Source: a virus (taxonomy: Duplodnaviria > Heunggongvirae > Uroviricota > Caudoviricetes). From it: a DNA stretch of 64,000 nt. Positions within the stretch are counted from its first letter, which is position 1. Each line of letters begins with the position of its first letter. Position numbers and translations under genes: made by a program. Positions 1 to 64,000 of the stretch are shown one piece after another. The notes under the pieces were generated by a model that ran no database searches, was not told the origin of the DNA, and worked only from the letters and a program-made list of their open reading frames with translations. The stretch lies in the IMG/VR virus record IMGVR_UViG_3300020581_000009, positions 22,611 to 86,610 of that record. One strand, 5' to 3'.

Positions 1-123
1 GAGAGACCCGTTCTTATAGCGCCCGTGTACCACAGGTTTTCCATCATGTCTCTCAATCGTCAACTCAGGCCAGAAGTCATCCGGCATGGATGGAAACTTG
101 TTGACCATCGCTTCTTGTGTCAT
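1..123 (-). CDS. hypothetical protein, partial (N-terminal 41 aa; continues past window edge)
   Basis: ATG at 123-121 overlaps stop of downstream gene in ATGA fashion; reading frame open to position 1. Confidence 0.3.
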   Translation of the reverse strand, partial: MTQEAMVNKFPSMPDDFWPELTIERHDGKPVVHGRYKNGSL

Positions 124-335
124 TCTGGTACTTTCGAGTGAGCATGAGAGCCCTTAATGTGCAAATGCAAATGCTTCCCAATCGACGGCGCGGCCATTAG
201 TGCTTGGTACTTCTGAGGCGGCACGCCTTTATAGCTATAGGTCCCACCATGCTTGAATTTTGCTTCGAGAACCTGAGATTCGGGGTCGTACGCGATGCTT
301 TCGATATTTGAACTCGAAACCGGAATATGGTTCAT
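120..335 (-). CDS. KTSC domain protein
   Basis: PVSSSNIESIAYDPESQVLEAKFKHGGTYSYKGVPPQKYQALMAAPSIGKH matches KTSC (PF13619) pattern; start moved to internal Met that gives ATGA overlap with upstream gene. Confidence 0.55.
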   Translation of the reverse strand: MNHIPVSSSNIESIAYDPESQVLEAKFKHGGTYSYKGVPPQKYQALMAAPSIGKHLHLHIKGSHAHSKVPE

Positions 336-526
336 ATGACCGTCCTTAAGGAGACTTCCTCTCCCGGCGAAAGTTCTATGTAGCACACGCAGTCCTTTAA
401 GGGAACACGTATTAAATGGTCGCCATTGTTACGAACTGTGCAATCATGCAAACCGTAGGTGCTCATGGCTTCGTCCCATCCTTCGCCGTGACCATCAAGA
501 TAGGCATCAACCAATGGATCAGCCAT
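332..526 (-). CDS. hypothetical protein
   Basis: ORF in tightly coupled minus-strand operon. Confidence 0.35.
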   Translation of the reverse strand: MADPLVDAYLDGHGEGWDEAMSTYGLHDCTVRNNGDHLIRVPLKDCVCYIELSPGEEVSLRTVI

Positions 527-794
527 TCATAGTCGCCCGTATAATCGGAGACTGCGGAGCCTCCATGTCGTTCATGAGTCGCTTAGCCGCAGAGTGACAG
601 CCAATGAACAAGTCGCCCCTCTGCATTCCGGCGTAGTTCATTCCGTACCCGCCAGAGGGAGGGGCGGCGATAATCGCCAGAGACGTTATTTGTCCAGCCC
701 TAGCGGAGGCAAGGAAACTCTCTAGCAATTGCACGACCGGATTCGCCAATGCAATCTGCGGGATCGGGGAGACTGATCCGTTCATCTCTGTCAT
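519..794 (-). CDS. hypothetical protein
   Basis: ORF in coupled minus-strand operon. Confidence 0.4.
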   Translation of the reverse strand: MTEMNGSVSPIPQIALANPVVQLLESFLASARAGQITSLAIIAAPPSGGYGMNYAGMQRGDLFIGCHSAAKRLMNDMEAPQSPIIRATMNG

Positions 795-982
795 CCTATG
801 GACATGAATAGATCTACCAAAAACACCAGAACACCTGCTATAACCATGATTCCTCCGCCGACAATCAGGCCAATTTCAAAAATGAACCAACCGTCGTCGA
901 AACTCGCTCTTGGATCCATGTTGAATCCACAAAATATGCTAGAAAAACCGCCAACGACCAATGTTAGTGCTATCCACTTCAT
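791..982 (-). CDS. small membrane protein (two predicted TM helices)
   Basis: two hydrophobic stretches LTLVVGGFSSIFCGF and GLIVGGGIMVIAGVLVFLVDLF. Confidence 0.4.
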   Translation of the reverse strand: MKWIALTLVVGGFSSIFCGFNMDPRASFDDGWFIFEIGLIVGGGIMVIAGVLVFLVDLFMSIG

Positions 983-991
983 GATGATTCC

Positions 992-1183
992 CTATTCTGC
1001 GACAGTGGCATTTTCCACGTCCTCAACTCGATTCGACGACATGATGGCAGACTTCGGGAACACGTTCAGCACACCAGGAACCTTGTATGCCTCGGTCTCC
1101 GCCTCCAGTGCGCTGTGCGCCTTAACCTCTACCCAGTCCTCGATCTTGCGATAGACCCGCACACGGTAGATGCGGGGTCTCAT
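992..1183 (-). CDS. hypothetical protein
   Basis: ORF, 4-bp overlap with upstream gene. Confidence 0.35.
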   Translation of the reverse strand: MRPRIYRVRVYRKIEDWVEVKAHSALEAETEAYKVPGVLNVFPKSAIMSSNRVEDVENATVAE

Positions 1184-1677
1184 ATTGGGTATGCACGTTC
1201 CCAGTCAGTGGCGGCCATGTCTTCGGCACTCGGAGTGTAACCGCCGCCAGCGGATGATTCTCTTTTGCCACATACCGGCACCCAGTCATCTGGGTCACAA
1301 TCGGTGCCACTTCCTCCGCCATTCCATCCTATGGTTTGGCTATATAGAAGACTACCGTCTACCATACGGTATGGGGGATAATCTCCACGAACACACCAAA
1401 CCATGCGATAGGTCTCGCCTACCACAGAAGTGGCGCCTTCGCCTGCCGGTAGTACCGTCCCAGACTTGACGGTCGCGACGGGCCAGCACTTCCGCCGCAC
1501 ATACCGAGACCTACTTGCAGGCGGCCATGGCGCCTTCATCTGCTCTATCGCCCATGCCCAATCACGCCCAGGTGAATCAAACACTGCCTGAGGAACCACT
1601 TCAATACCAAGTTTCTCGTCCCGAGACCTGTCATCGACAACCTTCGTGGCATCAACAGGCTTCCGCCACCAAAACAT
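1180..1677 (-). CDS. hypothetical protein
   Basis: ORF immediately downstream of terminase, 1-nt overlap. Confidence 0.4.
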   Translation of the reverse strand: MFWWRKPVDATKVVDDRSRDEKLGIEVVPQAVFDSPGRDWAWAIEQMKAPWPPASRSRYVRRKCWPVATVKSGTVLPAGEGATSVVGETYRMVWCVRGDYPPYRMVDGSLLYSQTIGWNGGGSGTDCDPDDWVPVCGKRESSAGGGYTPSAEDMAATDWERAYPI

Positions 1678-3374
1678 TAATGCAGCACCCCATACGACTC
1701 CGCCACACTCACTTGCTGACGGTAATTCGACATCTCGTCATCCATCGCGGCGGACATCTCGTCGCCACGCATGATAAGACCGGCTTCGCGAAGCCATGAG
1801 ATTGCCATGCTGGCGGTATCGACCAGATCGTCATGGTCGGCTTTTGGGAACGATTGGCACTGAATCAGTACCATTTCCGCCCACCTTGTGTCCGGCGCCC
1901 AAATTGTTCCATCCGCGAACAGCGGCTCTACGGACCACGCCCTAGACACCTTGTCACCGATTGGATCGATTAGTTCCACACCCCAATTCTCTCTTGCATA
2001 TAGACGATTGATTTCTTGCGCAACGTCACGACCACGAGTCTTGTTTTCGATTAGAAGCCTCTGCACCTTATACTTCTTGCAGGTATTTGCCACCCACTCC
2101 ACAAGCCCCCAACTCTTCTGCTTTCGTTCCTCAAAATTAACTTTGGCCTCGCCTTGAATGTATTCAACTGGAGTACCGTGTAACGGAAGTCTCTTATTCC
2201 AAGCAAACATCAACATGAGGCGCCGATTTTTGGCTTTGTCAATCCAGATACCCCACACAGTCAGAGCGTTATAGTCGTTTTCCTGCTTCTCTCCGTATGA
2301 CGTGTCTACGCTAGCTAGGATCAATTCCATGTGAGGAAACTCTTTCCTCTCTGAATTCCAGACTAGGCCATATCTCTCTGCTTCCTCGTGATCCCACAAT
2401 CTCCAATATTCTCGCTTGAGAATTCCGCCGCCCTTCGGCGTTGGGCACTGCTGTAAACGACCGCTTGACATATACGGGCCAAGGGCTTCTTCAAGCTTCT
2501 CAACCTCTCGCTCCCCGAAGCGCTCGGGCCACATAAGCTCGCCATCAAATGTGCGAGGATCTTCCCATGGTTCGTCGTTGTCGTACTGAGGAAGCCTTAC
2601 GGTTACGCAATGACGCATTTCGTCGTGGCGCATCGGAAGCATCAAGTGTGTCCAGCGCTCATCACTATCAAGAATAACTCCAGACAGATCGCCCTCATGA
2701 AGGCGCTGCATCACAACTACAATCGAGCTTAGCTTTGGATCATTCAAACGAGTCGAGTGAAGTTCCTTCCACCAATTCTTTACGCGGTCTCTGTCGGATT
2801 CTGTTTCGACGGCCTCTGTGTTGTGCGGATCATCTATTACAAGAATATCTCCTCCGATACCGAGTAATGTTCCGCCCACTGACGTTGCAATTCTCGACCC
2901 GCCAGCAGTCGTATCAAATTGTTGTTTGGAGTTTTGGTCCCATCTAAGGATAACCTTTTCACCCCATTTATTCTGATACCATGGGCTTTGAATCAAGCGT
3001 CTGTTCTTGTTTGAGTTCTGAAGCGCGAGATCGTGATTATAACTACCACACAGAAACCTGACCTGTGGGCCACTCCAGTATGAAATCTCCGACCTTGCCC
3101 AAGTCCATGCCGGCCACGAGATTGAGGCGATATTGGTTTTGCCCGTGCGTGGCGAAATATTTATCAGCAAACGCGGGATATGACCGAGAGTGACTCCCTC
3201 TAAATGATCGCAAAGGGCATCGACGGACCAAGTTTTTTTGTACTCTGAACTGTCAATAGTTGACCATGCGCCACGCACAAAACTGCTAAGACTATCTTCG
3301 TATCTCTCTTGCTCAACTCTCTTGGTTAGCTCGGCAATCTTTCCTTTGAGCGCAAGCAGTCCTTCTTGGTTCAA
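1677..3374 (-). CDS. terL: phage terminase large subunit
   Basis: 565 aa; Walker A-like ISPRTGKT and Walker B DILVIDDPH in N-terminal ATPase domain, C-terminal nuclease-like region; size and context typical of TerL. Confidence 0.8.
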   Translation of the reverse strand: MNQEGLLALKGKIAELTKRVEQERYEDSLSSFVRGAWSTIDSSEYKKTWSVDALCDHLEGVTLGHIPRLLINISPRTGKTNIASISWPAWTWARSEISYWSGPQVRFLCGSYNHDLALQNSNKNRRLIQSPWYQNKWGEKVILRWDQNSKQQFDTTAGGSRIATSVGGTLLGIGGDILVIDDPHNTEAVETESDRDRVKNWWKELHSTRLNDPKLSSIVVVMQRLHEGDLSGVILDSDERWTHLMLPMRHDEMRHCVTVRLPQYDNDEPWEDPRTFDGELMWPERFGEREVEKLEEALGPYMSSGRLQQCPTPKGGGILKREYWRLWDHEEAERYGLVWNSERKEFPHMELILASVDTSYGEKQENDYNALTVWGIWIDKAKNRRLMLMFAWNKRLPLHGTPVEYIQGEAKVNFEERKQKSWGLVEWVANTCKKYKVQRLLIENKTRGRDVAQEINRLYARENWGVELIDPIGDKVSRAWSVEPLFADGTIWAPDTRWAEMVLIQCQSFPKADHDDLVDTASMAISWLREAGLIMRGDEMSAAMDDEMSNYRQQVSVAESYGVLH

Positions 3375-3718
3375 GGCGCGTCTTTTTCCTTCGCCGCCTT
3401 CTCAAGCACCTCGATACGCTCCCTAAGCAACGCGAGATAATCGGCCTTGTTTGGCTCACACGGACAACCAAGTTTGTCTTCCAACTCCTTGACGCGGCGG
3501 AGAAGGTCAAGAAACTCGTATATCCGATCCACTGTCCACGGATGTATCTGCGATAGCGGGATGGCCGGCGGAGGAACTGATGGCGGCCACACAGGTATCT
3601 CCTGCGGTCGCCACGGCGGATTGTGCTGAAACTGCCAATCAGCAATCATGCAATAGGTGCACATTATTGCGCTCTCACTTCGGAACCGGTTGTTCCGAAT
3701 ACGCCGAGTCTGCTTCAT
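3371..3718 (-). CDS. hypothetical protein upstream of terL (small-terminase position)
   Basis: ATGA overlap with terL start; C-terminal coiled coil; no recognisable motif. Confidence 0.4.
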   Translation of the reverse strand: MKQTRRIRNNRFRSESAIMCTYCMIADWQFQHNPPWRPQEIPVWPPSVPPPAIPLSQIHPWTVDRIYEFLDLLRRVKELEDKLGCPCEPNKADYLALLRERIEVLEKAAKEKDAP

Positions 3719-3872
3719 CGGCCCAAGGACTTACCGTTCCGTCCGGATGGATCTTAACCGGCTTATTATCCTCTTTCAGGATCGCCTCCAACTCGTCAAT
3801 CGTCATTGTCTTGCCGGTGGAGCGCTTCTTGATGTCCGCGAAAGACTCGCCCTGCGTCACGGCACCGGCCAT
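3675..3872 (-). CDS. hypothetical protein
   Basis: ORF in operon. Confidence 0.35.
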   Translation of the reverse strand: MAGAVTQGESFADIKKRSTGKTMTIDELEAILKEDNKPVKIHPDGTVSPWADEADSAYSEQPVPK

Positions 3873-3884
3873 GCCTCTGAGGAA

Positions 3885-4124
3885 CTATATCTCTGCAATG
3901 GCGCGCTCCAACAGTTCCAGCGACACCGTTCGGACCAATACGTTTACGTTGCTGTCGGCGGTGTCCGTCAAGGTCTCTCCTGTCCCAGCATGGCGCAGAC
4001 CGTTTTCAATGGCGTGGCGCAATTCCCCAACGATGTCCCCGCCGGTATCAACGCGAATTGCCATCAGGTCTCTCCCATTGCGTATGCGATAATTCCAACT
4101 ATGACCGGGAACGCAATCGGCCAA
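3885..4124 (-). CDS. hypothetical protein
   Basis: ORF in operon. Confidence 0.35.
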   Translation of the reverse strand: MADCVPGHSWNYRIRNGRDLMAIRVDTGGDIVGELRHAIENGLRHAGTGETLTDTADSNVNVLVRTVSLELLERAIAEI

Positions 4125-4215
4125 AACGATGTCCCGACACCGCGATTATATCGCGCCCACAGTGGGATCGATACGGCATACAGGATCAGCGTAAGCAGAA
4201 GAGGCCGACCGTCAA

Positions 4216-4689
4216 TCACGCAGCTAGTTTCCTCAGCTTGTCCCGCCCACGCTTGGTCGTCCTCAGCGCAAATCCTTGATCCGGCTTTATCTCCGGTCTG
4301 TCGGATCCAGCCCAGACAACGCCCTTCACTACTTGACCGATCTCGATCATGCCCTTGCACATGAGACGATCTATTGCGGGGTTCGCTCGCCGCCATGTTG
4401 GCGTTATCGTCGTGAAAAGGCTCTCGTCTTCGTCGGCAAGAAGCGCCGACAAATGCTCTATCTCGTCCTTGTCGAGTTCGCCGTCCCACGGCACGACGGT
4501 ATCAGCCATCCCACGAGTCGCATCCCGCATGGCCGCAGCAAGACGGTTGTGCGCCTCGGTGAAATTCAGGTGCGGTTGTACGAACGGATCGCTCTTGCGC
4601 GCCTGTAGTGCGCCCTCGATGGTCTTGAGTGCGCCTGTGGTGAAGACCAATGTTTCGAGGTCCGCGAGATCAACGGTGACATCAGTCAT
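4216..4689 (-). CDS. hypothetical protein
   Basis: 157-aa ORF. Confidence 0.45.
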   Translation of the reverse strand: MTDVTVDLADLETLVFTTGALKTIEGALQARKSDPFVQPHLNFTEAHNRLAAAMRDATRGMADTVVPWDGELDKDEIEHLSALLADEDESLFTTITPTWRRANPAIDRLMCKGMIEIGQVVKGVVWAGSDRPEIKPDQGFALRTTKRGRDKLRKLAA

Positions 4690-4867
4690 TGGAGCGATCC
4701 CGCTTATTTTCGCGAACCGGCGGCCTACCGAAGTAGTTCATCTTCACGCCCGGCCACACGGAGCCACGAAACTCGTTGCGGCGAGCGGCGCGGTATGTCC
4801 ACGCAGGACGCGGCTGGCCTTTGACGGGAGTGTATACGTATGTAACTTCGGTGGTTGATGTGGTCAT
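4682..4867 (-). CDS. hypothetical small protein
   Basis: ORF overlapping upstream gene by 8 bp. Confidence 0.3.
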   Translation of the reverse strand: MTTSTTEVTYVYTPVKGQPRPAWTYRAARRNEFRGSVWPGVKMNYFGRPPVRENKRDRSND

Positions 4868-5065
4868 TTCTTGCGGTACTCGACGGTGCCGATGGCCTCG
4901 CCAGTCTCCGTCAACTCATAGACGCCGACTTTGGTCTTCTCGCCAAGATCGGCCAGATCCGTCAAGTCCTCAGTCGCAATGAAGTAGTGCGAGGTACCGT
5001 CCGGCTCGATTTTCACATAGAGCGTCTGCGGGAATTTCTTCATGGCATTGAATCCTTATGTTGTA

Positions 5066-5299
5066 TCAGGGGATGATTTTTATATTCACGGCTTGCGGCG
5101 CCTTCCCCTCGACCGGCTCCAGATCGAACGATAGCTTCGTGCCGGCGGGAGGGGCCTCGGTGAAACCTGACTTCTTCAGAGGATTGATGTGGACAAACGT
5201 GTCAACTTTGCCCTCACGCGAAATAAATCCGAATCCTTTATCTTGAATGAAAAATTTGAGGACTCCGGTATCAGACGGTAGCTTCTCAGTCTCGCTCAT
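5066..5299 (-). CDS. cold-shock domain DNA/RNA-binding protein
   Basis: KGFGFI RNP1-like motif (VLKFFIQDKGFGFISREGKVDTFVHINPL); start set at internal Met MSETEK. Confidence 0.7.
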   Translation of the reverse strand: MSETEKLPSDTGVLKFFIQDKGFGFISREGKVDTFVHINPLKKSGFTEAPPAGTKLSFDLEPVEGKAPQAVNIKIIP

Positions 5300-5392
5300 G
5301 CTCTGCTCTGTTGGTGGTGGGATTTCATAGTCCGAAAAGAATTGCTGCGGCACGGTTCGAGTCGCGCGCTTGTCCACTGAACTCCAGCGCAC

Positions 5393-5590
5393 TCAATTGA
5401 CCGGGACAATGGTTGTGCCGCCGTAAAACTGTAGGGTGCTGCTAGTGCCGTACGGTGGAGGCGCCTCGACGCACTTGCCGGCGATCTTCTGCTTCTCCAG
5501 CATCGCCCTCCGCCCCTCGCACTTTTCCTGCGAATCAAACCCTGCGGTCACAAGCGATCCGGCGACGATGCCGATATAAATCCACGTCAT
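5393..5590 (-). CDS. small membrane protein
   Basis: N-terminal hydrophobic helix IYIGIVAGSLVTAGF. Confidence 0.3.
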   Translation of the reverse strand: MTWIYIGIVAGSLVTAGFDSQEKCEGRRAMLEKQKIAGKCVEAPPPYGTSSTLQFYGGTTIVPVN

Positions 5591-5679
5591 GCAATCCTCT
5601 CTTGATATGGAACAATGACTATGTTAATCACATTGTGCCTTTTTTACCCCGAAGTCAACCCCCTTGCCAGGAAGACCAT

Positions 5680-5934
5680 ATGCCTGAAATGACCGCAGTC
5701 GAAGCCCTCTTCAAGTGCGGCGAGGCCCTGTATGGCCAGAACTGGCTCCGACGCACGGCAAAGTTGGTTGGGATGTCACCGACTACATTCAGCAAGTGGC
5801 GGGGAGGCAAGACCAAGGCGTTTGATTCGCGGCACTCGATCTTCCCGGTCCTGGCATACAAGATGCGGATCCGGGCCAAGGAGCTTGAGGCTACGGCGGC
5901 GGAGATCGACGCTTGGCGGGACGACGGACGGTGA
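5680..5934 (+). CDS. small HTH DNA-binding protein
   Basis: MPEMTAVEALFKCGEALYGQNWLRRTAKLVGMSPTTFSKWRGG helix-turn-helix-like; ATG at 5680 in frame with listed ORF. Confidence 0.5.
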   Translation: MPEMTAVEALFKCGEALYGQNWLRRTAKLVGMSPTTFSKWRGGKTKAFDSRHSIFPVLAYKMRIRAKELEATAAEIDAWRDDGR

Positions 5935-6119
5935 ACGACCTTCTAAAAATCCACGGGGAGGGAAATTGCCATATCTGCGGCCAACCGAAGATAAGCGAAG
6001 GCGCCGACATTTGCAGCTACCCTCATGGGATGATTCCAGTCAAAGCGGTTGACCCTGAACATGCTGAGGGCTTTTGGACGTGGGAGTACGTCGGTGCCGT
6101 CCAAGAACCCACGCCGTGA
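5931..6119 (+). CDS. hypothetical Cys/His-containing small protein
   Basis: GTG start overlapping previous stop (GTGA); CHICGQ...CSYPH. Confidence 0.25.
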   Translation: MNDLLKIHGEGNCHICGQPKISEGADICSYPHGMIPVKAVDPEHAEGFWTWEYVGAVQEPTP

Positions 6120-6270
6120 CACCGACATAATCCGCCGATTCGTCGCAGGAGAAGTAACCAAGCAGATCGCACACCTGTACGGGATAAGCGGAGAGCGCGT
6201 CTACCAGATAGTTAAACTGTACGCAGGACTCAATAGACGAAAGATTAAGGCAATGAAAAACGGAGAATAG
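6049..6270 (+). CDS. HTH DNA-binding protein (sigma-70 region-4-like)
   Basis: DIIRRFVAGEVTKQIAHLYGISGERVYQIV. Confidence 0.45.
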   Translation: MTLNMLRAFGRGSTSVPSKNPRRDTDIIRRFVAGEVTKQIAHLYGISGERVYQIVKLYAGLNRRKIKAMKNGE

Positions 6271-6273
6271 ACG

Positions 6274-6558
6274 ATGATTTACCATGTAGGTCAAAAAGTT
6301 ATATGTGTCCGCGATGATAAAGGACGTGTATTCCCGAATCTAAATGTCTTAACTCGCGGCACAATATACACAATTCGTGGTCTTGTGGACAATGATGGTG
6401 TGCTCCTTGAAGAAGTTATATTACCAAACTACCCTTACGACCCATGGAAGAAACATGAAGTCTCATTTGCAATAGACCGATTCCGCCCCGTCAAGACCAC
6501 GGATATCTCGATCTTCACCGCCATGCTCGCCCCATCTCCAGTCAAGGAGACGGTGTAG
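6274..6558 (+). CDS. hypothetical protein
   Basis: ORF, AT-richer codon usage. Confidence 0.45.
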   Translation: MIYHVGQKVICVRDDKGRVFPNLNVLTRGTIYTIRGLVDNDGVLLEEVILPNYPYDPWKKHEVSFAIDRFRPVKTTDISIFTAMLAPSPVKETV

Positions 6559-6893
6559 TGGCGGTCTCTGAGGTGGATTTCACAACCGATAATTTACTTG
6601 TTAAGTCATACGAGCGATATTCGTTCGCTCACACAGATTTGCGTGGACTATACGCTTCGTTCGCTCAAACTAAGGAAATGGTGGCGGCGGAAATCTTAAA
6701 TAACTCATTCGAATCAGTCGCCACAGTGAGCCTCCCCACCGCCATCGCCCTGGGTGCTGCCGCAGTTATCATAAAGAACCCAGAGGTTTCCCGTAGAGGT
6801 GTGCTGGGACTATTCTCGCGCGACCTAGATCTTGACCCTGTAGCAGAGGCAACACCTACCGCCGAAGTCGGGCGCACCTTGGATTTCTCATGA
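6558..6893 (+). CDS. hypothetical protein
   Basis: ORF, overlapping start/stop. Confidence 0.4.
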   Translation: MAVSEVDFTTDNLLVKSYERYSFAHTDLRGLYASFAQTKEMVAAEILNNSFESVATVSLPTAIALGAAAVIIKNPEVSRRGVLGLFSRDLDLDPVAEATPTAEVGRTLDFS

Positions 6894-7174
6894 CCTTCCC
6901 CAGAATTCCAGGCGACTCAGTCTGTGACGCATTCCGCGCCGCCGCCGAAACCAATGGACTCACCCACGTAGAGGTCGGCGCAGCCCTCGCTACCCTCATA
7001 GCCGGGTGGCTGTCCTCCCTATCACCAAGCACCTTCGCAACCGACGAACAGGTTGATTCGGTCATTGATATGCTCACGGATACAGTGAAAGTGTCACTGG
7101 AGGAGCACCGCAAGATGGTCGAGGCTATGCAGAAACCAGAACCAAAGCGGGTGTCGCCGTTCCATGAAGGATAA
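6890..7174 (+). CDS. hypothetical protein
   Basis: ORF, ATGA overlap. Confidence 0.4.
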   Translation: MTFPRIPGDSVCDAFRAAAETNGLTHVEVGAALATLIAGWLSSLSPSTFATDEQVDSVIDMLTDTVKVSLEEHRKMVEAMQKPEPKRVSPFHEG

Positions 7175-7328
7175 ACCGCAGAAGCCTAAACCGATCAAGC
7201 GCGACGAATACCGCCGTTTGCCGATCACGCGCGTTCCGTACAGTGAACCGCCAACACCCGGACTGCGCCGCAAAGAACTATCCAGCGCCTTCGGATTTCG
7301 CTATGATCCACCGGATGAGGAAGAGTGA
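7164..7328 (+). CDS. hypothetical small basic protein (54 aa)
   Basis: MKDKPQKPKPIKRDEYRRLPITR...; below 60-aa cutoff of ORF track; overlaps previous stop. Confidence 0.25.
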   Translation: MKDKPQKPKPIKRDEYRRLPITRVPYSEPPTPGLRRKELSSAFGFRYDPPDEEE

Positions 7329-7489
7329 TGTGGTATAATACTTAGTCTGGTCACGAACCTTAACGCGCCGGCAGTGGTAACGCTGCCTGACCGGTCACAA
7401 TGTCAGCTTTCGGGGTAGTGGGCTCCTTTGAATAAGGCAGCGGCGATCGGCCCCTAGCGCCGTGACGCCGGTCCCGGCATACTCGCATC

Positions 7490-7750
7490 ATGCCCGAACC
7501 ACGCCGCAAACGCCCCCGTGATCCCGCCCAGCTCGCCAAACTCATGATCGATATCGCCAGCGGCGAGGTCGAGGATCGCGAGCCGACGCCCGAGGAACAG
7601 GGCAAAAACCCGGCCGCTGTAAAACGTGGTCGGCTAGGTGGCGCCGTTGGTGGCAAGGTGCGCGCAGCCAACCCGACTAAGGGGCGCCGCGTGGAGATTG
7701 CGAAAAAGGCCGCTAAAAGTCGCTGGAAAACCTCGGCTCGTAGTGAGTAG
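7490..7750 (+). CDS. IS-associated small Arg/Lys-rich protein (accessory ORF)
   Basis: RPRDPAQLAKLMIDIASGEVEDREPTPEE...RRVEIAKKAAKSRW; paralog of 23614-23862 in identical position relative to transposase. Confidence 0.55.
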   Translation: MPEPRRKRPRDPAQLAKLMIDIASGEVEDREPTPEEQGKNPAAVKRGRLGGAVGGKVRAANPTKGRRVEIAKKAAKSRWKTSARSE

Positions 7751-7949
7751 CCGCCAATTCAGTCACTTGCTGGCGTGTAATCAATAGGCTGCGCAGTCCC
7801 TGCATCAAAATAAACGGCTGCATCATTGGCTCTACAAAGCGATAACGATATTTTCCATTCGTTCGTGCTCGCCAATCTTCGTCGGTCTGCGGCCGGGTAT
7901 CCGGGACATTCATGATGAAACCGCCTCATTTCTGGCACACTAGAGGCGT

Positions 7950-8901
7950 TTGTCACACACTAAAGCCGAATTAGCAACATTTAATGCAAAAACCGTGTTG
8001 ACACCGGCACTGTTCTCAAGCATAAGGGTGCCTATGAACAGATTGACCCCAGAAGAACGTGCGAAAATCCTCCATCTTCTCTGTGAGGGCAATTCGATCC
8101 GCGCCGTCACCCGGCTAACGGGCGCGAGCAAGAAGGCCGTCACAAAGCTCCTAGTCGACGCCGGCCAAGCCGCCGCCTGGTATCAGGATCGGGTGTTCGT
8201 TAATCTCACCTGCAAAGCGCATCCAGGTCGATGAAATCTGGGCGTTCGTCTATGCCAAGCAAAAGAACGTCCCGACCGCCAAGGCCGCGCCGGCCAATGC
8301 GGGCGACGTGTGGACATGGACCGCGATCGATGCCGATACCAAGCTGATCCCGTCTTGGTTCGTCGGCGGCCGGGACAGTGACGCAGCGATCATCTTCATG
8401 GACGACCTTCGGTCGCGCCTTGCGAACCGCGTCCAACTGACCAGCGATGGCCACAAGGCCTACCTCGAAGCAGTCGAGGGGGCGTTCGGTGGTGACGTTG
8501 ATTACGCGATGCTGGTCAAGCTCTATGGACAGTCATCGGAACTCGCCAAGGGCCGCTACAGTCCCGCTGAATGCATCGGTGCGCGTAAGGAAGCGATCGA
8601 AGGCAATCCTGATCCGGCGCATATCAGCACGTCCTATGCCGAGCGGCAAAACCTGAACGTGCGGATGCATACCCGCCGCTTTACCCGGCTCACGAATGCA
8701 TTCAGCAAGAAGGTCAAGAACCACGCGCATTCCGTGGCCCTGTTCGCGATGTACTACAATTTCGTCCGCATCCATAAGACGCTGCGGACCACGCCGGCAA
8801 TGGCCGCGAAGGTGACCGAGCGGCTTTGGGAAATGGGTGATATCGTGAATGTGCTTGAGGCTTGGGAAGTGTCTACGTCAACCAAAGGAGAAGCAGCATG
8901 A
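7950..8901 (+). pseudogene. IS1/IS1595-like DDE transposase, frameshifted (two ORFs 7950-8234 and 8308-8901)
   Basis: N-terminal HTH part and catalytic part homologous to intact copy 24606-25454; one extra A at tgcaAagcg (~8215) relative to the tgcaagcgc frame of the intact copy. Confidence 0.6.
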
Positions 8902-9140
8902 CAACGGAACAAGAGAAGCTCGGAAGAGAGCGTATGGTCGCACAGCCATTCACCCCAGTTGCGAATCTTGGCAATGATAGCCGCGATTCACGCTCTCTCG
9001 AATACATCGCGTTCTATCTTGGCGAGATCACAAATCATCTTGCTGGGATCGCCGCTCAACTGAACAACAATAGCGTTAATGGAACGAAGATCGCGCTGGA
9101 ATTACAAGGCCTCGCCCAGGTCCTTCAGATGAAGCCATAA
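8898..9140 (+). CDS. hypothetical protein (IS cargo)
   Basis: ATGA overlap with transposase stop, lies inside right IR. Confidence 0.4.
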   Translation: MTTEQEKLGRERMVAQPFTPVANLGNDSRDSRSLEYIAFYLGEITNHLAGIAAQLNNNSVNGTKIALELQGLAQVLQMKP

Positions 9141-9407
9141 AACCAATTTCGATCAGTTCATCATCCGTCACGGAATCCCAGCGCGACAGGACGTCAACCG
9201 CTGTCGCGAGGGGAATCCCGCGCACAAAAAATTCATTCAACGTGGGCTTGGGTCTTGTGTTCATATCCTGCCACAATCAAAGGAGCCCACTACCCAGATA
9301 GGGCATTCAATCTTATGCTTTGGTAACTCGTTGCCGCATGTGTAGCAGTGCGTCTGCTTAGCGGCAATCTCACGATCCATCTGGTCTATGGTATCCACGC
9401 CATCCTC

Positions 9408-9713
9408 CTACGCCGCATCCATCCACACATGGCCGTCGCCACGACACGCACCCTTGACCGACCACGACCGCGTAAACCAATTGTGCCAGTGGCCTAACTT
9501 CCGACGTACTGTCCCGTCAGAATACCGAACCACAAGAACCTGATAGGACTGTAGCCATACCCACCCAACATCATGTGTCAGAATCGGAATGACCGCGACA
9601 CGATACCTCAATCCAACTATCGTGCCAGGAACCTTGTGCATCATCGGCCGCGTCTCGGAGAATATCCGCTGCCGCCGCAAGCCACACACCCAGAACCATG
9701 GCACATGAGACAC
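9408..9713 (-). CDS. hypothetical protein
   Basis: ORF overlapping 9641-9994 in another frame; uncertain which is real. Confidence 0.2.
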   Translation of the reverse strand: MSHVPWFWVCGLRRQRIFSETRPMMHKVPGTIVGLRYRVAVIPILTHDVGWVWLQSYQVLVVRYSDGTVRRKLGHWHNWFTRSWSVKGACRGDGHVWMDAA

Positions 9714-9994
9714 GACCGAGGATCGTACTCAGTCTGCCGGGTACTGGCATCCGTCCTTAGCCTGTGATCTGAATCGTCGTCGCCCGAATCAACCCAGTAA
9801 TCGTCGCCAACGTAATCGCTTCTTAGTGTCCGGGTAGACCACCTCCACCCTGCACGGGCAATCCGCTCTAGTTCGCGGTCCCTCTCCGCTGCAACCTCGT
9901 CAGGATCGGTGTCCTCCCTAATCCTACGATCAGCCCTGCGGTCTATGTTGTCGCGACTCATGCTTATGCCCTCAATGAACACAAACCGTAACAC
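9641..9994 (-). CDS. hypothetical protein with DnaJ-like CxxCxGxG zinc-finger repeat
   Basis: CLMCHGSGCVACGGSG near C-terminus; acidic N-terminal region. Confidence 0.35.
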   Translation of the reverse strand: MLRFVFIEGISMSRDNIDRRADRRIREDTDPDEVAAERDRELERIARAGWRWSTRTLRSDYVGDDYWVDSGDDDSDHRLRTDASTRQTEYDPRSCLMCHGSGCVACGGSGYSPRRGR

Positions 9995-10310
9995 ACCATT
10001 GGTGAGGACGCAACCCGCAAAAAATCAGAAAATATTTTTTGGAAATCGGAGTAGTTCGTACAGCGTTCTAGCCCCGCAAGGGCTAATCCTCCATGCAAAT
10101 CACAAAACCTGCGCTAGAAGATACCCAGCCAAGATAAAAATAATGGCGAGCCCAATAGCCATCCGACCAGATAACGTAAGCGTGTAATGCGGGTACATCA
10201 TTGGTTCTCCAGAGTTTTTGGAAAAATATCATACATTAGGGAGGGGGCCACGAAGGCATCGGCTCGCCGGCCGCAGGGGGGGGGTGGCCTTCGATCTGTG
10301 CATACGTGCC

Positions 10311-10910
10311 CTAGCCCGTGCCGTCTGTGGCTGAGGTCTGGCGCATCGCGCGTAGCTCTGCCTCGGTCAGTCGGACGCCGCCTGCCTTGGTGCCGTCGAT
10401 GATGTCGAGCCTTGGTGCATCAGCGTCTGGTGTGCCGTTGAGCCTGCACACGTATGGCCTCCATGTGGTGTTGCGTATGTCTACCCATGTCTTGAGGCAT
10501 CTGTCACAGATCCAGGTGTACTCGGTCCCGTTCACTGGGTGGCGGAGGCATGGGCCGTTAGCCTGTCGGTCGGCTGTGGATGCGGTGGCGCGGCGGCGAG
10601 ACTCGACGACATCGAGCGCCACCCAAGCTAGGCCGATACACTCATCCATGGTCAGGCCATCGCTCGACACCTTGTGCATGGCGTTGGCGGCGATGTTCGC
10701 CTCTTCCTGCGTCGGGTGACGCACTGGCCGATGGCTTGCGGTCATGGCGTCCTCTAGCTCGGCTGACGTTATGATATTGTCCCGTACACGATTGCGCACA
10801 CTCTCGGCGGCGGCGAGTGCGGCAGCGGCCATGTCCCTCCATGGAAAGAACCTCTCGCGCGGATCCATCATGGCCTCGGTCGCTGCGTCTATCTCGGCTT
10901 GTGTCGGCAT
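10311..10910 (-). CDS. hypothetical protein
   Basis: 199-aa ORF. Confidence 0.45.
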   Translation of the reverse strand: MPTQAEIDAATEAMMDPRERFFPWRDMAAAALAAAESVRNRVRDNIITSAELEDAMTASHRPVRHPTQEEANIAANAMHKVSSDGLTMDECIGLAWVALDVVESRRRATASTADRQANGPCLRHPVNGTEYTWICDRCLKTWVDIRNTTWRPYVCRLNGTPDADAPRLDIIDGTKAGGVRLTEAELRAMRQTSATDGTG

Positions 10911-10950
10911 GGTTCTATCCTATCACGTAGTTGATGGATGGATGACGGCG

Positions 10951-11277
10951 CTACTTGGCACCCTTTAGGAGCGACCCAGGTGCAGCCATGTTGCGCCACG
11001 ACTCACGCGGCTTGGCGCGAGGTGGCGGCACGATTGGAGTATCCATCGGATCCGGTCGAGGTGAGGCGTAGAATGGCGGCAAGCCCAGCGACAAGAGTAA
11101 TGTTTCGCGCGTCTGGAGATCGGAGTCCTCCCATGCGGTCTGCAATGCCTGGGCTGTGCCAACCTTTCGCAACTCCGTCTTGGGCTTCGCCTTCTTGGCT
11201 CGGTGCGCCTTAGCTCGCTCGGCTCCAGTCATGGGCTTGTCGCCCTTCGGTTTGCGCGGCATTTTGTTACGATCCAT
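10951..11277 (-). CDS. hypothetical basic protein
   Basis: Lys/Arg-rich N-terminus; iteron-like repeat array directly upstream. Confidence 0.4.
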   Translation of the reverse strand: MDRNKMPRKPKGDKPMTGAERAKAHRAKKAKPKTELRKVGTAQALQTAWEDSDLQTRETLLLSLGLPPFYASPRPDPMDTPIVPPPRAKPRESWRNMAAPGSLLKGAK

Positions 11278-11340
11278 TCGTTACGTTACGGGTTTCGTTA
11301 CTCATATCGTTACTCATATCGTTACTGTGTGCTCGTAACG
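11262..11340. repeat. cluster of at least 6 CGTTAC direct repeats including a perfect 12-bp tandem TCATATCGTTAC x2
   Basis: tcgttacgttacgggtttcgttactcatatcgttactcatatcgttactgtgtgctcgtaacg; iteron/operator-like, in promoter region of 10951-11277. Confidence 0.6.
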
Positions 11341-11347
11341 CAATACG

Positions 11348-11890
11348 CTAGTTCAGCTTGTCTTTGTCCTTGTCACGTACAACACCGATCTGCAACGGCT
11401 GCGGCGATGTCAGCGAAGCCGGCGCGTCCACACCTAACGCCTGGAGATCCTTCAGGATTTCGTTACGTAGCTCGTCCGTGGTCATCGTTGCGGTGAGACT
11501 CCGCACGTCCGACTTGATCTCGCGTTTGTTGGTGAATACCTCGCCCATTTCCTTTGCAGCTTGCTCCATTAGCTCGGCGGCGAGCTTCACATTCTTGCGG
11601 CCGATGGCGATGACGCAGAGCTTATGCAACTCCTTCAGCCGATATGCCTTATTGGCTATCCCGATGGAATCGGTGCTCTCTAGGAACCGCTTGCGCTCGG
11701 CATGGAATAGCTCAAGCCACTGTTTTGCCGCACGAAAATTGACCGTATCAGGGTGATATCCATACAGTTGTTGAGTGCTCGCGTCGATCCCAAACTCTTC
11801 CTTTAATTCTCGCGCCGTCTCCGATACGGAAGCAAATCGGGCAAATGCACGTATAACGAAAGCTTTATGTTCTGCGGTGAGCCGGGCCAT
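11348..11890 (-). CDS. phage DNA-binding protein (DUF2280-like N-terminus; possible terminase small subunit family)
   Basis: MARLTAEHKAFVIRAFARFASVSETARELKEEFGID resembles DUF2280 N-terminal HTH; identity tentative. Confidence 0.35.
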   Translation of the reverse strand: MARLTAEHKAFVIRAFARFASVSETARELKEEFGIDASTQQLYGYHPDTVNFRAAKQWLELFHAERKRFLESTDSIGIANKAYRLKELHKLCVIAIGRKNVKLAAELMEQAAKEMGEVFTNKREIKSDVRSLTATMTTDELRNEILKDLQALGVDAPASLTSPQPLQIGVVRDKDKDKLN

Positions 11891-12178
11891 TTTTCATGAT
11901 TGTCGCGCGTTTGATACGAATGGCCCCATTTCCTAGCCGATTATCCCCGAAATGTCTACAGTGCGTATCTGCTTACTTTTCAACGGCCGGCAATGTGCAG
12001 ATTGTGTGTGCGACATATCTCGATTATATCCTGGTGGTGAGGTTTAGCGGATTGCGCCGGTACCGCTCCAATTCAGCCCATAGGCATTCAAATGATTCTG
12101 GCGTGAGGTCTGTTATCTTATGGTTGCTCCATGTCTGCATTAGAACCGATTGCATGGATTCGTCACCAAAATCAACGG

Positions 12179-12517
12179 TCACCGTCGCACCCGCTCAAAC
12201 TCATCCAGCCACTTCGCCGCGACCGTGGCAAGCGTCTTGTCGAGCGACTCAATCCCGTCTGCGATCCGCTTGATGTCGGCGGCAACCTGCGAATCAATCG
12301 TGTGCGTGGCAAGTCTGAGGTCGGTCGGCGCATCGGCTGTGTGCTTGGCAAACTCTGCCAGCTTCTCCGCGCGCATCCGCGTTGCCTCGGCCAGTAGCTT
12401 TGCGTCGGTGCCGTGGTCGAGGTGCTTTGATTCGGGGTGCTTTCGTGGATCGGTGGCCTTGGGTGCCTCAACTGTCTCGGCCGTAGTCGTATCAGGCATG
12501 GATTGATTCCCTGTCAT
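12179..12517 (-). CDS. hypothetical coiled-coil protein
   Basis: ORF; ATGA overlap with upstream ORF. Confidence 0.4.
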   Translation of the reverse strand: MTGNQSMPDTTTAETVEAPKATDPRKHPESKHLDHGTDAKLLAEATRMRAEKLAEFAKHTADAPTDLRLATHTIDSQVAADIKRIADGIESLDKTLATVAAKWLDEFERVRR

Positions 12518-12729
12518 GTGGTGGTCTGTGTCGAGGGGGGCGGCTGAATCTCGCGGTCGGCAAAGTCCCGTAGCGCCATGCTGGTGGAGATTAGCGTCTC
12601 GAATGCGGTGTCACTGTCTAGCGCGTCAAAGGCCGTCCTAGCGTCACGCCATGCCCTCACAAGCCGTTCTAATTCGTAGAGCCGATCCGACTCCTCAACG
12701 CTTATGAGCGGCATTGCAGCTAATCCCAT
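12514..12729 (-). CDS. hypothetical protein
   Basis: internal Met MGLAAMPL chosen; longer listed ORF probably over-extended. Confidence 0.3.
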   Translation of the reverse strand: MGLAAMPLISVEESDRLYELERLVRAWRDARTAFDALDSDTAFETLISTSMALRDFADREIQPPPSTQTTT

Positions 12730-13346
12730 TTCATCGGCGCATCTTGTAGCACGAGGGCAGAGCGGAGTCCAGTTGACTCGCCTAATTGCTGGCTGTAAAA
12801 AGAAATGGCCGGCTCGTGATGGTCTCACGGCCGGCCCGATCCGCAGCGGCTTTTGAAGAGGGTTGTCTGCGAACCACGATATCAAGATATAAACATTTAC
12901 TTATATCTAGATATGGTGTCAAGGTCGAAAAACCCTCAGCCCGGACTTTTTTTGTCCGATCGAGCCAAGCCATCCCCGCAGACCCGGTGCCGCGCGCCAG
13001 CGGTGCATAAGCGCGCGGGCCGTGGGGATAGCCCGAACAAAACAATTCCAGGCTCCGTCGCCCCCTGACGCCCTGGGCCTACAAACCGAGCACCCCTCGG
13101 GAACGGTTGTTGGCATGATGGCCCGCTAGTTGACGGCCATTATGGGCGGGAGCCGAAAAAGTCCCGCTGCACTAGTCCGGCTTGCCGGTAAAAGGCACTG
13201 AGTATGCGGGCACACAATTTGTGCCTCCCCCTCACTAGGGGCCATAGATGGTCTAACCACCATTTGTGGGCAGAAAAGGGGGAACTATGGCTATATATAG
13301 TAGGCCAAAGAAAAGTGGCACAATCTGCGACATTTCTCTTGCATCG

Positions 13347-13368
13347 TACCGTGCAATATGCTCTATGG
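13347..13368. promoter_or_regulatory. conserved promoter/operator-like motif CCGTGCAATATGCTCTATGG
   Basis: 14/14 identity CAATATGCTCTATG with 16244-16257, both followed by ACTGCGAG. Confidence 0.45.
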
Positions 13369-13401
13369 GAGAAGTTAGAACCAACTGCGAGGAATACAGC
13401 C

Positions 13402-13818
13402 ATGAAGCACGATAGCATTTACCACCTTGCCGCCGCTGGCATTAAAATCGAGGACGCGGTGGCGCTCCGCCGAATCTCCATGACCTTGCACCGCTGGCAC
13501 GAGTTGGAGTGCGGCGACGGCAATAACTACGGTTCATGGGCAATCGAGCGCGACGACGAATCCGAAAAGCCGTACATGGTTCACCACCACTACAGGCACG
13601 GCCAAGGCCAAGACTCGGTTTCGCGCACGGCCATCCCCGATCGGGAAATGGGCGCACGCAAGCGGCTCGGCAAAATCATGGCCGGCTATCCGGGCTTTGC
13701 TGCTTACGTCCAGACGGACCCGCGCGGGTGCGCGCTCTATGTTCTGCGTCCCGGCGACGTGCCGGCCGATGCCGCCATCGACTCTTGCTACAATCGCGGT
13801 ATTGCGGTGTACAAATGA
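13402..13818 (+). CDS. hypothetical protein
   Basis: ATG preceded by AACTGCGAGGAATACAGCC leader; upstream conserved promoter-like motif. Confidence 0.5.
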   Translation: MKHDSIYHLAAAGIKIEDAVALRRISMTLHRWHELECGDGNNYGSWAIERDDESEKPYMVHHHYRHGQGQDSVSRTAIPDREMGARKRLGKIMAGYPGFAAYVQTDPRGCALYVLRPGDVPADAAIDSCYNRGIAVYK

Positions 13819-14009
13819 GCGAGAATACGCTCCGATATTGGTGCGAACACGCTCTCGCTGCAGACCAAAAGACCATCGCAGAGCGCAAATGGTCCGCGCC
13901 GGTCAAAGCGCCCAAGCCGCAAAAGCCTTGCGACATTGGACTCTTTAGCGATGACGCGAATCAACTCGACTTGTGCGAAATGTTCCAACTGCCAACAAAT
14001 GAGGCGTGA
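13815..14009 (+). CDS. hypothetical small protein
   Basis: ATGA overlap. Confidence 0.4.
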   Translation: MSENTLRYWCEHALAADQKTIAERKWSAPVKAPKPQKPCDIGLFSDDANQLDLCEMFQLPTNEA

Positions 14010-14141
14010 TATGGCAAAGACTGTAGGCGGGTCATATAAAGGTGGAAGCTGCACCGAGGTTGATAGCATCGCTCGGACGTGCGACCGCGAAACCGCAATC
14101 CGCCGACTAGACTTCAACAACCAACCTGCGAGGATACGAAT

Positions 14142-14618
14142 ATGAATATCGAGCCAGTGTCACAAAACTACCTCTGCGGCGATTGTCCCGATTGCGGCAA
14201 TCCAATTCCAGAGTCGGCCGTTCACGGTGATGCGTGCGACAACTGCGGCCATGTATTCCTTCATGCCGATTGCATCTGCCTGGACGGGCATTTCGATGCC
14301 AAGTGTCCCGTTCACATGGCGGGCGGCAACGCGGCGATACCCCACCCGAACACGGACGAATGCACGGCGGCGTGCAATAACGCGGTGCCCGATATGGACC
14401 GGCCATATTGTGAGATTTGCGGCGAGTCACACGCCACATGGAAAATGGAGGATGTTGGCGTCTGTGATGATTGCTTTGCGGATGAGTGCCGCGAAGCTCT
14501 CTTCCCGGTGCTCGGCAAGCGCTGCTGCGCCGTCTACTGTCAGCCAGTCACAAAACAGCCCGCGATTTGCCTCGCTATGTACGGTCAAGAGCACACACAC
14601 GGCGAGGTCGTGCGATGA
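14142..14618 (+). CDS. cysteine-rich (multiple CxxC) putative zinc-binding protein
   Basis: about 20 Cys in 158 aa (CGDCPDCG, CDNCGH, CEICGESH, CDDCFADEC); CCTGCGAGGA leader before ATG. Confidence 0.5.
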   Translation: MNIEPVSQNYLCGDCPDCGNPIPESAVHGDACDNCGHVFLHADCICLDGHFDAKCPVHMAGGNAAIPHPNTDECTAACNNAVPDMDRPYCEICGESHATWKMEDVGVCDDCFADECREALFPVLGKRCCAVYCQPVTKQPAICLAMYGQEHTHGEVVR

Positions 14619-16198
14619 CGCGCTCACAGAAAATCGCCGCCGAGTTAACGCACTGTTTCAGGGCAAGGCATCCCCTCCTTTGGATAATTACGAGAGAGGA
14701 AGCCAGAGTCGAGCGCTACATTCACGAAGCTGCCGCAAATGCAGCCTACATTACCCGGTCATGGGACGTTGCCCAAGGCGTCACGGAGATCGGCGGTAAA
14801 CCCCCTGCCAGGGCGATAGGCTCCAAGGATCCCGGCGAAATGCTCGACGCCATCATGGCGCGGGCAATGACCGAAACCGGCCCGGAGCGCGCCGTCTGGA
14901 TCATGCGAGACTTGCCGGCGTGGCTAGTGGGTCCGTCCGGCATTGTAACGCTTCGCCAGCTTCGCAATCTGGCGAGGGCGCTACCTGGGAGGCCACGGGA
15001 TTCGGCGCAAGCGTTGGTCGTTATTAGCCCGTCTGGCGAGGTTCCGCCGGAACTGGCGTCTCATGCGACCGTCATCGAATGGCCATTGCCTGATCGGGAA
15101 GAGATTGCCGCCATACTTGATGCGGCTATCGGTGCTCTCCCCGAGGACATCAAGGCCAGTGCCGCCCCGAACGGGACGCGGGACGCTGCTATTGACGCGG
15201 CAATCGGATTGAGCGGCGAAGAGGCGGCGGCGTGCTATGCCAAGTCGCTCGTGCAGCTTAGGCGGATCGATGTCGCCACGGTGGCAAATGAGAAAAAGAG
15301 AGTTATCGCTCGCGAGCGCGTCCTCGAATGGGTGGAACCGATTGAAGCCGGAATGGACGCAGTTGGGGGGCTGGAAAACCTCAAACAATGGCTATTGGTG
15401 CGCGGCACAGCATACAGCGCCAAAGCACGCGCCTACGGACTTCCGTCCCCGCGCGGGATTCTCTTGGGTGGCATTTCTGGCTGTGGCAAATCATTGACTC
15501 CGAAGGCGCTTGCAAAGGCCTGGAAATGCCCGCTATTGCGCCTCGATATGGGCGCTCTAAAATCCAAATTTGTTGGCGAATCGGAAACCAATTTAAGGAA
15601 GGCGCTAAAGGTTGCCGAGGCCACGGGGAAATGTATATTGTGGATAGATGAAATTGAAAAAGCCTTGCAGGGAGCCACTTCCGGCGCATCTGATGGTGGC
15701 GTTTCGTCGGATGCTTTGGGCGCCTTGCTCTCGTGGATGCAAGAGCGCACAAGCGAGACATTTATCGTTGCTACGGCTAATGATGTCTCAATTTTGCCCC
15801 CCGAGCTTTTACGCCGCTTCGATAAAACTTGGTGGATCGACTTGCCAACTCTTGTCGAGCGGACTGACATTCTCGCGGCTGCGTTGCGCGTCCACAAGCG
15901 CGGCGATGTCCTCGAATACAGCGATTGGTCAAAGGTCGCCGCCGCTTGCCCAGGCTTCACGGGCGTAGAGGTTGCCGATCTTGTGCCGGCCGCACTATTC
16001 GCGGCATTCTCAGAGGATGGCAGGGAAATCGAGACTGCGGACCTTTTGGAAGCAATAAAGTTCGTTTCGCCTTTGAGTGTGACTGCCAAGGAGAAAATCG
16101 AGTCCCTCCGTCAATGGGGACGGACACGCGCTCAACCGGCCAGTGCCGTGGCTCAGGTCGAAACCGTCTCAATCGGTGGGCGGGCGCTAGATTTCTAG
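14615..16198 (+). CDS. AAA+ ATPase (classic AAA clade) with about 290-aa N-terminal domain of unknown function
   Basis: Walker A GGISGCGKS, Walker B ILWIDEIE, sensor-1 VATAN, SRH/arginine finger LLRRFD; ATGA overlap with upstream gene. Confidence 0.8.
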   Translation: MTRSQKIAAELTHCFRARHPLLWIITREEARVERYIHEAAANAAYITRSWDVAQGVTEIGGKPPARAIGSKDPGEMLDAIMARAMTETGPERAVWIMRDLPAWLVGPSGIVTLRQLRNLARALPGRPRDSAQALVVISPSGEVPPELASHATVIEWPLPDREEIAAILDAAIGALPEDIKASAAPNGTRDAAIDAAIGLSGEEAAACYAKSLVQLRRIDVATVANEKKRVIARERVLEWVEPIEAGMDAVGGLENLKQWLLVRGTAYSAKARAYGLPSPRGILLGGISGCGKSLTPKALAKAWKCPLLRLDMGALKSKFVGESETNLRKALKVAEATGKCILWIDEIEKALQGATSGASDGGVSSDALGALLSWMQERTSETFIVATANDVSILPPELLRRFDKTWWIDLPTLVERTDILAAALRVHKRGDVLEYSDWSKVAAACPGFTGVEVADLVPAALFAAFSEDGREIETADLLEAIKFVSPLSVTAKEKIESLRQWGRTRAQPASAVAQVETVSIGGRALDF

Positions 16199-16206
16199 CC
16201 CAAAGT

Positions 16207-16257
16207 GTCACGGAGTGTAACTTTCCGCTTGTGCGCTCCGTGACAATATGCTCTATG
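16207..16257. promoter_or_regulatory. palindrome GTCACGGAG-N20-CTCCGTGAC overlapping conserved motif CCGTGACAATATGCTCTATG
   Basis: 9-bp perfect inverted repeat; motif shared with 13347-13368. Confidence 0.45.
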
Positions 16258-16304
16258 TTACAGACTGCGAGTTGAACCCACAACGAATCAAATAGGAGAA
16301 TGTC

Positions 16305-17198
16305 ATGGTACTCGAAACGGCTACCCTGCGCCCAGGTTTGCTGGTGAGCCTTAAGACTTCGGTCACTGGCAATGTCTCGTACATCAAGCGCGACATCGAG
16401 ACAGACCACGTTACCGAGGACGGCCACCTTGCCGCCAAATGGGAAACGGAACGGACTATCGTTGATCCGGGCGAGCATGAGGCGGCGATTAAGGTCCGGT
16501 CGAAGGCTCGGGCTCTCGTGACCGGATCGTGCGTCGCCTCTGCTTTCGGTCTCTTGTGTCCCGAGTCGGGTGCCGGCAATCTCGAATTGGCGATTGCCGA
16601 GGCACGCAGGCTTACGGATGCGTTCAATGCCGAGGCACGGCTAACCCGCGTGTCGGTCTATGTCATTGCCGGCAGGGTCGCGGCGAACGATGGCGAGGCC
16701 ACCAAGGCGATCAACTCCGAGGTCCGCGATCTCTTGGAGGACATGAAGCAAGGTATCGCGAATCTTGACGTTGGTGTGATTCGCGCCGCAGCGAACAAGG
16801 CCCGCGCAATCGGTGCCATGCTTGCGCCGGATGCCTCTGAGCGCGTTAAGGTGGCGATTGAAGCTGCCCGGTCGGTAGCTCGCAAGATTGTCCAGGCCGG
16901 CGAGACTGCGGCGCAAGAGGTTGACCACCAAGCGATCCGGGTCATCGCAGAATCGAGGACGGCCTTTCTCGATTTGGATGAGCCGACGATCAGCGCGGAC
17001 GCGGCGGAAGTCCTGGCCGATGAGGCGCGGGCCGTTGACTTTGCGCCGGCAGATGACGACGCGGTTACGCAGGCCAAGTCCGATGAGGGCGGCGTTGACC
17101 TTGTGTTCGATGAATCGGAGGCAAGGACGCAGGCGGAAGCGGCTGCGAAAGCGGCTGATGCGGCGATGTCCACCGTCCCGCAATTCGAGATGGAATAG
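16305..17198 (+). CDS. hypothetical Ala-rich acidic protein
   Basis: 297-aa ORF. Confidence 0.5.
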   Translation: MVLETATLRPGLLVSLKTSVTGNVSYIKRDIETDHVTEDGHLAAKWETERTIVDPGEHEAAIKVRSKARALVTGSCVASAFGLLCPESGAGNLELAIAEARRLTDAFNAEARLTRVSVYVIAGRVAANDGEATKAINSEVRDLLEDMKQGIANLDVGVIRAAANKARAIGAMLAPDASERVKVAIEAARSVARKIVQAGETAAQEVDHQAIRVIAESRTAFLDLDEPTISADAAEVLADEARAVDFAPADDDAVTQAKSDEGGVDLVFDESEARTQAEAAAKAADAAMSTVPQFEME

Positions 17199-17202
17199 TG
17201 CC

Positions 17203-17541
17203 ATGCCCTGCGATTCCGCAACGCTGCAAGGCCAAACGCTCACAGAGCGCAAAATCGAGGTACGCGAGGCGGTAGAACGTCTCGCGAAGGCCCTCGCCAG
17301 CGGACGCGCTAGGGCCGTTGTGGGACCGCAAGGTGCCATCACGTTCACGGGCGCGGAGTTCTTGGGAGAATATCGCGTCACAGATAATTGTGCGTTCCGC
17401 CGCGTGATGGCAACGGGGTCGGCGTTGGCGCGGAATGCTATCGCCAAGGCCGAAATGATGGCCGGCCGGTCGGTGGATCGGAAGGTCGTCGCGGCTGGTG
17501 TCCATAGCCACGATGGCGTTACGTGGCACGGGAAGGGGTGA
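17203..17541 (+). CDS. hypothetical protein
   Basis: internal ATG just after previous stop. Confidence 0.4.
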   Translation: MPCDSATLQGQTLTERKIEVREAVERLAKALASGRARAVVGPQGAITFTGAEFLGEYRVTDNCAFRRVMATGSALARNAIAKAEMMAGRSVDRKVVAAGVHSHDGVTWHGKG

Positions 17542-17546
17542 CGGAC

Positions 17547-17738
17547 ATGAGAATAAGCCATCGCGAATATCAATCGCTTTCGCCGCGCGAGCAGCAAGAT
17601 TACATTAACTCGATAATCCGTCCCTTCAAGCGGCGTGAAATGATGATCGACCATATCGACGGCGATCCGCGCAACAATGACCCGGCCAATCTGCGTTTGG
17701 TTACGCTGACTGAATCATTTGGCACGAAGACTCGTTAG
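17547..17738 (+). CDS. HNH-like small protein (possibly truncated HNH nuclease)
   Basis: IDHIDGDPRNNDPANLRLVT HNH core motif, lacks distal His. Confidence 0.4.
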   Translation: MRISHREYQSLSPREQQDYINSIIRPFKRREMMIDHIDGDPRNNDPANLRLVTLTESFGTKTR

Positions 17739-17788
17739 TGACTAACTCAGCCGGCCGCGCAAATGCGGCCACAACATGCGAGGACAAC

Positions 17789-18079
17789 ATGACTGCGCAT
17801 ACAGATCCGCTCAAGCTCGAAAACCTGATTTCATGGCTAGAGACAATGCCGCCAGATGAGGAATACAGTTTTTCCAGCCGGGATAACTGTCTCCTGGCAC
17901 AATTCCTCAAGTCATGCGGATGTGAAGAGATATGGGTCGGCGGGTTCACCTTTGATTACGATGACAACAAAGGCGTGCGGATACCCGCCACCCATAGCGA
18001 CATCGCAAGCGAAGGTGAGTACACATTCGGGGCCGCTACGCTGCGGGCTCGTGAGGCTTTCGCTGGCGCCGCGCCCTAA
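17789..18079 (+). CDS. hypothetical protein
   Basis: ATG preceded by CATGCGAGGACAAC leader. Confidence 0.45.
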   Translation: MTAHTDPLKLENLISWLETMPPDEEYSFSSRDNCLLAQFLKSCGCEEIWVGGFTFDYDDNKGVRIPATHSDIASEGEYTFGAATLRAREAFAGAAP

Positions 18080-18363
18080 GCAGCGAGCTTCACCGCACAA
18101 GTACCGCACGCCTGAGAGATAGCCAGCCGGCCGATCTCAGGCGTGCGCGTTCCTGCTTCCACCATAGCGGCGACACGCGGGTCAAACGCACCATACCGAC
18201 GCACAATGGATACAAACTCCGTGACATCGTGGCCTTTCAGGGCGTATTGTGGCGATCCGTCTTTGAGATATTTCGGCTCGCCGTCGCTGTCCAGTGCCAC
18301 GGAACAATGCAAAAGCTCGACTGCCACATTTAACCTGCGAGGACACCATGAACCGGAAAGCAA
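18076..18363 (-). CDS. hypothetical protein (antisense to operon; uncertain)
   Basis: only ORF covering 18080-18347 gap. Confidence 0.2.
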   Translation of the reverse strand: MLSGSWCPRRLNVAVELLHCSVALDSDGEPKYLKDGSPQYALKGHDVTEFVSIVRRYGAFDPRVAAMVEAGTRTPEIGRLAISQACGTCAVKLAA

Positions 18364-18587
18364 CCTACGCCGACGACCGCAAGAAGCGCGTGATCTCCGT
18401 CCACAATGGCCGGTGGGTGGCGCAGAAATTCACCGCCGGCCCGCGCGACGGGAAGGGCTCTAACCGCGTCAGAGGCAACAAGAACGCCCAGGATCACGTT
18501 GATCCGTGGGAGAACATCGCGCCCGTGACCGACGACCGTGCTCGGGCGCTGGCGTCCATCAGTGACAACACGCAGGCGAGGGTGTGA
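18348..18587 (+). CDS. hypothetical protein
   Basis: ATG preceded by CCTGCGAGGACACC leader. Confidence 0.45.
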   Translation: MNRKATYADDRKKRVISVHNGRWVAQKFTAGPRDGKGSNRVRGNKNAQDHVDPWENIAPVTDDRARALASISDNTQARV

Positions 18588-18877
18588 TGATAGACTTCAC
18601 AAGACCCGGACGGATGATTTCGGGATCCAAGACGTGCCCAAAAGGACATGTATGCGTATTCAACGCGAACATCTGTTCAAAATCGCGTGGCAAGTTTTGG
18701 TTTGGCGACATTGACATTACGGCCGATGCCGCCGATCTAAGGGCACTTGCAGCCAAGGAAGGTGAGGAAATCTATATCCTTCGCGAGATGGACGGGCGCT
18801 TCACAAACGAAGAAAAACCTCTACTCCACAAGTCGGTGGCTCGCGTTCACCCTGACGGAACGATAACGATTGGTTAG
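18584..18877 (+). CDS. hypothetical protein
   Basis: ATGA overlap. Confidence 0.45.
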   Translation: MMIDFTRPGRMISGSKTCPKGHVCVFNANICSKSRGKFWFGDIDITADAADLRALAAKEGEEIYILREMDGRFTNEEKPLLHKSVARVHPDGTITIG

Positions 18878-18921
18878 CATCTGGTGCTCCGTGTCCTCGC
18901 AGGCGTAGAGCACCGATGGTC

Positions 18922-18967
18922 GGGCCGGGCAAACGTGGGGAAAGCGTAGCCCGGCCCTTTCCGTTTG
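18922..18967 (+). terminator. putative rho-independent terminator
   Basis: GGGCCGGGC-N18-GCCCGGCCC stem followed by TTTCCGTTTG. Confidence 0.4.
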
Positions 18968-19068
18968 ATTCGCCATAAAGTGCTTGACGGCAGACAATAA
19001 ATAGCGCAATACCTCCCAAACGGGAGGCTATCGTGATTCCTGTGGATAACTACTCGGTCGTGGCCTAA

Positions 19069-20577
19069 GTGCCGGCCCTCTCCATCGACCATGAAATGGC
19101 CCTATACGAGGCTGCGGCGGTCGAAAACGCCCTCTTTGACGGGTATCCGCCCCCCGGCGATCTGGTCATAGGAACCCATGACAAGGGCGCTATGCGGGTC
19201 GCCGCTGTCCGTGTGGGTGTGAATGAACAGTCCCTCAGACGCAGAATCGGCACTCCAGAGGCTCCGGGTGCGATAGAGAAGCGATTCGGTATCTCCGTCG
19301 ATTGGAGCATGTACCGGCCGAAACTCCCTGTAGATGAGACTGAGGAGCTAGAGGCCACGGTCGAGCTATACAAGCGCGAGGGGAGTATTTTTAAGGCTGC
19401 GCTCGCCGCCGGCACCAGCAAAGACACCATACGGATGCGGATCCACAAGGCCGCCGAACGCGGCATGTTGGGGACTGAGCCTGTACTGCCTGGGTTTCGA
19501 ATCAAAGAGGCATCCCGGCAGATCGGACCTGACGGCGAGCTACAAAAGGAATGGATACGGCAGGCCAAGGAGCATGGTGAACCATTCACGTTGCCGGATG
19601 GTCATATCATAAAAGGCATCTCCGCGCTCACAGACGAAGACGGCCGACTCATTCAGCAGTGGGTGAAGACGAAGACTGATACGGTAACGGCTGATTTGGT
19701 CGCGGCGCTCAAGGAGACATTCAAGGAGTACAGCGGCAAGGCTCCGTTGATTCGCGCGCCAAGGAATAGCGACGAATCACTTCTCAGCGTTTATCCCATA
19801 GCAGACCAACATATCGGACTCTTGGCCTGGGGCAAGGAGACCGGGGACGGCGATTACGACCTGAAGATTGGTGTCGAGCGACTCCGCTCATGTGCGACTC
19901 GTCTTGTCAGTCAAAGCCCTCCAAGCAAGCACGCAATCATATTGAACCTTGGGGATTTCCAGCATACAGACGATTCGAAGAATATGACACCCGGTCATGG
20001 AAACATTCTGGACGTGGATAGTCGGTATTTCAAGCTACTCCAAGCCGGCGTTCAGCTAATGATGGACGTAATAGAACTCGCGTTGCAAAAACACGACACA
20101 GTGCTTGTTAGGAACATTCCAGGCAACCACGATCCACACGCTTCAATCGCTTTAACCGTAGCTCTTGGTGCATTCTATTCGAGACACCTCCGAGTCGTCA
20201 TTGACGACGACCCCGGAGATTTCTTTTTCCATCGTTTCGGTGCAACTTTGATTGGAGCTACACACGGACACAAGTGCAAACCTGATAAGATGGCTATGGC
20301 TATGGCCGTTCGGTGTCGAGAGGACTGGGGCGCGACTAAGTACCATTATTTTATGCACGGCCACTTTCACCACGAGGCGACTAAAGAGGTTGGAGACGTG
20401 CGCGTGGAGGGATTCCAGACACTCGCAGCCAATGACGCCTATTCAGCCTCACATGGGTACAGTTCCGGCAAGTCTCTAAACAGCATTACGATCCACTTCG
20501 ATGACGGAGAGATAGGACGGCACCGAATCAACTTTCCTCCCTCTCTGCGTAAAGCTACAAAATTTGAGGGCGCATAA
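19069..20577 (+). CDS. calcineurin-like metallophosphoesterase with N-terminal extension
   Basis: LNLGDFQH, IPGNHD, GATHGH motifs; GTG start preceded by an 11-codon upstream ORF with GGGAGG RBS. Confidence 0.7.
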   Translation: MPALSIDHEMALYEAAAVENALFDGYPPPGDLVIGTHDKGAMRVAAVRVGVNEQSLRRRIGTPEAPGAIEKRFGISVDWSMYRPKLPVDETEELEATVELYKREGSIFKAALAAGTSKDTIRMRIHKAAERGMLGTEPVLPGFRIKEASRQIGPDGELQKEWIRQAKEHGEPFTLPDGHIIKGISALTDEDGRLIQQWVKTKTDTVTADLVAALKETFKEYSGKAPLIRAPRNSDESLLSVYPIADQHIGLLAWGKETGDGDYDLKIGVERLRSCATRLVSQSPPSKHAIILNLGDFQHTDDSKNMTPGHGNILDVDSRYFKLLQAGVQLMMDVIELALQKHDTVLVRNIPGNHDPHASIALTVALGAFYSRHLRVVIDDDPGDFFFHRFGATLIGATHGHKCKPDKMAMAMAVRCREDWGATKYHYFMHGHFHHEATKEVGDVRVEGFQTLAANDAYSASHGYSSGKSLNSITIHFDDGEIGRHRINFPPSLRKATKFEGA

Positions 20578-20925
20578 ATGAAATTACTATTCGTTGGCGA
20601 ATCGCGGTCACCAACCGCAAAAAGAATGGGCGTCACATGGAAAGATGGCCGCCTTGCTGCTAAGCCATTATTCGAGGCATTAGAGTTTATTGGCATAGAC
20701 CCAGCGCAACATAAGTTTGTGAACTGGTTTGAAGGTGGAAAGCAGGCGGTACGAAGTTTTCGCGATGGTTCGATTGTGGCGATGGGAAAGAAAGTACAGA
20801 GAGCGCTTGATGCCGAAGGTATCCAATACATTGGGATTGTCCATCCTGCTGCTCGTGGAAAAATTAGAAAGAGAGAGACCTATATCTCACACGTTTACGC
20901 TGCTTTGAGCGAGTTGAAACTTTGA
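20578..20925 (+). CDS. hypothetical protein
   Basis: ATGA-type overlap. Confidence 0.45.
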   Translation: MKLLFVGESRSPTAKRMGVTWKDGRLAAKPLFEALEFIGIDPAQHKFVNWFEGGKQAVRSFRDGSIVAMGKKVQRALDAEGIQYIGIVHPAARGKIRKRETYISHVYAALSELKL

Positions 20926-21350
20926 CGACCGTTACATTCAGGGCCGGGGTGCTCGCGAGCGACTCCAACTGCTCGGCTGGCGGCTTGCGCGTCTATCGCG
21001 TACGGAAGATATTCCGCCTAGAGGATGGGTCGCTCGCGGGTTTCGCCGGGGATTTGGCCGAGGGCATGAAAATGATAGACTGGCTGGATGACGGCGCCGA
21101 GCCTGAATCGCGCCCAGGAATTCAGAACGTTCACGGCCTTGTGGTGAGACCTAGCGGGAGAATCACGCTATACGAGGGCGGCGTGCCGATTAACCCGAGA
21201 GCGCCGAAGTACATAGCGATCGGCACCGGCCAGGGCGTGGCGATGGGGGCGATGTTCAGCGGGGCGAGCGCGATTGAGGCAGTGCGGGCGGCGATAGAGC
21301 ACGATGATTGCTCGCGAGGCCCGGTGATCTCGATGAGGTTGAAACGATGA
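20922..21350 (+). CDS. HslV/proteasome beta-like Ntn-hydrolase peptidase
   Basis: N-terminal MTTV (Thr1 nucleophile position), FAGDLAEGMKMIDWL and IAIGTGQGVAMGA resemble HslV FAGGTADAF... and IAIGSGG... Confidence 0.55.
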   Translation: MTTVTFRAGVLASDSNCSAGGLRVYRVRKIFRLEDGSLAGFAGDLAEGMKMIDWLDDGAEPESRPGIQNVHGLVVRPSGRITLYEGGVPINPRAPKYIAIGTGQGVAMGAMFSGASAIEAVRAAIEHDDCSRGPVISMRLKR

Positions 21351-21565
21351 CATGGGAAGAATTTAAGGATTCCGTTGAAAAATACCTAGCTGAAAAATGC
21401 ATCAATGGTTCAATTAAGGTGGATTATATTAAAATTGAACCAAACCGTGATCTAAATTTCTATCAAGCGTGAGATTGCAAAAGGAGGACACGGCGTCAAC
21501 AGAGCGCTCGCTAAAAAACATGGCGTAACTGATGCATTGATTTCATCTATAAAGCATGGGAGGGC

Positions 21566-21943
21566 ATGGACATGCGTATCTATCTAGCCGGTGCGATGAG
21601 AAATATCCCCTTTTTCAATTTTCCTGCCTTTCACGCGGCAGCAGCGAAGTTGCGCGCCGAGGGGCACGAAGTATTCAGCCCAGCCGAGCGCGATATAGAA
21701 CGTCATGGCGGAGTTGATATATCTGCCGGAAACGTAACCGGCGACGAACGAGAGTCCGCTGAGAAACATGGTTTCGATCTTCGGGTGGCATTGGGAGAAG
21801 ATTTGGCGTGGATCTGCGCCCATGCAGAGGCCATAGCTCTCCTGCCGGGATGGACGAGAAGTCGAGGAGCTACTGCCGAACATGCGACGGCGCTAGCTCT
21901 TGGGTTGAAGGTAATTCAGTTGGAGTTTAGCGAGCATGACTGA
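21566..21943 (+). CDS. DUF4406 (nucleoside 2-deoxyribosyltransferase-like) protein
   Basis: IYLAGAM...AEGHEVFSP...LLPGW.RSRGA pattern. Confidence 0.5.
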   Translation: MDMRIYLAGAMRNIPFFNFPAFHAAAAKLRAEGHEVFSPAERDIERHGGVDISAGNVTGDERESAEKHGFDLRVALGEDLAWICAHAEAIALLPGWTRSRGATAEHATALALGLKVIQLEFSEHD

Positions 21944-22448
21944 TACGAAGCCGTCGAATCCGAAAGACGCCTATGGGATCGCCAAGGTCTCTCTGTCTTA
22001 TGTCCCCTCAGGTGTCCTTATGGAGGTCGCCCTTGGGATGATGGAGGGAGGCTATAAATACGGGCGGCACAACTACAGGGTTATCGGCGTGCGCGGCAGT
22101 GTCTATTACGACGCCACGATTCGCCACCTCATGGCATGGTGGGAGGGGGAGGATCTTGACCCAAACAGCGGGGCCGGTCTTCACCATATCAGCAAGGCGA
22201 TTGCGTCACTGACGGTTCTACGGGACGCCATGATGTCCGATAAATTTGTGGACGACCGCCCCCCAGTAACCCTAAAGGCTGGCTGGATCGAGGGGATGGC
22301 ACACACCGTCAGGCAGTTGCAGGCGACGTTCCCCAATCCGATCGAGCCCTACTTACAGGTTAAGGACTCACCGGATAAGCCGACCCAAGCCGCATCTGAG
22401 GTCTCCGGGTCGCCATCGGTCGCGGCCAGTGGTCCGGTAGCCTCGTGA
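21936..22448 (+). CDS. DUF5664 / dATP-dGTP diphosphohydrolase N-terminal-like domain protein
   Basis: GGYKYGRHNYR...RHLMAWWEGEDLDPNSGAGLHHISKAIASLTVL pattern. Confidence 0.45.
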   Translation: MTDTKPSNPKDAYGIAKVSLSYVPSGVLMEVALGMMEGGYKYGRHNYRVIGVRGSVYYDATIRHLMAWWEGEDLDPNSGAGLHHISKAIASLTVLRDAMMSDKFVDDRPPVTLKAGWIEGMAHTVRQLQATFPNPIEPYLQVKDSPDKPTQAASEVSGSPSVAASGPVAS

Positions 22449-23130
22449 GGGGCCTCGTAATCAGATCGCTAAGCACCCTCCGGGGCGCGTCGGTGCGGTT
22501 CCACGGCTCCGGGGCTACTTCGGGTGCCGTCGCGTCAAAGGCCTCCAGTGAGCCTCTAAGGGCCATACAGAGGCGTCCTAGACCGTCGTGCCAACCCACG
22601 TAGTTCGCACGCTGCCGGGCAAGCTCTATGACCGATGGGCACCACTTAATGGGGCAATATGCTCCCGTAGAGTATAAATCCCTGCCACGGCATTCACCGA
22701 CGATGGCTGCGGCGCCGGATGGACCCCTCGCCGGCTGGACTCGTGAAGGGAAGGGTTCGTAGTCGCGACCCCAGGCAGGCCGTGTCTTCATGATGCCATG
22801 GTACCGAATCAAAGCTGACGGTTTTATGGTCTCGGTCAGGAGGACATCATGCGCCATAAAGAGGGCGTCGAACGGCCCCATTATGGCGGTGTGGTGGGTC
22901 TCCCAATCAATCTGGCAGTCATCAAGGGCATCTACGGCGGCCTCGATGGTTTCCGCGTCCTTGTGGGGGATGCCAAAATCGTAGCGCTGGCCGCCGCCGC
23001 CCCTGCCAGTCTGGATGGGACCGAAGCCTAAATTATCCCAGCGCATACCCTCCGCAGATGAGGTGTATCTTTTCTGCAATTCCTCAAATGCCCAGCACGA
23101 TAATTTGTCAACGGGGACACTCTGCTTCAC
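22360..23130 (-). CDS. hypothetical protein
   Basis: ORF; ATGA overlap with upstream HNH gene; true start may be internal. Confidence 0.35.
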   Translation of the reverse strand: MKQSVPVDKLSCWAFEELQKRYTSSAEGMRWDNLGFGPIQTGRGGGGQRYDFGIPHKDAETIEAAVDALDDCQIDWETHHTAIMGPFDALFMAHDVLLTETIKPSALIRYHGIMKTRPAWGRDYEPFPSRVQPARGPSGAAAIVGECRGRDLYSTGAYCPIKWCPSVIELARQRANYVGWHDGLGRLCMALRGSLEAFDATAPEVAPEPWNRTDAPRRVLSDLITRPLTRLPDHWPRPMATRRPQMRLGSAYPVSP

Positions 23131-23504
23131 GGTGTAAGGGCCATACGAGGCTTATGGTGTTTGCCGTGTTCTGACGCCGTTAACACCTCAAGATTTTCTT
23201 CAGAATTATTAAATTTGTCTCCATCGACATGATGAGCGTGTTCCCACGACTCCAGCAAGCGGCCAATCTTGTTTTCGGCCACCACCCTATGCAGGGGGTA
23301 TAAGCCCTTGGAATTTCTTTTGGGGTGCGGTGGGTCGGTGCGGCAATATTGGTAGCCGCCACCCTTACATATGGAGAGTATCTTGAACACTTTTTGGCTC
23401 CAATCTAAGGGATTGGTTGCGGAGGGCCGAAATTGCATCGGCCGTCTCGCGGTTATGAGCCGCGCCTGGGGCTTGGTTACCTTCTCCAGACACTCCGCCA
23501 GCAC
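23127..23504 (-). CDS. HNH endonuclease
   Basis: HAHHVDGDKFNNSEENLEVLTASEHGKHH. Confidence 0.7.
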   Translation of the reverse strand: MLAECLEKVTKPQARLITARRPMQFRPSATNPLDWSQKVFKILSICKGGGYQYCRTDPPHPKRNSKGLYPLHRVVAENKIGRLLESWEHAHHVDGDKFNNSEENLEVLTASEHGKHHKPRMALTP

Positions 23505-23613
23505 TAAATGCCACTAAATATGGTATACGTCAAGGCCTTGGCATGGAGGGTAGTGGTACAGTTTGAAAATCAAGCCACTCGCGCCCTAGGCCGATCGGTG
23601 GCATAATTCCACG

Positions 23614-23862
23614 ATGTCAGAAAAGCGCCTTCCCCGCCCGCGCGATCCCGTCCAACTCGGCAAACTGGTTGGTGATATTCTCACTGGCCAAATCGAAGAC
23701 CGCGCGCCGGCACCACCAGCCGACCCCAACAAAGACCCAGCCGCTGTCTCCCTCGGTCGGCGGGGCGGCCTCAAGGGCGGCACCGCGCGGGCCGCCAAGA
23801 TGACCCCGGAGCGGCGCGCCGAGATAGCCAAGAAGGCCGCCAAGGCCCGTTGGGGCAAATAG
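23614..23862 (+). CDS. IS-associated small Arg/Lys-rich protein (accessory ORF)
   Basis: RPRDPVQLGKLVGDILTGQIEDRAPAPP...RRAEIAKKAAKARW; paralog of 7490-7750. Confidence 0.55.
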   Translation: MSEKRLPRPRDPVQLGKLVGDILTGQIEDRAPAPPADPNKDPAAVSLGRRGGLKGGTARAAKMTPERRAEIAKKAAKARWGK

Positions 23863-23934
23863 CCCCCGTCTTGGGTATTGGTTACGTCTTGTCACAAGAA
23901 GACCTTGCAATCCAAGATCGGTTAATTTACACCC

Positions 23935-24402
23935 ATGGCAGAGGTAATTGCCATGACCACAAAATCCGCCAAAGACGAGATGCTGTCGGCGCACGAAGCC
24001 ATGGCCGCCGTGCTCGATGTCAAGCTCAAGAATGTGCCGGAATGGCAGGCTTTTCGCGCGATTGACCGGGCACTGGTGGCGCTGGGGACCGAGCAGTCTG
24101 TTGCCCCTGCTTCGCCCGCGCCGCTCCAGCGAATCGAGCGAGTCCGACTCAACGGCGCGCCTGTACCGTACATGACCCTTGTCAGTCAGGCCCTTACCGA
24201 AGCTGGTAAGCCCGTCACCACCAGCAAGCTCATGGAATATATAACGCGGCATCGTCATTTCGACGACCTGGATAAGGGGAAAATCGTGGTCCAATCGTCC
24301 CTGAGCAAGGACAAGCGATTCAAAAGCGTGCCATGGGAAGATGGCCGGGCGTGGTGGTACGCCGACCGGCAGATCCCGAAAAAGGAAACGGCGGGAGGCT
24401 AG
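23935..24402 (+). CDS. hypothetical protein (IS cargo)
   Basis: 155-aa ORF between accessory ORF and transposase. Confidence 0.4.
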   Translation: MAEVIAMTTKSAKDEMLSAHEAMAAVLDVKLKNVPEWQAFRAIDRALVALGTEQSVAPASPAPLQRIERVRLNGAPVPYMTLVSQALTEAGKPVTTSKLMEYITRHRHFDDLDKGKIVVQSSLSKDKRFKSVPWEDGRAWWYADRQIPKKETAGG

Positions 24403-24605
24403 TCCCGCCGCCAAGACCCCGGCTGCACTCAGGCCGCGATTACTGGTGCAGTCGGCAGACCGAGCGAGTCGGTCACGGTAGTCCCGGAAGGGCTGCCATC
24501 TAGCATACCGGGGCGTCGCGGTCAATAGCAAAATAAGCAGAGGATTGGAATCCCTATCAAACTGTAAGATTATGCTTGACCGTTCGGGCATGATAGTGCA
24601 TTATC

Positions 24606-25454
24606 GTGTCCATGAACAAGCTCACCCCAGAAAAGCGCGCCCAAGCCCTCCAAATGATGGCAGAAGGCATATCCCTGCGGGCCACCACGCGGTTGACCGG
24701 CATTAGTCGGACCACGCTGCTGAAGCTCCTAGAGGATGCCGGGCAGGCGTTCTCCGAATATCAAGACCGCGCGCTTGTTAACCTGCCGTGCAAGCGCATT
24801 CAGGTCGATGAGGCATGGGCTTTTTGCTATGCAAAGCAAAAGAACGTCCCGACCGCGAAGGCTGCCCCTGACGGTGCCGGCGATATCTGGACATGGGTTG
24901 GCATCGATGCCGACACGAAGCTTGTCGCGTCTTGGTATGTCGGCAATCGCGATAGCGAAGCCGCCATGACGTTCATGGACGATCTGGCCCCAAGGCTTGC
25001 TTCCCGCGTTCAACTCACCAGCGACGGCCACAAGCCCTACCTAGAGGCCGTTGAGGGCGCCTTTGGCGGCGATATCGACTTTGCGGTTTTGGTGAAGATT
25101 TACGGTGCGGCCCCGGAAGGCCAGCGCCGCTACAGCCCGGCCATCTGCACCGGAGCGAAAAAGTATCGCGTCGAAGGAAACCCCGATCCGGCGCATGTCA
25201 GTACGTCCTACGTTGAGCGCCAAAACCTGAATATCAGGATGGGCAATCGTCGCATGACGCGACTCACGAATGCCTTTTCAAAGAAGGCCGAAAATCACGC
25301 GCACATGATGGCGATCTACTTCATGCACTACAATTTTGTGCGTATCCATCAGACCTTGAAGGTCACCCCGGCGATGGCCGCTGGCGTCACGCCCAAGCTT
25401 TGGGAAATGGCCGACTTGGTGAAGGTGCTGGAGGATTGGGAAGCCATTCAATGA
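24606..25454 (+). CDS. IS1/IS1595-superfamily DDE transposase
   Basis: N-terminal HTH; C-terminal YVERQNLNIRMGNRRMTRLTNAFSKKAENH..YNFVRIH resembles IS1 InsB ERHNLNLR..RL.R.S.SFSK. Confidence 0.7.
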   Translation: MSMNKLTPEKRAQALQMMAEGISLRATTRLTGISRTTLLKLLEDAGQAFSEYQDRALVNLPCKRIQVDEAWAFCYAKQKNVPTAKAAPDGAGDIWTWVGIDADTKLVASWYVGNRDSEAAMTFMDDLAPRLASRVQLTSDGHKPYLEAVEGAFGGDIDFAVLVKIYGAAPEGQRRYSPAICTGAKKYRVEGNPDPAHVSTSYVERQNLNIRMGNRRMTRLTNAFSKKAENHAHMMAIYFMHYNFVRIHQTLKVTPAMAAGVTPKLWEMADLVKVLEDWEAIQ

Positions 25455-25600
25455 GCACCAAGACCGAAATCGGATGCTGGGCATTCGCCGCCCCAATTGT
25501 GGTCGCTGGCTGGCTTCTTGGCGTGCTTTTACTCTACGGCATAGTTGTTATCATTTTCCGATATGCGTTCGGCGTCGAATTGTGGAACCCGTTCCATTGA
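25451..25600 (+). CDS. small membrane protein (IS cargo)
   Basis: ATGA overlap with transposase stop; hydrophobic. Confidence 0.35.
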   Translation: MSTKTEIGCWAFAAPIVVAGWLLGVLLLYGIVVIIFRYAFGVELWNPFH

Positions 25601-25615
25601 GCGCCACAACGACAT

Positions 25616-25853
25616 AATGGAGTCCGTTATGGGCCGAAAAACTTCGCTAGTTGACCTAATCGCCACGCAAGAACCAGAAACAACTGCGAAAGGTGAAACC
25701 GTAGTGGTGACAGCGCCTGTAATCGTTGCCGGTAGGCCAGACGCTCCCGGTCAAGTTCGTCTAACACTGACGATTGAACAGGCCGAATATCTGGCAGCTC
25801 AGATTCAACCCGTTCTTCGAATAGCTCGCGGAAATGCTCGGCAAAAGAGATAG
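25616..25853 (+). CDS. hypothetical protein (IS cargo)
   Basis: internal ATG of listed ORF 25545-25853. Confidence 0.3.
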
Positions 25854-25885
25854 TCATGTGAGACTTCGCCTTTCAAACTGTACCA

Positions 25886-26224
25886 CTACCGCATGGAGTT
25901 AGACCGGGAGGCTTGCAAGCGATCCCATTGTCTACTGAACCTCTCTGGCCCCGAGCGCGGACCATGGATTTTCGCTCGGTTTCTCCCATTAGGAGCCGGT
26001 CTCCGTGACCGATAAAGCCTTTGAGGACTTCGACCGTCTAACCCCGTGTCAAGGTCTCCTTCAATGGCTTTAACCGCAAGTGCCACAGAATGTGGGATAG
26101 GCGTCTGCCCGGTCACATATCGCCAGATCGTGACCGGGTCGAGGTGTAATGCGCGGGCGAGAGGCGCTTTCCACTTGCGACCGTAAAGCTTCCGCCCGAT
26201 TCGCTCGAACTCAGTAGGCGTCAT
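25886..26224 (-). CDS. HTH (Cro/CI-like) DNA-binding protein, 3' end altered by IS insertion
   Basis: LARALHLDPVTIWRYVTGQTPIP; stop codon lies 5 bp inside IS right IR. Confidence 0.5.
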   Translation of the reverse strand: MTPTEFERIGRKLYGRKWKAPLARALHLDPVTIWRYVTGQTPIPHSVALAVKAIEGDLDTGLDGRSPQRLYRSRRPAPNGRNRAKIHGPRSGPERFSRQWDRLQASRSNSMR

Positions 26225-27801
26225 CCACGTACGAAGTCCGCAATGACGGCCGGCGCCGAAGCGTCAAAGCCCACACAATCCAGCATCCCGGCATCGGTTG
26301 GATCCGCGATCGAGAATCCCGTGCTGGTGAATCCAATCACGACGAGCTTTGCATTGATACCCGTCTTGTTCCGATAGTCCTGCAATGCAATGACCGGGTG
26401 AACTGCGCCCGCCCAACATTCGTTGTCAGTTTGCACGACAAAGGTGTCCACTTTCAGATCGTTACGAAGTGCATACAGCATCGGCAACGAGCAGTCTGTG
26501 CCGCCGCCGTTGATGTCGGACGTTTTCTCCGTGACGGTCGCAAGCGACATCTTGGCTGTGATGCCGAGGTCTCTCATCCCGTGGTCGAAGGCGAGGACAT
26601 GCCAGTTATTTTCGGTTCGCATGGTGACCATCGCCATTGCGGCTGAGGCTTCAGCGACCGTCAGAGACGACCCCATGAACGGAGAGCACATGGAACCAGA
26701 CACATCCAACCCAATTAGGGTACGCTTCCCGGTTGGCTCCACGTTCTGGAACGCCAGATAGAACGCATTGTCCAGCGCGTCGAGGATCGTCGGCACCGGC
26801 TCCCATTTGAGCGCACCTTTCACGCCGTGTCCGCTACGGTAGACTGCCAAAGCTTGGAGCACGTTGAACGGGTGAACACGCGACTTGCGGATTTCCTCCC
26901 CGAGAGACAGGCGGTTTACGACAAGAGCCGTATCGTCACTCAGCGGCTTCAGTGCACCGATGGAAGTCATCTTGCCCAGGTTGCGAATCAGTGCCGTGAG
27001 GCCAAGATTCGGCAGCATGGCGGACCATACCTTGGGATTCGTCGTGGCCTCAGTCGGGATCGCCTCCCATGGGAGGTTGTATTCGCGAATCACGGCAAGA
27101 AGCTCAGACTCGTCATTGGTCTGCATGGCATAACGGTGGGCCTGAAGAATTCCCGGTACACCGAGAGGATCGAAATCCTTCCCGCAGATCCAGTTGTAAA
27201 GCGCCGCCTTCTCCGGAGTTCCGTCAGACTTCGGGTGCGCGCTCTGAAGCATACGCTTATGGGTGTAGTTCTCCCGTGCACGGTATTTGATGGCTTGATA
27301 CGCCAGCTTGTCGGCGCTCTTTGATTCGTACCACCTTGCAACGGCCCGCTTGAGCGTGCGGCCCCATCCACGCTTGAGAGCGCGAACGGTATCAACGAAC
27401 TGGAACAGGTGAGTCGAGGTGCGGCAGACCAGCGGGAGAGCGTTCAGCGCAAGTCTGCGAACGTTGACATCCGCATGAACGGCACCGAGAGCCAGCGCAA
27501 AGATGGCCGGATCATTCTTTGGTGCGCGGCCGGATTCGGAGATATTCACGATAACTGCCACGGTTCGCTCGGCATCCAAGCCGTAGCAGCGCTCGACGCA
27601 CTTCGCGTTCTCGCGGGTGAGTGCCTTGGCGTTCTGATAAAAAGTGTTGGAGTCCGATCCTAGAATCAGGAATCGGTCTAAGCGCGTCCAGTCAGACACG
27701 GCAAAGACGAAGCCCTTCGCGTTGTTGAGGACTTGCCGCTCGTTCAGCGGCTCAGTCTGCGGGATCGGCGCGGTCGCAAGGCGTGCGTATCTGGACATCA
27801 T
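26221..27801 (-). CDS. rsr: Ro60-related protein Rsr (TROVE domain + C-terminal vWA)
   Basis: about 525 aa; vWA MIDAS LIGLDVSGSM in C-terminal third; overall architecture of bacterial Ro60 orthologs; ATG pair at 27801/27798. Confidence 0.75.
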   Translation of the reverse strand: MMSRYARLATAPIPQTEPLNERQVLNNAKGFVFAVSDWTRLDRFLILGSDSNTFYQNAKALTRENAKCVERCYGLDAERTVAVIVNISESGRAPKNDPAIFALALGAVHADVNVRRLALNALPLVCRTSTHLFQFVDTVRALKRGWGRTLKRAVARWYESKSADKLAYQAIKYRARENYTHKRMLQSAHPKSDGTPEKAALYNWICGKDFDPLGVPGILQAHRYAMQTNDESELLAVIREYNLPWEAIPTEATTNPKVWSAMLPNLGLTALIRNLGKMTSIGALKPLSDDTALVVNRLSLGEEIRKSRVHPFNVLQALAVYRSGHGVKGALKWEPVPTILDALDNAFYLAFQNVEPTGKRTLIGLDVSGSMCSPFMGSSLTVAEASAAMAMVTMRTENNWHVLAFDHGMRDLGITAKMSLATVTEKTSDINGGGTDCSLPMLYALRNDLKVDTFVVQTDNECWAGAVHPVIALQDYRNKTGINAKLVVIGFTSTGFSIADPTDAGMLDCVGFDASAPAVIADFVRG

Positions 27802-27810
27802 TCTCTCCTC

Positions 27811-27854
27811 TGCCAATATCGTTAGAGAACACAGGCTCTACAACGATATTGGCA
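27811..27854. promoter_or_regulatory. perfect 13-bp inverted repeat TGCCAATATCGTT-N18-AACGATATTGGCA at rsr start
   Basis: seen directly; operator-like. Confidence 0.5.
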
Positions 27855-27859
27855 GATAG

Positions 27860-28010
27860 ACGGAAACGAATGAGGATCGGTGTTTTGGCGGCTGCTCTAA
27901 CCACTGAGCTATTCTAACTTGCGTCAGAAGTTGGATTCGAACCAACGACCCGCTGCTTATGATAACCGAATACCTCCGGGGCTCGCTTCCTCCTATCTGC
28001 CGTTTAACGA
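27860..28010 (-). ncRNA. tRNA-like fragments, candidate Y RNA-like (YrlA-type) RNA upstream of rsr
   Basis: D-arm-like GCTCTAACCACTGAGC+TA+TTCTAAC (27894-27918) and T-arm-like GTTGGATTCGAACCAAC (27930-27947) that do not assemble into one canonical tRNA. Confidence 0.2.
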
Positions 28011-28249
28011 GCCGAACATAAAGCGGACATGGGGTGTGGTGCCCAAGGGCACCTTCCGTTTCAAGTGGATAACCCACGATCCTGGGGCTCGGCCCCTATT
28101 CATACTGCCCGAACGTAGCGTGGCGAGGATAGCAGTTCTATTGCCAGATAAGCTAACCTCTAGGGCTCGGGCATTGACGAGGTGTATAATATGTGCCATT
28201 ACGTTTTGCAAGAGGAATATCGCGAGGGATAATCGGGCCGTATGGATGA

Positions 28250-28323
28250 TGGCGAAAGTGGAAGGTGTCGAACCCTCGTTTTCGGTTTTGGAGACCGACG
28301 TTCTACCGTTGAACTACACTCCC
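28250..28323 (-). tRNA. tRNA-Trp(CCA)
   Basis: manual fold: TGG+acceptor, T-arm GAAGG-TGTCGAA-CCCTC, anticodon loop CUCCAAA, D-arm GTTC/GAAC. Confidence 0.5.
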
Positions 28324-28324
28324 G

Positions 28325-28396
28325 TACAGACGGGTGGAGTCGAGCCACAACTTGCGCGCGGTTCACAGCCGGCGCCCCAAGCCCTTGGTCGTCTGC
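28325..28396 (-). tRNA. tRNA-like, identity undetermined
   Basis: T-arm GGTGG-AGTCGAG-CCACA and paired acceptor ACAGACG/CGTCTGC; anticodon arm not resolved. Confidence 0.25.
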
Positions 28397-28400
28397 GTAT

Positions 28401-28479
28401 TGGTAGCGGTGGCTGGCTACGATCCAGCGTTCTCCGGTTTATGGGACCGGCGCTTTAGTCCAAGCTAAGCTACACCGCC
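28401..28479 (-). tRNA. tRNA with CAU anticodon (Met or Ile2-type), atypical T-loop AUCGUAG
   Basis: acceptor AGCGGTG/CACCGCC, T-stem GCTGG/CCAGC, anticodon stem CCGGT/ACCGG. Confidence 0.4.
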
Positions 28480-28556
28480 ATATTGGCAACGGGCGTTGAA
28501 AGTCGAATCAACATCCTAAGTTTCAAAGACTTAGTACCTGACCACAGGAACCCGCC

Positions 28557-28799
28557 ATGAGTCGAATTGTCGTATGGAACGAGCCGCTCTGTCTTGATGA
28601 GGGCCATGTGTTAAATTCTGTAGTACGAGCAACCGAGGAAGATATTGTTCACTTGATGCAGCATAATTTCCCAGAAAGAGCTTATTCTTACGACGACGCG
28701 CTGGACGACTTTATGGTAGTCCATTGGGCGTGGTTTGAGGAAGTGGTGCCTCCTGACGGTACCGCCACGCTCACTACGGAACAGCGCCGTGAGAAGTGA
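28557..28799 (+). CDS. hypothetical protein
   Basis: 80-aa ORF between tRNA genes. Confidence 0.35.
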   Translation: MSRIVVWNEPLCLDEGHVLNSVVRATEEDIVHLMQHNFPERAYSYDDALDDFMVVHWAWFEEVVPPDGTATLTTEQRREK

Positions 28800-28818
28800 A
28801 TTAAACCGCGAAACGGTA

Positions 28819-28896
28819 TGGAGCCGCCAGCGGGAATCCAACCCGCGATGTTCGGGAGTGAAGGTCCCGCACCCTTGGCACCCAGGCGATGGCGGC
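28819..28896 (-). tRNA. tRNA-Glu(UUC)-like, T-loop UUGGAUU
   Basis: perfect acceptor GCCGCCA/TGGCGGC; T-stem GCGGG/CCCGC; anticodon stem CGGGA/TCCCG. Confidence 0.4.
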
Positions 28897-28972
28897 AGAT
28901 TTAGGCCCTTGACTTTCTTAACCGTATAGCATATTTCCCGTTTAGCCAATTCCGGCCATACAGGATTATGCT

Positions 28973-29725
28973 ATGACCAAAAAGACCAAAACCGCTGAAA
29001 ATACGCTTGTTACCTTCTTGCTCGACCGCTCCGGATCAATGGGTTCGTGCCGCGAATCAACCATCGAGGCGTTCAACGGCTATATCGAATCCCTCCGCAC
29101 GGCGCCGGTCTCATTCACCTTCCTCCAGTTTGATTCGGAGTCGCTGGATAAGGTCCATTTCGAGAAGCCCATCAAAGATGTCCCGGACCTCAGCATGGCG
29201 ACCTACCAGCCACGGGGCGGAACCCCCCTGATCGAGGCGGCAACCAAGACCATCCAGGCGCTCGAAACCGCCCTCAAGGCCAAGACCGAGAAGCCGAAGG
29301 TCGTCGTCTGCATTCAGACTGACGGCGAGGAGAACCAAAGCGGCCGAGAATATACGTGGCAGGCGCTTAAGGATCTCATCGCAGCCAAGACCGCCGAAGG
29401 CTGGCAGTTCAACTTCATGGGCGCCGGCATCGACGCTTACGACCAAGGATCGAAGATGGGCATCTCGGCGGCGGCAACCATGAGCTACGATAGCACCGAC
29501 AAAGTTGCGACTCGTGCTGCTTTCGCCGCCAGCGGTCACAATACGATGTTGTACGCATCGGGATTTGCTGCATCAACGGATTATTCCGCATTGCAGAAAA
29601 TGGCTTCGGGCGACAAGTTCGATCCCAACCTCAAGATACCCACTCTCAAGCCGGTGAAGGTGTCTTCTTCGGTGAAGCTTGACCTTGGCGGCAAGAAGTC
29701 TAGCGGGCTCGACCTGACACAGTGA
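28973..29725 (+). CDS. von Willebrand factor A domain protein
   Basis: MIDAS motifs DRSGSM, GGTPL, TDGEEN. Confidence 0.75.
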   Translation: MTKKTKTAENTLVTFLLDRSGSMGSCRESTIEAFNGYIESLRTAPVSFTFLQFDSESLDKVHFEKPIKDVPDLSMATYQPRGGTPLIEAATKTIQALETALKAKTEKPKVVVCIQTDGEENQSGREYTWQALKDLIAAKTAEGWQFNFMGAGIDAYDQGSKMGISAAATMSYDSTDKVATRAAFAASGHNTMLYASGFAASTDYSALQKMASGDKFDPNLKIPTLKPVKVSSSVKLDLGGKKSSGLDLTQ

Positions 29726-29991
29726 CCAGACGCGACCGCTACGACTCTGAGTTCGGTGCCTCGGTGAGCCAAGCGCTTGCCGAGGCAAAGATCAATCAGG
29801 CCGAACTCGCCGTGCGATCCGGAATGTCGCCGTCATACCTCAATCAGACCATGACCGGGAGAAAGCATATCCCAACCAAGTGGATCGACGTTGTTGCGGA
29901 ATCTCTCGGTCTACAAGATGCACAGCGAAAGCGGCTGCACCTCGCCGCCGCAAAGGATGCCGGGTACGATATCGACTTGACGAAGGAATGA
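29722..29991 (+). CDS. XRE-family HTH protein
   Basis: INQAELAVRSGMSPSYLNQTMTGRK; GTGA overlap with vWA gene. Confidence 0.55.
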   Translation: MTRRDRYDSEFGASVSQALAEAKINQAELAVRSGMSPSYLNQTMTGRKHIPTKWIDVVAESLGLQDAQRKRLHLAAAKDAGYDIDLTKE

Positions 29992-30066
29992 TGGAGCGGA
30001 GTGAGAGAATCAGACTCTCGTCTTTGGTTTGGAAGACCACTGCTCTGTCATTGAGCTAACCCCGCG

Positions 30067-30154
30067 TGGCGGAAGCAGGAGGATTTGAACCTCCGGTACC
30101 GTTAGGTACTTCGGTTTAGCAAACCGATGCAATAGGCCACTCTGCCATGCTTCC
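30067..30154 (-). tRNA. tRNA-Ser(GCU)
   Basis: perfect acceptor GGAAGCA/TGCTTCC, T-arm GGAGG-ATTTGAA-CCTCC, long variable arm, anticodon loop UUGCUAA; CCA encoded. Confidence 0.6.
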
Positions 30155-30159
30155 GTTAG

Positions 30160-30236
30160 TGGCGATCCCGGCAAGACTCTAACTTGCGACAACCGGTTTA
30201 GGAAACCAGTGCTCTATACATCTGAGCTACGGGACC
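30160..30236 (-). tRNA. tRNA-Arg(CCU)
   Basis: acceptor GATCCCG/CGGGACC, T-stem GCAAG/CTTGC, anticodon loop UUCCUAA; unusual T-loop UUAGAGU. Confidence 0.45.
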
Positions 30237-30241
30237 GTGAT

Positions 30242-30317
30242 TGGAGACCCAGGCGTGAATCGAACACGCGACCTCTTGCTTAGAAGGCAAAGACTCTTTC
30301 CACTGAGTTACTGGGCC
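30242..30317 (-). tRNA. tRNA-Arg(UCU)
   Basis: acceptor GACCCAG/CTGGGCC, T-arm GCGTG-AATCGAA-CACGC, anticodon loop CUUCUAA, D-arm ACTC/GAGT. Confidence 0.55.
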
Positions 30318-30318
30318 G

Positions 30319-30567
30319 TTACCAAAAGTAGTTATGCGGCTTCTTGCTAACCGGCCAAGTCGCGTTGTCCGCGTCGATCTTGCCCAGCAAAACCGCTCTA
30401 GTCGTCTCCATGGCGCGGCGACGATGCGGTCTACGGTGAAACACGATGTCCCACCACGCAGGCCAGTTGTTCAGCCAGCGATACTCGTTGCCAAACTCTT
30501 TTGCACGCCATTTGTCGAAGCGATTGCCGCGCACTCTCGTCCGCGACCGCTTGCGTTTGTGGTTCAT
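30319..30567 (-). CDS. hypothetical highly basic small protein
   Basis: MNHKRKRSRTRVRGNRFDKWRAKEF...; upstream structured region. Confidence 0.25.
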   Translation of the reverse strand: MNHKRKRSRTRVRGNRFDKWRAKEFGNEYRWLNNWPAWWDIVFHRRPHRRRAMETTRAVLLGKIDADNATWPVSKKPHNYFW

Positions 30568-30829
30568 GACACCTTAGCTCCATGTTGGTCACTAACGTGT
30601 CATGGTCGGATCCTTTCAAGGGTTGGAGTAGCAGGCCGGTGCCTACCCGGCTCAATAGCGGTTTTGCAGACCGCCGCGTTCACGTTTCGCCACTGCTACG
30701 TTAAGGCTCGGCCAAGGGTCCCTTCGGTCTTTTCCCCGGCTGGGGTAAAGCACTAGGCGTTTCCGGTTTCCCTATGCGCGCCACGCCACGGCGCCGGCTC
30801 TGCCTGGGTGGTTGATAGCATATCGTGAA

Positions 30830-30905
30830 TGGCAGGGGAAGAGAGGATCGAACTCCCGACATCGGCGTCCAGAGCGCCGCGCTACTACCGCTGAGCTATT
30901 CCCCA
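30830..30905 (-). tRNA. tRNA-Gln(CUG)
   Basis: T-arm GAGAG-GATCGAA-CTCCC, perfect anticodon stem CGGCG/CGCCG, loop CUCUGGA. Confidence 0.5.
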
Positions 30906-30912
30906 TCAAAGA

Positions 30913-30987
30913 TGGTCGGGGCACGGCGATTCGAACGCCGGACCTCACGCTTCCAAAGCGCGAACTCTACCGCTGAGCTATACCCCG
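30913..30987 (-). tRNA. tRNA-Pro(UGG)
   Basis: T-arm CGGCG-ATTCGAA-CGCCG, acceptor CGGGGCA/TACCCCG, anticodon loop UUUGGAA. Confidence 0.6.
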
Positions 30988-31299
30988 TTGATTCCGTCTA
31001 AATTATGTGAGACACTAACCGCGTCCAAATCTCTATCTCAAACGCAAGGAGTACACGCCCCAAAAACGCACCGCAAGTCCTAGTCAGGGCGGCCGGGCGC
31101 GAACCACGTCCGGCCGCAATAATGTGGCGATCCCGGCAAGAGGGCTACCGAAATGAGCAACAAGATTACTACCGGACCAGAAATTGCGTTGGCGCTTGCG
31201 ATGCGGGCTGGACTGGAAGGCGTTGCCTTCTCCCAGGTGTCTATGGGACACTGGACCCCAGAGTTTTATGCAGAGAGATGTCGCGTCATTAAGGATAAA

Positions 31300-31376
31300 T
31301 GGCGACCCACCGAGGAATCGAACCCCGAACCATCAGATTCGTAGTCTGGCGCTCTGTCCATTTGAGCTAGTGGGCC
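31300..31376 (-). tRNA. tRNA-Arg(ACG)
   Basis: acceptor GACCCAC/GTGGGCC, T-loop AATCGAA, D-arm GCTC/GAGC, anticodon loop CUACGAA. Confidence 0.5.
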
Positions 31377-31380
31377 GTAA

Positions 31381-31458
31381 TGGTACGGTCGGCGGGCTAC
31401 GATCCCGCGTTTCCCGGATGAGGGCCGGGGTTCCTTGTCCGATCTAGAAGACGACCGC
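31381..31458 (-). tRNA. tRNA with CUC anticodon (Glu-type), atypical T-loop AUCGUAG
   Basis: homologous in T-arm and D-loop to 28401-28479; anticodon stem CCCGG/CCGGG. Confidence 0.35.
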
Positions 31459-31465
31459 GTAAATG

Positions 31466-31549
31466 CTGAAGGGGCAGGATTCGAACCTGCGACGGGCTTT
31501 CGCCAACTGATTAACAATCAGACCCCTGCTACCGCTCGGGTACCCTCCA
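31466..31549 (-). tRNA. class II (long variable arm) tRNA, identity undetermined
   Basis: canonical T-arm GCAGG-ATTCGAA-CCTGC, acceptor TGAAGGG/CCCTCCA, 3-bp D-stem CCC/GGG. Confidence 0.35.
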
Positions 31550-31558
31550 TCGCATTTG

Positions 31559-31630
31559 TGGTGGAGAAACGGAGAGTTGAACTCCGGACGGCAGCCGTGC
31601 AAAGGGTGCCTGTGGCCCGCCACTTTCCCC
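31559..31630 (-). tRNA. tRNA-like, identity undetermined
   Basis: TGG, acceptor GGAGAAA/TTTCCCC, T-arm CGGAG-AGTTGAA-CTCCG. Confidence 0.3.
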
Positions 31631-31757
31631 GAATCAAACAGCCGACCGGTGCTGCGAGACACCGGCCGGCTTGGAAAGCCAATCGAGTTTACCTGCGCCG
31701 GCTTGTTCCGTAGCCGTGACCGTATTGGAACAGCAGGATTGCCCGAAAGGCTACTCT

Positions 31758-32080
31758 TTACGCCGGGTTGGCGGTAGTCGCCGTGGTGAGGTCGGACGTG
31801 GCCTTCTCGACCTTCGCCGCCAGGGCATCAACTGCCGGCTGGATGTCCGCTGGTGCCGCTGCCTTGAGGGCTGCGATGTCGGCGGAAAGTCCCGTCAGAT
31901 CCGTTACAGCCGCAGCAACAGCGGCGGTGAGTGCATCAACGTCAGTGGTAAGCTTGCTGAGATCAGCCATGATGGTGTCAACCTTTCGAGTGAGAGCGTG
32001 CAATAGGGCATTGTTGCGGGTGGCGTAGAACTCGATACGCTCAAGCCTCGCGTCGTCTACGTCTGTACCGAACCATCCCA
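31758..32080 (-). CDS. hypothetical coiled-coil protein
   Basis: Ala/Thr/Asp-rich heptad-like repeats; internal Met start. Confidence 0.35.
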
Positions 32081-32562
32081 TGGGGTTATATACTCGCTTT
32101 TTGTGACGGTTGCAAGACGCGAAATGGTGCCTCGGCGCCGTTTCGAGCGGCGATCTTCCGTGCTTCAAACGGACGTGTGGAACCACCATCACCACCGAGG
32201 CGAGCAGCATCCCGGTAACGATCCGGGTCCTACACGTTGGCAACGTGTCGTGCTACCTTTAGCACCAATGCTGCATATTGGTCGGCAACCCGCGAATCGA
32301 ACGCGGCATGTCAAAGACGCAGGTTTTACAGACCCGCTCAGTCACCAGACTTGGCGTTGCCGTAAGTATGCACGGGGCCGTAGTGTCCTCACCACCGTAC
32401 CGTGCCGCCATCGTTATCCCTGATGGCTCGGGAAAAGTGCGTCGGCTTGTACTCCGTCGCGTGCGCCGATTTACATCCGATCTGGCGCAGAATTTAGCGG
32501 CCGGTCTGAGGTCTAGCCTCAGTCCCTCGCCCCGGCCGGCGAGGTACGACGCGCGTCGTAGG

Positions 32563-32835
32563 TCATTCTGGCCACACTCCTAATCCCATGTCCTGAAGCC
32601 CTTGAAGTAACTCGGCCTCGGTCATGTAAGATGGCGGTGAAGTGTGGGCCTGATCCACATGCCTTTGCGGGGCACCAGCGGGTTTCGAATCCGTGTCAGG
32701 GGCCTCCCTGATTACTTCACCAATCTCTCCTTGGCAGCAATAATCAAATCTATGGCCGCCGCAGGTAAGGCAGGGAAGGACCGCGCCGTTTAGGCGCAGC
32801 ATAGTCCCCATGCCATGGCATGTTTCGCAAATCAT
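32563..32835 (-). CDS. hypothetical Cys-rich small protein
   Basis: CETCHGMG...CLTCGG; ATGA overlap with HNH gene. Confidence 0.35.
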   Translation of the reverse strand: MICETCHGMGTMLRLNGAVLPCLTCGGHRFDYCCQGEIGEVIREAPDTDSKPAGAPQRHVDQAHTSPPSYMTEAELLQGLQDMGLGVWPE

Positions 32836-33323
32836 GGGTTAACCCATCCCCAAATATTCCCACGCCGAATCAACGACACTGTAGCGTGATGCACGCCAAA
32901 TAATTCTGCTATTTCTGTATTCATCTTGCCGTCTTTAATTAGTGATTTGATGACAACAACTTGAGACTGGAGCAATTTGCTGCGTGGATTTTTTTCTCCG
33001 TTCTGAAAACTATTATTCAAGCTTGCCCGACCCTTAGCATATGCTTCAAGTATATTGTCGCTACAGGTTCCCTCGCGCAGGTGCTCTGGATTGATGCAAG
33101 GCGGATTATCGCATGAATGAAGAACCATAAGGCTAACATCATCGACAGAAATGCCGCGATTGACGGCGTAAGAAACTCTATGGGTCAAGTAGTCTTTCCC
33201 ACCAAACTTTATCTTTCCGTAGCCGCTTTTGTTTCTACCTCCCGACCATTCCCAGCAGCCATTGGGAGCAATAGCGATCTTGGAGGCGAGATAGGTTCTG
33301 AGGTCTTTAATCTTTCTTGGCAT
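32832..33323 (-). CDS. HNH homing endonuclease with C-terminal HTH
   Basis: GYGKI...HRVSY...HSCDNPPCINPEHL HNH_3-type; TEIAELFGVHHATVSLIRRG HTH. Confidence 0.7.
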   Translation of the reverse strand: MPRKIKDLRTYLASKIAIAPNGCWEWSGGRNKSGYGKIKFGGKDYLTHRVSYAVNRGISVDDVSLMVLHSCDNPPCINPEHLREGTCSDNILEAYAKGRASLNNSFQNGEKNPRSKLLQSQVVVIKSLIKDGKMNTEIAELFGVHHATVSLIRRGNIWGWVNP

Positions 33324-33339
33324 GAAACCTCATATTATC

Positions 33340-33427
33340 TGGCGGAACCGAGGTGATTCGAACACCTGATACCTTGCGGTATGCCGCCTTTCCAGGGCGG
33401 TGCCTTCAGCCTCTCGGCCACGGTTCC
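33340..33427 (-). tRNA. tRNA-Ser(GGA)
   Basis: perfect acceptor GGAACCG/CGGTTCC, T-arm AGGTG-ATTCGAA-CACCT, variable-arm hairpin ATACC/GGTAT, anticodon loop CUGGAAA. Confidence 0.6.
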
Positions 33428-33466
33428 TTTGATTCGCAGAGTATCAGTTTGTGCCTCGCAGTCAAG

Positions 33467-33550
33467 TGGCGGAGAGCGATGGAGTCGAGCCATCAACCTT
33501 GCGGTTGGCCTGGGTTTCAGGTCCAGTTCGCGCCCCGCGCGCCGCTCTCC
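33467..33550 (-). tRNA. tRNA-Ser(UGA)-like (class II)
   Basis: perfect acceptor GGAGAGC/GCTCTCC, T-stem GATGG/CCATC, anticodon stem CTGGG/TCCAG. Confidence 0.45.
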
Positions 33551-33554
33551 CTAT

Positions 33555-33629
33555 TGGCGACCTCCGCAGGATTCGAACCTGCATCCTCAAGATTCGGAAT
33601 CTTGTGCTCATCCATTGAGCTAGGAGGCC
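33555..33629 (-). tRNA. tRNA-Arg(CCG)
   Basis: T-arm GCAGG-ATTCGAA-CCTGC, anticodon arm CAAGA-TTCGGAA-TCTTG, D-arm GCTC/GAGC. Confidence 0.6.
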
Positions 33630-33871
33630 TTTGACTGAGAGCGACCCAGCGGCGCTTTTTGTGGTACGCCGCATTCCGTGTTGACGGTAACCAACACCCA
33701 GCGCAATGCTGTCCCCCTGATCCAGCCACGAACCTCTACTTCTAATCTCTTCTCAGCTTCGCATCTCGTCTCTGGCAACGGTGGCTCAAAATCAGTGCGG
33801 ACCCATTCAGAGTCGGTGTGTGAATTGCGATATTCGTACTCGAAATGTCTTCCGGCGATCTCGCGCATATG

Positions 33872-34249
33872 CTATGCTCCGTGCTGCTCGAAAAATCGTG
33901 ATCTGAACGGCTGGTCCGCCCTAGTAGCCCGATTCGGATAGTATGCACCCATTCCCGATGTCCAGGCAATCAAACTGTCGTCAGCCAGGATGACTTTGTC
34001 CATTGCCCGCGTCATAGCCAACGCAAGGTTGTAAGTGTCAGGACTGCACGGATTGATGTATAACACCCAGATGTCGATGGGGACCGTGATCGGGATTTTG
34101 ATCGCTGCCGCCTTAAAGGCCTCCACAAGCGCCTCCCGGTACTTCTGGATGACCTTATAATGCTGCCGGTAGTGCGGAGCCCCATGGATGTATAACCGAA
34201 GCCTGGGCAACGGCTCGTCGGATGGATGGTATTCTGCGATGATGCGCAT
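33872..34249 (-). CDS. RusA-like Holliday junction resolvase
   Basis: DTYNLALAMTRAMDKVILADDSLI resembles RusA D.DN..K...DAL....DD motif. Confidence 0.45.
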   Translation of the reverse strand: MRIIAEYHPSDEPLPRLRLYIHGAPHYRQHYKVIQKYREALVEAFKAAAIKIPITVPIDIWVLYINPCSPDTYNLALAMTRAMDKVILADDSLIAWTSGMGAYYPNRATRADQPFRSRFFEQHGA

Positions 34250-34268
34250 GGTCGTATCCTATCATGGG

Positions 34269-34358
34269 GTGGTCGGCGCTACGTGGATCGAACACGTCCG
34301 TCTACGGTAATCAGCCGCTCCGGGTTTATAAGGCCCAGCCGCACCCAGTGCTAGCGCC
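34269..34358 (-). tRNA. class II tRNA (90 nt), identity undetermined
   Basis: perfect acceptor CGGCGCT/AGCGCCG, T-arm ACGTG-GATCGAA-CACGT, variable hairpin CCG/CGG. Confidence 0.35.
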
Positions 34359-34386
34359 GCTCTGAAAAACGTGATACCAATATTAG

Positions 34387-34782
34387 ATGCACAACCAAGA
34401 AAATGACGACTGGTTTTTGGCCGCAGTCTCTAGCGGTCACATTTCAGTATCCGAAGATGGGAAAGTTTTTAACCACAAGACCAATAGATACATTGGCGCA
34501 GTTGGCAGCGGTAGATATCCAAAAATTTCTCTCTCTGTTGGGCGAAAAGAAATTCGCCATATGCAAATACACCGTCTAGTGTGGTTGGTTTATCGTGGTA
34601 AAATTTCACAAGAAGTTGAAATTAACCATAAGGATACCAACACCAACAATCCATCTCTGCTAAACCTTGAATTAATTACCCCTAGCGGCAATAGATTGCA
34701 CGCTATTGCAAACGGCCGTCCCGGATATCTTTTCCAAAAAGGAAACAAATCATCACGCAAAACGAAAGTCATTGACAAATAA
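34387..34782 (+). CDS. HNH homing endonuclease (AT-rich gene within tRNA array)
   Basis: INHKDTNTNNPSLLNLELITPSGNRLH; local GC clearly lower than surroundings. Confidence 0.6.
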   Translation: MHNQENDDWFLAAVSSGHISVSEDGKVFNHKTNRYIGAVGSGRYPKISLSVGRKEIRHMQIHRLVWLVYRGKISQEVEINHKDTNTNNPSLLNLELITPSGNRLHAIANGRPGYLFQKGNKSSRKTKVIDK

Positions 34783-34786
34783 AAAG

Positions 34787-34863
34787 TGGTCGGCGCGGCA
34801 GGCTTCGATCCTGCGACAACCCGGCTCCGGACCGGGGACTCTACCAGACTGAGCTACGCGCCG
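34787..34863 (-). tRNA. tRNA-Pro(CGG)
   Basis: perfect acceptor CGGCGCG/CGCGCCG, anticodon stem CCCGG/CCGGG, loop UCCGGAG; T-loop AUCGAAG. Confidence 0.55.
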
Positions 34864-34867
34864 TAAG

Positions 34868-34941
34868 TGGCGGTCCTAGGGGGTATCGATCCCCCGTCGA
34901 TCGGTTGACAACCGAGTACTCTACCTTTGAGCTATAGGACC
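34868..34941 (-). tRNA. tRNA-Asp(GUC)
   Basis: perfect acceptor GGTCCTA/TAGGACC, T-stem GGGGG/CCCCC, anticodon loop UUGUCAA. Confidence 0.55.
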
Positions 34942-34942
34942 G

Positions 34943-35021
34943 TATGGCCGGGGAGAATCGAACTCCCATGGTTTCCCACGGCGACCTCAACGCCGCGCGT
35001 CTGCCGTTCCGCCACAGCCAC
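34943..35021 (-). tRNA. tRNA-Leu(GAG)-like
   Basis: T-arm GGGAG-AATCGAA-CTCCC, 11-nt variable arm, anticodon stem CGGCG/CGCCG loop UUGAGGU, 3-bp D-stem GCG/CGC. Confidence 0.45.
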
Positions 35022-35029
35022 GTAAAACT

Positions 35030-35104
35030 TGGAGGGTGCTAGGTGAATCGAACACCTGACAAGAGGGTTAAGAAGCCTCTGTTCTTCCACTGAACTAAGC
35101 ACCC
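35030..35104 (-). tRNA. tRNA-Lys(CUU)
   Basis: perfect acceptor GGGTGCT/AGCACCC, T-arm AGGTG-AATCGAA-CACCT, D-arm GTTC/GAAC. Confidence 0.5.
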
Positions 35105-35365
35105 GAGGATTCCGGAAGTTCTGCCCTTCTTGCGACGCGGGTTAAAAAGCCGGCCCAGAGACTACTCTGATTTACGCTCGGAATCCGAATGGACCCCGAA
35201 CCGTTTAAGTGGATCGCTCATGTTGTTTACTCCATATTGGTGCAAGCGGGAGGTACTGCCCCTCCTATCAGACGCTCATCAGGCGCCGTCTTCGCTTCTC
35301 AGACTCGCTTGCGGTGAAATGGTGCTTCCGATACCTTGGAGAGGCATGACCTTCGCCATGTCGCG

Positions 35366-35438
35366 GCGACGGTGAGGGTCACGATCCCCCGACATCCTGC
35401 GTGTAAAACAGGCGCTCTCCCAACTGAGCTAACCGCCC
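35366..35438 (-). tRNA. tRNA-Val(UAC)-like, T-loop AUCGUGA
   Basis: D-arm GCTC/GAGC, anticodon loop UUUACAC, acceptor with 1-72 mismatch. Confidence 0.4.
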
Positions 35439-35444
35439 ATGAAG

Positions 35445-35522
35445 TGGTGCCGCAGGCGGGTGACGATCACGCGCGGAACCGTTTTTAGGACGGATCCCTC
35501 TGCCAACCTGGGGTACTGCGGC
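35445..35522 (-). tRNA. tRNA with UAA anticodon (Leu codon UUA) but class I architecture, T-loop AUCGUCA
   Basis: perfect acceptor GCCGCAG/CTGCGGC; only about 5-nt variable region. Confidence 0.4.
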
Positions 35523-35526
35523 GTAT

Positions 35527-35604
35527 TGGTGCCCAACCGGGAGATCGAATCCCGACACACCGGATTTTGAATCCAGTCGCTTTGCCTGTTTTGCGTAGTT
35601 GGGC
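35527..35604 (-). tRNA. tRNA with CAA anticodon (Leu) but short variable region
   Basis: perfect acceptor GCCCAAC/GTTGGGC, T-arm CGGGA-GATCGAA-TCCCG; anticodon stem imperfect. Confidence 0.35.
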
Positions 35605-35609
35605 GTGAG

Positions 35610-35687
35610 TGGTAGCCGACCCCGGTCTCGAACCGGGACTGGACGGAGTCTGGATCCGTTCCCTCTTCCAAATTGGGGTAGTCGGCC
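35610..35687 (-). tRNA. tRNA with CAG anticodon (Leu) but short variable region
   Basis: T-arm CCCGG-TCTCGAA-CCGGG, perfect anticodon stem ACGGA/TCCGT, acceptor AGCCGAC/GTCGGCC. Confidence 0.4.
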
Positions 35688-35693
35688 GTTGAA

Positions 35694-35766
35694 TGGTGCC
35701 ACCAGCAGGTTCGAATCTGCATCCCCCTCATTACCAGTGAAGGACTCTACTTTGAGCTATGGCGGC
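35694..35766 (-). tRNA. tRNA-Thr(GGU)-like
   Basis: acceptor GCCACCA/TGGCGGC, D-arm like the Asp tRNA; T-loop appears 6 nt. Confidence 0.35.
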
Positions 35767-35771
35767 AAACT

Positions 35772-35846
35772 TGGTTCCGAGTAGACGAATCGAACGCCTG
35801 CACCCAGTTTACAAAACTGGACCTCTGCCACTGAGGATAACCCGGA
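35772..35846 (-). tRNA. tRNA-Thr(UGU)
   Basis: T-loop AATCGAA, perfect anticodon stem CCAGT/ACTGG loop UUUGUAA, D-arm CCTC/GAGG. Confidence 0.5.
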
Positions 35847-36410
35847 TCAAAGAGTCTTCGCGGGGCGGGGCACGACTGCCGCTGTTTTTCTCGCTGGGCG
35901 AAACGTGGCTTGGGGCGCGTGGCGACCCACCGCGAATTGGAGCCATCAGGTTGATTTGAACAACCATTGCCACCGTACGAAGGGGGTCTCCTACCATTGG
36001 AGGATGACGGCGTTAAAATGAACAAACCGGGCGGACCATTACGATCCGCCCGAATTTCATGATGTCCCCAGCGCGCACAGTTAAGCCGCTTCTCCGACGC
36101 GGAGGAGATAGTGGTCGTCCCGCCTGAGGGGGCCACTATATCTCAATCACCGACTTCCCCTGATTGGTAGCAGGGGCGACTAAATATGCACTCAACAGCA
36201 CAAAAAACGCCATAATGCGCTCTTGAGTGTATATCTGCTTGGGTCTTTGGTGGTGGTTTTGGGCCTCCTCTTCCGCTTTTCGCGGGGGTCAGCCGCCGAA
36301 TCAACTTGGTAGTTTTTGCCTGAATTCGGGCTGCATATGCACGCTATACGACCGCCAGGAGCTATTCGGCCCGGCGGCGATGGTCGTATCTGTGGCACGC
36401 ACTATCGAGT

Positions 36411-36638
36411 TCATGCTGACCTTCTGCCATATCCCAATGGGTTTTGCAAGCCCCATTCACGAATAATTCTTGCTGCGTCGGCGGCCTCCGTTTTTGGATC
36501 CCAACTGAGGTATGTGAGGCCCCATGACTGGCAGTTGTCGCACCTGTTCACTCTGGCGTGTGCCGGTTCTGGATCGGTCGTGTGACCACAATAACGGCAG
36601 TGGTAGACCATCATGTATTTTGTCGTGGGGAGCGTCAC
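36411..36638 (-). CDS. zinc-ribbon small protein
   Basis: CRYCGH...CDNCQ. Confidence 0.35.
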   Translation of the reverse strand: MTLPTTKYMMVYHCRYCGHTTDPEPAHARVNRCDNCQSWGLTYLSWDPKTEAADAARIIREWGLQNPLGYGRRSA

Positions 36639-36847
36639 TGCACCGTAGCCCCGATCGGCGCCCCGTCCTCCTCGCCGTCGTCGGCAATCTCCAGTATGTC
36701 GAGGCCAATGTCTAGAGCATAGTCCATATCAAGGACAGCCTCCGCGAAGACGTTTCCCTTGCCATCGAGAAATTCTACATGGCAGTGACCTTCGTCGCAC
36801 TCTACCACGTTGACGGAATCGGCTAGGCGGATTTTTGGTGCTGCCAT
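36635..36847 (-). CDS. hypothetical acidic small protein
   Basis: ORF, ATGA overlap. Confidence 0.35.
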   Translation of the reverse strand: MAAPKIRLADSVNVVECDEGHCHVEFLDGKGNVFAEAVLDMDYALDIGLDILEIADDGEEDGAPIGATVQ

Positions 36848-37752
36848 TGTTCGCTCCCAAGAACGTCATTGAAATCTTGCCCAGGCGGCGGAGACTGTAC
36901 CTCAACCTGAACCATATCGCAAATCCGATGTGCGAGGGTATATCCGGCGGCGAATCCGGCGAAGTTCAGATCATTGTCCATGAAAATAACCACCTTCTTG
37001 ACGCTCTCCGGAGGTCGCCATTTCATCATTAAGCCGGCCGATCCTGTGGCCCAGCAGGATACCCCGAACATCTTAGTCACTGACAGGGCATTCTCGACCC
37101 CTTCTGTGACACCAAGTGTATCACAAACCGGCCCCAGCCGTACAGCAGACCCCTCCATAATGTTCCCCGGCATGAACATCTTCTGCTTCTCAAGCGCCGC
37201 CTTCTGCCCATCCTCCGTCAGGTACGTCCGGTGTATCATGGACGCCTTCCCGTCAGGCGCGGTGAGCATCGCCAGCATACATGGGTACACTCCGCCTTCC
37301 CGGTGCTTCACGCCCAGCGCCGTCCGTATCGCCTCCGGGAAGGTCGTTATGCCGATCCGGTTTATGAGGTAGCGCCCGACCGGATCCCTCGGGTGGACGG
37401 CCTTGGAGCCCCGCCAGAGCCGGTCCATGGCCTTCTGCTTCATGGCTGGCGTCCAATCCGCCTTGGCCTCGGATGGATTGATTCGCCCGACCACGGCGTC
37501 AACCTGTCGGGCGGCCTCCTTGAACTCCCAGCCATGGAATTTCATCAGGAGGTCGAAACTGGACCCTCCCCCGCATACGCTGCAAATGTAACCGCCGTTT
37601 CCGTCCTTATTGATGAACCGGAACCGGTCCTTGCCCGCCTTGCACATCGGGCACGGGTGGTGCTTCTGGTCGAGCACTATAGACGGGATGCCCAACTCGG
37701 CAAGGATACCCGGCCAGCGCCCTGCGGCTCGCTCGGCAGTGGTTTCAGGCAT
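36823..37752 (-). CDS. DNA primase (zinc-ribbon + TOPRIM)
   Basis: CPMCKAGKDRFRF..GGYICSVCG primase zinc-binding motif; VVIFMDNDLNFAG TOPRIM DxD; start at internal Met MPETT. Confidence 0.7.
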   Translation of the reverse strand: MPETTAERAAGRWPGILAELGIPSIVLDQKHHPCPMCKAGKDRFRFINKDGNGGYICSVCGGGSSFDLLMKFHGWEFKEAARQVDAVVGRINPSEAKADWTPAMKQKAMDRLWRGSKAVHPRDPVGRYLINRIGITTFPEAIRTALGVKHREGGVYPCMLAMLTAPDGKASMIHRTYLTEDGQKAALEKQKMFMPGNIMEGSAVRLGPVCDTLGVTEGVENALSVTKMFGVSCWATGSAGLMMKWRPPESVKKVVIFMDNDLNFAGFAAGYTLAHRICDMVQVEVQSPPPGQDFNDVLGSEQWQHQKSA

Positions 37753-37772
37753 GTTCACCTTTTTAGGGGAGG

Positions 37773-38045
37773 CTACTTTGGACCCGATAAAATGACGCAA
37801 GCCCTAAGAGATGCACCGGGTATTCTATCTGCGTGATCTACCGCCCACGTAACTCTGCGAACAAGCCAAGTGTAGCCACGGATATTGATAAATTCCCCAG
37901 GGCGCGGCACCGCTCCGTCATCGAGGACGGCCATATGCTTCTCATCATCTCCGTGGTAAAATTCAATTGTTGCCATTATTTTGATGCCTGCTGCTCGGCG
38001 TACTTCTTGCTCTTGACGAAGGCGATCTGACGGGAACGCAGCCAT
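37773..38045 (-). CDS. hypothetical protein
   Basis: ORF between primase and helicase. Confidence 0.3.
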   Translation of the reverse strand: MAAFPSDRLRQEQEVRRAAGIKIMATIEFYHGDDEKHMAVLDDGAVPRPGEFINIRGYTWLVRRVTWAVDHADRIPGASLRACVILSGPK

Positions 38046-39484
38046 GACCGAGTCACGATTGATGGAGCGCGTGACGCAACATACTTAACGGAAGGATGGT
38101 TTGGCCACACACCGAATCGCTCCTTATATTTCATGGCCGCGAAGCCCTCTTTATAATTTTTCTCCGCTGCGTATCCCTTCAGTTCAGCATAAAACTGCGC
38201 CTTCTCCTCCATTGTGTATTCTCGTTTCTCGCCGCGCTTCTTCTTCGGCAGGAGGCCGGGCTTGATCTCTTGGAGTTCACCGTCGTCTTCAATGATACCA
38301 GAGATTGCTGGCTTTCTCTCATAGCCACACGATGGACAAATTTTCACACCGGGCGCAAGTAAAGCCGAACACTGTTTGCATTCTTCCGGCAATGGTGCCT
38401 TACGTTCAGCCTTCGGCTTTGGTTTGCCATCGTCAAGAGAATCATACGAAATATCCGTTATAAAGCCCATTCTTGTATGATTGTCGCTGAAATCAAGTAT
38501 CAACGCCGATTCTTTTCCGGGCGCAGTTCTAAGCGATCTACCCAGAATCTGGACGAACAACATTTCACTTCGTGTCGGTCTGCAAAGCAGCAAACAACGG
38601 CAATCCCAGTCCACGCCTTTGGTGAGCGTGGCCACGTTAGATACAACCTGATATTCTCCGTTGTGAAACTTGCGCTTGATCTCTCGCCGCTCGTCTGCCG
38701 GTGTATGGGCGTCCTGATATCCGCACGTTACGCCTGCCTCAATAAATCGCTGCATGATCGCCTGACTGTGCGCCCTATCGACTCCGTACGCCAAAGTTTT
38801 ATTGAGACCCCATTTTTCCTTCCATGTTTTGACGATATCGGCCGTCAGCGTTCCAGACTGCATCGCTTTTGATAGGTCGTCTTTCTGATAGTCCCCAGCC
38901 ACTATTTTTACATCTCTCAAATCAGGGTGACCGGATGCAAACACTCGAAACGGAGAGAGGTAGCCGCGATCAATCAACTCCTGTGTTGTCGAGGAGATCA
39001 AAAGCGTGTTGTATAGAAGGCCCATTCCGCGCGTCCAAGGACTCGCCGACAATCCTATGAACGGGATTTTTTGCCAATCAGGATGCCCTAGCCATTTACG
39101 GTGGGCTGCGTGGATGACGTGGCACTCATCGAAGATAACTGTCTTTGCTTCTGGGAATGCCGTTCGGTTCTTAATCGTCTGTATGGAGCATAGTTGGACG
39201 GGCCTCGACCAGTCCGTGCGCTCATTATTGCCCTGAATAATTCCTACGTCACGCACACCCTCGTCATACAGACTCATCAATGTTTGATCTATTAAGTCAA
39301 TCGAATCCACCACAAACGCAACACGGTTTCCCTTGCTGAGAGCGCTGTCAATGATTGCGGCTGCGATCTTTGTCTTCCCAGATCCGCATGGGCTCTGAAC
39401 CACGATTCGGTAGATTCCCTGGCCAATGGTTTGACGGAGAGCCTGGATCGTGTCTTTCTGGTAATCTCTCAATTCGGTAATCAT
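37976..39484 (-). CDS. SF2 DEAD/DEAH-box DNA helicase
   Basis: Walker A SPCGSGKT, DEAH box FDECH, motif VI ILGRSLR. Confidence 0.8.
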   Translation of the reverse strand: MITELRDYQKDTIQALRQTIGQGIYRIVVQSPCGSGKTKIAAAIIDSALSKGNRVAFVVDSIDLIDQTLMSLYDEGVRDVGIIQGNNERTDWSRPVQLCSIQTIKNRTAFPEAKTVIFDECHVIHAAHRKWLGHPDWQKIPFIGLSASPWTRGMGLLYNTLLISSTTQELIDRGYLSPFRVFASGHPDLRDVKIVAGDYQKDDLSKAMQSGTLTADIVKTWKEKWGLNKTLAYGVDRAHSQAIMQRFIEAGVTCGYQDAHTPADERREIKRKFHNGEYQVVSNVATLTKGVDWDCRCLLLCRPTRSEMLFVQILGRSLRTAPGKESALILDFSDNHTRMGFITDISYDSLDDGKPKPKAERKAPLPEECKQCSALLAPGVKICPSCGYERKPAISGIIEDDGELQEIKPGLLPKKKRGEKREYTMEEKAQFYAELKGYAAEKNYKEGFAAMKYKERFGVWPNHPSVKYVASRAPSIVTRSWLRSRQIAFVKSKKYAEQQASK

Positions 39485-40212
39485 CGAGGTTCCCTCTGGC
39501 CGGGAGGGCTGTTGATGACGTTGTAATAGGCGGTGAAAGCACCCTCCAGGATTTCAATCAAGTCTTCCTGTGAAAGGGGATTATTTGGCCATGGCTGGGA
39601 CTCTTCGGGTTGGCATAACTCCGTCGCTGCATTGATAGATAAGGATATAGAGCGACATACTTGTGCCACATCATCAGGTAACGGCTTACCTTTGCGGTAC
39701 CACGTTCTGCGACTCATCCCCATGATAGCCCATGGCTTGGTCTGGCTTACCGCATTTGCCTCATATTTAGACCGTTTGAGAGCCCCGCTGGCGCGTCTTT
39801 TCTTCCGAGCCCGTGCTTGGTCGGCCCACCTCTTTTCCTCGCGCTGGCGAGCCTTGAGTTCGGTTTGGGATATATCGTAAGGGGCGATGGTCTTGATATT
39901 CGCCATCTGCCGTTCTTCGTAGGTAAGTCTAAGCCTACGGCCGGCTGTGAGAGCCTTCAGCTTTCTTGGATTCTCTATCATATCGAACAGAGGGCCAAGA
40001 CCAAGCGGATATTCCATCATACGGCGATATTCGAGGAGCCTATATAACTCAGCCATGCGCAGATCGGCTATGGTCGGCCGGTATCCGGATCGAGCGTAGC
40101 GGATCGCAACCTCGCGCTTCTTCGCCCGTATCTCTTGCTCTGATGGTCGTTGCATTACACACTCAGGTTCGCAATATTCAACTTCACCTTGGCCTCGTGT
40201 CGGCGCGTCCAT
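39481..40212 (-). CDS. hypothetical protein
   Basis: 243-aa ORF, ATGA overlap with helicase. Confidence 0.45.
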   Translation of the reverse strand: MDAPTRGQGEVEYCEPECVMQRPSEQEIRAKKREVAIRYARSGYRPTIADLRMAELYRLLEYRRMMEYPLGLGPLFDMIENPRKLKALTAGRRLRLTYEERQMANIKTIAPYDISQTELKARQREEKRWADQARARKKRRASGALKRSKYEANAVSQTKPWAIMGMSRRTWYRKGKPLPDDVAQVCRSISLSINAATELCQPEESQPWPNNPLSQEDLIEILEGAFTAYYNVINSPPGQREPR

Positions 40213-40517
40213 TCCTCTTGCGGGATGCTCTGGACGCGGGCGAACTCCTTCTGCGTTTCGGCATCGGCGGAAATACCGATGTTCTCTGCCAGCATTTCAA
40301 GGCACGCCATGGCTTGGCCGATCTCTCGTGGTGTATAGCCACGTTGCCTGGAGTACACACGGGCTGCAATTCGATTGATGGTGAGATAGTCTAACCCCTC
40401 CGCGTGGGCAAGCTCCAGTGCTTCCTCGATGAACCGGGCGGCGCGCTCGTCACGGTTTGCGGCGACGGGGCCGAATGTCCGGATGGCCCATGCTAGGAAT
40501 GCTTTGGGGCGAGTCAT
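40155..40517 (-). CDS. MazG/HisE-like all-alpha NTP pyrophosphohydrolase (tentative)
   Basis: ANRDERAARFIEEALELAHAEG...EIGQAMACLEMLAE. Confidence 0.4.
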   Translation of the reverse strand: MTRPKAFLAWAIRTFGPVAANRDERAARFIEEALELAHAEGLDYLTINRIAARVYSRQRGYTPREIGQAMACLEMLAENIGISADAETQKEFARVQSIPQEEWTRRHEAKVKLNIANLSV

Positions 40518-40897
40518 GCTACGTCTCTATCTTCTTCCATTGCCTGACATGATAGCGGCGGATTTGCCAACTCAAGAAGAATATCCGCGTGGCACGGCTG
40601 GTCCGGCTTGCAAAAACAGGCAAGATTTTTACCATGCAGCGGCGCTATATACGCCTCATAGTCCGCCGGTCGATGCTTCATCATATCGTCCATGTGCCAT
40701 TTGAAAAACATGACCTGAACACGCGGGTCACCAATATCCCACGATACCGGCTTTCCATCGTCGTTGATTCGCCCGTAGCCTAAACCGCATCCGGGATGAT
40801 ACGGATTACCGTACTTCCCTGGCCGCGTTACGCTCACCGTATTTAACGGCATTCGCCAGCCCTTGACACGGCGACGTTGAATGCGGACTGGCATCAA
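40514..40897 (-). CDS. DUF4326-like protein
   Basis: GKYGNPY...LACFCKPDQPCHADILL. Confidence 0.45.
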   Translation of the reverse strand: MMPVRIQRRRVKGWRMPLNTVSVTRPGKYGNPYHPGCGLGYGRINDDGKPVSWDIGDPRVQVMFFKWHMDDMMKHRPADYEAYIAPLHGKNLACFCKPDQPCHADILLELANPPLSCQAMEEDRDVA

Positions 40898-41502
40898 AAG
40901 TCGCCCTCGGCAATTTGTGCCACAGGAATGCCGGCCGCGCGTATGGCTTGAACCACTCTCGCCCTGTCATCGAACCAAAGCACAGGCTCGTACCCATCCG
41001 CACGCAGATCGGCCAGAAGCTCAATCTTCAACTCATGGTCTGGCTTGTGGTCTCCAGCCTTGCGCATGTAGAGCCGACCAAACGGCGCCCCGTGAGAATT
41101 GAGCCACATTTCCGTTTCGCGCCTAACTTCATCGCTGCGGCCAGAGACATAAATGACAGTCTTTCCGGCGCCCATCTTGAGGTTCCACGCCAGATCAAGC
41201 ATATAGCCGATTGGCTTGTCATCGACGCAATCCGCGAAGAACGCGCGCCAATCCTTTTTGTCGCCCTGAATATGATGCAGCCGGTGCGTGATGTCGGCTA
41301 GAGTCCCGTCCAGATCAAATACATATACGAGTTGCATGGTCACACCAACGTTAGTTGCGGGTCGTTCGATATCCTCGACATTACTTGCGGACTGAACATC
41401 CATGATGGCACCTTTGGGAACTCGCGAATCATCAAATCTTTTGGAATGGCCTTCTTTCCAGTCATCTGCTTCGTGAAGTAGCTTACGTCCGCAATCAAAC
41501 AT
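40894..41502 (-). CDS. HAD-superfamily phosphatase (PNK 3'-phosphatase-like); true start probably at MQLVYVFDLDGTL (~41334)
   Basis: motif I VYVFDLDGTLAD; distal GDHKPD and FDDRARV motifs. Confidence 0.55.
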   Translation of the reverse strand: MFDCGRKLLHEADDWKEGHSKRFDDSRVPKGAIMDVQSASNVEDIERPATNVGVTMQLVYVFDLDGTLADITHRLHHIQGDKKDWRAFFADCVDDKPIGYMLDLAWNLKMGAGKTVIYVSGRSDEVRRETEMWLNSHGAPFGRLYMRKAGDHKPDHELKIELLADLRADGYEPVLWFDDRARVVQAIRAAGIPVAQIAEGDF

Positions 41503-42194
41503 TGGTCACGGATTGCGCGGAACCAATCGGCGTTTGTCTCTCTCCGGTCTGGCCCACTCTCTCCACCGCAGATGACCCAAGCCCTACGGCCGCATTCGAG
41601 GAAATCGACCGGCAGAGTGATAGGCCCTAGCATGGGTTCTATGGATACAAAGACAATCCATCCGAGCGTCGTAAGCGGTCGCATGTGCTCCCATCGCTCG
41701 TCAAATTCCCGCTGGCGCTCGGCGGAGAATCCAAGCCATATCTTCTCTCTCTCGACTCTGTAGCATGTGCCGACGTTCTTGACCATCACCTCTGGGCGTT
41801 TGGTCAGTAGCTGCGTGACGTGCTTGGTCTCCTCGCATAGATCGAGCACCTTACGGATATCCCGGCGCGGGCGGTCCTCGTGGAATAAGTCAGACATATC
41901 TGCAACAAAGATAGCGGATGGCATATCCTTGCCCATGACAGGGTTCTTTGCGCCTCTCCATCGAAGCGGCCATTTCCATACATCATGGTCATCGGCGGCG
42001 ACCGTGAGGTAACCGTTAAAGACTGACTTTCCTTTTACGATGTCAGTGGTACCGGCGTAGAGTGGATGAGTGGCTAGGCGCGTTCCAATGATTCGCTGAC
42101 TGTAGCAGTTTTGGCATCCCGCCGACTTTATGGAGCATCCTCCAACGGGGTTAACCGTGGCATCCGTCCAGGAAATCTCCGTTGGATATCCCAT
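41340..42194 (-). CDS. phage Gp37/Gp68 family protein (DUF5131)
   Basis: ISWTDATVNPVGGCSIKSAGCQNCY N-terminal signature. Confidence 0.7.
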   Translation of the reverse strand: MGYPTEISWTDATVNPVGGCSIKSAGCQNCYSQRIIGTRLATHPLYAGTTDIVKGKSVFNGYLTVAADDHDVWKWPLRWRGAKNPVMGKDMPSAIFVADMSDLFHEDRPRRDIRKVLDLCEETKHVTQLLTKRPEVMVKNVGTCYRVEREKIWLGFSAERQREFDERWEHMRPLTTLGWIVFVSIEPMLGPITLPVDFLECGRRAWVICGGESGPDRRETNADWFRAIRDQCLIADVSYFTKQMTGKKAIPKDLMIREFPKVPSWMFSPQVMSRISNDPQLTLV

Positions 42195-42198
42195 ATCG

Positions 42199-42672
42199 TC
42201 ACCATGGCCACTCGAACCCGAGTAGCGCCTTTATCGCACTGAGTTTCCGCTGCGACCACGCCGCTTGGTGGATTCTCTCGACAGATCGAGTATAGTTCCT
42301 CTGCCGCTGTTCGGCAATCTTTACGTTCATGCTCCACGACCGTTTACTGGCTATGTCCGGGTCAAGTTGGAACACCTGTCTTGAGTTGTCTCGAATTTGA
42401 TTCTCGACAACCTCTGGCAGTCCAGTTAATCTGATAAAATCGGATGCCCTAATTAGGCGTTTCTCGTATGGGACAAATGGACCTTCTGATGCTATAGGAG
42501 CGCCAGAACCACCCGGCAGGCTTAGCGACCCACCGTTGCCAAAACCAAGCGCCCCACCTGGGATCATGCCAGTCAGAGACCCAAGCGAGGCATCGGCCGC
42601 TGCCTTCGCCGCAAGAGGTGCGGAGACAGACCCGACTCCAATGAGGGCGAGGACTTTGCGGCGGGTGGTCAT
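42199..42672 (-). CDS. secreted protein with twin-arginine signal
   Basis: MTTRRKVLALIGVGSVSAPLAAKAAA. Confidence 0.5.
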   Translation of the reverse strand: MTTRRKVLALIGVGSVSAPLAAKAAADASLGSLTGMIPGGALGFGNGGSLSLPGGSGAPIASEGPFVPYEKRLIRASDFIRLTGLPEVVENQIRDNSRQVFQLDPDIASKRSWSMNVKIAEQRQRNYTRSVERIHQAAWSQRKLSAIKALLGFEWPW

Positions 42673-43109
42673 GGGATTAGAGCCCCGTTGGCTCGCTTGG
42701 CAATTCCCTTAATAATCGGGCTGTTTTCTCCTGTGCGGCCACGACAATACTCTAGGAATCCTGGTGCATTGAGATTTTCTTTTTGTGTCCCCCACGAAAG
42801 ATTATATTCTACGTTGTTGCGTGAGTTCTCATCGCCGTGCATACAGACAGCATCATCAAACGGCGGCGCACCATGAAAGGCTTCGCAAACTAAGCGCGCA
42901 ACTTTGTACGTAGTGTCTCTCCAGAAAAAAACGTAGCGTTGGTCAATTTTTGACCATGAGCCAATTCGAGGCTTGCCGCCGTATTGGCGGCGTCCACGAC
43001 CTCTTGGCATTTCACCCCAAAATGGAACAACCATTATGCGCCCTAAAGATGACGCAAGAATCCCAGGTAAACTAGGGATAGGTTTCCATATTTCGTTGTA
43101 TTTGTCCAC
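42669..43109 (-). CDS. HNH homing endonuclease (NUMOD4 + HNH)
   Basis: EIWKPIP NUMOD4; LVCEAFHGAPPFDDAVCMHGDENSRNNVEYNLSWGTQKEN. Confidence 0.65.
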   Translation of the reverse strand: MDKYNEIWKPIPSLPGILASSLGRIMVVPFWGEMPRGRGRRQYGGKPRIGSWSKIDQRYVFFWRDTTYKVARLVCEAFHGAPPFDDAVCMHGDENSRNNVEYNLSWGTQKENLNAPGFLEYCRGRTGENSPIIKGIAKRANGALIP

Positions 43110-43117
43110 ATTACAAC

Positions 43118-43576
43118 CTAAAAGGGAATTTCGTCTTCCATATCCATTGCATTCGTCGTCGCCGGCCGCCTCGGCTCAGTCTTCCCCGCCGGCTCCGCGA
43201 AGTCGTTCGGTCCCTCGCTCCGCTGTGCAGGCTTGTCCAGCATAAGGAGTTTCGCGTCGTACCCCTGTAGCACAATCTCGGTCGAGTAGCGATCTGCGCC
43301 GGTCTGATCCTGCCACTTGCGGGTGGTCAGCGAGCCCTCGATGTAGACCTTGGCACCTTTTTTGAGGTACTGTTCGCAGACGCGCGTGAGGCCTTCATTA
43401 AAGCATACAACGCGGTGGAATTCCGATTTCTCCTTGCGCTCGCCCTCCTTGGTCTTCCACGTCTCGGAGGTAGCGACGGTCATGTTTGCGATCTGCTTTC
43501 CGGCCTGCGTTGACCGGATTTCAGGATCCTTGACCAAATTCCCGATAATCGTGACCTTATTAAGTGAACCTGCCAT
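43118..43576 (-). CDS. ssb: single-stranded DNA-binding protein
   Basis: LNKVTIIGNLVKDPEIRST..G..IANMTVATSETW; acidic C-terminal tail ending DEIPF. Confidence 0.8.
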   Translation of the reverse strand: MAGSLNKVTIIGNLVKDPEIRSTQAGKQIANMTVATSETWKTKEGERKEKSEFHRVVCFNEGLTRVCEQYLKKGAKVYIEGSLTTRKWQDQTGADRYSTEIVLQGYDAKLLMLDKPAQRSEGPNDFAEPAGKTEPRRPATTNAMDMEDEIPF

Positions 43577-43589
43577 TATATGCTACTCC

Positions 43590-44162
43590 TTATTTGAATC
43601 GGTCTGTCTGATTTCCCCAGCATGACCAGCCAGGACGCTCTGTTCTCGCAAACAATTCGACAAATGGACCGGCCACTAGACGCTCGATCCTGTCGTACAT
43701 ACAAGATGGTTTCCTGCTATGCTCGCGTCTTGGCTCGACTATTGCCTGTAGGACATCGGCGTTTAGCCTTTTTGGCGCTCCTCGCGTTGCCAATAAACAA
43801 CATTCGCTATTAGCTCGTGACCAATAGCCCATGCCCATGTATGGGTCAATGTCATCTCGAAACATCTCCACCTGAGAGGCATCAGCCTTAACCCACGCAA
43901 AAGCACACGTCTTATAGGCGAATGACCATGAGGAGATAAGGTCGAGAGCTTCTTGAAGCATCGGCCATACAACCCACATGAAAAGCACGCAATCTGGTGC
44001 CGCAAGGTCAACCACCGGCATGGCCTTCATTTCGTCAAGCGTCATGGTATCGTAGTGATTGTCGGCTGACCTTGCCTTACCCTTTCCTGACCATACCTCG
44101 AATCTCCAGGGCGGGTCACAGTACACAACGCCGAAATGATTCCTCGGCAACCCTTCAAACAT
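43590..44162 (-). CDS. MT-A70 family DNA N6-adenine methyltransferase
   Basis: VVYCDPPW catalytic motif. Confidence 0.75.
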   Translation of the reverse strand: MFEGLPRNHFGVVYCDPPWRFEVWSGKGKARSADNHYDTMTLDEMKAMPVVDLAAPDCVLFMWVVWPMLQEALDLISSWSFAYKTCAFAWVKADASQVEMFRDDIDPYMGMGYWSRANSECCLLATRGAPKRLNADVLQAIVEPRREHSRKPSCMYDRIERLVAGPFVELFARTERPGWSCWGNQTDRFK

Positions 44163-45264
44163 CGTCTATGCGCTTCCGCAGGCGATGATTCCTCTTCCCC
44201 TTGTTCATGTGCTCCACGAGGTAGTTTTCGAGGATCGGTATCGCCATGGATCCAGCCGAGCACAGCCGCGAGATTTCCGGATCCAGCACCGGGAACGCCT
44301 TGAGCTTGCGCTTCAGGTCGGCATCCACGAACAGATTGTCGCCCTTCCAGAAGTTCTCATGTGAGCAGAACATCTTCGCCAGCGTGACGAGGAAATTACC
44401 ACGGAGATGCGCGGCCGACTGGTTGTACTCGATTGTCCGGACACCGAAGCAGGTGTCCATGACCTCGAAAAACTCTGCGACATTCGTGCGGAACGTGTTG
44501 AGACCGACTTTCTTGGCCAAGATATCGAGTCCGGGAGCGAGGACGGAGGCGCGGTCGCCAGTTCGCTTCCTGACCTCATGGAGGCTCCCCGCCGTGCGCC
44601 CGAGCATCGTCGCCGTGATGAGTTCCAGCCGCGTCATGCGCTGGTTCCAACAGACGCGCTCGTACAGGGCGAAATCCTTGTCAGTGTGACTGAGCCCGTA
44701 CAGCGTGAGAATGCTGGGGTGCTTGTCCCGCATATTCCGGAGAATCACGTTCGGAGATACCGGAGTCCGGTGGGTATTGAGCTTGTTGAACAGATCCTTC
44801 TCGATTTCCTTGTCGGTGGCGAATCGCACCTCGGCACCGATCCGAAGGTTCTTGGCTTCCTCCGGGTGCCGTTCTGCATAGGTCTTGAGCGCGAACACTC
44901 GCTGGAGACCGTCCACGATATAGACCTTGTCCAAGAGACGACAGATTGAGGTTCCATTCGGAAAGTCAATCCTCTGCCCTCGCATCCCCAGCATGATATC
45001 CGGGAGGCGAACGCCATCCTCCACGGCTTCCCGCAGGGAGCCCTTCTTGCCTCCAGTGATGGACAGAACCTCCCGCTGGTAGTCATCCACCCGCAGGAGG
45101 TTCATGGACTCCAGATCCAACCATCCGTGGGCGATGATCTCGCCGTCGCGCTCGTCCAGGCCGGCGTTGAGAAGCCTAACCGTGCCGTGCTGGCTCGTGT
45201 CAACGGCGACACCGCTCCAACGGCGAGTTTCCAACTGCGTCTCTTCGTGCGTGATTGCCAACAT
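44155..45264 (-). CDS. ParB/Srx-fold DGxQR-motif protein (DndB/DUF262-like)
   Basis: LRVDDYQRE and IVDGLQRVFALK. Confidence 0.5.
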   Translation of the reverse strand: MLAITHEETQLETRRWSGVAVDTSQHGTVRLLNAGLDERDGEIIAHGWLDLESMNLLRVDDYQREVLSITGGKKGSLREAVEDGVRLPDIMLGMRGQRIDFPNGTSICRLLDKVYIVDGLQRVFALKTYAERHPEEAKNLRIGAEVRFATDKEIEKDLFNKLNTHRTPVSPNVILRNMRDKHPSILTLYGLSHTDKDFALYERVCWNQRMTRLELITATMLGRTAGSLHEVRKRTGDRASVLAPGLDILAKKVGLNTFRTNVAEFFEVMDTCFGVRTIEYNQSAAHLRGNFLVTLAKMFCSHENFWKGDNLFVDADLKRKLKAFPVLDPEISRLCSAGSMAIPILENYLVEHMNKGKRNHRLRKRIDDV

Positions 45265-45265
45265 G

Positions 45266-45571
45266 CTATCCTCCGTTCAATCCATTCCTTGTTGCGTGGG
45301 TACGCGCTCCTGCCAACACCGTTGAGTGATGGTGGTTAGTCAACCTTCCGATGGTGCGCAGACTTTTGTTGGTCTCAGTCACGCACCGATAGAACAACTC
45401 GTGACGCGCTCGCACTATCTGCGGATTTCTGTTGCCAGTCAATAGCTCTTTGGCAAAATGTGCGATGACAACCTCAGTCATGATCTGGTGTATGGAACCC
45501 CGCAGCCGGCGTCCCTGAGGTGACACTTGCCATCGGCTTGCTGAAACCATCGCCGGCTGCGGGGTATTCAT
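45266..45571 (-). CDS. DnaA domain IV-like HTH protein
   Basis: SLRTIGRLTNHHHSTVLAGARTHATR resembles DnaA C-terminal SLP.IG..FG.RDHTTV.HA. Confidence 0.4.
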   Translation of the reverse strand: MNTPQPAMVSASRWQVSPQGRRLRGSIHQIMTEVVIAHFAKELLTGNRNPQIVRARHELFYRCVTETNKSLRTIGRLTNHHHSTVLAGARTHATRNGLNGG

Positions 45572-45574
45572 ATT

Positions 45575-45937
45575 CTATGTTTCCTTTATCTTGATGCCGT
45601 AGACATGTTCAATGATTTTTTTCTTTATCTTGTACACGTCCGTTTTGTAGCCTTTTGTGTCCTCGACAACCTTCGTCCCATCTTTCTCAGTATACCCGAA
45701 GTCAGAAAAATAGGTAAACATTTTTTTGCCATCTAGCACAAATGCAAACTCTGGCTGGAGGACAAGGTCAGAGATTTCGCCGGCTCGTGAGAGAAGGAGA
45801 AGCTCCCTATATCGAGCCCCCTCCTTGAGGCTGGGAAATCGGTGCCCATCTATAGTGATCGGACGCGCCCTGTATTTAGTCACGCTATTATGCCAGCCTC
45901 GCAGATCGCCTGGGTCGGAACAAACGCCCTTTCGCAA
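45575..45937 (-). CDS. DUF1064 phage protein
   Basis: ITIDGHRFPSLKEGARYRELLLLSRAGEISDLVLQPEF...YFSDFGYTEKDGTKVVEDTKG. Confidence 0.5.
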   Translation of the reverse strand: MRKGVCSDPGDLRGWHNSVTKYRARPITIDGHRFPSLKEGARYRELLLLSRAGEISDLVLQPEFAFVLDGKKMFTYFSDFGYTEKDGTKVVEDTKGYKTDVYKIKKKIIEHVYGIKIKET

Positions 45938-46350
45938 TGATTCCTACAGTAGACATAGCCATCCAATGTCTTGCCCCCGCAGTGCCCGAAATCCCTATGA
46001 CCGGGAATCCCAATAGGCCATCTGCAGGTCTTGGACGTAAGTTCCCATGTCTGCCGGCGCTGTTTCTTCGGTATCGCTGCGTCGAACGGATGTAGCCGAT
46101 CTGGGTTCGCAGCGAGCGATTCGTCCTCGGGCGCCGTGGTGAACTTGGCCTTGAAAGTCTTTGGCTTCGGTCTGAACACTGGTTTCTTTCGTACTCTGGA
46201 TTTACTCAATCCCATGCGGTGCAATTTGCCAATCACAGCGTTGCGGGTGACCTTCAATTCGTCCGCGATGAAACTTGCGGATAGGCCAGATTTCCACAGT
46301 GCGGCGGCTTTTTCTGCGGCTTCCGGCGCCCAATTTTGCTGCGTGCCCAT
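45880..46350 (-). CDS. gcrA: GcrA cell-cycle regulator homolog
   Basis: N-terminal LWKSGLSASFIADELKVTRNAVIGKLHRMGL and C-terminal CRWPIGIPGHRDFGHCGG...YCRNH. Confidence 0.7.
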   Translation of the reverse strand: MGTQQNWAPEAAEKAAALWKSGLSASFIADELKVTRNAVIGKLHRMGLSKSRVRKKPVFRPKPKTFKAKFTTAPEDESLAANPDRLHPFDAAIPKKQRRQTWELTSKTCRWPIGIPGHRDFGHCGGKTLDGYVYCRNHCERAFVPTQAICEAGIIA

Positions 46351-46360
46351 CTGCCGTCCC

Positions 46361-46570
46361 CTATATTGTATTCAAGAGATGCCCAAACATGGCGCCCCCG
46401 AACGGTATTGCGAGTTCCAAAGGATAAAAACCCACCACGCCAGCGACTAGGAACGTCACGATTCCGGCCGAAAGGCAGCCGATGAACGGCAACATGATAT
46501 GGTCAAGCGGACCCGGCTTAGACATAGCGTTTCCTCTCGGTGAGTAGGTCCCTTGGGTGAACGACGCCAT
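46361..46570 (-). CDS. small membrane protein
   Basis: hydrophobic. Confidence 0.3.
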   Translation of the reverse strand: MASFTQGTYSPRGNAMSKPGPLDHIMLPFIGCLSAGIVTFLVAGVVGFYPLELAIPFGGAMFGHLLNTI

Positions 46571-46721
46571 TTGTCCACTCCTCGATCCCTACGGCAGTCT
46601 CTAGCCCTACCAGTCTCTCCCCGTTCAGTAGTCTTGTTATACAGGAGACGGCGACACCGACGCCATTTGCGCAATCGGTGGCCGTGTAACCGTGAGATTC
46701 GAGGAACTTGCTCAGCTTCAT
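46518..46721 (-). CDS. HTH transcriptional regulator (Cro/CI-like)
   Basis: YTATDCANGVGVAVSCITRLLNGER. Confidence 0.45.
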   Translation of the reverse strand: MKLSKFLESHGYTATDCANGVGVAVSCITRLLNGERLVGLETAVGIEEWTNGVVHPRDLLTERKRYV

Positions 46722-46826
46722 GGCTTTAAGTTCTGGTTAAACCACGAAGCAAAGTATATTACGAATGCACTGATTCCAGCAAACGAAACCAGCCCTATGA
46801 AAACCGCTACGGAGGGGCTTACCATG

Positions 46827-47750
46827 TCACTTTATCCCAATGAATGGAACGGCCGACCCAGGCACCATTGTTGTTGGTAGTTTCCCGTCCCATTTTTCAG
46901 CCTGCGTCAGTGCAATCAGGTTTGAATTGCTGCTCAGGGCCTCTGCCTTGGCTCTAATTGCGGTTGCTTCGGCATTACCAGCAAGAATCGTCGCATCGGC
47001 CTTGGCTTTGGCTTCTGCGATTACCGAGTTTGCGCGACCAGTGGCCTGAGTTACCGCGATGTCGGCCTTGATCTTCTCCTGGGCAAGCTCCTGCTGGCGC
47101 TGCTGAACAGCAACCTCCGCCATCATCCGGGCCTCAACGGATTTGATGTAATCGGCGGAAAAGCTGATATCCTCGATCTGGACACCCTCGATAACGAAGA
47201 TTGGGTCGTAGGCAATCGCTTGGGTTAATGCGGCAGCCGCGTCCGTATTCAACTGTCCGCGCGCCGAAATGGCCTTGGCAGCCGTGTATTGCCCGAACAC
47301 GACCTTAACCTCTTGATTCATGTGAGGTGTGATGAGCCGAGAAATCGCCGCTGCCTGATCTCCGCCGAATCGAGAATACATCTCAGGGACTTTATCCGGA
47401 GACACATGCAGGGTAACTGATATTTTCAGATCCGCAGGCTGCTGGTCGGCGGAGTACGAATTCACCTTCTCAAAAGTAAAATTGTGCGTCTGCATATCAA
47501 TTTTGTAGACGCTCTCGATCCATGGCGTTTTGAAATGCAGTCCAGGGCCGACAACATCGACCAAGGCTCCGTTACGCAGAAGAACGCCGCGCTCGGTTTG
47601 GTTTATAGTGTACCAACTTCCGAATACAATGGTTAGACAGAAGATGACGGCAAATCCGGTTCCTCCGAGGAAGGCGATTTTTCCGGCTTCTGATCTTTCG
47701 GGCTCGGGGGCACTATATCCACTGAGGCCTTGGCTGCGTACTGGAGGCAT
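46827..47750 (-). CDS. SPFH/Band-7 (HflK/C-like) domain protein
   Basis: N-terminal TM then ERGVLLRNGALVDVVGPGLHFKTPWIESVYKIDMQT, Ala/Gln-rich coiled coil. Confidence 0.75.
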   Translation of the reverse strand: MPPVRSQGLSGYSAPEPERSEAGKIAFLGGTGFAVIFCLTIVFGSWYTINQTERGVLLRNGALVDVVGPGLHFKTPWIESVYKIDMQTHNFTFEKVNSYSADQQPADLKISVTLHVSPDKVPEMYSRFGGDQAAAISRLITPHMNQEVKVVFGQYTAAKAISARGQLNTDAAAALTQAIAYDPIFVIEGVQIEDISFSADYIKSVEARMMAEVAVQQRQQELAQEKIKADIAVTQATGRANSVIAEAKAKADATILAGNAEATAIRAKAEALSSNSNLIALTQAEKWDGKLPTTMVPGSAVPFIGIK

Positions 47751-47818
47751 TTATTCACTCCCATAAGGAAAATGCCGATGAGAACAATCCCGCCGATGAT
47801 TTCTGCGACAATCTGCAT
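47633..47818 (-). CDS. small membrane protein upstream of SPFH gene
   Basis: MQIVAEIIGGIVLIGIFLMGV. Confidence 0.3.
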   Translation of the reverse strand: MQIVAEIIGGIVLIGIFLMGVNKCLQYAAKASVDIVPPSPKDQKPEKSPSSEEPDLPSSSV

Positions 47819-47874
47819 GGGGCTGCCTCTCGGACCACGTTTCGATTTTTCCTATATGCCACGCCGAAAAATAA

Positions 47875-48438
47875 ATGTCAAGTGGCTATTGCCTTGTGGC
47901 GCAGAATGTGCGACATACAGGCCGCGCCGACATTCGGCATTCCAATGGAGAGAAACACATTCTTCTTGCTTCGGTTCTTGCGCTTGGGATCGCAACAGGC
48001 GTTCAAACGGCCGCTCAAGCGCAACTCAATCTCGGGGCGGTGCAGAGCACCAAGGATCCGCTCACCGGCCTTTCAGCGGTCGATTGGATCAAGCTCGCCA
48101 CGAATCTTGTCGATGGCAGCGCCGTCATCGGACAGCCGATGATCTTCATGCTCAACGGTACGGGCAAGGAGTTGTCGGCAGTGACGTGCGACGGCACATA
48201 CCAACTCGTTGGGCCGAAGCCATACATCAAGGGCGCCCCGAGTAGGCTAAAGCCATGGCGGGCGACTCTCGTCCCGACCAAGGGGTTCGACGGGTACTGC
48301 AAGAAAAGCATCACGGCCCAGTCCGATGACGGCGTGACCTATGAATCCAAGTTGGTCTCGTCGGAAACTGCGCCCCACTCAAGAGGCCTCTACGGTTTGG
48401 CGGTTTTGGCAGAGGGTGGCCGCTCAACGCGGTTGTGA
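47875..48438 (+). CDS. secreted hypothetical protein
   Basis: signal-peptide-like ILLASVLALGIATGVQTAAQAQ; start uncertain. Confidence 0.4.
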   Translation: MSSGYCLVAQNVRHTGRADIRHSNGEKHILLASVLALGIATGVQTAAQAQLNLGAVQSTKDPLTGLSAVDWIKLATNLVDGSAVIGQPMIFMLNGTGKELSAVTCDGTYQLVGPKPYIKGAPSRLKPWRATLVPTKGFDGYCKKSITAQSDDGVTYESKLVSSETAPHSRGLYGLAVLAEGGRSTRL

Positions 48439-48559
48439 TTATCGCTCAATCATGGTCGATAACGGAGCGATCTCTGCTCTGCCAGACGGCCACGGTCTGC
48501 CGTGGTGCTACCCACTGCCATTGAAATGCAAGCGCAAGGCATCAGGCATCGAGCACTAA

Positions 48560-48988
48560 ATGGCCGTTCGCATCGCAAATCAGGCCGCTCCTGGGACGCT
48601 TCTGGACAAGCGCCGCCGCTCCAATCGTGTGCGGTCGGATGCGCCGGGGCAGCGGAAGCCGCGTGAGCGGGATGACCAGTTCCTTGCACTCATACGCCAA
48701 TTATCTTGTATCCGCTGCGGTCAGGTTCCGAGCGAGGCCGCACATATCAGGCTCACGGTTCCAGGTAAGAAAATCACAGGCAAAGGCATGAAGCCGGATG
48801 ACAGATTTTCGTGTCCGCTATGCTCTGAATGCCACACTATCGCTCCCGATTCACAACATAGGTCCGGTGAGAAAAAATTCTGGGCGCGACTGAAGATCGA
48901 CCCGCTACAGGTTGCGGCTGAGCTTTACGCCGCCGCACCAGATTTAGCGGCTATGCAAATGATTATTTTTCGGTATAGGAGAGTATAA
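48560..48988 (+). CDS. DUF968/HNH-like zinc-binding protein
   Basis: CIRCG...AAHI...PLCSECH...GEKKFW. Confidence 0.45.
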   Translation: MAVRIANQAAPGTLLDKRRRSNRVRSDAPGQRKPRERDDQFLALIRQLSCIRCGQVPSEAAHIRLTVPGKKITGKGMKPDDRFSCPLCSECHTIAPDSQHRSGEKKFWARLKIDPLQVAAELYAAAPDLAAMQMIIFRYRRV

Positions 48989-49212
48989 TGCGGACAAATT
49001 CACTAGCCAAGTTTCGCAAGGAACACGCAGAGCAACACATCGAATTAATCAAGGCAAAAAATGAGCTTCGCGATAGCCATTTTGAACTTAAGCAATCAAC
49101 TGAAAAACTGAATAAGATGTGCCAGTTATGCGATAGGCAGCGACACGAGATTACACGGCTCCGCTCTCTCTTGATGGCCGTGAAGGTTCTTGTTAGGGCG
49201 ATGGGAGAATAG
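48988..49212 (+). CDS. hypothetical protein
   Basis: ATGA overlap; lower GC. Confidence 0.35.
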   Translation: MRTNSLAKFRKEHAEQHIELIKAKNELRDSHFELKQSTEKLNKMCQLCDRQRHEITRLRSLLMAVKVLVRAMGE

Positions 49213-49213
49213 C

Positions 49214-50185
49214 ATGACCGAATCAAACGAATACGCCTTGTGGGAATCGCTCCTAGCCGCCAAGGTTGCAGGGCAGATCCCGCCGCCGATCAATCCGAAC
49301 GAGCCCGCTTGTGGCTTCTACCGGTCACGCCGGAAGGGTGGCCCATATCTCCCGGTGGCTATTTGGATTGATGGCGATCTGTGCTGCCAGATCGACGGCG
49401 AGGACGTGCCGGCGCAAAAGGTGATTGACAGTTGGCCGTTTATCTCAAGGAATCCAGTATCATGGGAGGCCTACGAATTCTACAAGCAAAACGGTCGTTG
49501 GGAAGATGCCGACGAAACCGTACACGAGCAGATGACCGAGCGAGGGATTGGGGACAACAACCCTCCCGATGAACTCGCGCTGATGAAGGGCGAGATCGAG
49601 GCTGCCTCCGCCGGCATTGCGGCCTACAAGGAAATCACGGACGACCAACAACAGGCGCGGGCGCAGTCGCTGCGGTCGAGATTATTGGAACTTTCGACCG
49701 GCGCAGACAAAAAAAGAGAGGCTGAAAAGAAGCCACACTGGGATGCCGGGAAGGCAGTCGATGCCAAGTGGCAGCCTTTGGTTGCCGCCGCAAAAGCCGC
49801 CGCCGACACGATCCGCGCTGCAATGGCAAAGTTTGAGACTGCCAAGGCCCAGAAGGCGCGAGCGGAGCAGGAAGAGATTGCTAGGAAGGCCCGCGAAGCT
49901 GCTGCGGAGGCCGCCAAGGCTGGGAAGCCGGCACCGCCTCCTCCCCCCGCTCCAACGCCTCCAGTTGCACCACAACCGATTCGTGGGGGCTACGGCAGGG
50001 CTGCAAGCACAAGGCCGGTCAAGGTCTTCAAGAAAATAACAGATCTTGACGCCGCCTTGAAATTCTTTCACAACTGCCCAGAGATCGCGGAAGCAGTTAC
50101 AGCGGTCGCCAAAAGCTACTGCAAAAACTACCCGGAAACCGAATTGCCCGGAATCGAAACGGCAATGGAAATGAGCATAAAATGA
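49214..50185 (+). CDS. hypothetical protein (Ala/Lys/Pro-rich linker)
   Basis: ATG MTESNEY downstream of listed start. Confidence 0.45.
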   Translation: MTESNEYALWESLLAAKVAGQIPPPINPNEPACGFYRSRRKGGPYLPVAIWIDGDLCCQIDGEDVPAQKVIDSWPFISRNPVSWEAYEFYKQNGRWEDADETVHEQMTERGIGDNNPPDELALMKGEIEAASAGIAAYKEITDDQQQARAQSLRSRLLELSTGADKKREAEKKPHWDAGKAVDAKWQPLVAAAKAAADTIRAAMAKFETAKAQKARAEQEEIARKAREAAAEAAKAGKPAPPPPPAPTPPVAPQPIRGGYGRAASTRPVKVFKKITDLDAALKFFHNCPEIAEAVTAVAKSYCKNYPETELPGIETAMEMSIK

Positions 50186-51276
50186 GCGAACGATTCGATT
50201 TGGAAACTGGCGAAATCACAGAATCTCGCGTCCCGGCGATAGTCGATAAGAGAGAGGTCGATTCTCCGCTACAGCCACCGTCCTCCGGAACATTCCCGCA
50301 CATCGCCAAGGCCATTGCCGAGGTCATGGCGGCGCTTGCCCCGGTCGAGCGGGACGGCAAGCACAAGCATTTCGGCTATAAGTACCCGACCATGGGCGCG
50401 ATCCTGACTGAGTTGACGCCTCGCATGGGAACGGCTGGCCTCGCAATCATTCCGGCGGAGTTCGGTGATCCTGCCTTCGTGGAGGGAAAATACGTCAAAC
50501 AACGGTACGTCTTCACGATTCTCCACAGTTCTGGCGAAGTCTGGGCCTATCCCACCAAGTGGACGGGATTGTCTCTGGCCATGTCAGAGAACGGAAAATT
50601 CGATGACAAGTGCCTCGGAAAGACCGCAGTGTCAGCGCGAAAGGCGTTCTTGCAGGCACTGTTCAATATTCCGGTCGAGGACGTGAACGCAGCGGATCCG
50701 GATCGCGGCGATAACGACGCACAGAGGTCTCCTCCCCCGCCACCGAAGCCAGTTGCCGGGGCCAAGCCACACACCATCCAAATAACGGATGGAATGGACA
50801 TGCCGCATTGGATCCAACTGTATCTCTCATATCTCGCCACGTCCGCGACAAACGATGAGTTGCAGCAGTGGGACAAACTTAACGACGCGATCTTGACGAA
50901 AGTCTCGAATAAGGACAAGGACGCCTACGCGAAGATCATCGAGGCAACGCAGAAGCGCGGGAAGGAGTTGACCGTCAAGAAGCCGGGACCGCCCCCTCCT
51001 CCGAAGGCCACGACGCAAGCGGAGAAGGATGTCGCACTCGTGACCGAAGGCGTTACGCCTCCAGGAGAGACCGTGTGGGAGGACCCAGCCATGGACGGCC
51101 AAGCGTGGCTGCGCGACTTCGACGGTGCTCTAAGCGCCTGCACCACGAAGGAGGCGCTGGAGGAGGTCCGCAAGATGGTTGGACTTCCGGCCAAGGGGAA
51201 GGTATCGACTGAGGAGTGGGACCAAGGCGGCGTGCTGTTGCAGGCAGCAAAGAACAGGATTGCGCTTGATGCATAG
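50182..51276 (+). CDS. ERF-family single-strand annealing protein
   Basis: IAKAIAEVMAALAPVERDGKHKHFGYKYPTMGAILTELTPRMGTAGLAI. Confidence 0.6.
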   Translation: MSERFDLETGEITESRVPAIVDKREVDSPLQPPSSGTFPHIAKAIAEVMAALAPVERDGKHKHFGYKYPTMGAILTELTPRMGTAGLAIIPAEFGDPAFVEGKYVKQRYVFTILHSSGEVWAYPTKWTGLSLAMSENGKFDDKCLGKTAVSARKAFLQALFNIPVEDVNAADPDRGDNDAQRSPPPPPKPVAGAKPHTIQITDGMDMPHWIQLYLSYLATSATNDELQQWDKLNDAILTKVSNKDKDAYAKIIEATQKRGKELTVKKPGPPPPPKATTQAEKDVALVTEGVTPPGETVWEDPAMDGQAWLRDFDGALSACTTKEALEEVRKMVGLPAKGKVSTEEWDQGGVLLQAAKNRIALDA

Positions 51277-51493
51277 GGCGATCTCCAAGTTCTACCGGAT
51301 ATCCGGACAGGCCATCTACGGTATTGGCTCCGTATTTGCGTTCGCTGGACTTGCCATAGCCATGCCGGGTGCTGTCATAGCCTCGTGGGGCATGTGGCTG
51401 GAGGTGCGCGGGTATCGGTTGCTGATGAAACAGGATTTCAGCGGGTCGATGCCCGTGCCGAAAAGTTCATTGGCGCCTAAAAATGGAGAATAG
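51270..51493 (+). CDS. small membrane protein
   Basis: ATG overlapping erf stop; IYGIGSVFAFAGLAIAMPGAVIASWGMW. Confidence 0.4.
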
Positions 51494-51701
51494 CATGGGC
51501 ACATACAGTCAGATCATCGAAGGGCTGCAACTTCTCGCCACTTGTGAGCCTAATGGATTAGCCACCCACGGCGTTCAAGCCGAGCATGACGAGATTTATG
51601 CCGGACCATCCATTGAGAAGGTTAGTAAGGAGGTTAGCCTGCGGCTTGAGGCTCTTGGTTGGCACCATAGCGAAGCCGATTGTTGGGCTATCTATACCTA
51701 A
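51483..51701 (+). CDS. hypothetical protein
   Basis: ORF. Confidence 0.35.
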   Translation: MENSMGTYSQIIEGLQLLATCEPNGLATHGVQAEHDEIYAGPSIEKVSKEVSLRLEALGWHHSEADCWAIYT

Positions 51702-52135
51702 TGAGAGGCATCTGGCGCCGCGTCGGTGATACGGCCGTACCGATCTCGCCGCGTGCAAAAAAGTTCTTGGTTGGCATAAAAGAAAACGGAGTTTTCACGG
51801 ATGCTCGGAACCCCAAGCAACATGCGCTATTCTTCGTTTTGTGCAAGATTGTCGCAGATAACACAGACGAGACAGTTGAAGTCGTCCGTAAACGCGCGTT
51901 ATACAAGGCTGGTTATGTGACAACATGGGTGGAGAAGTCAGGTAGAGTACACATCGAGCCGAAATCGATCCGCGACATGAAGCAGAAGGAGTTCGACCAA
52001 TGCTTTAAGGACTGTATCCCGATCATGGCAGAGTGGCTTGGAAACGCACCAGACGAACTACGCGACGAGGCAATGGCGCGGTTTAATGATTCGGTAGACG
52101 GGGACTTGGCAGAGCGGATGGAGAGTTACAGGTGA
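51700..52135 (+). CDS. hypothetical protein
   Basis: ATG overlapping previous stop. Confidence 0.45.
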
Positions 52136-52341
52136 CGACAAAACGAAAGCTCAAGTTGGAAGGCGAGAGGCTGAAACGCTGCCTGCGCAGACAGTCGTAT
52201 CCGCCGCAAATCCGAAATATGGCGGATGGCATCATTGCGGGCATAGATGCGGCGCAACTTGCTGCTCGTGTCCATCAAGCCATCAAGGCACAGATTGTCA
52301 ATGGTGTTACAGAGTTGGAGAAGATGTTAGGCGCGGCATAG
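52132..52341 (+). CDS. hypothetical protein
   Basis: GTG start overlapping previous stop. Confidence 0.3.
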   Translation: MTTKRKLKLEGERLKRCLRRQSYPPQIRNMADGIIAGIDAAQLAARVHQAIKAQIVNGVTELEKMLGAA

Positions 52342-52446
52342 TGACCGGAGATCGGTCGTGACCGAGCAGGACAATGGGACGATCAAGTGACTTGCTGAGC
52401 GGTGAAGTGCTCAGCGCCAAAATGCAACAAATAGTAAATGCGCTAG

Positions 52447-52605
52447 GAGGCGAACATGACCTTGTTTTGGCACCCAACGGGACCGAAGGTAACATACAGA
52501 AACGGCATGTTTCGCGTCTCCGATCTCAATCCACAAGTGGAGACGGGATGGCGGATGAGCCGAAGTGAGATGATCCGCTTCGGATGGAACTGCATACGGG
52601 CAGCA
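52447..52605 (+). CDS. hypothetical small protein (52 aa)
   Basis: AGGAGG 7 nt upstream of ATG; below ORF-track cutoff. Confidence 0.35.
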
Positions 52606-52631
52606 TTTCAGTAGACACCGGGTAGGAAAAC

Positions 52632-53303
52632 ATGACGCTTACCGATTACCTCGATGGAATGCGCGGCGCCGCGACGGCGACCGATCTTGAAGCCGCAATT
52701 CAAGCGCCGTTCAAGCATTCGTTCCGAGGCCCGACTTGGAGCCGAATTTGCAATACACGCATCGAAGCCGGTAATCGCATTTGCTTAGCCAGCCCCAACG
52801 GGAAGTTTGTTCCGATGTTTGGACCGCGTCGGAAGCTCACACTTTGCGGCCACACTTATGGGGTCGGGTACGGGCAAAACTCGAGCGGGGAACGCTACGT
52901 CTGGACGTATGCGGAGGAATGGGCGGTGAAGGTTCTGCGAGAGCACGGCTTCGGCGTTCGCGCCTCGCATCTTATCTGGGATAACGCCGGGAGCTATCCG
53001 CATCGCGCCCTGCAGTGCATCGAGGAAGCCCTGGCGGGACAGCACCCTGATCCGCCGATGAATCGGCTGATCTACGTCCGCGACACATGCGATGGAATGC
53101 CCGTGCGAGTGGACCGCCGATACGAGAGCAAGCATCGTGCTCACCGCCCGTGCCGATGCGGCGGCACTCGCTGGGATTGGGGTTCTGGGTACAGCCTGGG
53201 TATCACATTCGTCCATTGGTATTGCGACGGATGCCCGAGAGTTTACGAGGAACACGTGACCGAGGATCGGTTCGCAAAAATCAGGTCGCAGAAAGCCGCG
53301 TGA
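52632..53303 (+). CDS. hypothetical Cys-containing protein
   Basis: 223-aa ORF. Confidence 0.45.
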   Translation: MTLTDYLDGMRGAATATDLEAAIQAPFKHSFRGPTWSRICNTRIEAGNRICLASPNGKFVPMFGPRRKLTLCGHTYGVGYGQNSSGERYVWTYAEEWAVKVLREHGFGVRASHLIWDNAGSYPHRALQCIEEALAGQHPDPPMNRLIYVRDTCDGMPVRVDRRYESKHRAHRPCRCGGTRWDWGSGYSLGITFVHWYCDGCPRVYEEHVTEDRFAKIRSQKAA

Positions 53304-53337
53304 GTTACCCGGTAACATCACAGGACGGAGCAGGACG

Positions 53338-53682
53338 ATGGTATCGATGGCTCAGATGGAGACTTGCCGGGCGCTTGCCGCAGAACGCTTGCGGCCCGTC
53401 GATATGCCGGACGGCATCGATAGCCCCATTCCAGGCGTGATCCTGTTCGCCGATGACGGACATAGAAGTCTGGAGATGGTCATGGGAGACGGCCGCACGG
53501 TCGATCTTCTAAAGGTCTGGAGACTTGCGGAGGACTGCATTCGGAATTGGCACAAGGGAACGCCAGAGCACATCCCGAGCTTTGTCGGAGACTTCGGCCG
53601 ACTCGCTCGGCTCGCAGAGGCATTGAACGGGCGCGATCCGCGCGTTCTACCCGGAGTTATCAAACCTCGGGGCGAGACATGA
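53338..53682 (+). CDS. hypothetical protein
   Basis: ORF. Confidence 0.4.
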   Translation: MVSMAQMETCRALAAERLRPVDMPDGIDSPIPGVILFADDGHRSLEMVMGDGRTVDLLKVWRLAEDCIRNWHKGTPEHIPSFVGDFGRLARLAEALNGRDPRVLPGVIKPRGET

Positions 53683-53770
53683 GCCAATTGGATTACATCG
53701 GTCTGTTTGTCACCGTCGATACGTCGCTTCTTGTGGTGATTGTCGTTCACTTGTTTTGGGGCAGCAGACG

Positions 53771-54109
53771 ATGACAGATCGAGCAGCAGATTATCTTGAG
53801 CGGGTCAAAAGCAACATTGCTGACCAGCGGGGGCACGAAGACCCAGCGGCCTGCATCGCCTACTCGGACGCCGATGCCATGATTGCGGAGATCGAGGAAC
53901 TTCGGGCAGCCATGATGGCCAACCGCGCGCTCTCGGAAGCAATAGCGGCCGATGAGAACTTATCTTCTCTTAGGGCGCGCTTGAACCAAGTTGACGGGAA
54001 CGAAGCGCATCGGATTCTTCCGGAAATTTGGCCTAGCATAAAAGCGATTTGCGCTTTGTCGGACGTTGCAGAGATGCTCAGTCGCGGTGAGACAGAGGGT
54101 AAGTCATGA
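53771..54109 (+). CDS. hypothetical coiled-coil protein (module A copy 1)
   Basis: ends ...ETEGKS, paralogous to 54304-54789. Confidence 0.4.
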   Translation: MTDRAADYLERVKSNIADQRGHEDPAACIAYSDADAMIAEIEELRAAMMANRALSEAIAADENLSSLRARLNQVDGNEAHRILPEIWPSIKAICALSDVAEMLSRGETEGKS

Positions 54110-54294
54110 GCGATATCTACGCAGAGAACCATCAGAACGATCCTCACCCGCCTGTCGTCGAATGCCCCCGGTGCAATGAGACCGATGAGCGAGCTATTGG
54201 CATGAACAGATGCGGTTTATGCGAATGCGAGTTCTTTGTTGCCTGCAATGGCTCTGCCTATGCTCCAGCAAAACGACTACCCGCATGTACCTGA
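54106..54294 (+). CDS. zinc-ribbon small protein (module B copy 1)
   Basis: CPRCNE...CGLCECEFFVAC; ATGA overlap. Confidence 0.4.
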   Translation: MSDIYAENHQNDPHPPVVECPRCNETDERAIGMNRCGLCECEFFVACNGSAYAPAKRLPACT

Positions 54295-54303
54295 ATACGG
54301 AGC

Positions 54304-54789
54304 ATGACGATGGCCGATACCCCAACACAACTCCGCAACATCCGCGATAAAATTCGCAGCGGACGATTTGGGCAACGGTCGATATGGGAGAATCAACTTG
54401 AAGGCGCTGCGGCCGAGATCGAGAAGCTGCGGGCGGCGCTCAAGCCGTTCGCGGATGCAGCGGTCGGCCTAACGGATGATGACGAGGACGACGAGGAAAT
54501 ATGGGAGCGTCCGGTCGGCATGGACATTCTCATTGGCGATCTGCGTCGGGCGGCGACGGCTCTTGAGCAGAAGGCGGGCGATCCCGATGAAGGGCTACCG
54601 ACAGCCAACGATGTGCGCGGCATCTTGGCCACCGAGCAGAAGGCGGCCCCGAGCGCCGTTTCGACCGGCTATTGCCCCCGCTGGCCGGGATGCGGTTGCG
54701 GGACGCAAAGCGGGCCACATACCTGTGAGTGGGAACACGAGCAGAGCAGTCCGATGCCCGGTCGTGGGCAAACTGAGGGTAAGCCATGA
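54304..54789 (+). CDS. hypothetical coiled-coil protein (module A copy 2)
   Basis: AAAEIEKLRAAL; ends ...QTEGKP. Confidence 0.4.
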   Translation: MTMADTPTQLRNIRDKIRSGRFGQRSIWENQLEGAAAEIEKLRAALKPFADAAVGLTDDDEDDEEIWERPVGMDILIGDLRRAATALEQKAGDPDEGLPTANDVRGILATEQKAAPSAVSTGYCPRWPGCGCGTQSGPHTCEWEHEQSSPMPGRGQTEGKP

Positions 54790-55220
54790 CCACATATTTT
54801 TGCGACGGATGCGATGCAACGTGCGATCCGGAGAAAGACCCGCATTGTTTTCATCGGGCCGGGGATTGCGATGTTACCCTCTGCGAGAACTGCCGCGAAG
54901 CGGCCTACGATCGCCAGCAGGGACGGCTCATGGAAAATGGACCTGGGCCGAGCCTGCGGGATCAGCAGATCTCGGCAATGAAGTTCAAAGTGACAAGGTC
55001 TCAAGAGACCTGCGAGCAAGTAATGTCCGACCAATTCGTTATCCACCGGCTGCGATCGAAGCCCGTCGAATATACGGTTCGCATCCGTCACTTTGTGGTG
55101 GACGGAGAATGGACAATCGGCGTCCTGGTTCTGGACATCGTAGAGGACGACGAGCAAAAATTAAGGGTTGCTGCCGATCTTCGTCGGGCGGCCGATATTC
55201 TTGATGGGCAACAGACATGA
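54786..55220 (+). CDS. Cys-rich protein (module B copy 2, extended)
   Basis: CDGCDATCDPEKDPHCFHRAGDCDVTLCENC. Confidence 0.45.
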   Translation: MTTYFCDGCDATCDPEKDPHCFHRAGDCDVTLCENCREAAYDRQQGRLMENGPGPSLRDQQISAMKFKVTRSQETCEQVMSDQFVIHRLRSKPVEYTVRIRHFVVDGEWTIGVLVLDIVEDDEQKLRVAADLRRAADILDGQQT

Positions 55221-55372
55221 GCAATACCGCAAGGACGAGATTGGCCGTTATGCTTCTCTACATCTCGGCATGGTGCGCCGCTATGGGGGTCGGGCATAAC
55301 GAGGTCGCTCTCGGCATCGCGATCGGTCTCGGCATCAACTCATTGACCTATTTCATGCTCGCAGGTGCCTAA
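55217..55372 (+). CDS. small two-TM membrane protein (holin-like, 51 aa)
   Basis: ATGA overlap; below ORF-track cutoff. Confidence 0.35.
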   Translation: MSNTARTRLAVMLLYISAWCAAMGVGHNEVALGIAIGLGINSLTYFMLAGA

Positions 55373-55422
55373 ACTCCGAGTAAAACGAAACAGACCTCAC
55401 GGTTTCCCGCAGGTGCCATATG

Positions 55423-55998
55423 TCAACTTTTCTCTTGGGATGGTTCTATCTCAAAGTTTATTTCTGGCATCTGGACGCATATCGGCCAGAACTCTTGTAG
55501 TGGATTACATGCGTAGCAGGCAACGCTCGAATATTTCGCCGGCCCAGTAATATTCTCAGGCAAAGGAACTGTACGCTCTACCTTGTCGTTTCGTTGCTGA
55601 TCCGGCGTACCGTAAATAGCGTTTACCGGATCATAGGCGTGTCGAACCCCTTTGGAATCGACAATCGTGCGCGTGACCTTTGCCCTCGATGACGGCCGGC
55701 AGGATCTCTCAGTCTTTATATCCCACGTCACCATTATGGACCCATTGACCACTGGATTCGGCGGGTCTATATGGCCAGAAATAACGGCGAATGGAGGCTC
55801 GCGGTCAAGAAGCATCCATAGTGCCGGACCAAACAAAATAACCGATACAAATGCCGCAACCATAGATGTCCTTGGTTCAGATATCATTTTATGATATCCT
55901 TCAGGCCCCAGAGGTATTTTATACCGGCGACCGCCGCTGCGACCGATGCTAGCCACTTCGCCCAAATTCCCGTTTTCAGCCAAAATTTTGTTGCCCAT
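55423..55998 (-). CDS. membrane-anchored hypothetical protein
   Basis: internal TM MVAAFVSVILFGPALWMLL. Confidence 0.4.
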   Translation of the reverse strand: MGNKILAENGNLGEVASIGRSGGRRYKIPLGPEGYHKMISEPRTSMVAAFVSVILFGPALWMLLDREPPFAVISGHIDPPNPVVNGSIMVTWDIKTERSCRPSSRAKVTRTIVDSKGVRHAYDPVNAIYGTPDQQRNDKVERTVPLPENITGPAKYSSVACYACNPLQEFWPICVQMPEINFEIEPSQEKS

Positions 55999-56102
55999 TC
56001 ATGGGCCTCCAACATATTGAGTAGTCGCCGTTCTTCGTCAGGAGTCATGGGTAATACGACGCGCATGTGAAATAATAGCAACAGTATGTCCAATAGCTGC
56101 AA
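55884..56102 (-). CDS. small membrane protein
   Basis: hydrophobic N- and C-termini. Confidence 0.3.
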   Translation of the reverse strand: MQLLDILLLLFHMRVVLPMTPDEERRLLNMLEAHEWATKFWLKTGIWAKWLASVAAAVAGIKYLWGLKDIIK

Positions 56103-56463
56103 GTACGCTGTATATCTGGTCGGCAGCTATGAAGGCGTGAGGTCTTAACACGCCATCAGCGAACTGTCCGAGCCACATTGATTCTATGGCGCCGGCCCCA
56201 GACATCATCAGTAGAGCCTGCTGCGGCAGTAGAAAAAGCAACATCCACGGCAAAGCTGTGAAAAGGCCAATCCAAGCCATCACGGCAGCGCCAATAATGA
56301 CTGCGATTAGTACCGGCAACAAATTAATGTATACATGCAGAGCATTGATCGCGTTCACATTTAGGGCGGAATCATCCGTCATTAGAATCAATGCCCACGA
56401 CATATGCAGGGCAATTGCAAACAGAACCATTATTGAGATGGGGCGGTTGTGGAATGTTACCAT
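56038..56463 (-). CDS. multi-pass membrane protein
   Basis: about 4 hydrophobic segments. Confidence 0.4.
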   Translation of the reverse strand: MVTFHNRPISIMVLFAIALHMSWALILMTDDSALNVNAINALHVYINLLPVLIAVIIGAAVMAWIGLFTALPWMLLFLLPQQALLMMSGAGAIESMWLGQFADGVLRPHAFIAADQIYSVLAAIGHTVAIISHARRITHDS

Positions 56464-56615
56464 TGTCTTTTCTTAGGGGTAAACACTCGATGGCTGATCG
56501 CGCTCCCATGCTGGCTTTCGTTTCACTGTCATTTGCGACAACTCCACTCCAGCCGAGAACGCGGCAAGAAAACTCAGGAAGGCGATAACATAGGTCGGGT
56601 CTAGGTCTTCTGGTC

Positions 56616-56849
56616 TCACCTATGAGGCAGAAGCGATACGCCGCCGCCAAAACTCATGAGACATGAGATCAGCATGAAGCAGAAGATGATTACCAGGATC
56701 GCCACTACCGCCCATAGGGCTATGTTTAGAGCACCGGTTACGACTGCAAATCCACCGCCGGTAGCTGGCCATCCGAGGGATGCAAAGACATACGGAATTA
56801 GGAGCCGAAGAATTCCGATTACGGCGAACACGATCACCGCGAGAATCAA
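56616..56849 (-). CDS. small multi-TM membrane protein
   Basis: almost entirely hydrophobic. Confidence 0.35.
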   Translation of the reverse strand: MILAVIVFAVIGILRLLIPYVFASLGWPATGGGFAVVTGALNIALWAVVAILVIIFCFMLISCLMSFGGGVSLLPHR

Positions 56850-56896
56850 AACATGCTCAATTCCAGTCTAATGGAAAGCACATTGGCGTTTCCCCT

Positions 56897-57166
56897 TTAT
56901 TGGTTGTCGCACCGACGAACGATACGAACTGTGTCAGGCCCATTACGGTGATGTGTCACAATTTCAACGTCGCGGCAACGGTCGTCATCGCGGCGGTCAT
57001 TGTAGTAATCACGCTCGTGTGCTCTGTTTTCCTGAGGGCCAACACGAAACTTCAGGCCATTCGGACCAGCACCAACGTCGATCTGAGCCACAGCCGGTGC
57101 TGCGAGCAGCATGAGAGCAAAACAGGTCAAAGCGAAGTGTTTCATTGTGGTTTCCTTTAGAAACAT
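56897..57166 (-). CDS. secreted small protein
   Basis: signal peptide MKHFALTCFALMLLAAPAVAQ. Confidence 0.45.
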   Translation of the reverse strand: MFLKETTMKHFALTCFALMLLAAPAVAQIDVGAGPNGLKFRVGPQENRAHERDYYNDRRDDDRCRDVEIVTHHRNGPDTVRIVRRCDNQ

Positions 57167-57171
57167 GGTTA

Positions 57172-57375
57172 TTATTCCCTAGTTGAACCCTTGCTTGACT
57201 TCAGATCTGCCTCCGGAAACGGAAGTATTAGCCCGGTCGTCAAAAGATTAACTCGCCAAACTCCGTCTTCCTCGCCGGGGCCGATAATTGCCCCGAGTAT
57301 CTGTTTCGGTCTTGCATCTGGACTGCGCAGGGTTACCTCGACAAGATCGTGTGCTCTGAATTTTCCTGACATCAA
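57172..57375 (-). CDS. hypothetical protein
   Basis: ORF. Confidence 0.3.
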   Translation of the reverse strand: MMSGKFRAHDLVEVTLRSPDARPKQILGAIIGPGEEDGVWRVNLLTTGLILPFPEADLKSSKGSTRE

Positions 57376-57890
57376 TGCGTTGTCTTTCGATCAGACAGGA
57401 CAGCACGAAGCTCGGTTATCTTACCCTCAGTTGATTTTATCGCAGCTAGGGTATCTAATGAAGGTTCACGGCCCGCTGCCTTATTAAGTATAACAACCTC
57501 CCGCATCATAGCAAGTTCCCGTACCACTGCATCGAACTCAGATTTCATGGCGGTAGTCATGTTGCTATTAACGAGAGTATGGATCAAATCAAGTTTTGTA
57601 TTGGTAACCTGTGCTGTCTCGACGGCAACCTTAGCAGCATCTGCTACGCGGTCATTGGCATCAAGGAGCTTTCTAGCGACGGTTGCTGCTTCGGAGGCAG
57701 TCACCTTCTGTCGCTCTAAAAGAAGCTTTGCGGCCTCCTCCGCTTTAGCGGCTACAGCATCCTGCCGGGCATAGTCCTCCAGTTTTTCCGCGCGCCGGCT
57801 GCGGTTATTTAGAATCGACAGGACCAGAGGAGATATCACACTGGAAACAGCAACTATTAGTGCGATCTCAACTCCGCTATCGATCGGCAT
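57372..57890 (-). CDS. membrane-anchored coiled-coil protein (possible spanin or tape-measure-like)
   Basis: N-terminal TM IALIVAVSSVISPLVLSIL then Ala/Lys-rich coiled coil. Confidence 0.4.
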   Translation of the reverse strand: MPIDSGVEIALIVAVSSVISPLVLSILNNRSRRAEKLEDYARQDAVAAKAEEAAKLLLERQKVTASEAATVARKLLDANDRVADAAKVAVETAQVTNTKLDLIHTLVNSNMTTAMKSEFDAVVRELAMMREVVILNKAAGREPSLDTLAAIKSTEGKITELRAVLSDRKTTH

Positions 57891-57892
57891 AT

Positions 57893-58135
57893 CTAGGTCG
57901 TAGTGGACCCGTCATCCGGCGGGAGAGGCTCTTGAATCTGAGCCGCCGCCGCGTCTACTGCTGCCTCCAATGCGTCAAGCTGAGCCTGCGTGATGGTTGC
58001 ACCCTTGGTGAGGTTATTAACTATAGCGGTAGCGATCGGGGTCAGGCTGGTTACCCCAGCCTCAACGGACGGTGCGAGCTTAACGACGACGCCAAGGATA
58101 CCCTCAATGGCCTGGATGATTGCAAGTGGGTTCAT
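57893..58135 (-). CDS. hypothetical protein
   Basis: internal Met MNPLAII gives ATGA overlap with lipoprotein gene. Confidence 0.3.
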   Translation of the reverse strand: MNPLAIIQAIEGILGVVVKLAPSVEAGVTSLTPIATAIVNNLTKGATITQAQLDALEAAVDAAAAQIQEPLPPDDGSTTT

Positions 58136-58509
58136 GGAGAAGTCCTCTGGGTTGCGCTTACGGCAAACTGGAAATCTGCGAGAGCTTGCTGCGCGGCTAA
58201 GAGTGCCGTCGCGTTGTTGAGCGTCGGGTTGTTCTTGGTGAAGTTCCGCAACGCGACCACAGCAGCCTGCGCCTTCGCACCTGTCTGCTGAATCTGAACG
58301 TCGATACTGCGCCGGCCACAAGGACTGGAGAGTGTTGACACCGTACCAGTCCTGCACAGCGGAAGCGCCATGTAGACTATGGCGATGTTCTCCGCAGCTA
58401 GGTAGCCGGCCTCAATATCGTATTGAGTGGTCAAACTGACCGGGTTGTTGAAGGTCGCGCAGCCAGCAAGGGCGAGCGCAAACAGGATAGAGACAAAGAT
58501 TTTGTGCAT
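58132..58509 (-). CDS. lipoprotein (possible outer-membrane spanin)
   Basis: signal peptide with lipobox LALAGC. Confidence 0.5.
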   Translation of the reverse strand: MHKIFVSILFALALAGCATFNNPVSLTTQYDIEAGYLAAENIAIVYMALPLCRTGTVSTLSSPCGRRSIDVQIQQTGAKAQAAVVALRNFTKNNPTLNNATALLAAQQALADFQFAVSATQRTSP

Positions 58510-58523
58510 AGCAGGTTCCTTTG

Positions 58524-58892
58524 TTATGATTTGGCGATGACAGAAGCTGAGGTCGTGCCGGCAGGTGCGACAACGGATAGGTCATTCATGGAATGCGCTA
58601 GGTCGCGGCCCGCAACGCTGTCGGTCGTCACGATTCCGGCCACCGGAGATGTGGGATCCTTGGCGATCTCCTTAACCACGGCGATAGCGTTTGACTGCTT
58701 ATGAACCACTAACCCAACGATTCCACTGACAACTGAAACCGCAATTGACATAAATGCTTGACTATTCAATATACCGAGTACCTGATCCGCCGTAATGAAC
58801 CCGCTGTGGGCAAACCATCCGGCAGCAAGGGCGCCAAAAGTCGTTACAACCCATCGAATTGCAGACTTGATTTGTTCTGGATTCGGGTTCAT
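58524..58892 (-). CDS. membrane protein (holin-like)
   Basis: two TM segments. Confidence 0.4.
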   Translation of the reverse strand: MNPNPEQIKSAIRWVVTTFGALAAGWFAHSGFITADQVLGILNSQAFMSIAVSVVSGIVGLVVHKQSNAIAVVKEIAKDPTSPVAGIVTTDSVAGRDLAHSMNDLSVVAPAGTTSASVIAKS

Positions 58893-59137
58893 TTGATTCC
58901 TTTCGCCAATTCAAGGCACTCCGGACTGAATTTATGCGCCGCTACACAGGCGCGAATGGCAGACCCGACAAGCGGCACTGAGCCGCAGACCGCAAGATAG
59001 GCCGCAATGCAGTCAAGCTGCGTTTGTGCCGGCGGAGGACGGTTTTTCTCCGCAGCATTAGCGCTGTATATCCACAAGAAAGCTAGTGGAATCAACCGTA
59101 TATTTTGATAGAGTTGTGGCATATCTACCCCATGCAA
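58889..59137 (-). CDS. small membrane or secreted protein
   Basis: IRLIPLAFLWIYSANAA signal-like. Confidence 0.3.
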   Translation of the reverse strand: MHGVDMPQLYQNIRLIPLAFLWIYSANAAEKNRPPPAQTQLDCIAAYLAVCGSVPLVGSAIRACVAAHKFSPECLELAKGIK

Positions 59138-59353
59138 TCAATGGTGATGGTACGGTTGGTATACCTGCTCGGTGGTGAGCGTGGTCTCAGCGGCGGTGGC
59201 GCGGCCAAGCCAGAAGATGCCGACTAGGAACGCGACCACGAGCGCGACCGCTGCGATGAACAGCCCGAACACAATGTTCGCGATCCCATCGCACTCTCCG
59301 GGGGCGGCACGCATCACGCAACCACCGGAACCGGAATGGCGGGGAGAGCCCAC
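59138..59353 (-). CDS. small membrane protein
   Basis: IANIVFGLFIAAVALVVAFLVGIFWLG. Confidence 0.35.
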   Translation of the reverse strand: MGSPRHSGSGGCVMRAAPGECDGIANIVFGLFIAAVALVVAFLVGIFWLGRATAAETTLTTEQVYQPYHHH

Positions 59354-59985
59354 TGACTCCGCAATTCCTCGGCAGTCCCGTCGAATACGGAGAGGTCAGC
59401 ATCTGGTTCAAGGCCGTCTAGCGTGTGTGGCTCTGGTCCAATGCCATCTCCCGTACATTGCCAGAGGAACGGTTTGGCCCACGGCAGCGTCTGATGGTTG
59501 GCGTCCACGTTGCGCCAGCGAGGCCCGTACTCGCAGCCCCAGAGGGGGTGCTTGGCAAGGAAATCACGCTGGATGGAGGTGGCACGAGTTATCAGCGTTT
59601 TGATGACATCGCCACTGTAGAGCCCACAGTACCGCCCCGTGGCCTGATCGGCCCTGTCCAGCCACTCGGCCGTCATGTTTAGGGTCATCTGTCCGGTTCC
59701 GGAGGGATTTCGCTCCAGATCGAGATAGCCTGCCTCATCTGATTCGAGGTTGGCCCAGTCAAGGAAACGCTTGACCTGGACAGCAGGGGGTTCTCCCGTA
59801 TTGAAGGCATATGCTGCGGTCAATAGTCCATTATTCCGCGCAAGCTCCCTGCGGCTCGGATAGAGCGCGTCGTCCTTCTCATTGCTGCGAGTTGCCCGGA
59901 GGATGACGCCCACACACCCTGATTTGCCGAGCTTGACGAAATTTACGGGGTTCTGTGAACCGAAGTCTGCGACATAAACAGTCAT
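59314..59985 (-). CDS. GH25-family lysozyme (endolysin)
   Basis: VYVADFGSQNPVNFVKLGKSGCVGVILRATRSNEKDDALY...LTAAYAFNTGE pattern of glycoside hydrolase family 25. Confidence 0.65.
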   Translation of the reverse strand: MTVYVADFGSQNPVNFVKLGKSGCVGVILRATRSNEKDDALYPSRRELARNNGLLTAAYAFNTGEPPAVQVKRFLDWANLESDEAGYLDLERNPSGTGQMTLNMTAEWLDRADQATGRYCGLYSGDVIKTLITRATSIQRDFLAKHPLWGCEYGPRWRNVDANHQTLPWAKPFLWQCTGDGIGPEPHTLDGLEPDADLSVFDGTAEELRSQWALPAIPVPVVA

Positions 59986-59993
59986 TTTTTCTC

Positions 59994-60419
59994 CTAATAC
60001 ATTGGAATTGGTACAAGACAGAAAACAGTCCTATGATCTCCTACGGAGATAAACACTACAAGCCTTCCAGTGGGGTTGCCATAGTGCGTTTGTATCTTTT
60101 CACGAGGCGCTTTAACCTCAGTCCCGTCTGGAATTATAGTCTTTCCATCATCAATGACAACTGATATATTCCCAAGCACATCTTCGCCAACAATTCGACC
60201 CTCAAAGGCATCTGTAGATCCACAACAACTATGACCTGAATCATGCATTTCCTCAAACCCAGGCTGCATGACGGTGGGGAACCATTTATGGACTTCCGGC
60301 GGATAGTTTCCCCAGAATTGCGGATCGCCAGCGCGTGCACACGCGACCCACGCCACGACAAGGAAAAATATCCCCCACAAGAGAACGCCGAATGCTCCCT
60401 GCACTGCTTCTCGGAAGTC
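59994..60419 (-). CDS. membrane-anchored hypothetical protein
   Basis: internal Met of long ORF; TM GAFGVLLWGIFFLVVAWVA. Confidence 0.35.
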   Translation of the reverse strand, partial: DFREAVQGAFGVLLWGIFFLVVAWVACARAGDPQFWGNYPPEVHKWFPTVMQPGFEEMHDSGHSCCGSTDAFEGRIVGEDVLGNISVVIDDGKTIIPDGTEVKAPREKIQTHYGNPTGRLVVFISVGDHRTVFCLVPIPMY

Positions 60420-60421
60420 TA

Positions 60422-60820
60422 TCATCCATGCCCTCCGCGCGGATTCCTGATCGAATACCCCGCCAGCGAAACCTCGTGAACGCGGGTCATTCCGTGCCCA
60501 CTGTTCGCGTCGTAGGCTATCACCCGACCATTCCCAAGAACTGCACGGATTACAAAAACGTGATGCGATCTGACAGCGACCATGCCGGGACCAGCCGCCG
60601 CCCGAGGAAACCGAAACCACGCTGCCGCCGGCCACAGATCGCGGACGCTGTGCCCGAATACCTCGACACTCGCACCGCAACCGCAAAAGGCCGATCTCGG
60701 GCAACCGCTGGGATGAGGTAACTGTGTGGCCGATGAGGCTACGGAGTAATGGCGGTGTGGATGCGCTTGTGCCCCGGTCGATAAAAACAATGCCATGATA
60801 CAGAATACGAATGCCTTCAT
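60422..60820 (-). CDS. secreted Cys/His-containing protein (possible peptidase)
   Basis: signal peptide MKAFVFCIMALFLSTGAQA. Confidence 0.4.
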   Translation of the reverse strand: MKAFVFCIMALFLSTGAQAHPHRHYSVASSATQLPHPSGCPRSAFCGCGASVEVFGHSVRDLWPAAAWFRFPRAAAGPGMVAVRSHHVFVIRAVLGNGRVIAYDANSGHGMTRVHEVSLAGYSIRNPRGGHG

Positions 60821-61551
60821 CCCAACCCCTCCGATGTGTCTCCCAGCTTGCCGGCGGCGAACCGACGACAGTATGCTTCAGATTGTATCGGACTTTTGAC
60901 CCCCGCGCAAGCCGGACCACCATACCTTGCCTCGATAAAATGACGGCAAAGCTCACATTTCTGCCCCTTATGTGTTGATTTTTCCTCGTATTTCACCGAT
61001 TCGTGAGTGCGTTTTTCCTTCTGAGCCGTCTCGTTTACGCGCTCGATTATCTTCGTGCTGCGGGGCGGCGCTAGTAGTGGACGCTGGTCGAGATCGGTCG
61101 GTGAACGAATGATTCGCTCTAAGGAATCTTTTTTTATGAACGGACGAAAGGCGGACTCCACCTCTTTCGGGTCAAAGCCCTTAGACTTGTATAGGCGCTC
61201 TTCCCAATGCTGCGCCGTGAAATGAGCCAGCGGCAGATACGGCCACCCGAACACATCTTCAAGGATAACTTCTAGACGTTCGTGTCGAATAAGGCCCGGC
61301 TTCACATCAAGTCGTTTATACTTGACCGGGATAACGCCGTAAGGCCAATTCTTGAACCGTAAATGCCTGTCCAGGTAAACGGTCCATCCACCGATAGAAC
61401 TAGAGCCGAGGAGAGCAATATCGTAGTCGCAATTAAGCTTAAAGCTTCGCGCTAGGCGTTTTTTGACTCTCGGATCGGCAAGCGCATGATCCAGAAGTGA
61501 ATCTAACTCGGCCTGCGATAAGTCGCCGTTCGCTTGATGTCCCGCTGACAC
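60817..61551 (-). CDS. hypothetical protein
   Basis: 244 aa, ATGA overlap. Confidence 0.45.
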   Translation of the reverse strand: MSAGHQANGDLSQAELDSLLDHALADPRVKKRLARSFKLNCDYDIALLGSSSIGGWTVYLDRHLRFKNWPYGVIPVKYKRLDVKPGLIRHERLEVILEDVFGWPYLPLAHFTAQHWEERLYKSKGFDPKEVESAFRPFIKKDSLERIIRSPTDLDQRPLLAPPRSTKIIERVNETAQKEKRTHESVKYEEKSTHKGQKCELCRHFIEARYGGPACAGVKSPIQSEAYCRRFAAGKLGDTSEGLG

Positions 61552-61552
61552 C

Positions 61553-63769
61553 TTATGCGGCTTCCTTGTATCTCACTGGCTTTTTAGTTTCATTACTCGC
61601 CAGCCATTCTTTGAATTTATCCATACTCATTTCCTGGACATGGCCGAATCTATCACCAGCTTTGCCGTCTGAGAACGCTTCGTGAAAGGCGTTGATGGCT
61701 GCGAACTTGGATGGAAAAAACAACATCGCCTTGTGTTCATCGAATTTATTTGTGCCGGCGTGCAACTGGTCAATCACGTATACGTGCGGCGATTTTACGT
61801 GCGGCCCGAGGTAGCAGTCTATGTGGTCCAGATCAGCGCCGGTGGTCCCGCGTATGTATCCGTAGTGAGCACTGAGCTTTGATTTCCACGGCTTGCCATC
61901 TTTGTCAACGCCCCGCCTATAGGAGCCCTTGGCATTCTCAACCGAGATACGGAGCCCTTGGGCGCTGATATGATCCTTCGCATATGCCCCGCTTTCCTTC
62001 TGCGCCTCGCTCGGATTATGGTTGATATTCGCCGCCTCCACCCTGCCGCCGGCCGCAAATCCAGCGCGCTCCCGCATCTGCTTGCGCACCTCCTTTAATG
62101 TAGCCTCCTTCATGACGGGGTCGTTCTTGAAGTTCTCGCTAACGGCAGCCTCTGCCATGCGAGAGCCGTAGCCTTGGTCCTTTCTGGATGGGCGGTTCTT
62201 CATCTCGCCTTTATAGGCAGCATCGAACAAATCATCCGATGTTTTAAAGCCGAGTCCGTTGATAGCATTGCGTATGCGACGGAACACGTTCATCATGCGA
62301 TCGAAGAATCTGCGAATACCGGCAGAAAGTCCGTCAGCACTTGCTCGGTCCTTGCCGTATGCCGCAAAGGCCTGCGCCCGAATCTCATAGTCTGCGATCT
62401 TCTCAACTCTCTCCGGACTGATATTCCAGTCCTTAGCGACTATATCTCTGAGTCTGGGCTCCTCCGCCTTCATCAGCGCCATTTCCATTGGCGTTGCGAA
62501 GTGGTCCTCGATTCCGTGCCATGCTTCGTGGAAGACCGATTGAAGCTTGTCCGGATAACTAGGGTCTGCCATCGCTATTTCGATGACATCTCGCATGGGA
62601 GCGTAGACGCCACCTGAAGTGGATTTGAGTCCTTCTTCGCCTCCCCACCCTGCGGAGATTCCTGGGATTGTGTCCTTGAACACGACTTTTACAGCATTCC
62701 CGACAATATGTCTGACTATCTGCTCAAGTTGTCCATGGCTTACGATGCTGGACATTTCTTCGGTGGTTGGCTTGCTTCTGCCAAGGGCGATATTCTCTAT
62801 GGCCTGTGGAGGAAGCGGCTTGCCAACCAAATCCATAAGATCGGATTGTTTTGATTCGTCCCCGAACATGCCGATGTCGAGTGGCTTTTGGGCCACAGTC
62901 GGCTTTAGTGGCTGGTCGGCGGCGCGCTGGGCCTGTTCGCCCTGACCGATCTTCTCAGCGCCTGGAATTACGGCTTGTGTCCCAGCGGGAGTTGATTCTG
63001 TGGTTAGCGCTTTTTCCGCTGCCGGGCCACCTTCGCTAGGGCTCGGCCGGTTCGCGCTCCCGCCAAGAGGACTTTCTTGCGGTCTGGATCCTTCTCCTTG
63101 TTCGCCCGCGCTAGCAATTTGTGCGCTAGTTTGGCGTGTGTCTCCGCGCTCAGTTTCATTGTGGTAGTCCTGTGCTAGATAGGCCTTTTCGAGAGCGTCT
63201 ATGGGGTCCTTTTCTTCGCCGCTGGCGAGCAATTCTGCCGCGTCGTAGAGTGACTTTGTGTCAATTTGGTCTCGACCAACCCCCTCTTTCGCATGAGCGT
63301 CCAGAATTTCCTTAGCCGCCGACTCAATGCCAGAGGCCTGTCCATCTTCCGGCTTGACTGGAATACGATGGCGGTCGTTTTCACTATAGAATCTCTCTCC
63401 ACCTAAGCCTTTTATCGCAGAAACGTCCTGATGTAGGGCGTCATCGAGTTCGGCGCGAATATCCCGACTTGAGTACCCGTCCGGATCATATGGGAGGTAG
63501 CCATTCTCAATAAGCTTATTACGCCAGTAGCCGTCGATCGAGAGGCCTGATTTCCTCGCGAGTGGACCGCCACCGGGCACGAAGACCTTATCATAGTCGC
63601 GGCCTTTTGTCTCGCCTGTCAGTTCCAGACCGCCGTTACGGGCGATAAACTGGGAGATCGAGAGGGGGTTTTTGGCTTGCCACGGCTTTCTGGGGGCGGG
63701 GAGGCCGTCCGGGGTGGCCGTGGGTAGCTCTGGTGCCACCTCTGCCGGCAGTGAGGGGGACGGCTCCAC
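61553..63769 (-). CDS. large (738 aa) hypothetical protein with HExxH zincin-like motif
   Basis: VFHEAWHGIEDH; Pro/Glu/Ser-rich N-terminal third. Confidence 0.5.
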   Translation of the reverse strand: MEPSPSLPAEVAPELPTATPDGLPAPRKPWQAKNPLSISQFIARNGGLELTGETKGRDYDKVFVPGGGPLARKSGLSIDGYWRNKLIENGYLPYDPDGYSSRDIRAELDDALHQDVSAIKGLGGERFYSENDRHRIPVKPEDGQASGIESAAKEILDAHAKEGVGRDQIDTKSLYDAAELLASGEEKDPIDALEKAYLAQDYHNETERGDTRQTSAQIASAGEQGEGSRPQESPLGGSANRPSPSEGGPAAEKALTTESTPAGTQAVIPGAEKIGQGEQAQRAADQPLKPTVAQKPLDIGMFGDESKQSDLMDLVGKPLPPQAIENIALGRSKPTTEEMSSIVSHGQLEQIVRHIVGNAVKVVFKDTIPGISAGWGGEEGLKSTSGGVYAPMRDVIEIAMADPSYPDKLQSVFHEAWHGIEDHFATPMEMALMKAEEPRLRDIVAKDWNISPERVEKIADYEIRAQAFAAYGKDRASADGLSAGIRRFFDRMMNVFRRIRNAINGLGFKTSDDLFDAAYKGEMKNRPSRKDQGYGSRMAEAAVSENFKNDPVMKEATLKEVRKQMRERAGFAAGGRVEAANINHNPSEAQKESGAYAKDHISAQGLRISVENAKGSYRRGVDKDGKPWKSKLSAHYGYIRGTTGADLDHIDCYLGPHVKSPHVYVIDQLHAGTNKFDEHKAMLFFPSKFAAINAFHEAFSDGKAGDRFGHVQEMSMDKFKEWLASNETKKPVRYKEAA

Positions 63770-64000
63770 AACGGCCTGGGGAGGCGCTACAGCGGGTTCC
63801 TCGACCGGTGGCGCTCCGGTCAGGCCAAGCCGTTCGCGTAGCTGGTCGGCCAGCGGGACGCCGGAAACTGGCTTTGGGGCGGGAGTCGGGGCAGGAGGTG
63901 CGGCGGTTGGTGCTTCTGGTGGGGTCTCGGGGGCCGGCAGGAGCCTTTGCCGGTTAGCATCGTCAGCCGTTGCCTGGGCTTCTGCCGCCCTTTGGGCATC

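What the first reader, a model, noticed from the sequence alone, without database searches (positions are those of the whole stretch)
13380..18350. Conserved TGCGAGGA translation-initiation leader on four genes of one block
Start codons at 13402, 14142, 17789 and 18348 are each preceded at -8 to -19 by (C)CTGCGAGGA(A/T/C)AC. The specific leaders are aactgcgaggaatacagccATG, acctgcgaggatacgaatATG, acatgcgaggacaacATG and acctgcgaggacaccATG, and three are also preceded by CCACA. An extended, shared Shine-Dalgarno context on non-adjacent genes suggests a common post-transcriptional control (translational repressor or RNA-binding protein site) or recent modular acquisition of these genes.
Basis: seen in the sequence. 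Interest (0 to 1): 0.6.

Follow-up and report, generated by a model that had tools for sequence, protein, structure and literature searches.

The report
Shared start-site leader on phage early genes
Four early genes of an uncultured 110-kb phage share a conserved leader (core TGCGAGGA) just before their start codons; relatives keep it in front of different genes, like the unexplained "start-associated sequences" of mycobacteriophages, and it is complementary to a conserved hairpin loop at the end of the same gene block.

Summary
TGCGAGGA lies 4-8 nt before the ATGs at 13402, 14142, 17789 and 18348. These are 4 of the window's 7 copies, and it is among the two most start-enriched 8-mers.

Relatives show selection on the core:
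- L051, L002, L065 and L066 keep TGCGAGG(A) while the flanks and even the downstream gene differ.
- A 27-nt island is identical between the window and L051, with unrelated sequence on both sides.
- In L067 the same gene abuts an upstream ORF and uses a plain GGAGG instead.

Only GAGG can pair with a canonical anti-Shine-Dalgarno tail, so the conserved TGC is not explained by ribosome pairing. More distant relatives carry their own repeated leaders in the same block (CAACCGATGGAG, CAAGGAGACC).

I classify it as a new member of the start-associated-sequence kind: a portable initiation module for genes that cannot be translationally coupled, sitting at mosaic junctions.

New lead: GTGTCCTCGCAGG at 18891-18903 is the exact complement of one leader. 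It sits in hairpin H1 just before an intrinsic terminator. L065 and L067 keep H1 with covarying stems and an invariant CUCGCA loop. RNA-RNA control is plausible but unproven.

The parts
13379..13401 (+). Leader W1: AACCAAC-TGCGAGGA-ATACAGCC. Core at 13386-13393, 8 nt before ATG 13402. It lies about 12 nt downstream of the predicted start of transcription from promoter P1.
   Evidence: In L051 the stretch CAATATGCTCTATGGGAGAAGTTAGAACCAACTGCGAGGA is 40/40 identical, but a different gene follows.
14118..14141 (+). Leader W2: CAACCAACC-TGCGAGGA-TACGAAT. Core at 14127-14134, 7 nt before ATG 14142.
   Evidence: The 27-nt island 14118-14144 is 100% identical in L051, where it is fused directly to the AAA ATPase gene. 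It is 93.5% identical over 31 nt in L002. Flanks are unrelated in both.
17771..17788 (+). Leader W3: ACAACA-TGCGAGGA-CAAC. Core at 17777-17784, 4 nt before ATG 17789.
   Evidence: L051 has CACAACATGCGAGGA before an unrelated 57-aa gene.
17753..17770 (+). Hairpin GGCCGC-GCAAAT-GCGGCC directly upstream of leader W3.
   Evidence: Small hairpins can also be read in the sequences just upstream of the matching leaders in L051 and L065.
18331..18347 (+). Leader W4: TAACC-TGCGAGGA-CACC. Core at 18336-18343, 4 nt before ATG 18348. It fills the 20-nt gap to the divergent metallopeptidase gene (GTG at 18327, minus strand).
   Evidence: Orthologous leaders in L066 (aaaaccaTGCGAGGAaacaccATG) and L065 (catacaTGCGAGGAggatagaATG) keep the 8-mer while the flanks differ. 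L067 has GGAGG instead.
13402..13818 (+). Gene behind W1 (138 aa, no family match).
14142..14618 (+). Gene behind W2 (158 aa, Cys-rich). Its stop overlaps the start of the AAA ATPase gene 14615-16198.
17789..18079 (+). Gene behind W3 (96 aa).
18348..18587 (+). Gene behind W4 (79 aa). Orthologues were found in L065, L066, L067 and L068.
13338..13366 (+). Promoter-like P1: CTTGCA-N17-CTCTAT. It drives the block that begins with W1.
   Evidence: Conserved in L002 and L051.
16228..16256 (+). Promoter-like P2: CTTGTG-N17-CTCTAT. It is the second exact copy of CAATATGCTCTAT. The gene behind it (16305) uses AGGAGA, not the leader.
18883..18914 (+). Hairpin H1: GGUGCUC-CG-UGUC-[CUCGCA]-GGCG-UA-GAGCACC. 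Positions 18891-18903 (GTGTCCTCGCAGG) are the perfect reverse complement of W4 (CCTGCGAGGACAC). The apical loop is complementary to the UGCGAG of all four leaders.
   Evidence: L067 and L065 keep it with compensatory stem changes and an invariant loop.
18922..18970 (+). Intrinsic terminator: GGGCCGGGC...GCCCGGCCC followed by UUUCCGUUUGAUU. It ends the transcription unit that carries W4 and H1.
   Evidence: Conserved in L065.
31640..31671 (-). Hairpin H2: a 13-bp stem with the same CUCGCA apical loop, followed by GUUUGAUUCG. It lies in the tRNA region. It is a second carrier of the anti-leader loop.

Best explanation
The four sites are copies of a lineage-specific start-associated leader with consensus AAC-(C/A)-TGCGAGGA-yAC, placed 4-8 nt before ATG. 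It is the same kind of element as the SAS of Cluster K mycobacteriophages.

How it most likely works:
- It acts in the mRNA as a self-contained ribosome-loading module.
- It serves cistrons of the early, non-structural block whose translation cannot be coupled to an upstream ORF. These are the first gene after promoter P1, genes after untranslated gaps of 50 nt or more, and a gene after an antisense gene.
- GAGG supplies a modest Shine-Dalgarno contact, and the CA-rich stretch upstream keeps the site unstructured.
- The invariant bases that cannot pair with 16S rRNA (U-G-C before GAGG, A after it) most likely make the four cistrons a common target of one trans-acting partner.
- The only concrete candidate partner is the invariant CUCGCA loop of hairpin H1 at the 3' end of the unit. 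Pairing with it would occlude the SD.
- Because the module is short and repeated, it also marks the points at which genes are swapped between related phages.

Status of each step:
- Shown: position, enrichment, conservation beyond the SD, and use with different genes.
- Inferred: action at the RNA level, and co-regulation.
- Speculative: H1 as the partner (about 0.2-0.25).
For: 1. Position and enrichment. Four of 7 copies lie 4-8 nt before an ATG, all on one strand and within 5 kb.
2. Conservation beyond the SD. TGCGAGG is invariant in 10 aligned instances. A canonical anti-SD tail pairs only with GAGG (-5.9 kcal/mol, against -8.6 for the AGGAGA site at 16305). Other genes of the same genome use ordinary GGAG/AGGAG sites, so the host anti-SD is ordinary.
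3. Orthologous sites. The 79-aa gene keeps TGCGAGGA in the window, L066 (89% aa) and L065 (71% aa), while flanks and spacer length differ.
4. Context rule. In L067/L068 the same gene abuts an upstream ORF and has GGAGG instead. In the window, overlapping or abutting genes lack the leader.
5. Portability. The same leader types precede at least 7 gene families across the window, L051, L002, L065 and L066. The 27-nt island 14118-14144 is identical in L051, flanked by unrelated DNA, where coding DNA is about 83% identical.
6. Family trait. ATPase-block relatives have their own repeated leaders: L056 CAACCGATGGAG (4 exact copies plus a variant), L003 CAAGGAGACC on 11 genes, L055 ACCAAGGAG-type on 3 genes.
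7. No shared RNA fold, no Rfam family, and frame-independent placement.
8. Candidate partner. A 13-nt perfect complement sits in H1. Predicted duplexes are -20 to -29 kcal/mol, ranking 1, 2, 5 and 9 among 108 gene leaders. H1 has covarying stems and an invariant loop in L065 and L067.
Against: - There are only four copies in 64 kb, and the within-window statistic is borderline after multiple-test correction.
- There are no expression data, and the host is unknown.
- Identity among paralogous leaders could come from copying or gene conversion rather than from a binding partner.
- Lineage-specific leaders in relatives fit concerted evolution as well as they fit co-evolution with a factor.
- The L067 orthologue does without the leader, so it is not essential to that gene.
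- A near-identical 22-mer precedes a prohead protease gene in an unrelated phage (L010/L013). The sequence may simply be a good RBS in some host.
- For H1, complementarity that is conserved across phages is only 7 nt. Both partners are invariant, so there is no covariation between them.
- L003 and L056 carry CUCGCA-loop hairpins but no complementary leader.
Confidence: 0.6

Rival explanations
1. It is an ordinary good ribosome-binding site with no dedicated partner. One successful RBS was copied to several slots by recombination or gene conversion and persists by descent. The TGC prefix is a passenger, or is favoured only because it keeps the site unstructured.
For: - All sites sit where an SD should be, with variable spacing of 4-8 nt.
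- The leaders are weakly structured.
- Each related lineage has a different repeated leader, as concerted evolution would give.
- The same 22-mer occurs before a protease gene in an unrelated phage.
- L067 replaces it with GGAGG without losing the gene.
Against: - The 8-mer stays 8/8 in orthologous sites at 71-89% protein identity, while the adjacent bases and the spacer length differ.
- Its SD pairing is weaker than that of other sites in the same genome, so it is not the best available RBS.
- Passenger bases should drift between L065, L066 and the window, and they do not.
Confidence: 0.28
2. It is an RNA-RNA control pair. The invariant CUCGCA apical loop of H1, and of H2, pairs with UGCGAG(G) in the leaders and blocks 30S binding. 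It could act in cis as a 5'-3' fold-back of the W4 unit. It could also act in trans, as a stable 3' fragment (H1 plus terminator) that accumulates and shuts off the leader-bearing cistrons.
For: - A 13/13 complement of W4 lies at 18891-18903. It is the only such copy in the window, and the chance of one is about 0.004 for four 13-mers in 64 kb.
- It sits in the apical part of a hairpin immediately before an intrinsic terminator.
- Predicted duplexes are -20 to -29 kcal/mol.
- H1 is kept in L065 and L067. Four of 11 stem pairs change on both sides with pairing kept, and the loop is invariant.
- In L065, leader and H1 bracket the same unit.
- The loop begins CUCG, which fits the YUNR U-turn motif of antisense-RNA loops (from memory).
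Against: - Conserved complementarity is only 7 nt.
- There is no leader/loop covariation, because both are invariant.
- In L065 the flanks of leader and loop did not co-vary.
- L067 keeps H1 although its 79-aa gene lacks the leader.
- CUCGCA(A)-loop hairpins occur 9 times in L003 and once in L056 without complementary leaders. The loop therefore has some function of its own.
- The 13-mer could also come from an inverted duplication, since it is identical to the 5' untranslated sequence of the antisense metallopeptidase gene.
Confidence: 0.22
3. It is the binding or cleavage site of a protein acting on the mRNA. That could be a translational repressor of the T4 RegA type, or an SD-directed endoribonuclease of the T4 RegB type, which would switch off this set of early cistrons together.
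For: - There is sequence-specific conservation around the SD on a subset of early genes.
- The phage encodes RNA-binding proteins: a cold-shock-domain protein (5066-5377, minus strand) and a Ro60/TROVE protein (26221-27801, minus strand).
Against: - No RegA or RegB homologue turned up in the Pfam/PHROG scans I ran or in the precomputed Pfam annotation of about 4.6-25.6 kb, but the rest of the window was not scanned.
- Cold-shock domains and Ro60 are not known to read such a motif.
- Nothing links either gene to the leaders.
Confidence: 0.12
4. It is a DNA-level site: an asymmetric operator of the stoperator type, or another protein site read in duplex DNA. The inverted copy in H1 would be the same site in the other orientation.
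For: - TGCGAGG and CCTCGCA are one duplex site in two orientations.
- Cluster A stoperators are also short, asymmetric, intergenic and oriented (PMC3203893, PMC4351075).
Against: - The sites are tied to start codons (4-8 nt), not to promoters. Only W1 has a promoter nearby.
- None occurs before a leftward gene.
- The inverted copy sits in a hairpin whose stems covary, which points to selection on RNA.
- The promoters carry a different operator-like motif, GTGTCRCGGAGTGTA.
Confidence: 0.07
5. It is a chance resemblance among four GAGGA-type Shine-Dalgarno sites.
For: The total copy number in the window (7 against about 3 expected) is not itself significant.
Against: - Placement before starts has p of about 2e-6.
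- The core is conserved in five other contigs before different genes.
Confidence: 0.02

Closest known systems
Start-associated sequences (SAS) of Cluster K mycobacteriophages (GGGATAGGAGCCC; Pope et al. 2011, PMC3203893)
   Same: - Short asymmetric repeat in the RBS position, a few nt before mostly ATG starts, in one orientation.
- Found in the non-structural part of the genome.
- Precedes genes that follow upstream gaps of more than 50 bp.
- Contains an SD core, with conserved flanks that cannot pair with 16S rRNA.
- Conserved across relatives in front of different gene families.
- A stray inverted copy is not linked to a start.
- Function still unknown (PMC11373665, PMC12699233).
   Different: - Unrelated sequence.
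- 8-nt invariant core rather than 13 bp.
- Only 4 copies seen in 64 kb, against 11-19 per genome.
- Different phage group and a non-actinobacterial GC content.
- No 17-bp ESAS inverted repeats were found.
- Here a complementary, structurally conserved hairpin loop exists; I did not find such a partner mentioned for SAS in the papers read.
SAS-like repeats in Microbacterium Cluster EF phages (GGGAAAGGACCCC, PMC7302621) and in the FelixO1-like Citrobacter phage Mordin (26-bp CCAACAATCCTAAACTGGAGAATCTA, PMC4611695)
   Same: - They show that the phenomenon recurs in unrelated phages with lineage-specific sequences.
- The Mordin repeat also has a CA-rich stretch (CCAACAA) followed by an SD, upstream of 8 hypothetical genes in one genome arm.
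   Different: - Different sequences and hosts.
- Neither has been analysed for conservation at mosaic junctions or for a complementary partner.
Stoperators of Cluster A mycobacteriophages (as described in PMC3203893 and PMC4351075)
   Same: Short, asymmetric, multi-copy sites, mostly intergenic and oriented with transcription.
   Different: - Stoperators are DNA sites for the repressor and are not tied to start codons.
- The present sites are fixed 4-8 nt before ATGs, and no repressor link is evident.
T4 RegB and RegA control of early mRNAs (from memory)
   Same: A subset of early cistrons is controlled through a sequence at or around the SD.
   Different: - RegB cuts GGAG and RegA binds near the AUG.
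- No homologue of either was found in the parts of the window scanned here, and the motif differs.
Fold-back inhibition in hok mRNA (3' fbi element pairing with the 5' tac element) and 3'-UTR-derived sRNAs (from memory)
   Same: A 3'-terminal element next to a terminator is complementary to the 5' translation-initiation region of the same transcript or of a regulon.
   Different: - This is only an analogy for the H1 hypothesis.
- No processing, accumulation or pairing has been shown here.
Short conserved sequences at phage mosaic junctions (for example the 17-bp direct repeat flanking Corndog gene 14, PMC4351075; PeSL elements of T4-like phages, from memory)
   Same: Short repeated regulatory sequences coincide with points of gene insertion, deletion or replacement.
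   Different: Here the repeat is the RBS itself, and the junctions fall at or just after the ATG.

Membership tests
SAS-type start-associated sequence (kind defined by Pope et al. 2011) | Short asymmetric sequence repeated several times in one genome. | tested here: met
   There are four start-linked copies of TGCGAGGA with consensus AAC(C/A)TGCGAGGAyAC. This is fewer than the 11-19 copies of Cluster K. Only 64 kb of a 110-kb contig could be read.
SAS-type start-associated sequence (kind defined by Pope et al. 2011) | Located a few bp (3-9) upstream of the start codon, with ATG strongly preferred. | tested here: met
   Gaps are 8, 7, 4 and 4 nt, and 4/4 starts are ATG. All 7 instances in relatives are also followed by ATG.
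SAS-type start-associated sequence (kind defined by Pope et al. 2011) | One orientation, co-directional with the gene. Rare inverted copies are not start-linked. | tested here: met
   All four are on the + strand before + strand genes. The inverted intergenic copy at 18894-18901 precedes no gene; only a 19-codon ORF follows it, as read from the sequences.
SAS-type start-associated sequence (kind defined by Pope et al. 2011) | Confined to the non-structural part of the genome. | tested here: met
   The block holds an AAA ATPase, an HNH nuclease and small unknown genes. The only packaging or structural gene recognised is the large terminase at 1677-3374.
SAS-type start-associated sequence (kind defined by Pope et al. 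2011) | Associated with genes separated from the upstream gene by more than about 50 bp. | tested here: met
   The upstream untranslated gaps are over 800, 132, 50 and 268 nt on the same strand. Overlapping or abutting genes in the block lack the leader. The L067 orthologue that abuts an upstream ORF uses GGAGG. Caveat: L066 has a called upstream ORF overlapping the leader.
SAS-type start-associated sequence (kind defined by Pope et al. 2011) | Contains an SD core, but conserved positions extend beyond what can pair with 16S rRNA. | tested here: met
   Only GAGG pairs with a canonical tail (-5.9 kcal/mol). TGC and the trailing A are conserved. The host rRNA itself is unknown. Use of a canonical anti-SD is inferred from the GGAG/AGGAG sites of other genes.
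SAS-type start-associated sequence (kind defined by Pope et al. 2011) | Conserved among related genomes and found before genes of different families. | tested here: met
   Found in the window, L051, L002, L065 and L066, before at least 7 gene families.
Cluster K SAS sequence family proper | Matches GGGATAGGAGCCC with at most 2 mismatches. | tested here: not met
   The leaders read AACCTGCGAGGAYAC, which bears no resemblance to that consensus. This is the same kind of element, not the same sequence family.
Cluster K extended SAS (ESAS) | An imperfect 17-bp inverted repeat, with a promoter, immediately upstream of a subset of SAS. | tested here: inconclusive
   W1 has a conserved promoter (13338-13366) and an operator-like motif upstream. 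W3 has a small hairpin. No shared 17-bp inverted repeat was found.
Stoperator-type DNA operator | Bound by the phage repressor, spread over intergenic regions of both transcription directions, and not tied to start codons. | tested here: not met
   The sites occur only in the rightward block and always 4-8 nt before an ATG. None precedes a leftward gene. Binding could not be tested.
CsrA/RsmA binding site | A GGA in the loop of a short hairpin, in an A(N)GGA context (from memory). | tested here: not met
   The leaders have no shared hairpin. The context is GAGGA, not ANGGA (read from the sequence).
Antisense or 3'-UTR sRNA / target pair | Complementarity between an accessible loop or seed and the target RBS, conserved or co-varying across relatives, with the RNA expressed. 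| tested here: inconclusive
   Complementarity is 13 nt in the window and 7 nt conserved in L065. The H1 structure covaries and its loop is invariant. There is no covariation between partners, and expression cannot be tested.

The most novel reading that the evidence does not exclude
The leader core UGCGAGG and the invariant CUCGCA apical loop of the terminator-proximal hairpins (H1, H2) form a dedicated RNA-RNA pair. In effect the operon encodes an anti-Shine-Dalgarno mimic that folds back on, or accumulates and then silences, the SAS-bearing cistrons. This would be the first mechanism proposed for start-associated sequences. It would also explain why their conserved bases go beyond the SD.
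Probability: 0.2. Interest if true: 0.8.

Novelty: new member of a known kind. Interest (0 to 1): 0.5.

Why it matters
Start-associated sequences have been known since 2011 and are still unexplained (PMC11373665, PMC12699233). This case shows the same syndrome in an unrelated, uncultured phage lineage.

It adds two things that make the question testable:
- A clear context rule. The leader is present when the gene follows an untranslated gap, and it is replaced by a plain GGAGG when the gene abuts an upstream ORF.
- A concrete candidate partner: a conserved hairpin loop complementary to the core.

It also shows that relatives sharing the ATPase block each carry their own repeated leader. Such leaders may therefore be a general feature of early operons in this phage family, and may act as landmarks of gene exchange.

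Practically, two public gene calls in this block probably start too far upstream.

Tried and rejected
- DNA similarity to 50,697 phage records: none.
- ATPase relatives in IMG/VR: none.
- A 15-nt motif scan of IMG/VR: 47 single hits. All but L010/L013 are chance hits with no start codon at the right distance. L013 shares no proteins with the window.
- Promoter-plus-leader pattern in GTDB genomes: 3 hits, all inside helicase-like coding sequence, so chance.
- H1-plus-terminator pattern in IMG/VR: none.
- Relatives of the 502-aa exonuclease in IMG/VR (44-48% identity): no leaders and no H1.
- Homologues of the 96-aa gene 18587-18877 sit in unrelated phages without the motif. They gave no comparative information.
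- Shared RNA fold of the leaders: none, with z-scores from -0.6 to +0.8.
- Rfam: nothing in 12.4-19.2 kb at E of 1 or less. Nothing meaningful in L002, L003, L051 or L056.
- An anti-leader for the L003, L056 and L055 leaders: none found.
- A crude genome-wide hairpin census to calibrate the loop coincidence found about 1,500 weak hairpins and missed H1 itself. I do not use it.
- A fifth site, CTGCGAGT at 16265 (about +1 of P2), is not conserved in L002. I treat it as chance.
- The 41837 (-) copy looked like a hairpin loop but lies inside ORF 41340-42194.
- Sigma-54 and CsrA readings were considered from the sequence and dropped, because spacing and context do not fit.

Full report
**What is there.** TGCGAGGA occurs on the + strand at 13386, 14127, 17777 and 18336. 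The ATGs at 13402, 14142, 17789 and 18348 follow after 8, 7, 4 and 4 nt. The window has 7 copies against about 3 expected, which alone is unremarkable. Four of the 7 lie within 25 nt upstream of predicted starts, giving a binomial p of about 2e-6. TGCGAGGA and the overlapping CTGCGAGG are the two most start-enriched 8-mers. Two further copies are inside or antisense to coding sequence (2552 +; 41837 - within ORF 41340-42194). The seventh copy is inverted and intergenic, and is treated below. The similarity extends to a CA-rich stretch upstream (ACCAAC or CACAAC) and yAC downstream. Sites 2 and 4 share 24 of 31 nt. CCACA precedes only two sites, not three.

**Context.**
- The window is part of a 110-kb metagenomic phage contig. 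An ENA contig is 100% identical over window 7856-26198.
- No phage in GenBank resembles it at the DNA level.
- The block holds an AAA ATPase (14615-16198; phrog_8638; 46% identical to Corndog-type Cluster O mycobacteriophage ATPases), phrog_11021, phrog_11784, a small HNH protein and unknown genes.
- The large terminase is at 1677-3374, so the block is non-structural.
- Two exact copies of CAATATGCTCTAT lie within promoter-like sequences: CTTGCA-N17-CTCTAT at 13338-13366 and CTTGTG-N17-CTCTAT at 16228-16256.
- The first promoter lies about 20 nt upstream of leader W1. Sites 2-4 have no such promoter, so they are internal ribosome-loading sites of polycistronic RNA.
- Every leader-bearing gene follows an untranslated gap on its strand: over 800, 132, 50 and 268 nt. 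Genes whose starts overlap or abut the preceding stop lack the leader.
- Public gene calls start two of the genes further upstream, at 13204 and 17738. The 13204 extension contains the conserved promoter. In L051 the same leader types lie in plainly intergenic DNA, so the ATGs after the leaders are the likely starts.

**Not just a Shine-Dalgarno sequence.**
- Only GAGG can pair with a canonical anti-SD tail. The predicted duplex is -5.9 kcal/mol, against -8.6 for the AGGAGA site at 16305.
- Other genes in the window use ordinary GGAG/AGGAG sites, so the host anti-SD is presumably ordinary.
- The motif sits in different reading frames relative to the ATG at different sites, so coding does not explain it.
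- The leaders share no secondary structure (z-scores -0.6 to +0.8) and match no Rfam family.

**Relatives.**

*L051* (4 kb; about 83% nt identity in the ATPase N-terminus) has three leaders:
- The promoter plus W1-type leader is 40/40 identical but is followed by a different gene.
- CACAACATGCGAGGA (W3 type) precedes a 57-aa gene that is absent from the window.
- CAACCAACCTGCGAGGATACGAATATG is 27/27 identical to 14118-14144 but is fused directly to the ATPase. Unrelated sequence lies on both sides relative to the window.

*L002* (ATPase 76% identical) has the W2-type leader before a gene with a different N-terminus. It also has a W1-type variant, CTGCGAGGGAGAATACAGATG, before the 57-aa gene.

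*Orthologues of the 79-aa gene behind W4*:
- L066 (89% aa) reads aaaaccaTGCGAGGAaacaccATG, and its homology to the window begins at the leader.
- L065 (71% aa) reads catacaTGCGAGGAggatagaATG.
- In L067 and L068 (81% aa) the gene abuts an upstream ORF and the site reads GGAGGtctgacATG.

So the 8-mer is kept while neighbouring bases and spacer length change. It is dropped exactly when de novo ribosome loading is no longer needed. In an alignment of 10 instances, TGCGAGG is invariant. At least seven gene families are served.

**More distant relatives have their own repeated leaders** in the same ATPase block (ATPase 66-68% identical):
- L056: CAACCGATGGAG, four exact copies plus a close variant, on five genes.
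- L055: ACCAAGGAG-type on three genes.
- L003: CAAGGAGACC-N4-ATG on eleven genes. There it forms the 3' end of an intergenic repeat of about 100 nt with three hairpins.

A CA-rich prefix is common to all of them. Repeated lineage-specific leaders are thus a trait of this phage family.

**Comparison with known elements.** These properties match, point for point, the start-associated sequences of Cluster K mycobacteriophages:
- 3-7 bp before mostly ATG starts, in one orientation, in the non-structural half of the genome.
- Before genes with upstream gaps of more than 50 bp.
- An SD core with conserved flanks that cannot pair with 16S rRNA.
- Conserved before different gene families (PMC3203893).

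Their role is still called unknown in 2024-2025 (PMC11373665, PMC12699233). SAS-like repeats were also noted in Microbacterium Cluster EF phages (PMC7302621) and in the FelixO1-like phage Mordin, whose 26-bp repeat likewise starts CCAACAA and contains GGAGAA (PMC4611695). The sequence here is unrelated to GGGATAGGAGCCC. It is therefore a new member of the kind, not of the Cluster K sequence family.

**A complementary hairpin.**
- GTGTCCTCGCAGG at 18891-18903 is the perfect reverse complement of W4 (CCTGCGAGGACAC). It is the only such copy in the window. The chance of one for four 13-mers is about 0.004.
- It lies in hairpin H1 (18883-18914: GGUGCUC-CG-UGUC-[CUCGCA]-GGCG-UA-GAGCACC), right after the stop of gene 18587-18877.
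- An intrinsic terminator follows directly (18922-18957, then UUUCCGUUUGAUU).
- Predicted duplexes with W2, W4, W3 and W1 are -29, -28, -23 and -20 kcal/mol. They rank 1, 2, 5 and 9 among 108 gene leaders, although this follows largely from the complementarity itself.
- H1 is conserved at the same place in L067 and L065, although the gene before it differs. The outer stem reads GGUGCUC/GAGCACC, GCUGCUC/GAGCGGC and GCCGCUC/GAGUGGC. The inner stem reads UGUC/GGCG against GGGC/GCCU. Four of 11 pairs change on both sides with pairing kept, and the CUCGCA loop is invariant.
- In L065 the unit is leader, 79-aa gene, a different second gene, H1, terminator.
- A second hairpin with the same loop and a 13-bp stem lies on the minus strand at 31640-31671.

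*Cautions:*
- Complementarity that is conserved across phages is only 7 nt, and the flanks did not co-vary in L065.
- L067 keeps H1 without the leader on its 79-aa gene.
- CUCGCA(A) loops on varied stems occur nine times in L003 and once in L056, with no complementary leader there. The loop must therefore have some role of its own.
- The 13-mer is also identical to the 5' untranslated sequence of the antisense metallopeptidase gene, so an inverted duplication is possible.

**Verdict.**
- The element is a start-associated leader under selection beyond SD pairing. It is used for genes that need independent ribosome loading, and it sits at mosaic junctions (confidence about 0.6 for this package, and higher for the descriptive part).
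- Whether the extra bases serve a partner is open. The H1 loop is the best lead (about 0.2). A plain copied RBS is the main rival (about 0.28). A protein factor (about 0.12) and a DNA-level site (about 0.07) are less likely.
- Interest is moderate. The kind is known, but this case supplies a context rule and a testable partner for a phenomenon that has lacked a mechanism for 15 years.

Noticed in passing
window 26221-27801 (-) and 27891-27953 (-): The phage encodes a Ro60/TROVE protein (TROVE plus Ro60 vWA domains, E 9e-66). Just upstream of it on the same strand is a sub-threshold match to the Y RNA-like family YrlA (30.7 bits against a gathering score of 69; E 7e-4). This looks like a phage Ro60/Y-RNA module next to the tRNA array.
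   Followed up: partly
window 28250-36011 (-): There is an array of 28 tRNA genes on the minus strand, interspersed with a few small ORFs.
   Followed up: no
L003 9894-16689: An intergenic repeat of about 100 nt precedes most genes of the ATPase block. It has three hairpins: a 13-bp CUGCGCAUCCGG...CCGGGUGCGCAG, a 7-bp GGAGCGC...GCGUUCC, and a variable-stem hairpin with an invariant CUCGCAA loop. CAAGGAGACC-N4-ATG follows. No Rfam match.
   Followed up: partly
L056 8890-11630: Five genes of the ATPase block share the leader CAACCGATGGAG(A/C), four of them exactly. At 12725 a 5-bp hairpin with a CUCGCA loop abuts the SD of the next gene.
   Followed up: partly
window 16205-16219, 13315-13330; L002 and L051 upstream of their promoters: An operator-like motif, GTGTCRCGGAGTGTA, with variants such as GTGGCACAATCTGCGA, recurs just upstream of or overlapping the -35 of the repeated promoters. 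At P2 a 9-bp inverted repeat, GTCACGGAG...CTCCGTGAC (16207-16215 and 16236-16244), brackets the -35.
   Followed up: no
window 18105-18147: A perfect 13-bp inverted repeat (CGCACGCCTGAGA, 17 nt, TCTCAGGCGTGCG) lies 26 nt after the stop of gene 17789-18079. It is inside the coding sequence of the antisense metallopeptidase gene 18076-18327. It may terminate rightward transcription ahead of W4.
   Followed up: no
window 10911-10930 (-), 34250-34268 (-), 786-805 (-); 49200-49213, 51481-51494, 6260-6273 (+): There are other small families of near-identical start contexts. TGATAGGATA(G/C)(A/G)ACC-ATG precedes two minus-strand genes 23 kb apart, with a weaker third copy. GGAGAATAG(C/A)-ATG precedes three plus-strand genes. 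Start-associated repeats may be more general in this genome.
   Followed up: partly
L013 8174-8195 (-), L010 970-991: AACCTGCGAGGACACGAAAATG matches L002's W2-type leader at 21 of 22 positions. It precedes a gene just downstream of a 418-aa ORF in an IMG/VR phage that shares no proteins with the window. From their positions I take these to be the prohead protease and portal genes, but I did not check this.
   Followed up: partly
window 14012-14145 (+): A possible 44-codon ORF fills the gap before gene 14142. It has a GAGG 7 nt before its ATG. Its TGA overlaps the ATG at 14142, and leader W2 would lie inside it. It is not conserved in L002 or L051, where the upstream sequence is different.
   Followed up: no
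window 18587-18877 (+): This 96-aa gene is promiscuous. Homologues at 75-89% identity sit in otherwise unrelated phage contigs (L057-L064). In relatives of the window the slot between the 79-aa gene and H1 holds a different gene each time.
   Followed up: yes
L051 about 590-650 (minus-strand reading): The AAA ATPase homologue of L051 loses similarity to the window after about 128 codons, and a different gene follows. This is either a real rearrangement or an assembly chimera.
   Followed up: no
window 24612-25454 (+): A 280-aa gene has weak HTH_7 and faint IS1-type DDE transposase hits in the precomputed annotation. It may be an insertion-sequence remnant inside the phage.
   Followed up: no

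What the first reader, a model, noticed from the sequence alone, without database searches (positions are those of the whole stretch)
26221..28010. Phage-borne Ro60 ortholog (Rsr) with a perfect 13-bp palindromic operator and adjacent tRNA-like fragments (candidate Y RNA)
The 26221-27801 product has the TROVE plus C-terminal vWA (LIGLDVSGSM) architecture of bacterial Ro60. Bacterial and phage rsr genes are typically accompanied by Y RNA-like (YrlA) non-coding RNAs that mimic tRNA. Immediately upstream of rsr there is a perfect inverted repeat TGCCAATATCGTT-N18-AACGATATTGGCA overlapping the start. Next come sequence pieces that look like a tRNA D-arm+acceptor (27894-27918) and T-arm (27930-27947) but do not assemble into a canonical tRNA. 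This is as expected for a YrlA-type tRNA-like module rather than a tRNA.
Basis: partly seen in the sequence, partly recalled or inferred. Interest (0 to 1): 0.7.

Follow-up and report, generated by a model that had tools for sequence, protein, structure and literature searches.

The report
Phage Ro60 gene with Y-RNA array
A phage carries a Ro60 (Rsr) gene preceded by four small Y-RNA-like genes, one of which mimics tRNA; the supposed "operator" palindrome is the stem of the fourth, so this is a well-supported but ordinary example of a known RNA-protein system.

Summary
The minus-strand ORF 27801..26221 is a full-length Ro60/Rsr (Pfam vWA_Ro60 9e-66, TROVE 9e-42; PDB Rsr 2NVO 1e-122). The window is phage DNA.

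The tRNA-like pieces belong to one 151-nt YrlA-type Y RNA (28001..27851, minus). Its order is basal stem, UUAUC, T-arm, closed acceptor-like hairpin, D-arm. Rfam YrlA matches only the tRNA-like core (30.7 bits; gathering score 69). A model built from 12 relatives matches full length (79.8 bits, E 1e-18). In a 14-sequence alignment, 22 of 33 pairs show compensatory changes.

The operator reading fails. In the closest relative (Rsr 93% identical) the same arms enclose a 128-nt Y RNA with a T-arm. The window has lost 80 internal nucleotides, leaving a 48-nt hairpin (27856..27809) that keeps the family's GAGC/GUUC helix and abuts the rsr Shine-Dalgarno.

The same model gives 176 hits near rsr in 87 other phage and bacterial loci, all on the rsr strand.

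Y RNAs beside phage Ro60 are already published. This is a new member of a known kind. RNA expression and Rsr binding are inferred, not shown.

The parts
26221..27801 (-). rsr: Ro60 ortholog of 526 aa (alternative start ATG 27798; the mechanical TTG is at 27816)
   Evidence: Pfam vWA_Ro60 9.2e-66 and TROVE 9.4e-42. phrog_850 RNA-binding protein 1.3e-80. PDB 2NVO Rsr 9.8e-123 and 1YVP Xenopus Ro60 7.8e-122. 7999 homologs at E<=1e-30, the best 93% identical.
27805..27810 (-). Shine-Dalgarno GAGGAG of rsr, directly 3' of the hairpin
   Evidence: Read from the sequence. Identical in L081.
27809..27856 (-). It is the basal stem of a fourth Y RNA whose 80-nt interior is deleted. It keeps the GAGC/GUUC helix and has a CUGU loop.
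   Evidence: Arms. MFE -29.1 kcal/mol, z -8.5. The alignment with L081 shows the same arms enclosing a 128-nt Y RNA with a T-arm, and two fully compensatory arm changes. Stem covariation across 8 relatives: 89% paired against 34-45% when slid. Not recognised by model R1.
27851..28001 (-). Y3: YrlA-type Y RNA of 151 nt. Basal stem 28001-27983 / 27869-27851; GAGC 27984-27981; UUAUC 27965-27961; T-arm 27946-27930; acceptor-like hairpin 27929-27912; D-arm 27909-27894.
   Evidence: Rfam YrlA 30.7 bits, E 1.3e-4, model positions 24-84. Basal-stem inverted repeat I2. MFE -62 kcal/mol, z -5.5. Model R2, built without the window, 79.8 bits, E 1.2e-18, full length. Covariation.
28006..28098 (-). Y2: short Y-like RNA (GAGCC, internal loop, second helix, UUAUC, inner hairpin, GUUC)
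   Evidence: Model R1 (18 modules from relatives only) 43.1 bits, E 3e-9. MFE -38.7 kcal/mol. Ortholog in L081 at 597-684.
28103..28176 (-). Y1: short Y-like RNA with the same architecture
   Evidence: Model R1 37.6 bits, E 8.4e-8. Y1 and Y2 are the only two R1 hits in 64 kb on both strands. MFE -28.2 kcal/mol, z -3.6. Ortholog in L081 at 518-592.
28183..28211 (-). Possible promoter for the Y array and rsr: TTGCAA (28211-28206), 17 nt, TATACA (28188-28183). Weak and inferred.
   Evidence: Read from the sequence. The block is conserved with L081, where the upstream genes are on the other strand. The consensus scan did not report it on this strand.
28250..28323 (-). tRNA-Trp, the last gene of a same-strand array of 28-29 tRNA genes (28250-36011) that leads into the Y array
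   Evidence: ARAGORN; Rfam tRNA.
25886..26224 (-). Small ORF of 112 aa whose start overlaps the rsr stop by 4 nt. Possibly co-translated; function unknown.
   Evidence: ORF list. phrog_3626, unknown function, 6e-10. No Pfam match.

Best explanation
This is a phage-borne Ro60 ribonucleoprotein cassette. Reading the minus strand, a long tRNA array is followed by four Y-RNA modules and then rsr. Y1 and Y2 are short. Y3 is a YrlA-type tRNA mimic. Y4 is reduced to a hairpin.

Each intact module has the same protein-binding end. A basal stem ends in an invariant GAGC/GYUC helix that contains a G.U pair. Next come an asymmetric internal loop (CC-N2-3 on the 5' side, about 7-9 nt on the 3' side), a second helix, and UUAUC. 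A variable effector domain follows.

In Y3 the effector domain is a circularly permuted tRNA, read as T-arm, closed acceptor stem, then D-arm. The U8-A9 equivalents, G18-G19, the T-loop UUCGAAU and a possible G15:C48 pair are all in place.

Inferred steps: the RNAs are cut from a common transcript by host RNases. Rsr binds the GAGCC end. The effector domains engage host factors such as PNPase or tRNA-handling enzymes, as in RYPER-type complexes.

It is the roughly 20-bp basal stem of the rsr-proximal Y RNA, whose interior this phage has lost. [quoted passage not shown] It may still act as a processing or stabilising stem for the rsr mRNA, or as a minimal Rsr ligand.
For: Protein.

Phage context.

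Y3: partial Rfam YrlA hit. All 7 close relatives have the same sub-threshold YrlA hit directly upstream of rsr on the same strand, at 32-42 bits. The independent model R2 gives 79.8 bits, E 1e-18, full length; the next-best hits are at most 31.7 bits and are tRNA-tRNA junctions. RNAalifold predicts 33 pairs, 22 with compensatory changes. 96.7% of cells are paired, against 29-45% when slid; 0 of 500 shuffles reach this.

Y1 and Y2: the only two R1 hits in the window.

Family: 108 R1 hits in 46 of 81 viral rsr loci and 68 hits in 41 of 80 bacterial rsr loci. All 176 are on the rsr strand and lie upstream or downstream of rsr.

Y4: collinear alignment with L081 shows an 80-nt internal deletion and compensatory arm changes. 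L081's Y4 folds at -71.7 kcal/mol, z -8.3. The long stem covaries across 8 loci.

Precedent: YrlA lies within 4 kb of Ro60 on the same strand in 254 bacteria and 22 phages. M. smegmatis YrlB lies between YrlA and rsr, has a T-arm and shares a precursor with YrlA. [quoted passage not shown] Thermus phage phiLo Ro60 binds two upstream Yrl RNAs and host PNPase (PMC12135203).
Against: There is no expression or binding data for any of these RNAs. Y3 reaches less than half of Rfam's gathering score. The published Ro-binding motif GNCGAAN0-1G is not present: Y3 has GCCCCGG, Y2 GCCCCAGG and Y1 GCCCUAG. Rsr binding to this variant is therefore assumed by position, not shown. Y4 gets no score from model R1 because it lacks the second helix and UUAUC. 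No similar mini-hairpin was found next to rsr in other loci, although that screen demanded six contiguous pairs and did not recover the window's own hairpin, so it is weak evidence. Y4 may thus be a dead remnant. The promoter is weak and was not found by the consensus scan on the minus strand.
Confidence: 0.85

Rival explanations
1. The palindrome is a DNA operator bound by a dimeric repressor that controls rsr transcription.
For: There are perfect 13-bp arms immediately upstream of rsr. An HTH repressor-like ORF exists nearby at 29722-29991.
Against: The half-site occurs nowhere else in 64 kb beyond chance: 18 matches at up to 3 mismatches, against 16 expected. The 18 nt between the arms are themselves self-complementary, so the whole element is a 21-bp hairpin. 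In L081 the orthologous arms are about 88 nt apart and flank a structured Y-like RNA. Arm substitutions are compensatory across 8 loci, whereas a protein-read sequence would be conserved. No promoter-like site lies between the palindrome and the start codon.
Confidence: 0.04
2. The tRNA-like pieces are decayed tRNA genes, or a junction of two tRNA genes at the end of the tRNA array, and not a Y RNA.
For: They lie at the end of a 28-gene tRNA array. Junctions between adjacent tRNAs do give weak hits to the YrlA-type model: 17.9-31.7 bits inside the array. Chen et al. warn about this artefact (PMC4201824).
Against: No tRNA model hit at E<=10 on either side. The T-arm and D-arm are joined by a closed 7-bp hairpin with a GCAA loop. 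The whole unit is enclosed by a 19-nt basal stem. The same architecture with compensatory changes recurs directly upstream of rsr in relatives, including L081, where the upstream genes are on the opposite strand and no tRNA hit lies upstream of the Y array. The window's hit scores 48 bits above the best junction artefact.
Confidence: 0.02
3. The modules are not free-standing Y RNAs. They are cis-acting leader structures of the rsr mRNA: Rsr binds its own leader, the Y4 stem next to the Shine-Dalgarno in particular, and feeds back on its translation or stability. This is partly compatible with the main explanation.
For: The modules are contiguous with rsr on the same strand, with no predicted terminator on that strand. 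The last stem ends at the Shine-Dalgarno. The long stem before rsr is conserved even where its cargo differs, and here even where the cargo is lost.
Against: In several loci the modules lie downstream of rsr instead: L010, L016, L133 and L155. This fits independent RNAs better than a leader. Characterised Y RNAs from the same genomic position are processed, stable RNAs (PMC4201824). Y4 lacks the second helix and UUAUC that are conserved in every intact module.
Confidence: 0.1

Closest known systems
YrlA (Rfam RF02553; Chen et al. 2014, PMC4201824; structure preprint 10.1101/312249)
   Same: Y3 is encoded within 4 kb of Ro60 on the same strand; here it lies about 50 nt upstream. The 5' and 3' ends pair to form the Ro-binding end. 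YUAY (UUAU) opens the V region. Nearly invariant T and D stem-loops are separated by a covarying acceptor-like hairpin, in T-AS-D order.
   Different: It scores 30.7 bits against a gathering score of 69. The GNCGAAN0-1G motif is replaced by GAGCC-CCGG. A relative, L008, has the exact GCCGAAUG at the same position. There is no V hairpin. The basal stem is much longer (19 nt arms). It sits at the end of a phage tRNA array.
YrlB / Yrn2-type Y RNAs (S. Typhimurium YrlB, M. smegmatis YrlB, D. radiodurans Yrn2; PMC4201824)
   Same: These are additional Y RNAs next to YrlA and rsr. M. smegmatis YrlB lies between YrlA and rsr and carries a T-arm, as L081's fourth module does. [quoted passage not shown]
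   Different: Y4 is demonstrably a deletion derivative. Y1 and Y2 have a distinct conserved design (GAGCC, loop, second helix, UUAUC) that matched no Rfam family even at E<=10.
Thermus phage phiLo Ro60 with Yrl1 and Yrl2 (PMC12135203)
   Same: A phage-encoded Ro60 with several Y-like RNAs directly upstream. The stem, bulge, stem design of the RNAs is the same. That study showed binding to the phage Ro60 and a ternary complex with host PNPase.
   Different: The phiLo RNAs were identified by a CGAA motif, which is absent here. There are two RNAs rather than four modules. The phiLo protein did not appear among the PDB sequence matches at E<=1e-5, so it is a distant relative.
Ro60/Rsr proteins (D. 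radiodurans Rsr 2NVO, X. laevis Ro60 1YVP, human RO60 9NEN)
   Same: Full-length colinear match covering residues 11-526, with the TROVE HEAT-repeat ring plus a vWA domain carrying the MIDAS motif DVSGS.
   Different: Nothing notable. The closest cellular homologs are alphaproteobacterial, at 58-60% identity.

Membership tests
Ro60 / Rsr (TROVE + vWA) | TROVE (HEAT-repeat ring) domain | tested here: met
   PF05731, 9.4e-42, above the curated cut-off.
Ro60 / Rsr (TROVE + vWA) | C-terminal Ro60-type vWA domain with the MIDAS motif DxSxS | tested here: met
   PF25045, 9.2e-66, residues 365-529. DVSGS is present in the translation.
Ro60 / Rsr (TROVE + vWA) | Full-length similarity to structurally defined Ro60 proteins | tested here: met
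   2NVO 9.8e-123, 1YVP 7.8e-122 and 9NEN 2.7e-121, covering residues 11-526.
YrlA (RF02553) | Encoded within 4 kb of the Ro60 gene on the same strand | tested here: met
   Y3 occupies 28001..27851 and rsr starts at 27801, both on the minus strand.
YrlA (RF02553) | Nearly invariant T and D stem-loops in the order T, acceptor-like hairpin, D | tested here: met
   The Rfam alignment covers model positions 24-84. T, AS and D helices are 99-100% paired across 14 sequences, and all 6 AS pairs covary.
YrlA (RF02553) | YUAY at the start of the V region | tested here: met
   UUAUC at 27965-27961. The column is nearly invariant in alignments A3 and A4.
YrlA (RF02553) | 5' motif GNCGAAN0-1G (the proposed Ro60 contact) | tested here: not met
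   Y3 has GCCCCGG at the homologous position, differing at 3 of 6 specified bases. The relative L008 has GCCGAAUG there.
YrlA (RF02553) | Rfam gathering score (69 bits) | tested here: not met
   30.7 bits in a local match. The 7 closest relatives also score only 32-42 bits.
YrlA (RF02553) | Not an artefact of two adjacent tRNA genes | tested here: met
   No tRNA call overlaps it. It scores 79.8 bits, against at most 31.7 bits for junctions in the array.
YrlA (RF02553) | Bound by Rsr; carries tRNA-type modifications (pseudouridine 55, dihydrouridine) | not testable with these tools
   This needs immunoprecipitation and modification mapping.
Long-hairpin Y RNAs (YrlB / Yrn2 type) | [quoted passage not shown] | tested here: met
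   Y4 has 16 + 5 bp and a CUGU loop, and lies between Y3 and rsr. The description is from PMC4201824.
Long-hairpin Y RNAs (YrlB / Yrn2 type) | Carries the Ro-binding motif and is bound by Rsr | tested here: inconclusive
   Y4 keeps the GAGCC/UGUGUUC end but lacks the second helix and UUAUC. It gets no R1 score. Binding is not testable here.
Palindromic repressor operator | Half-sites at a fixed short spacing, conserved in sequence and usually repeated in the genome | tested here: not met
   The half-site is unique in the window. The arms are about 88 nt apart in L081. The arms covary rather than being conserved.
Intrinsic terminator | G+C-rich hairpin followed by a U tract | tested here: not met
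   The hairpin is followed by GGAGAGAAUGAUG. No minus-strand terminator was predicted in 25800-29000.

The most novel reading that the evidence does not exclude
The short modules Y1 and Y2 may represent a widespread family of minimal Y RNAs that no library has curated. Their design is GAGCC, internal loop, second helix, UUAUC, GUUC. They form arrays of up to about six beside rsr in both phages and bacteria. The window's clade has also swapped the canonical CGAA Ro-contact for CCCA/CCCG, which would imply co-evolution with its Rsr. The Y4 hairpin, a Y RNA stripped to its basal stem and placed against the rsr Shine-Dalgarno, could be a minimal Rsr ligand that acts as an RNA-level autoregulatory site or an RNase III processing site for rsr.
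Probability: 0.15. Interest if true: 0.5.

Novelty: new member of a known kind. Interest (0 to 1): 0.35.

Why it matters
Ro60 with Y RNAs is a conserved RNA-surveillance system, and what phages use it for is still unclear. This locus adds a well-delimited case from a phage that probably infects an alphaproteobacterium. It has three intact Y RNAs and one naturally truncated one. The variant Ro-binding motif and the natural stem-only derivative could help define the minimal Rsr-binding element. The two covariance models built here recover many Y RNAs that Rfam's YrlA threshold misses, including in the seven close relatives tested. That is of practical use for annotation. None of this changes the current picture of the system.

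Tried and rejected
- Rfam at gathering thresholds over the whole window found only tRNAs. The YrlA match appeared only in a permissive scan of 721 nt.
- A viral-contig scan with the single protein found nothing. It worked only with an alignment of homologs.
- blastn against GenBank phages found no close relative. It gave only 67-73% identity over parts of rsr, in Streptomyces and Microbacterium phages annotated as Ro-like.
- A search for further copies of the palindrome half-site gave chance level.
- My first stem-based module finder, which required at least 7 outer pairs, missed Y1-Y3. I replaced it with motif-anchored extraction and covariance models.
- Model R1 does not recognise the Y4 hairpin, and scores Y3 only weakly (11.7 bits) because of Y3's 113-nt interior.
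- A screen for other mini-hairpins with a GAGC...GYUC loop next to rsr in 81 loci found none on the rsr strand just upstream. The screen needed six contiguous pairs and missed the window's own hairpin, so it is weak evidence that Y4 is lineage-specific.
- Inverted repeat 28098-28112 / 28233-28247 is not conserved in L081. I did not interpret it.
- Two reviews on bacterial Y RNAs (PMC10870794, PMC6047535) are not held in the library.
- A literature search for a curated rsr-associated RNA motif other than YrlA found nothing.
- I did not run structure prediction for Rsr, because the sequence match to solved structures is already decisive.
Full report
**1. The observation**

The minus-strand ORF ends at 26221. 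Its mechanical start is a TTG at 27816. The sequence GAGGAG-AGA-ATG-ATG puts the real start at 27801 or 27798, behind a Shine-Dalgarno at 27810-27805. Homolog N-termini (consensus xxKYAxL) fit this.

The 13-nt arms TGCCAATATCGTT (27811-27823) and AACGATATTGGCA (27842-27854) are exact and 18 nt apart. They extend to 20-nt arms at 27809-27828 and 27837-27856. This is the longest hairpin-type inverted repeat in the window.

On the minus strand the T-arm is 27946..27930, a 7-bp hairpin with a GCAA loop is 27929..27912, and the D-arm is 27909..27894. Neither ARAGORN nor the Rfam tRNA model calls a tRNA there.

**2. The protein and the setting**

The product matches Pfam vWA_Ro60 (9.2e-66) and TROVE (9.4e-42). 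It matches the solved structures of D. radiodurans Rsr, Xenopus Ro60 and human RO60 at about 1e-122 over its full length. Thousands of homologs exist. The best is 93% identical and comes from a JGI metagenome; the next group is about 60-66% identical and includes alphaproteobacteria such as Bradyrhizobium.

The window is phage DNA. It encodes a large terminase, helicase, primase, Erf-type annealing protein, exonucleases and HNH endonucleases. No close relative exists among GenBank phages.

All 28 ARAGORN tRNA genes (28250-36011) are on the same strand as rsr and upstream of it.

**3. The tRNA-like fragments belong to one YrlA-type Y RNA (Y3)**

A permissive Rfam scan of 27700-28420 gives one relevant hit: YrlA (RF02553) on the minus strand at 27953..27891. 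It scores 30.7 bits with E 1.3e-4 and covers model positions 24-84, which is the T/AS/D core. This is below the gathering score of 69.

A 19-nt inverted repeat (28001-27983 with 27869-27851) closes the module into a 151-nt RNA. Its MFE is -62 kcal/mol with z = -5.5.

I fetched 80 viral loci encoding relatives of this Rsr, plus the contig of the 93%-identical protein (L081). All seven close loci tested have the same kind of sub-threshold YrlA hit (32-42 bits) directly upstream of rsr on the same strand.

An alignment of 14 such modules, including the window's, gives an RNAalifold consensus of 33 pairs. Of these, 22 are kept through changes on both sides. 96.7% of cells are paired, against 29-45% when the 3' partners are slid by 1-3 columns. 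None of 500 shuffles reach the observed values.

A covariance model built from 12 relatives, without the window or L081, matches the window at 28002..27850 over its full length with 79.8 bits and E 1.2e-18. The next hits score at most 31.7 bits. They are junctions between adjacent tRNA genes, an artefact Chen et al. describe (PMC4201824).

By inspection, the module is a circularly permuted tRNA:
- The T-stem stacks directly on the 5' strand of the closed acceptor-like stem.
- UA (the U8-A9 equivalents) precedes the D-stem.
- G18-G19, the T-loop UUCGAAU and a C before the T-stem (allowing G15:C48) are present.
- A 4-bp GCGG/CCGC helix takes the place of the anticodon stem and leads into the Ro-binding end.

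**4. Two more Y-like RNAs (Y1, Y2)**

In the relatives, the space between YrlA and rsr, and sometimes the space after rsr, holds tandem modules of one design. The design is: basal stem, invariant GAGC paired to GYUC with a G.U pair, CC plus 2-3 nt, a second helix, UUAUC, a variable interior, the return strand of the second helix, 7-9 nt, then GYUC.

I aligned 18 short modules from relatives only. RNAalifold shows the four outer pairs of the basal stem changing on both sides in 4-9 sequences each, with none broken.

The model built from this alignment (R1) finds exactly two matches in the whole 64-kb window on both strands. They are 28098..28006 (43.1 bits, E 3e-9) and 28176..28103 (37.6 bits, E 8.4e-8), both on the minus strand. 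With filters off it also touches Y3 (11.7 bits, E 0.005 in 601 nt).

Across the other loci, R1 gives 108 hits in 46 of 81 viral loci and 68 hits in 41 of 80 bacterial rsr loci. All 176 are on the rsr strand and adjacent to rsr. The arrangement is therefore general for rsr loci and not a peculiarity of this phage.

The Y1/Y2 stretch matched no Rfam family, even at E<=10.

**5. The palindrome is the stem of a fourth Y RNA (Y4)**

The window and L081 are collinear from Y1 to the rsr start. In L081 the same arms (UGCCAAUAACGCUGGAGAGC ... GUUCUCCAGCGUUAUUGGCA) enclose a 128-nt RNA. That RNA has GAGCC, a second helix, UUACC, a T-arm (GGUUCGACUCC) and two further hairpins. It folds at -71.7 kcal/mol with z = -8.3.

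The window lacks exactly the 80 internal nucleotides and keeps GAGC-CUGU-GUUC.

Between the two sequences the arms differ by two fully compensatory changes (U-A to A-U, and U-A to C-G). The window's single U/C mismatch is a G-C pair in L081.

A T-arm-bearing long module with a basal stem of about 20 bp is the rsr-proximal unit in other relatives as well, both phage and bacterial. Over 8 sequences the 22-pair stem is 89% paired, against 34-45% when slid, and 14 pairs change on both sides. The window's state is therefore a deletion and not the ancestral form.

The half-site is not repeated elsewhere in the window beyond chance. No U tract follows the hairpin. Both the operator reading and the terminator reading fail.

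[quoted passage not shown] Its position, between YrlA and rsr, is that of M. smegmatis YrlB, which also has a T-arm (PMC4201824).

Whether Y4 still binds Rsr is open. It lacks the second helix and UUAUC, and R1 does not score it. The conservation of a 20-bp stem right before the rsr ribosome-binding site suggests the stem has a role of its own, such as processing by RNase III or protection of the rsr mRNA 5' end. This is inference.

**6. How it most likely works**

Shown here:
- the identity of the protein;
- the family membership and conserved structure of Y1-Y3;
- the orthology of Y4's arms to a Y RNA stem;
- the strict co-orientation of these modules with rsr.

Inferred from the characterised systems (D. 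radiodurans, S. Typhimurium and M. smegmatis in PMC4201824; phage phiLo in PMC12135203):
- the RNAs are processed from a common transcript with rsr;
- Rsr binds the GAGCC end;
- the effector domains tether Rsr to host factors such as PNPase, or engage tRNA-handling enzymes.

A weak promoter-like block lies on the minus strand: TTGCAA, 17 nt, then TATACA, at 28211-28183. It is conserved with L081, where the upstream genes are on the other strand. It would start transcription at about the 5' end of Y1. The consensus scan did not report it.

**7. Comparison with the known and novelty**

Y RNAs of the YrlA type next to Ro60 were reported in 254 bacteria and 22 phages in 2014. Two Y-like RNAs upstream of a phage Ro60 were shown to bind it in 2025. 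This locus is a further member.

It differs in four respects:
- Its Rfam score is below threshold.
- The proposed Ro contact GNCGAAN0-1G is replaced by GCC-CC(A)GG. A 55%-identical relative, L008, has the exact GCCGAAUG at the same place.
- The array has four modules.
- A natural stem-only derivative sits at the rsr ribosome-binding site.

I rate it a new member of a known kind, with interest 0.35.

Noticed in passing
window 28250-36011 (minus strand): An array of 28 tRNA genes by ARAGORN, all on the rsr strand. Rfam adds one more at 29995-30065 that ARAGORN did not call. The array is interrupted by small ORFs, including an HNH endonuclease at 32832-33323. Several relatives also carry tRNA arrays beside rsr.
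   Followed up: partly
window 24606-25454 (+): An ORF of 282 aa with an N-terminal HTH and a partial IS1-type DDE transposase match (PF03400, 6.5e-6). It lies about 770 nt beyond the 3' end of rsr inside a phage genome.
   Followed up: no
window 28973-29991 (+): A vWA-domain protein (PF00092 2.4e-5; phrog_7371 6e-41) followed by an overlapping HTH repressor-like ORF. Both are on the opposite strand, inserted between tRNA genes.
   Followed up: no
window 27851-27856, with 27996-28001 and 27809-27814: UCUGCC is shared by the 3' end of Y3's basal stem and the 5' arm of the Y4 hairpin, and GGCAGA occurs at both partner sites. The outer 6 bp of the two stems are therefore mutually exclusive. The arrangement is identical in L081, and neighbouring modules in L001 also share stem nucleotides.
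   Followed up: partly
window 28098-28112 and 28233-28247: A 15-nt inverted repeat, 87% complementary, that would enclose Y1 and the putative promoter. It is not conserved in L081. Unexplained.
   Followed up: partly
loci L001, L003, L005, L006, L008, L010 and L077 (short Y modules, alignment A3): The loop after UUAUC in many short modules contains a recurring AUGAUGA / AAUGAU-like motif. Its role is unknown.
   Followed up: no
loci L001 3844-3976, L002 3855-3976, L006 3584-3697, L008 3787-3895, L081 834-961: A second class of long Y modules. A T-arm follows UUAUC directly, then two hairpins, one of them a degenerate D-arm. These are usually the unit nearest to rsr.
   Followed up: partly
window 45497-45565 and 18105-18147: Two perfect inverted repeats: 15-nt arms 39 nt apart, and 13-nt arms 17 nt apart.
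   Followed up: no
window 11299-11323 (+): The 13-mer TACTCATATCGTT occurs twice at 11299-11311 and 11311-11323, the two copies sharing one base. It was seen while searching for palindrome half-sites.
   Followed up: no
window 25886-26224 (minus strand): A 112-aa ORF whose start overlaps the rsr stop by 4 nt. It matches phrog_3626 (unknown function) and is not found after rsr in L081.
   Followed up: partly
loci L007 (IMG/VR) and L083 (Bradyrhizobium sp. C9): The Y-module hits have the same scores and the same offsets from rsr in the two loci. The viral contig is therefore probably a prophage or region of a Bradyrhizobium genome, which hints at an alphaproteobacterial host range for this clade.
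   Followed up: no
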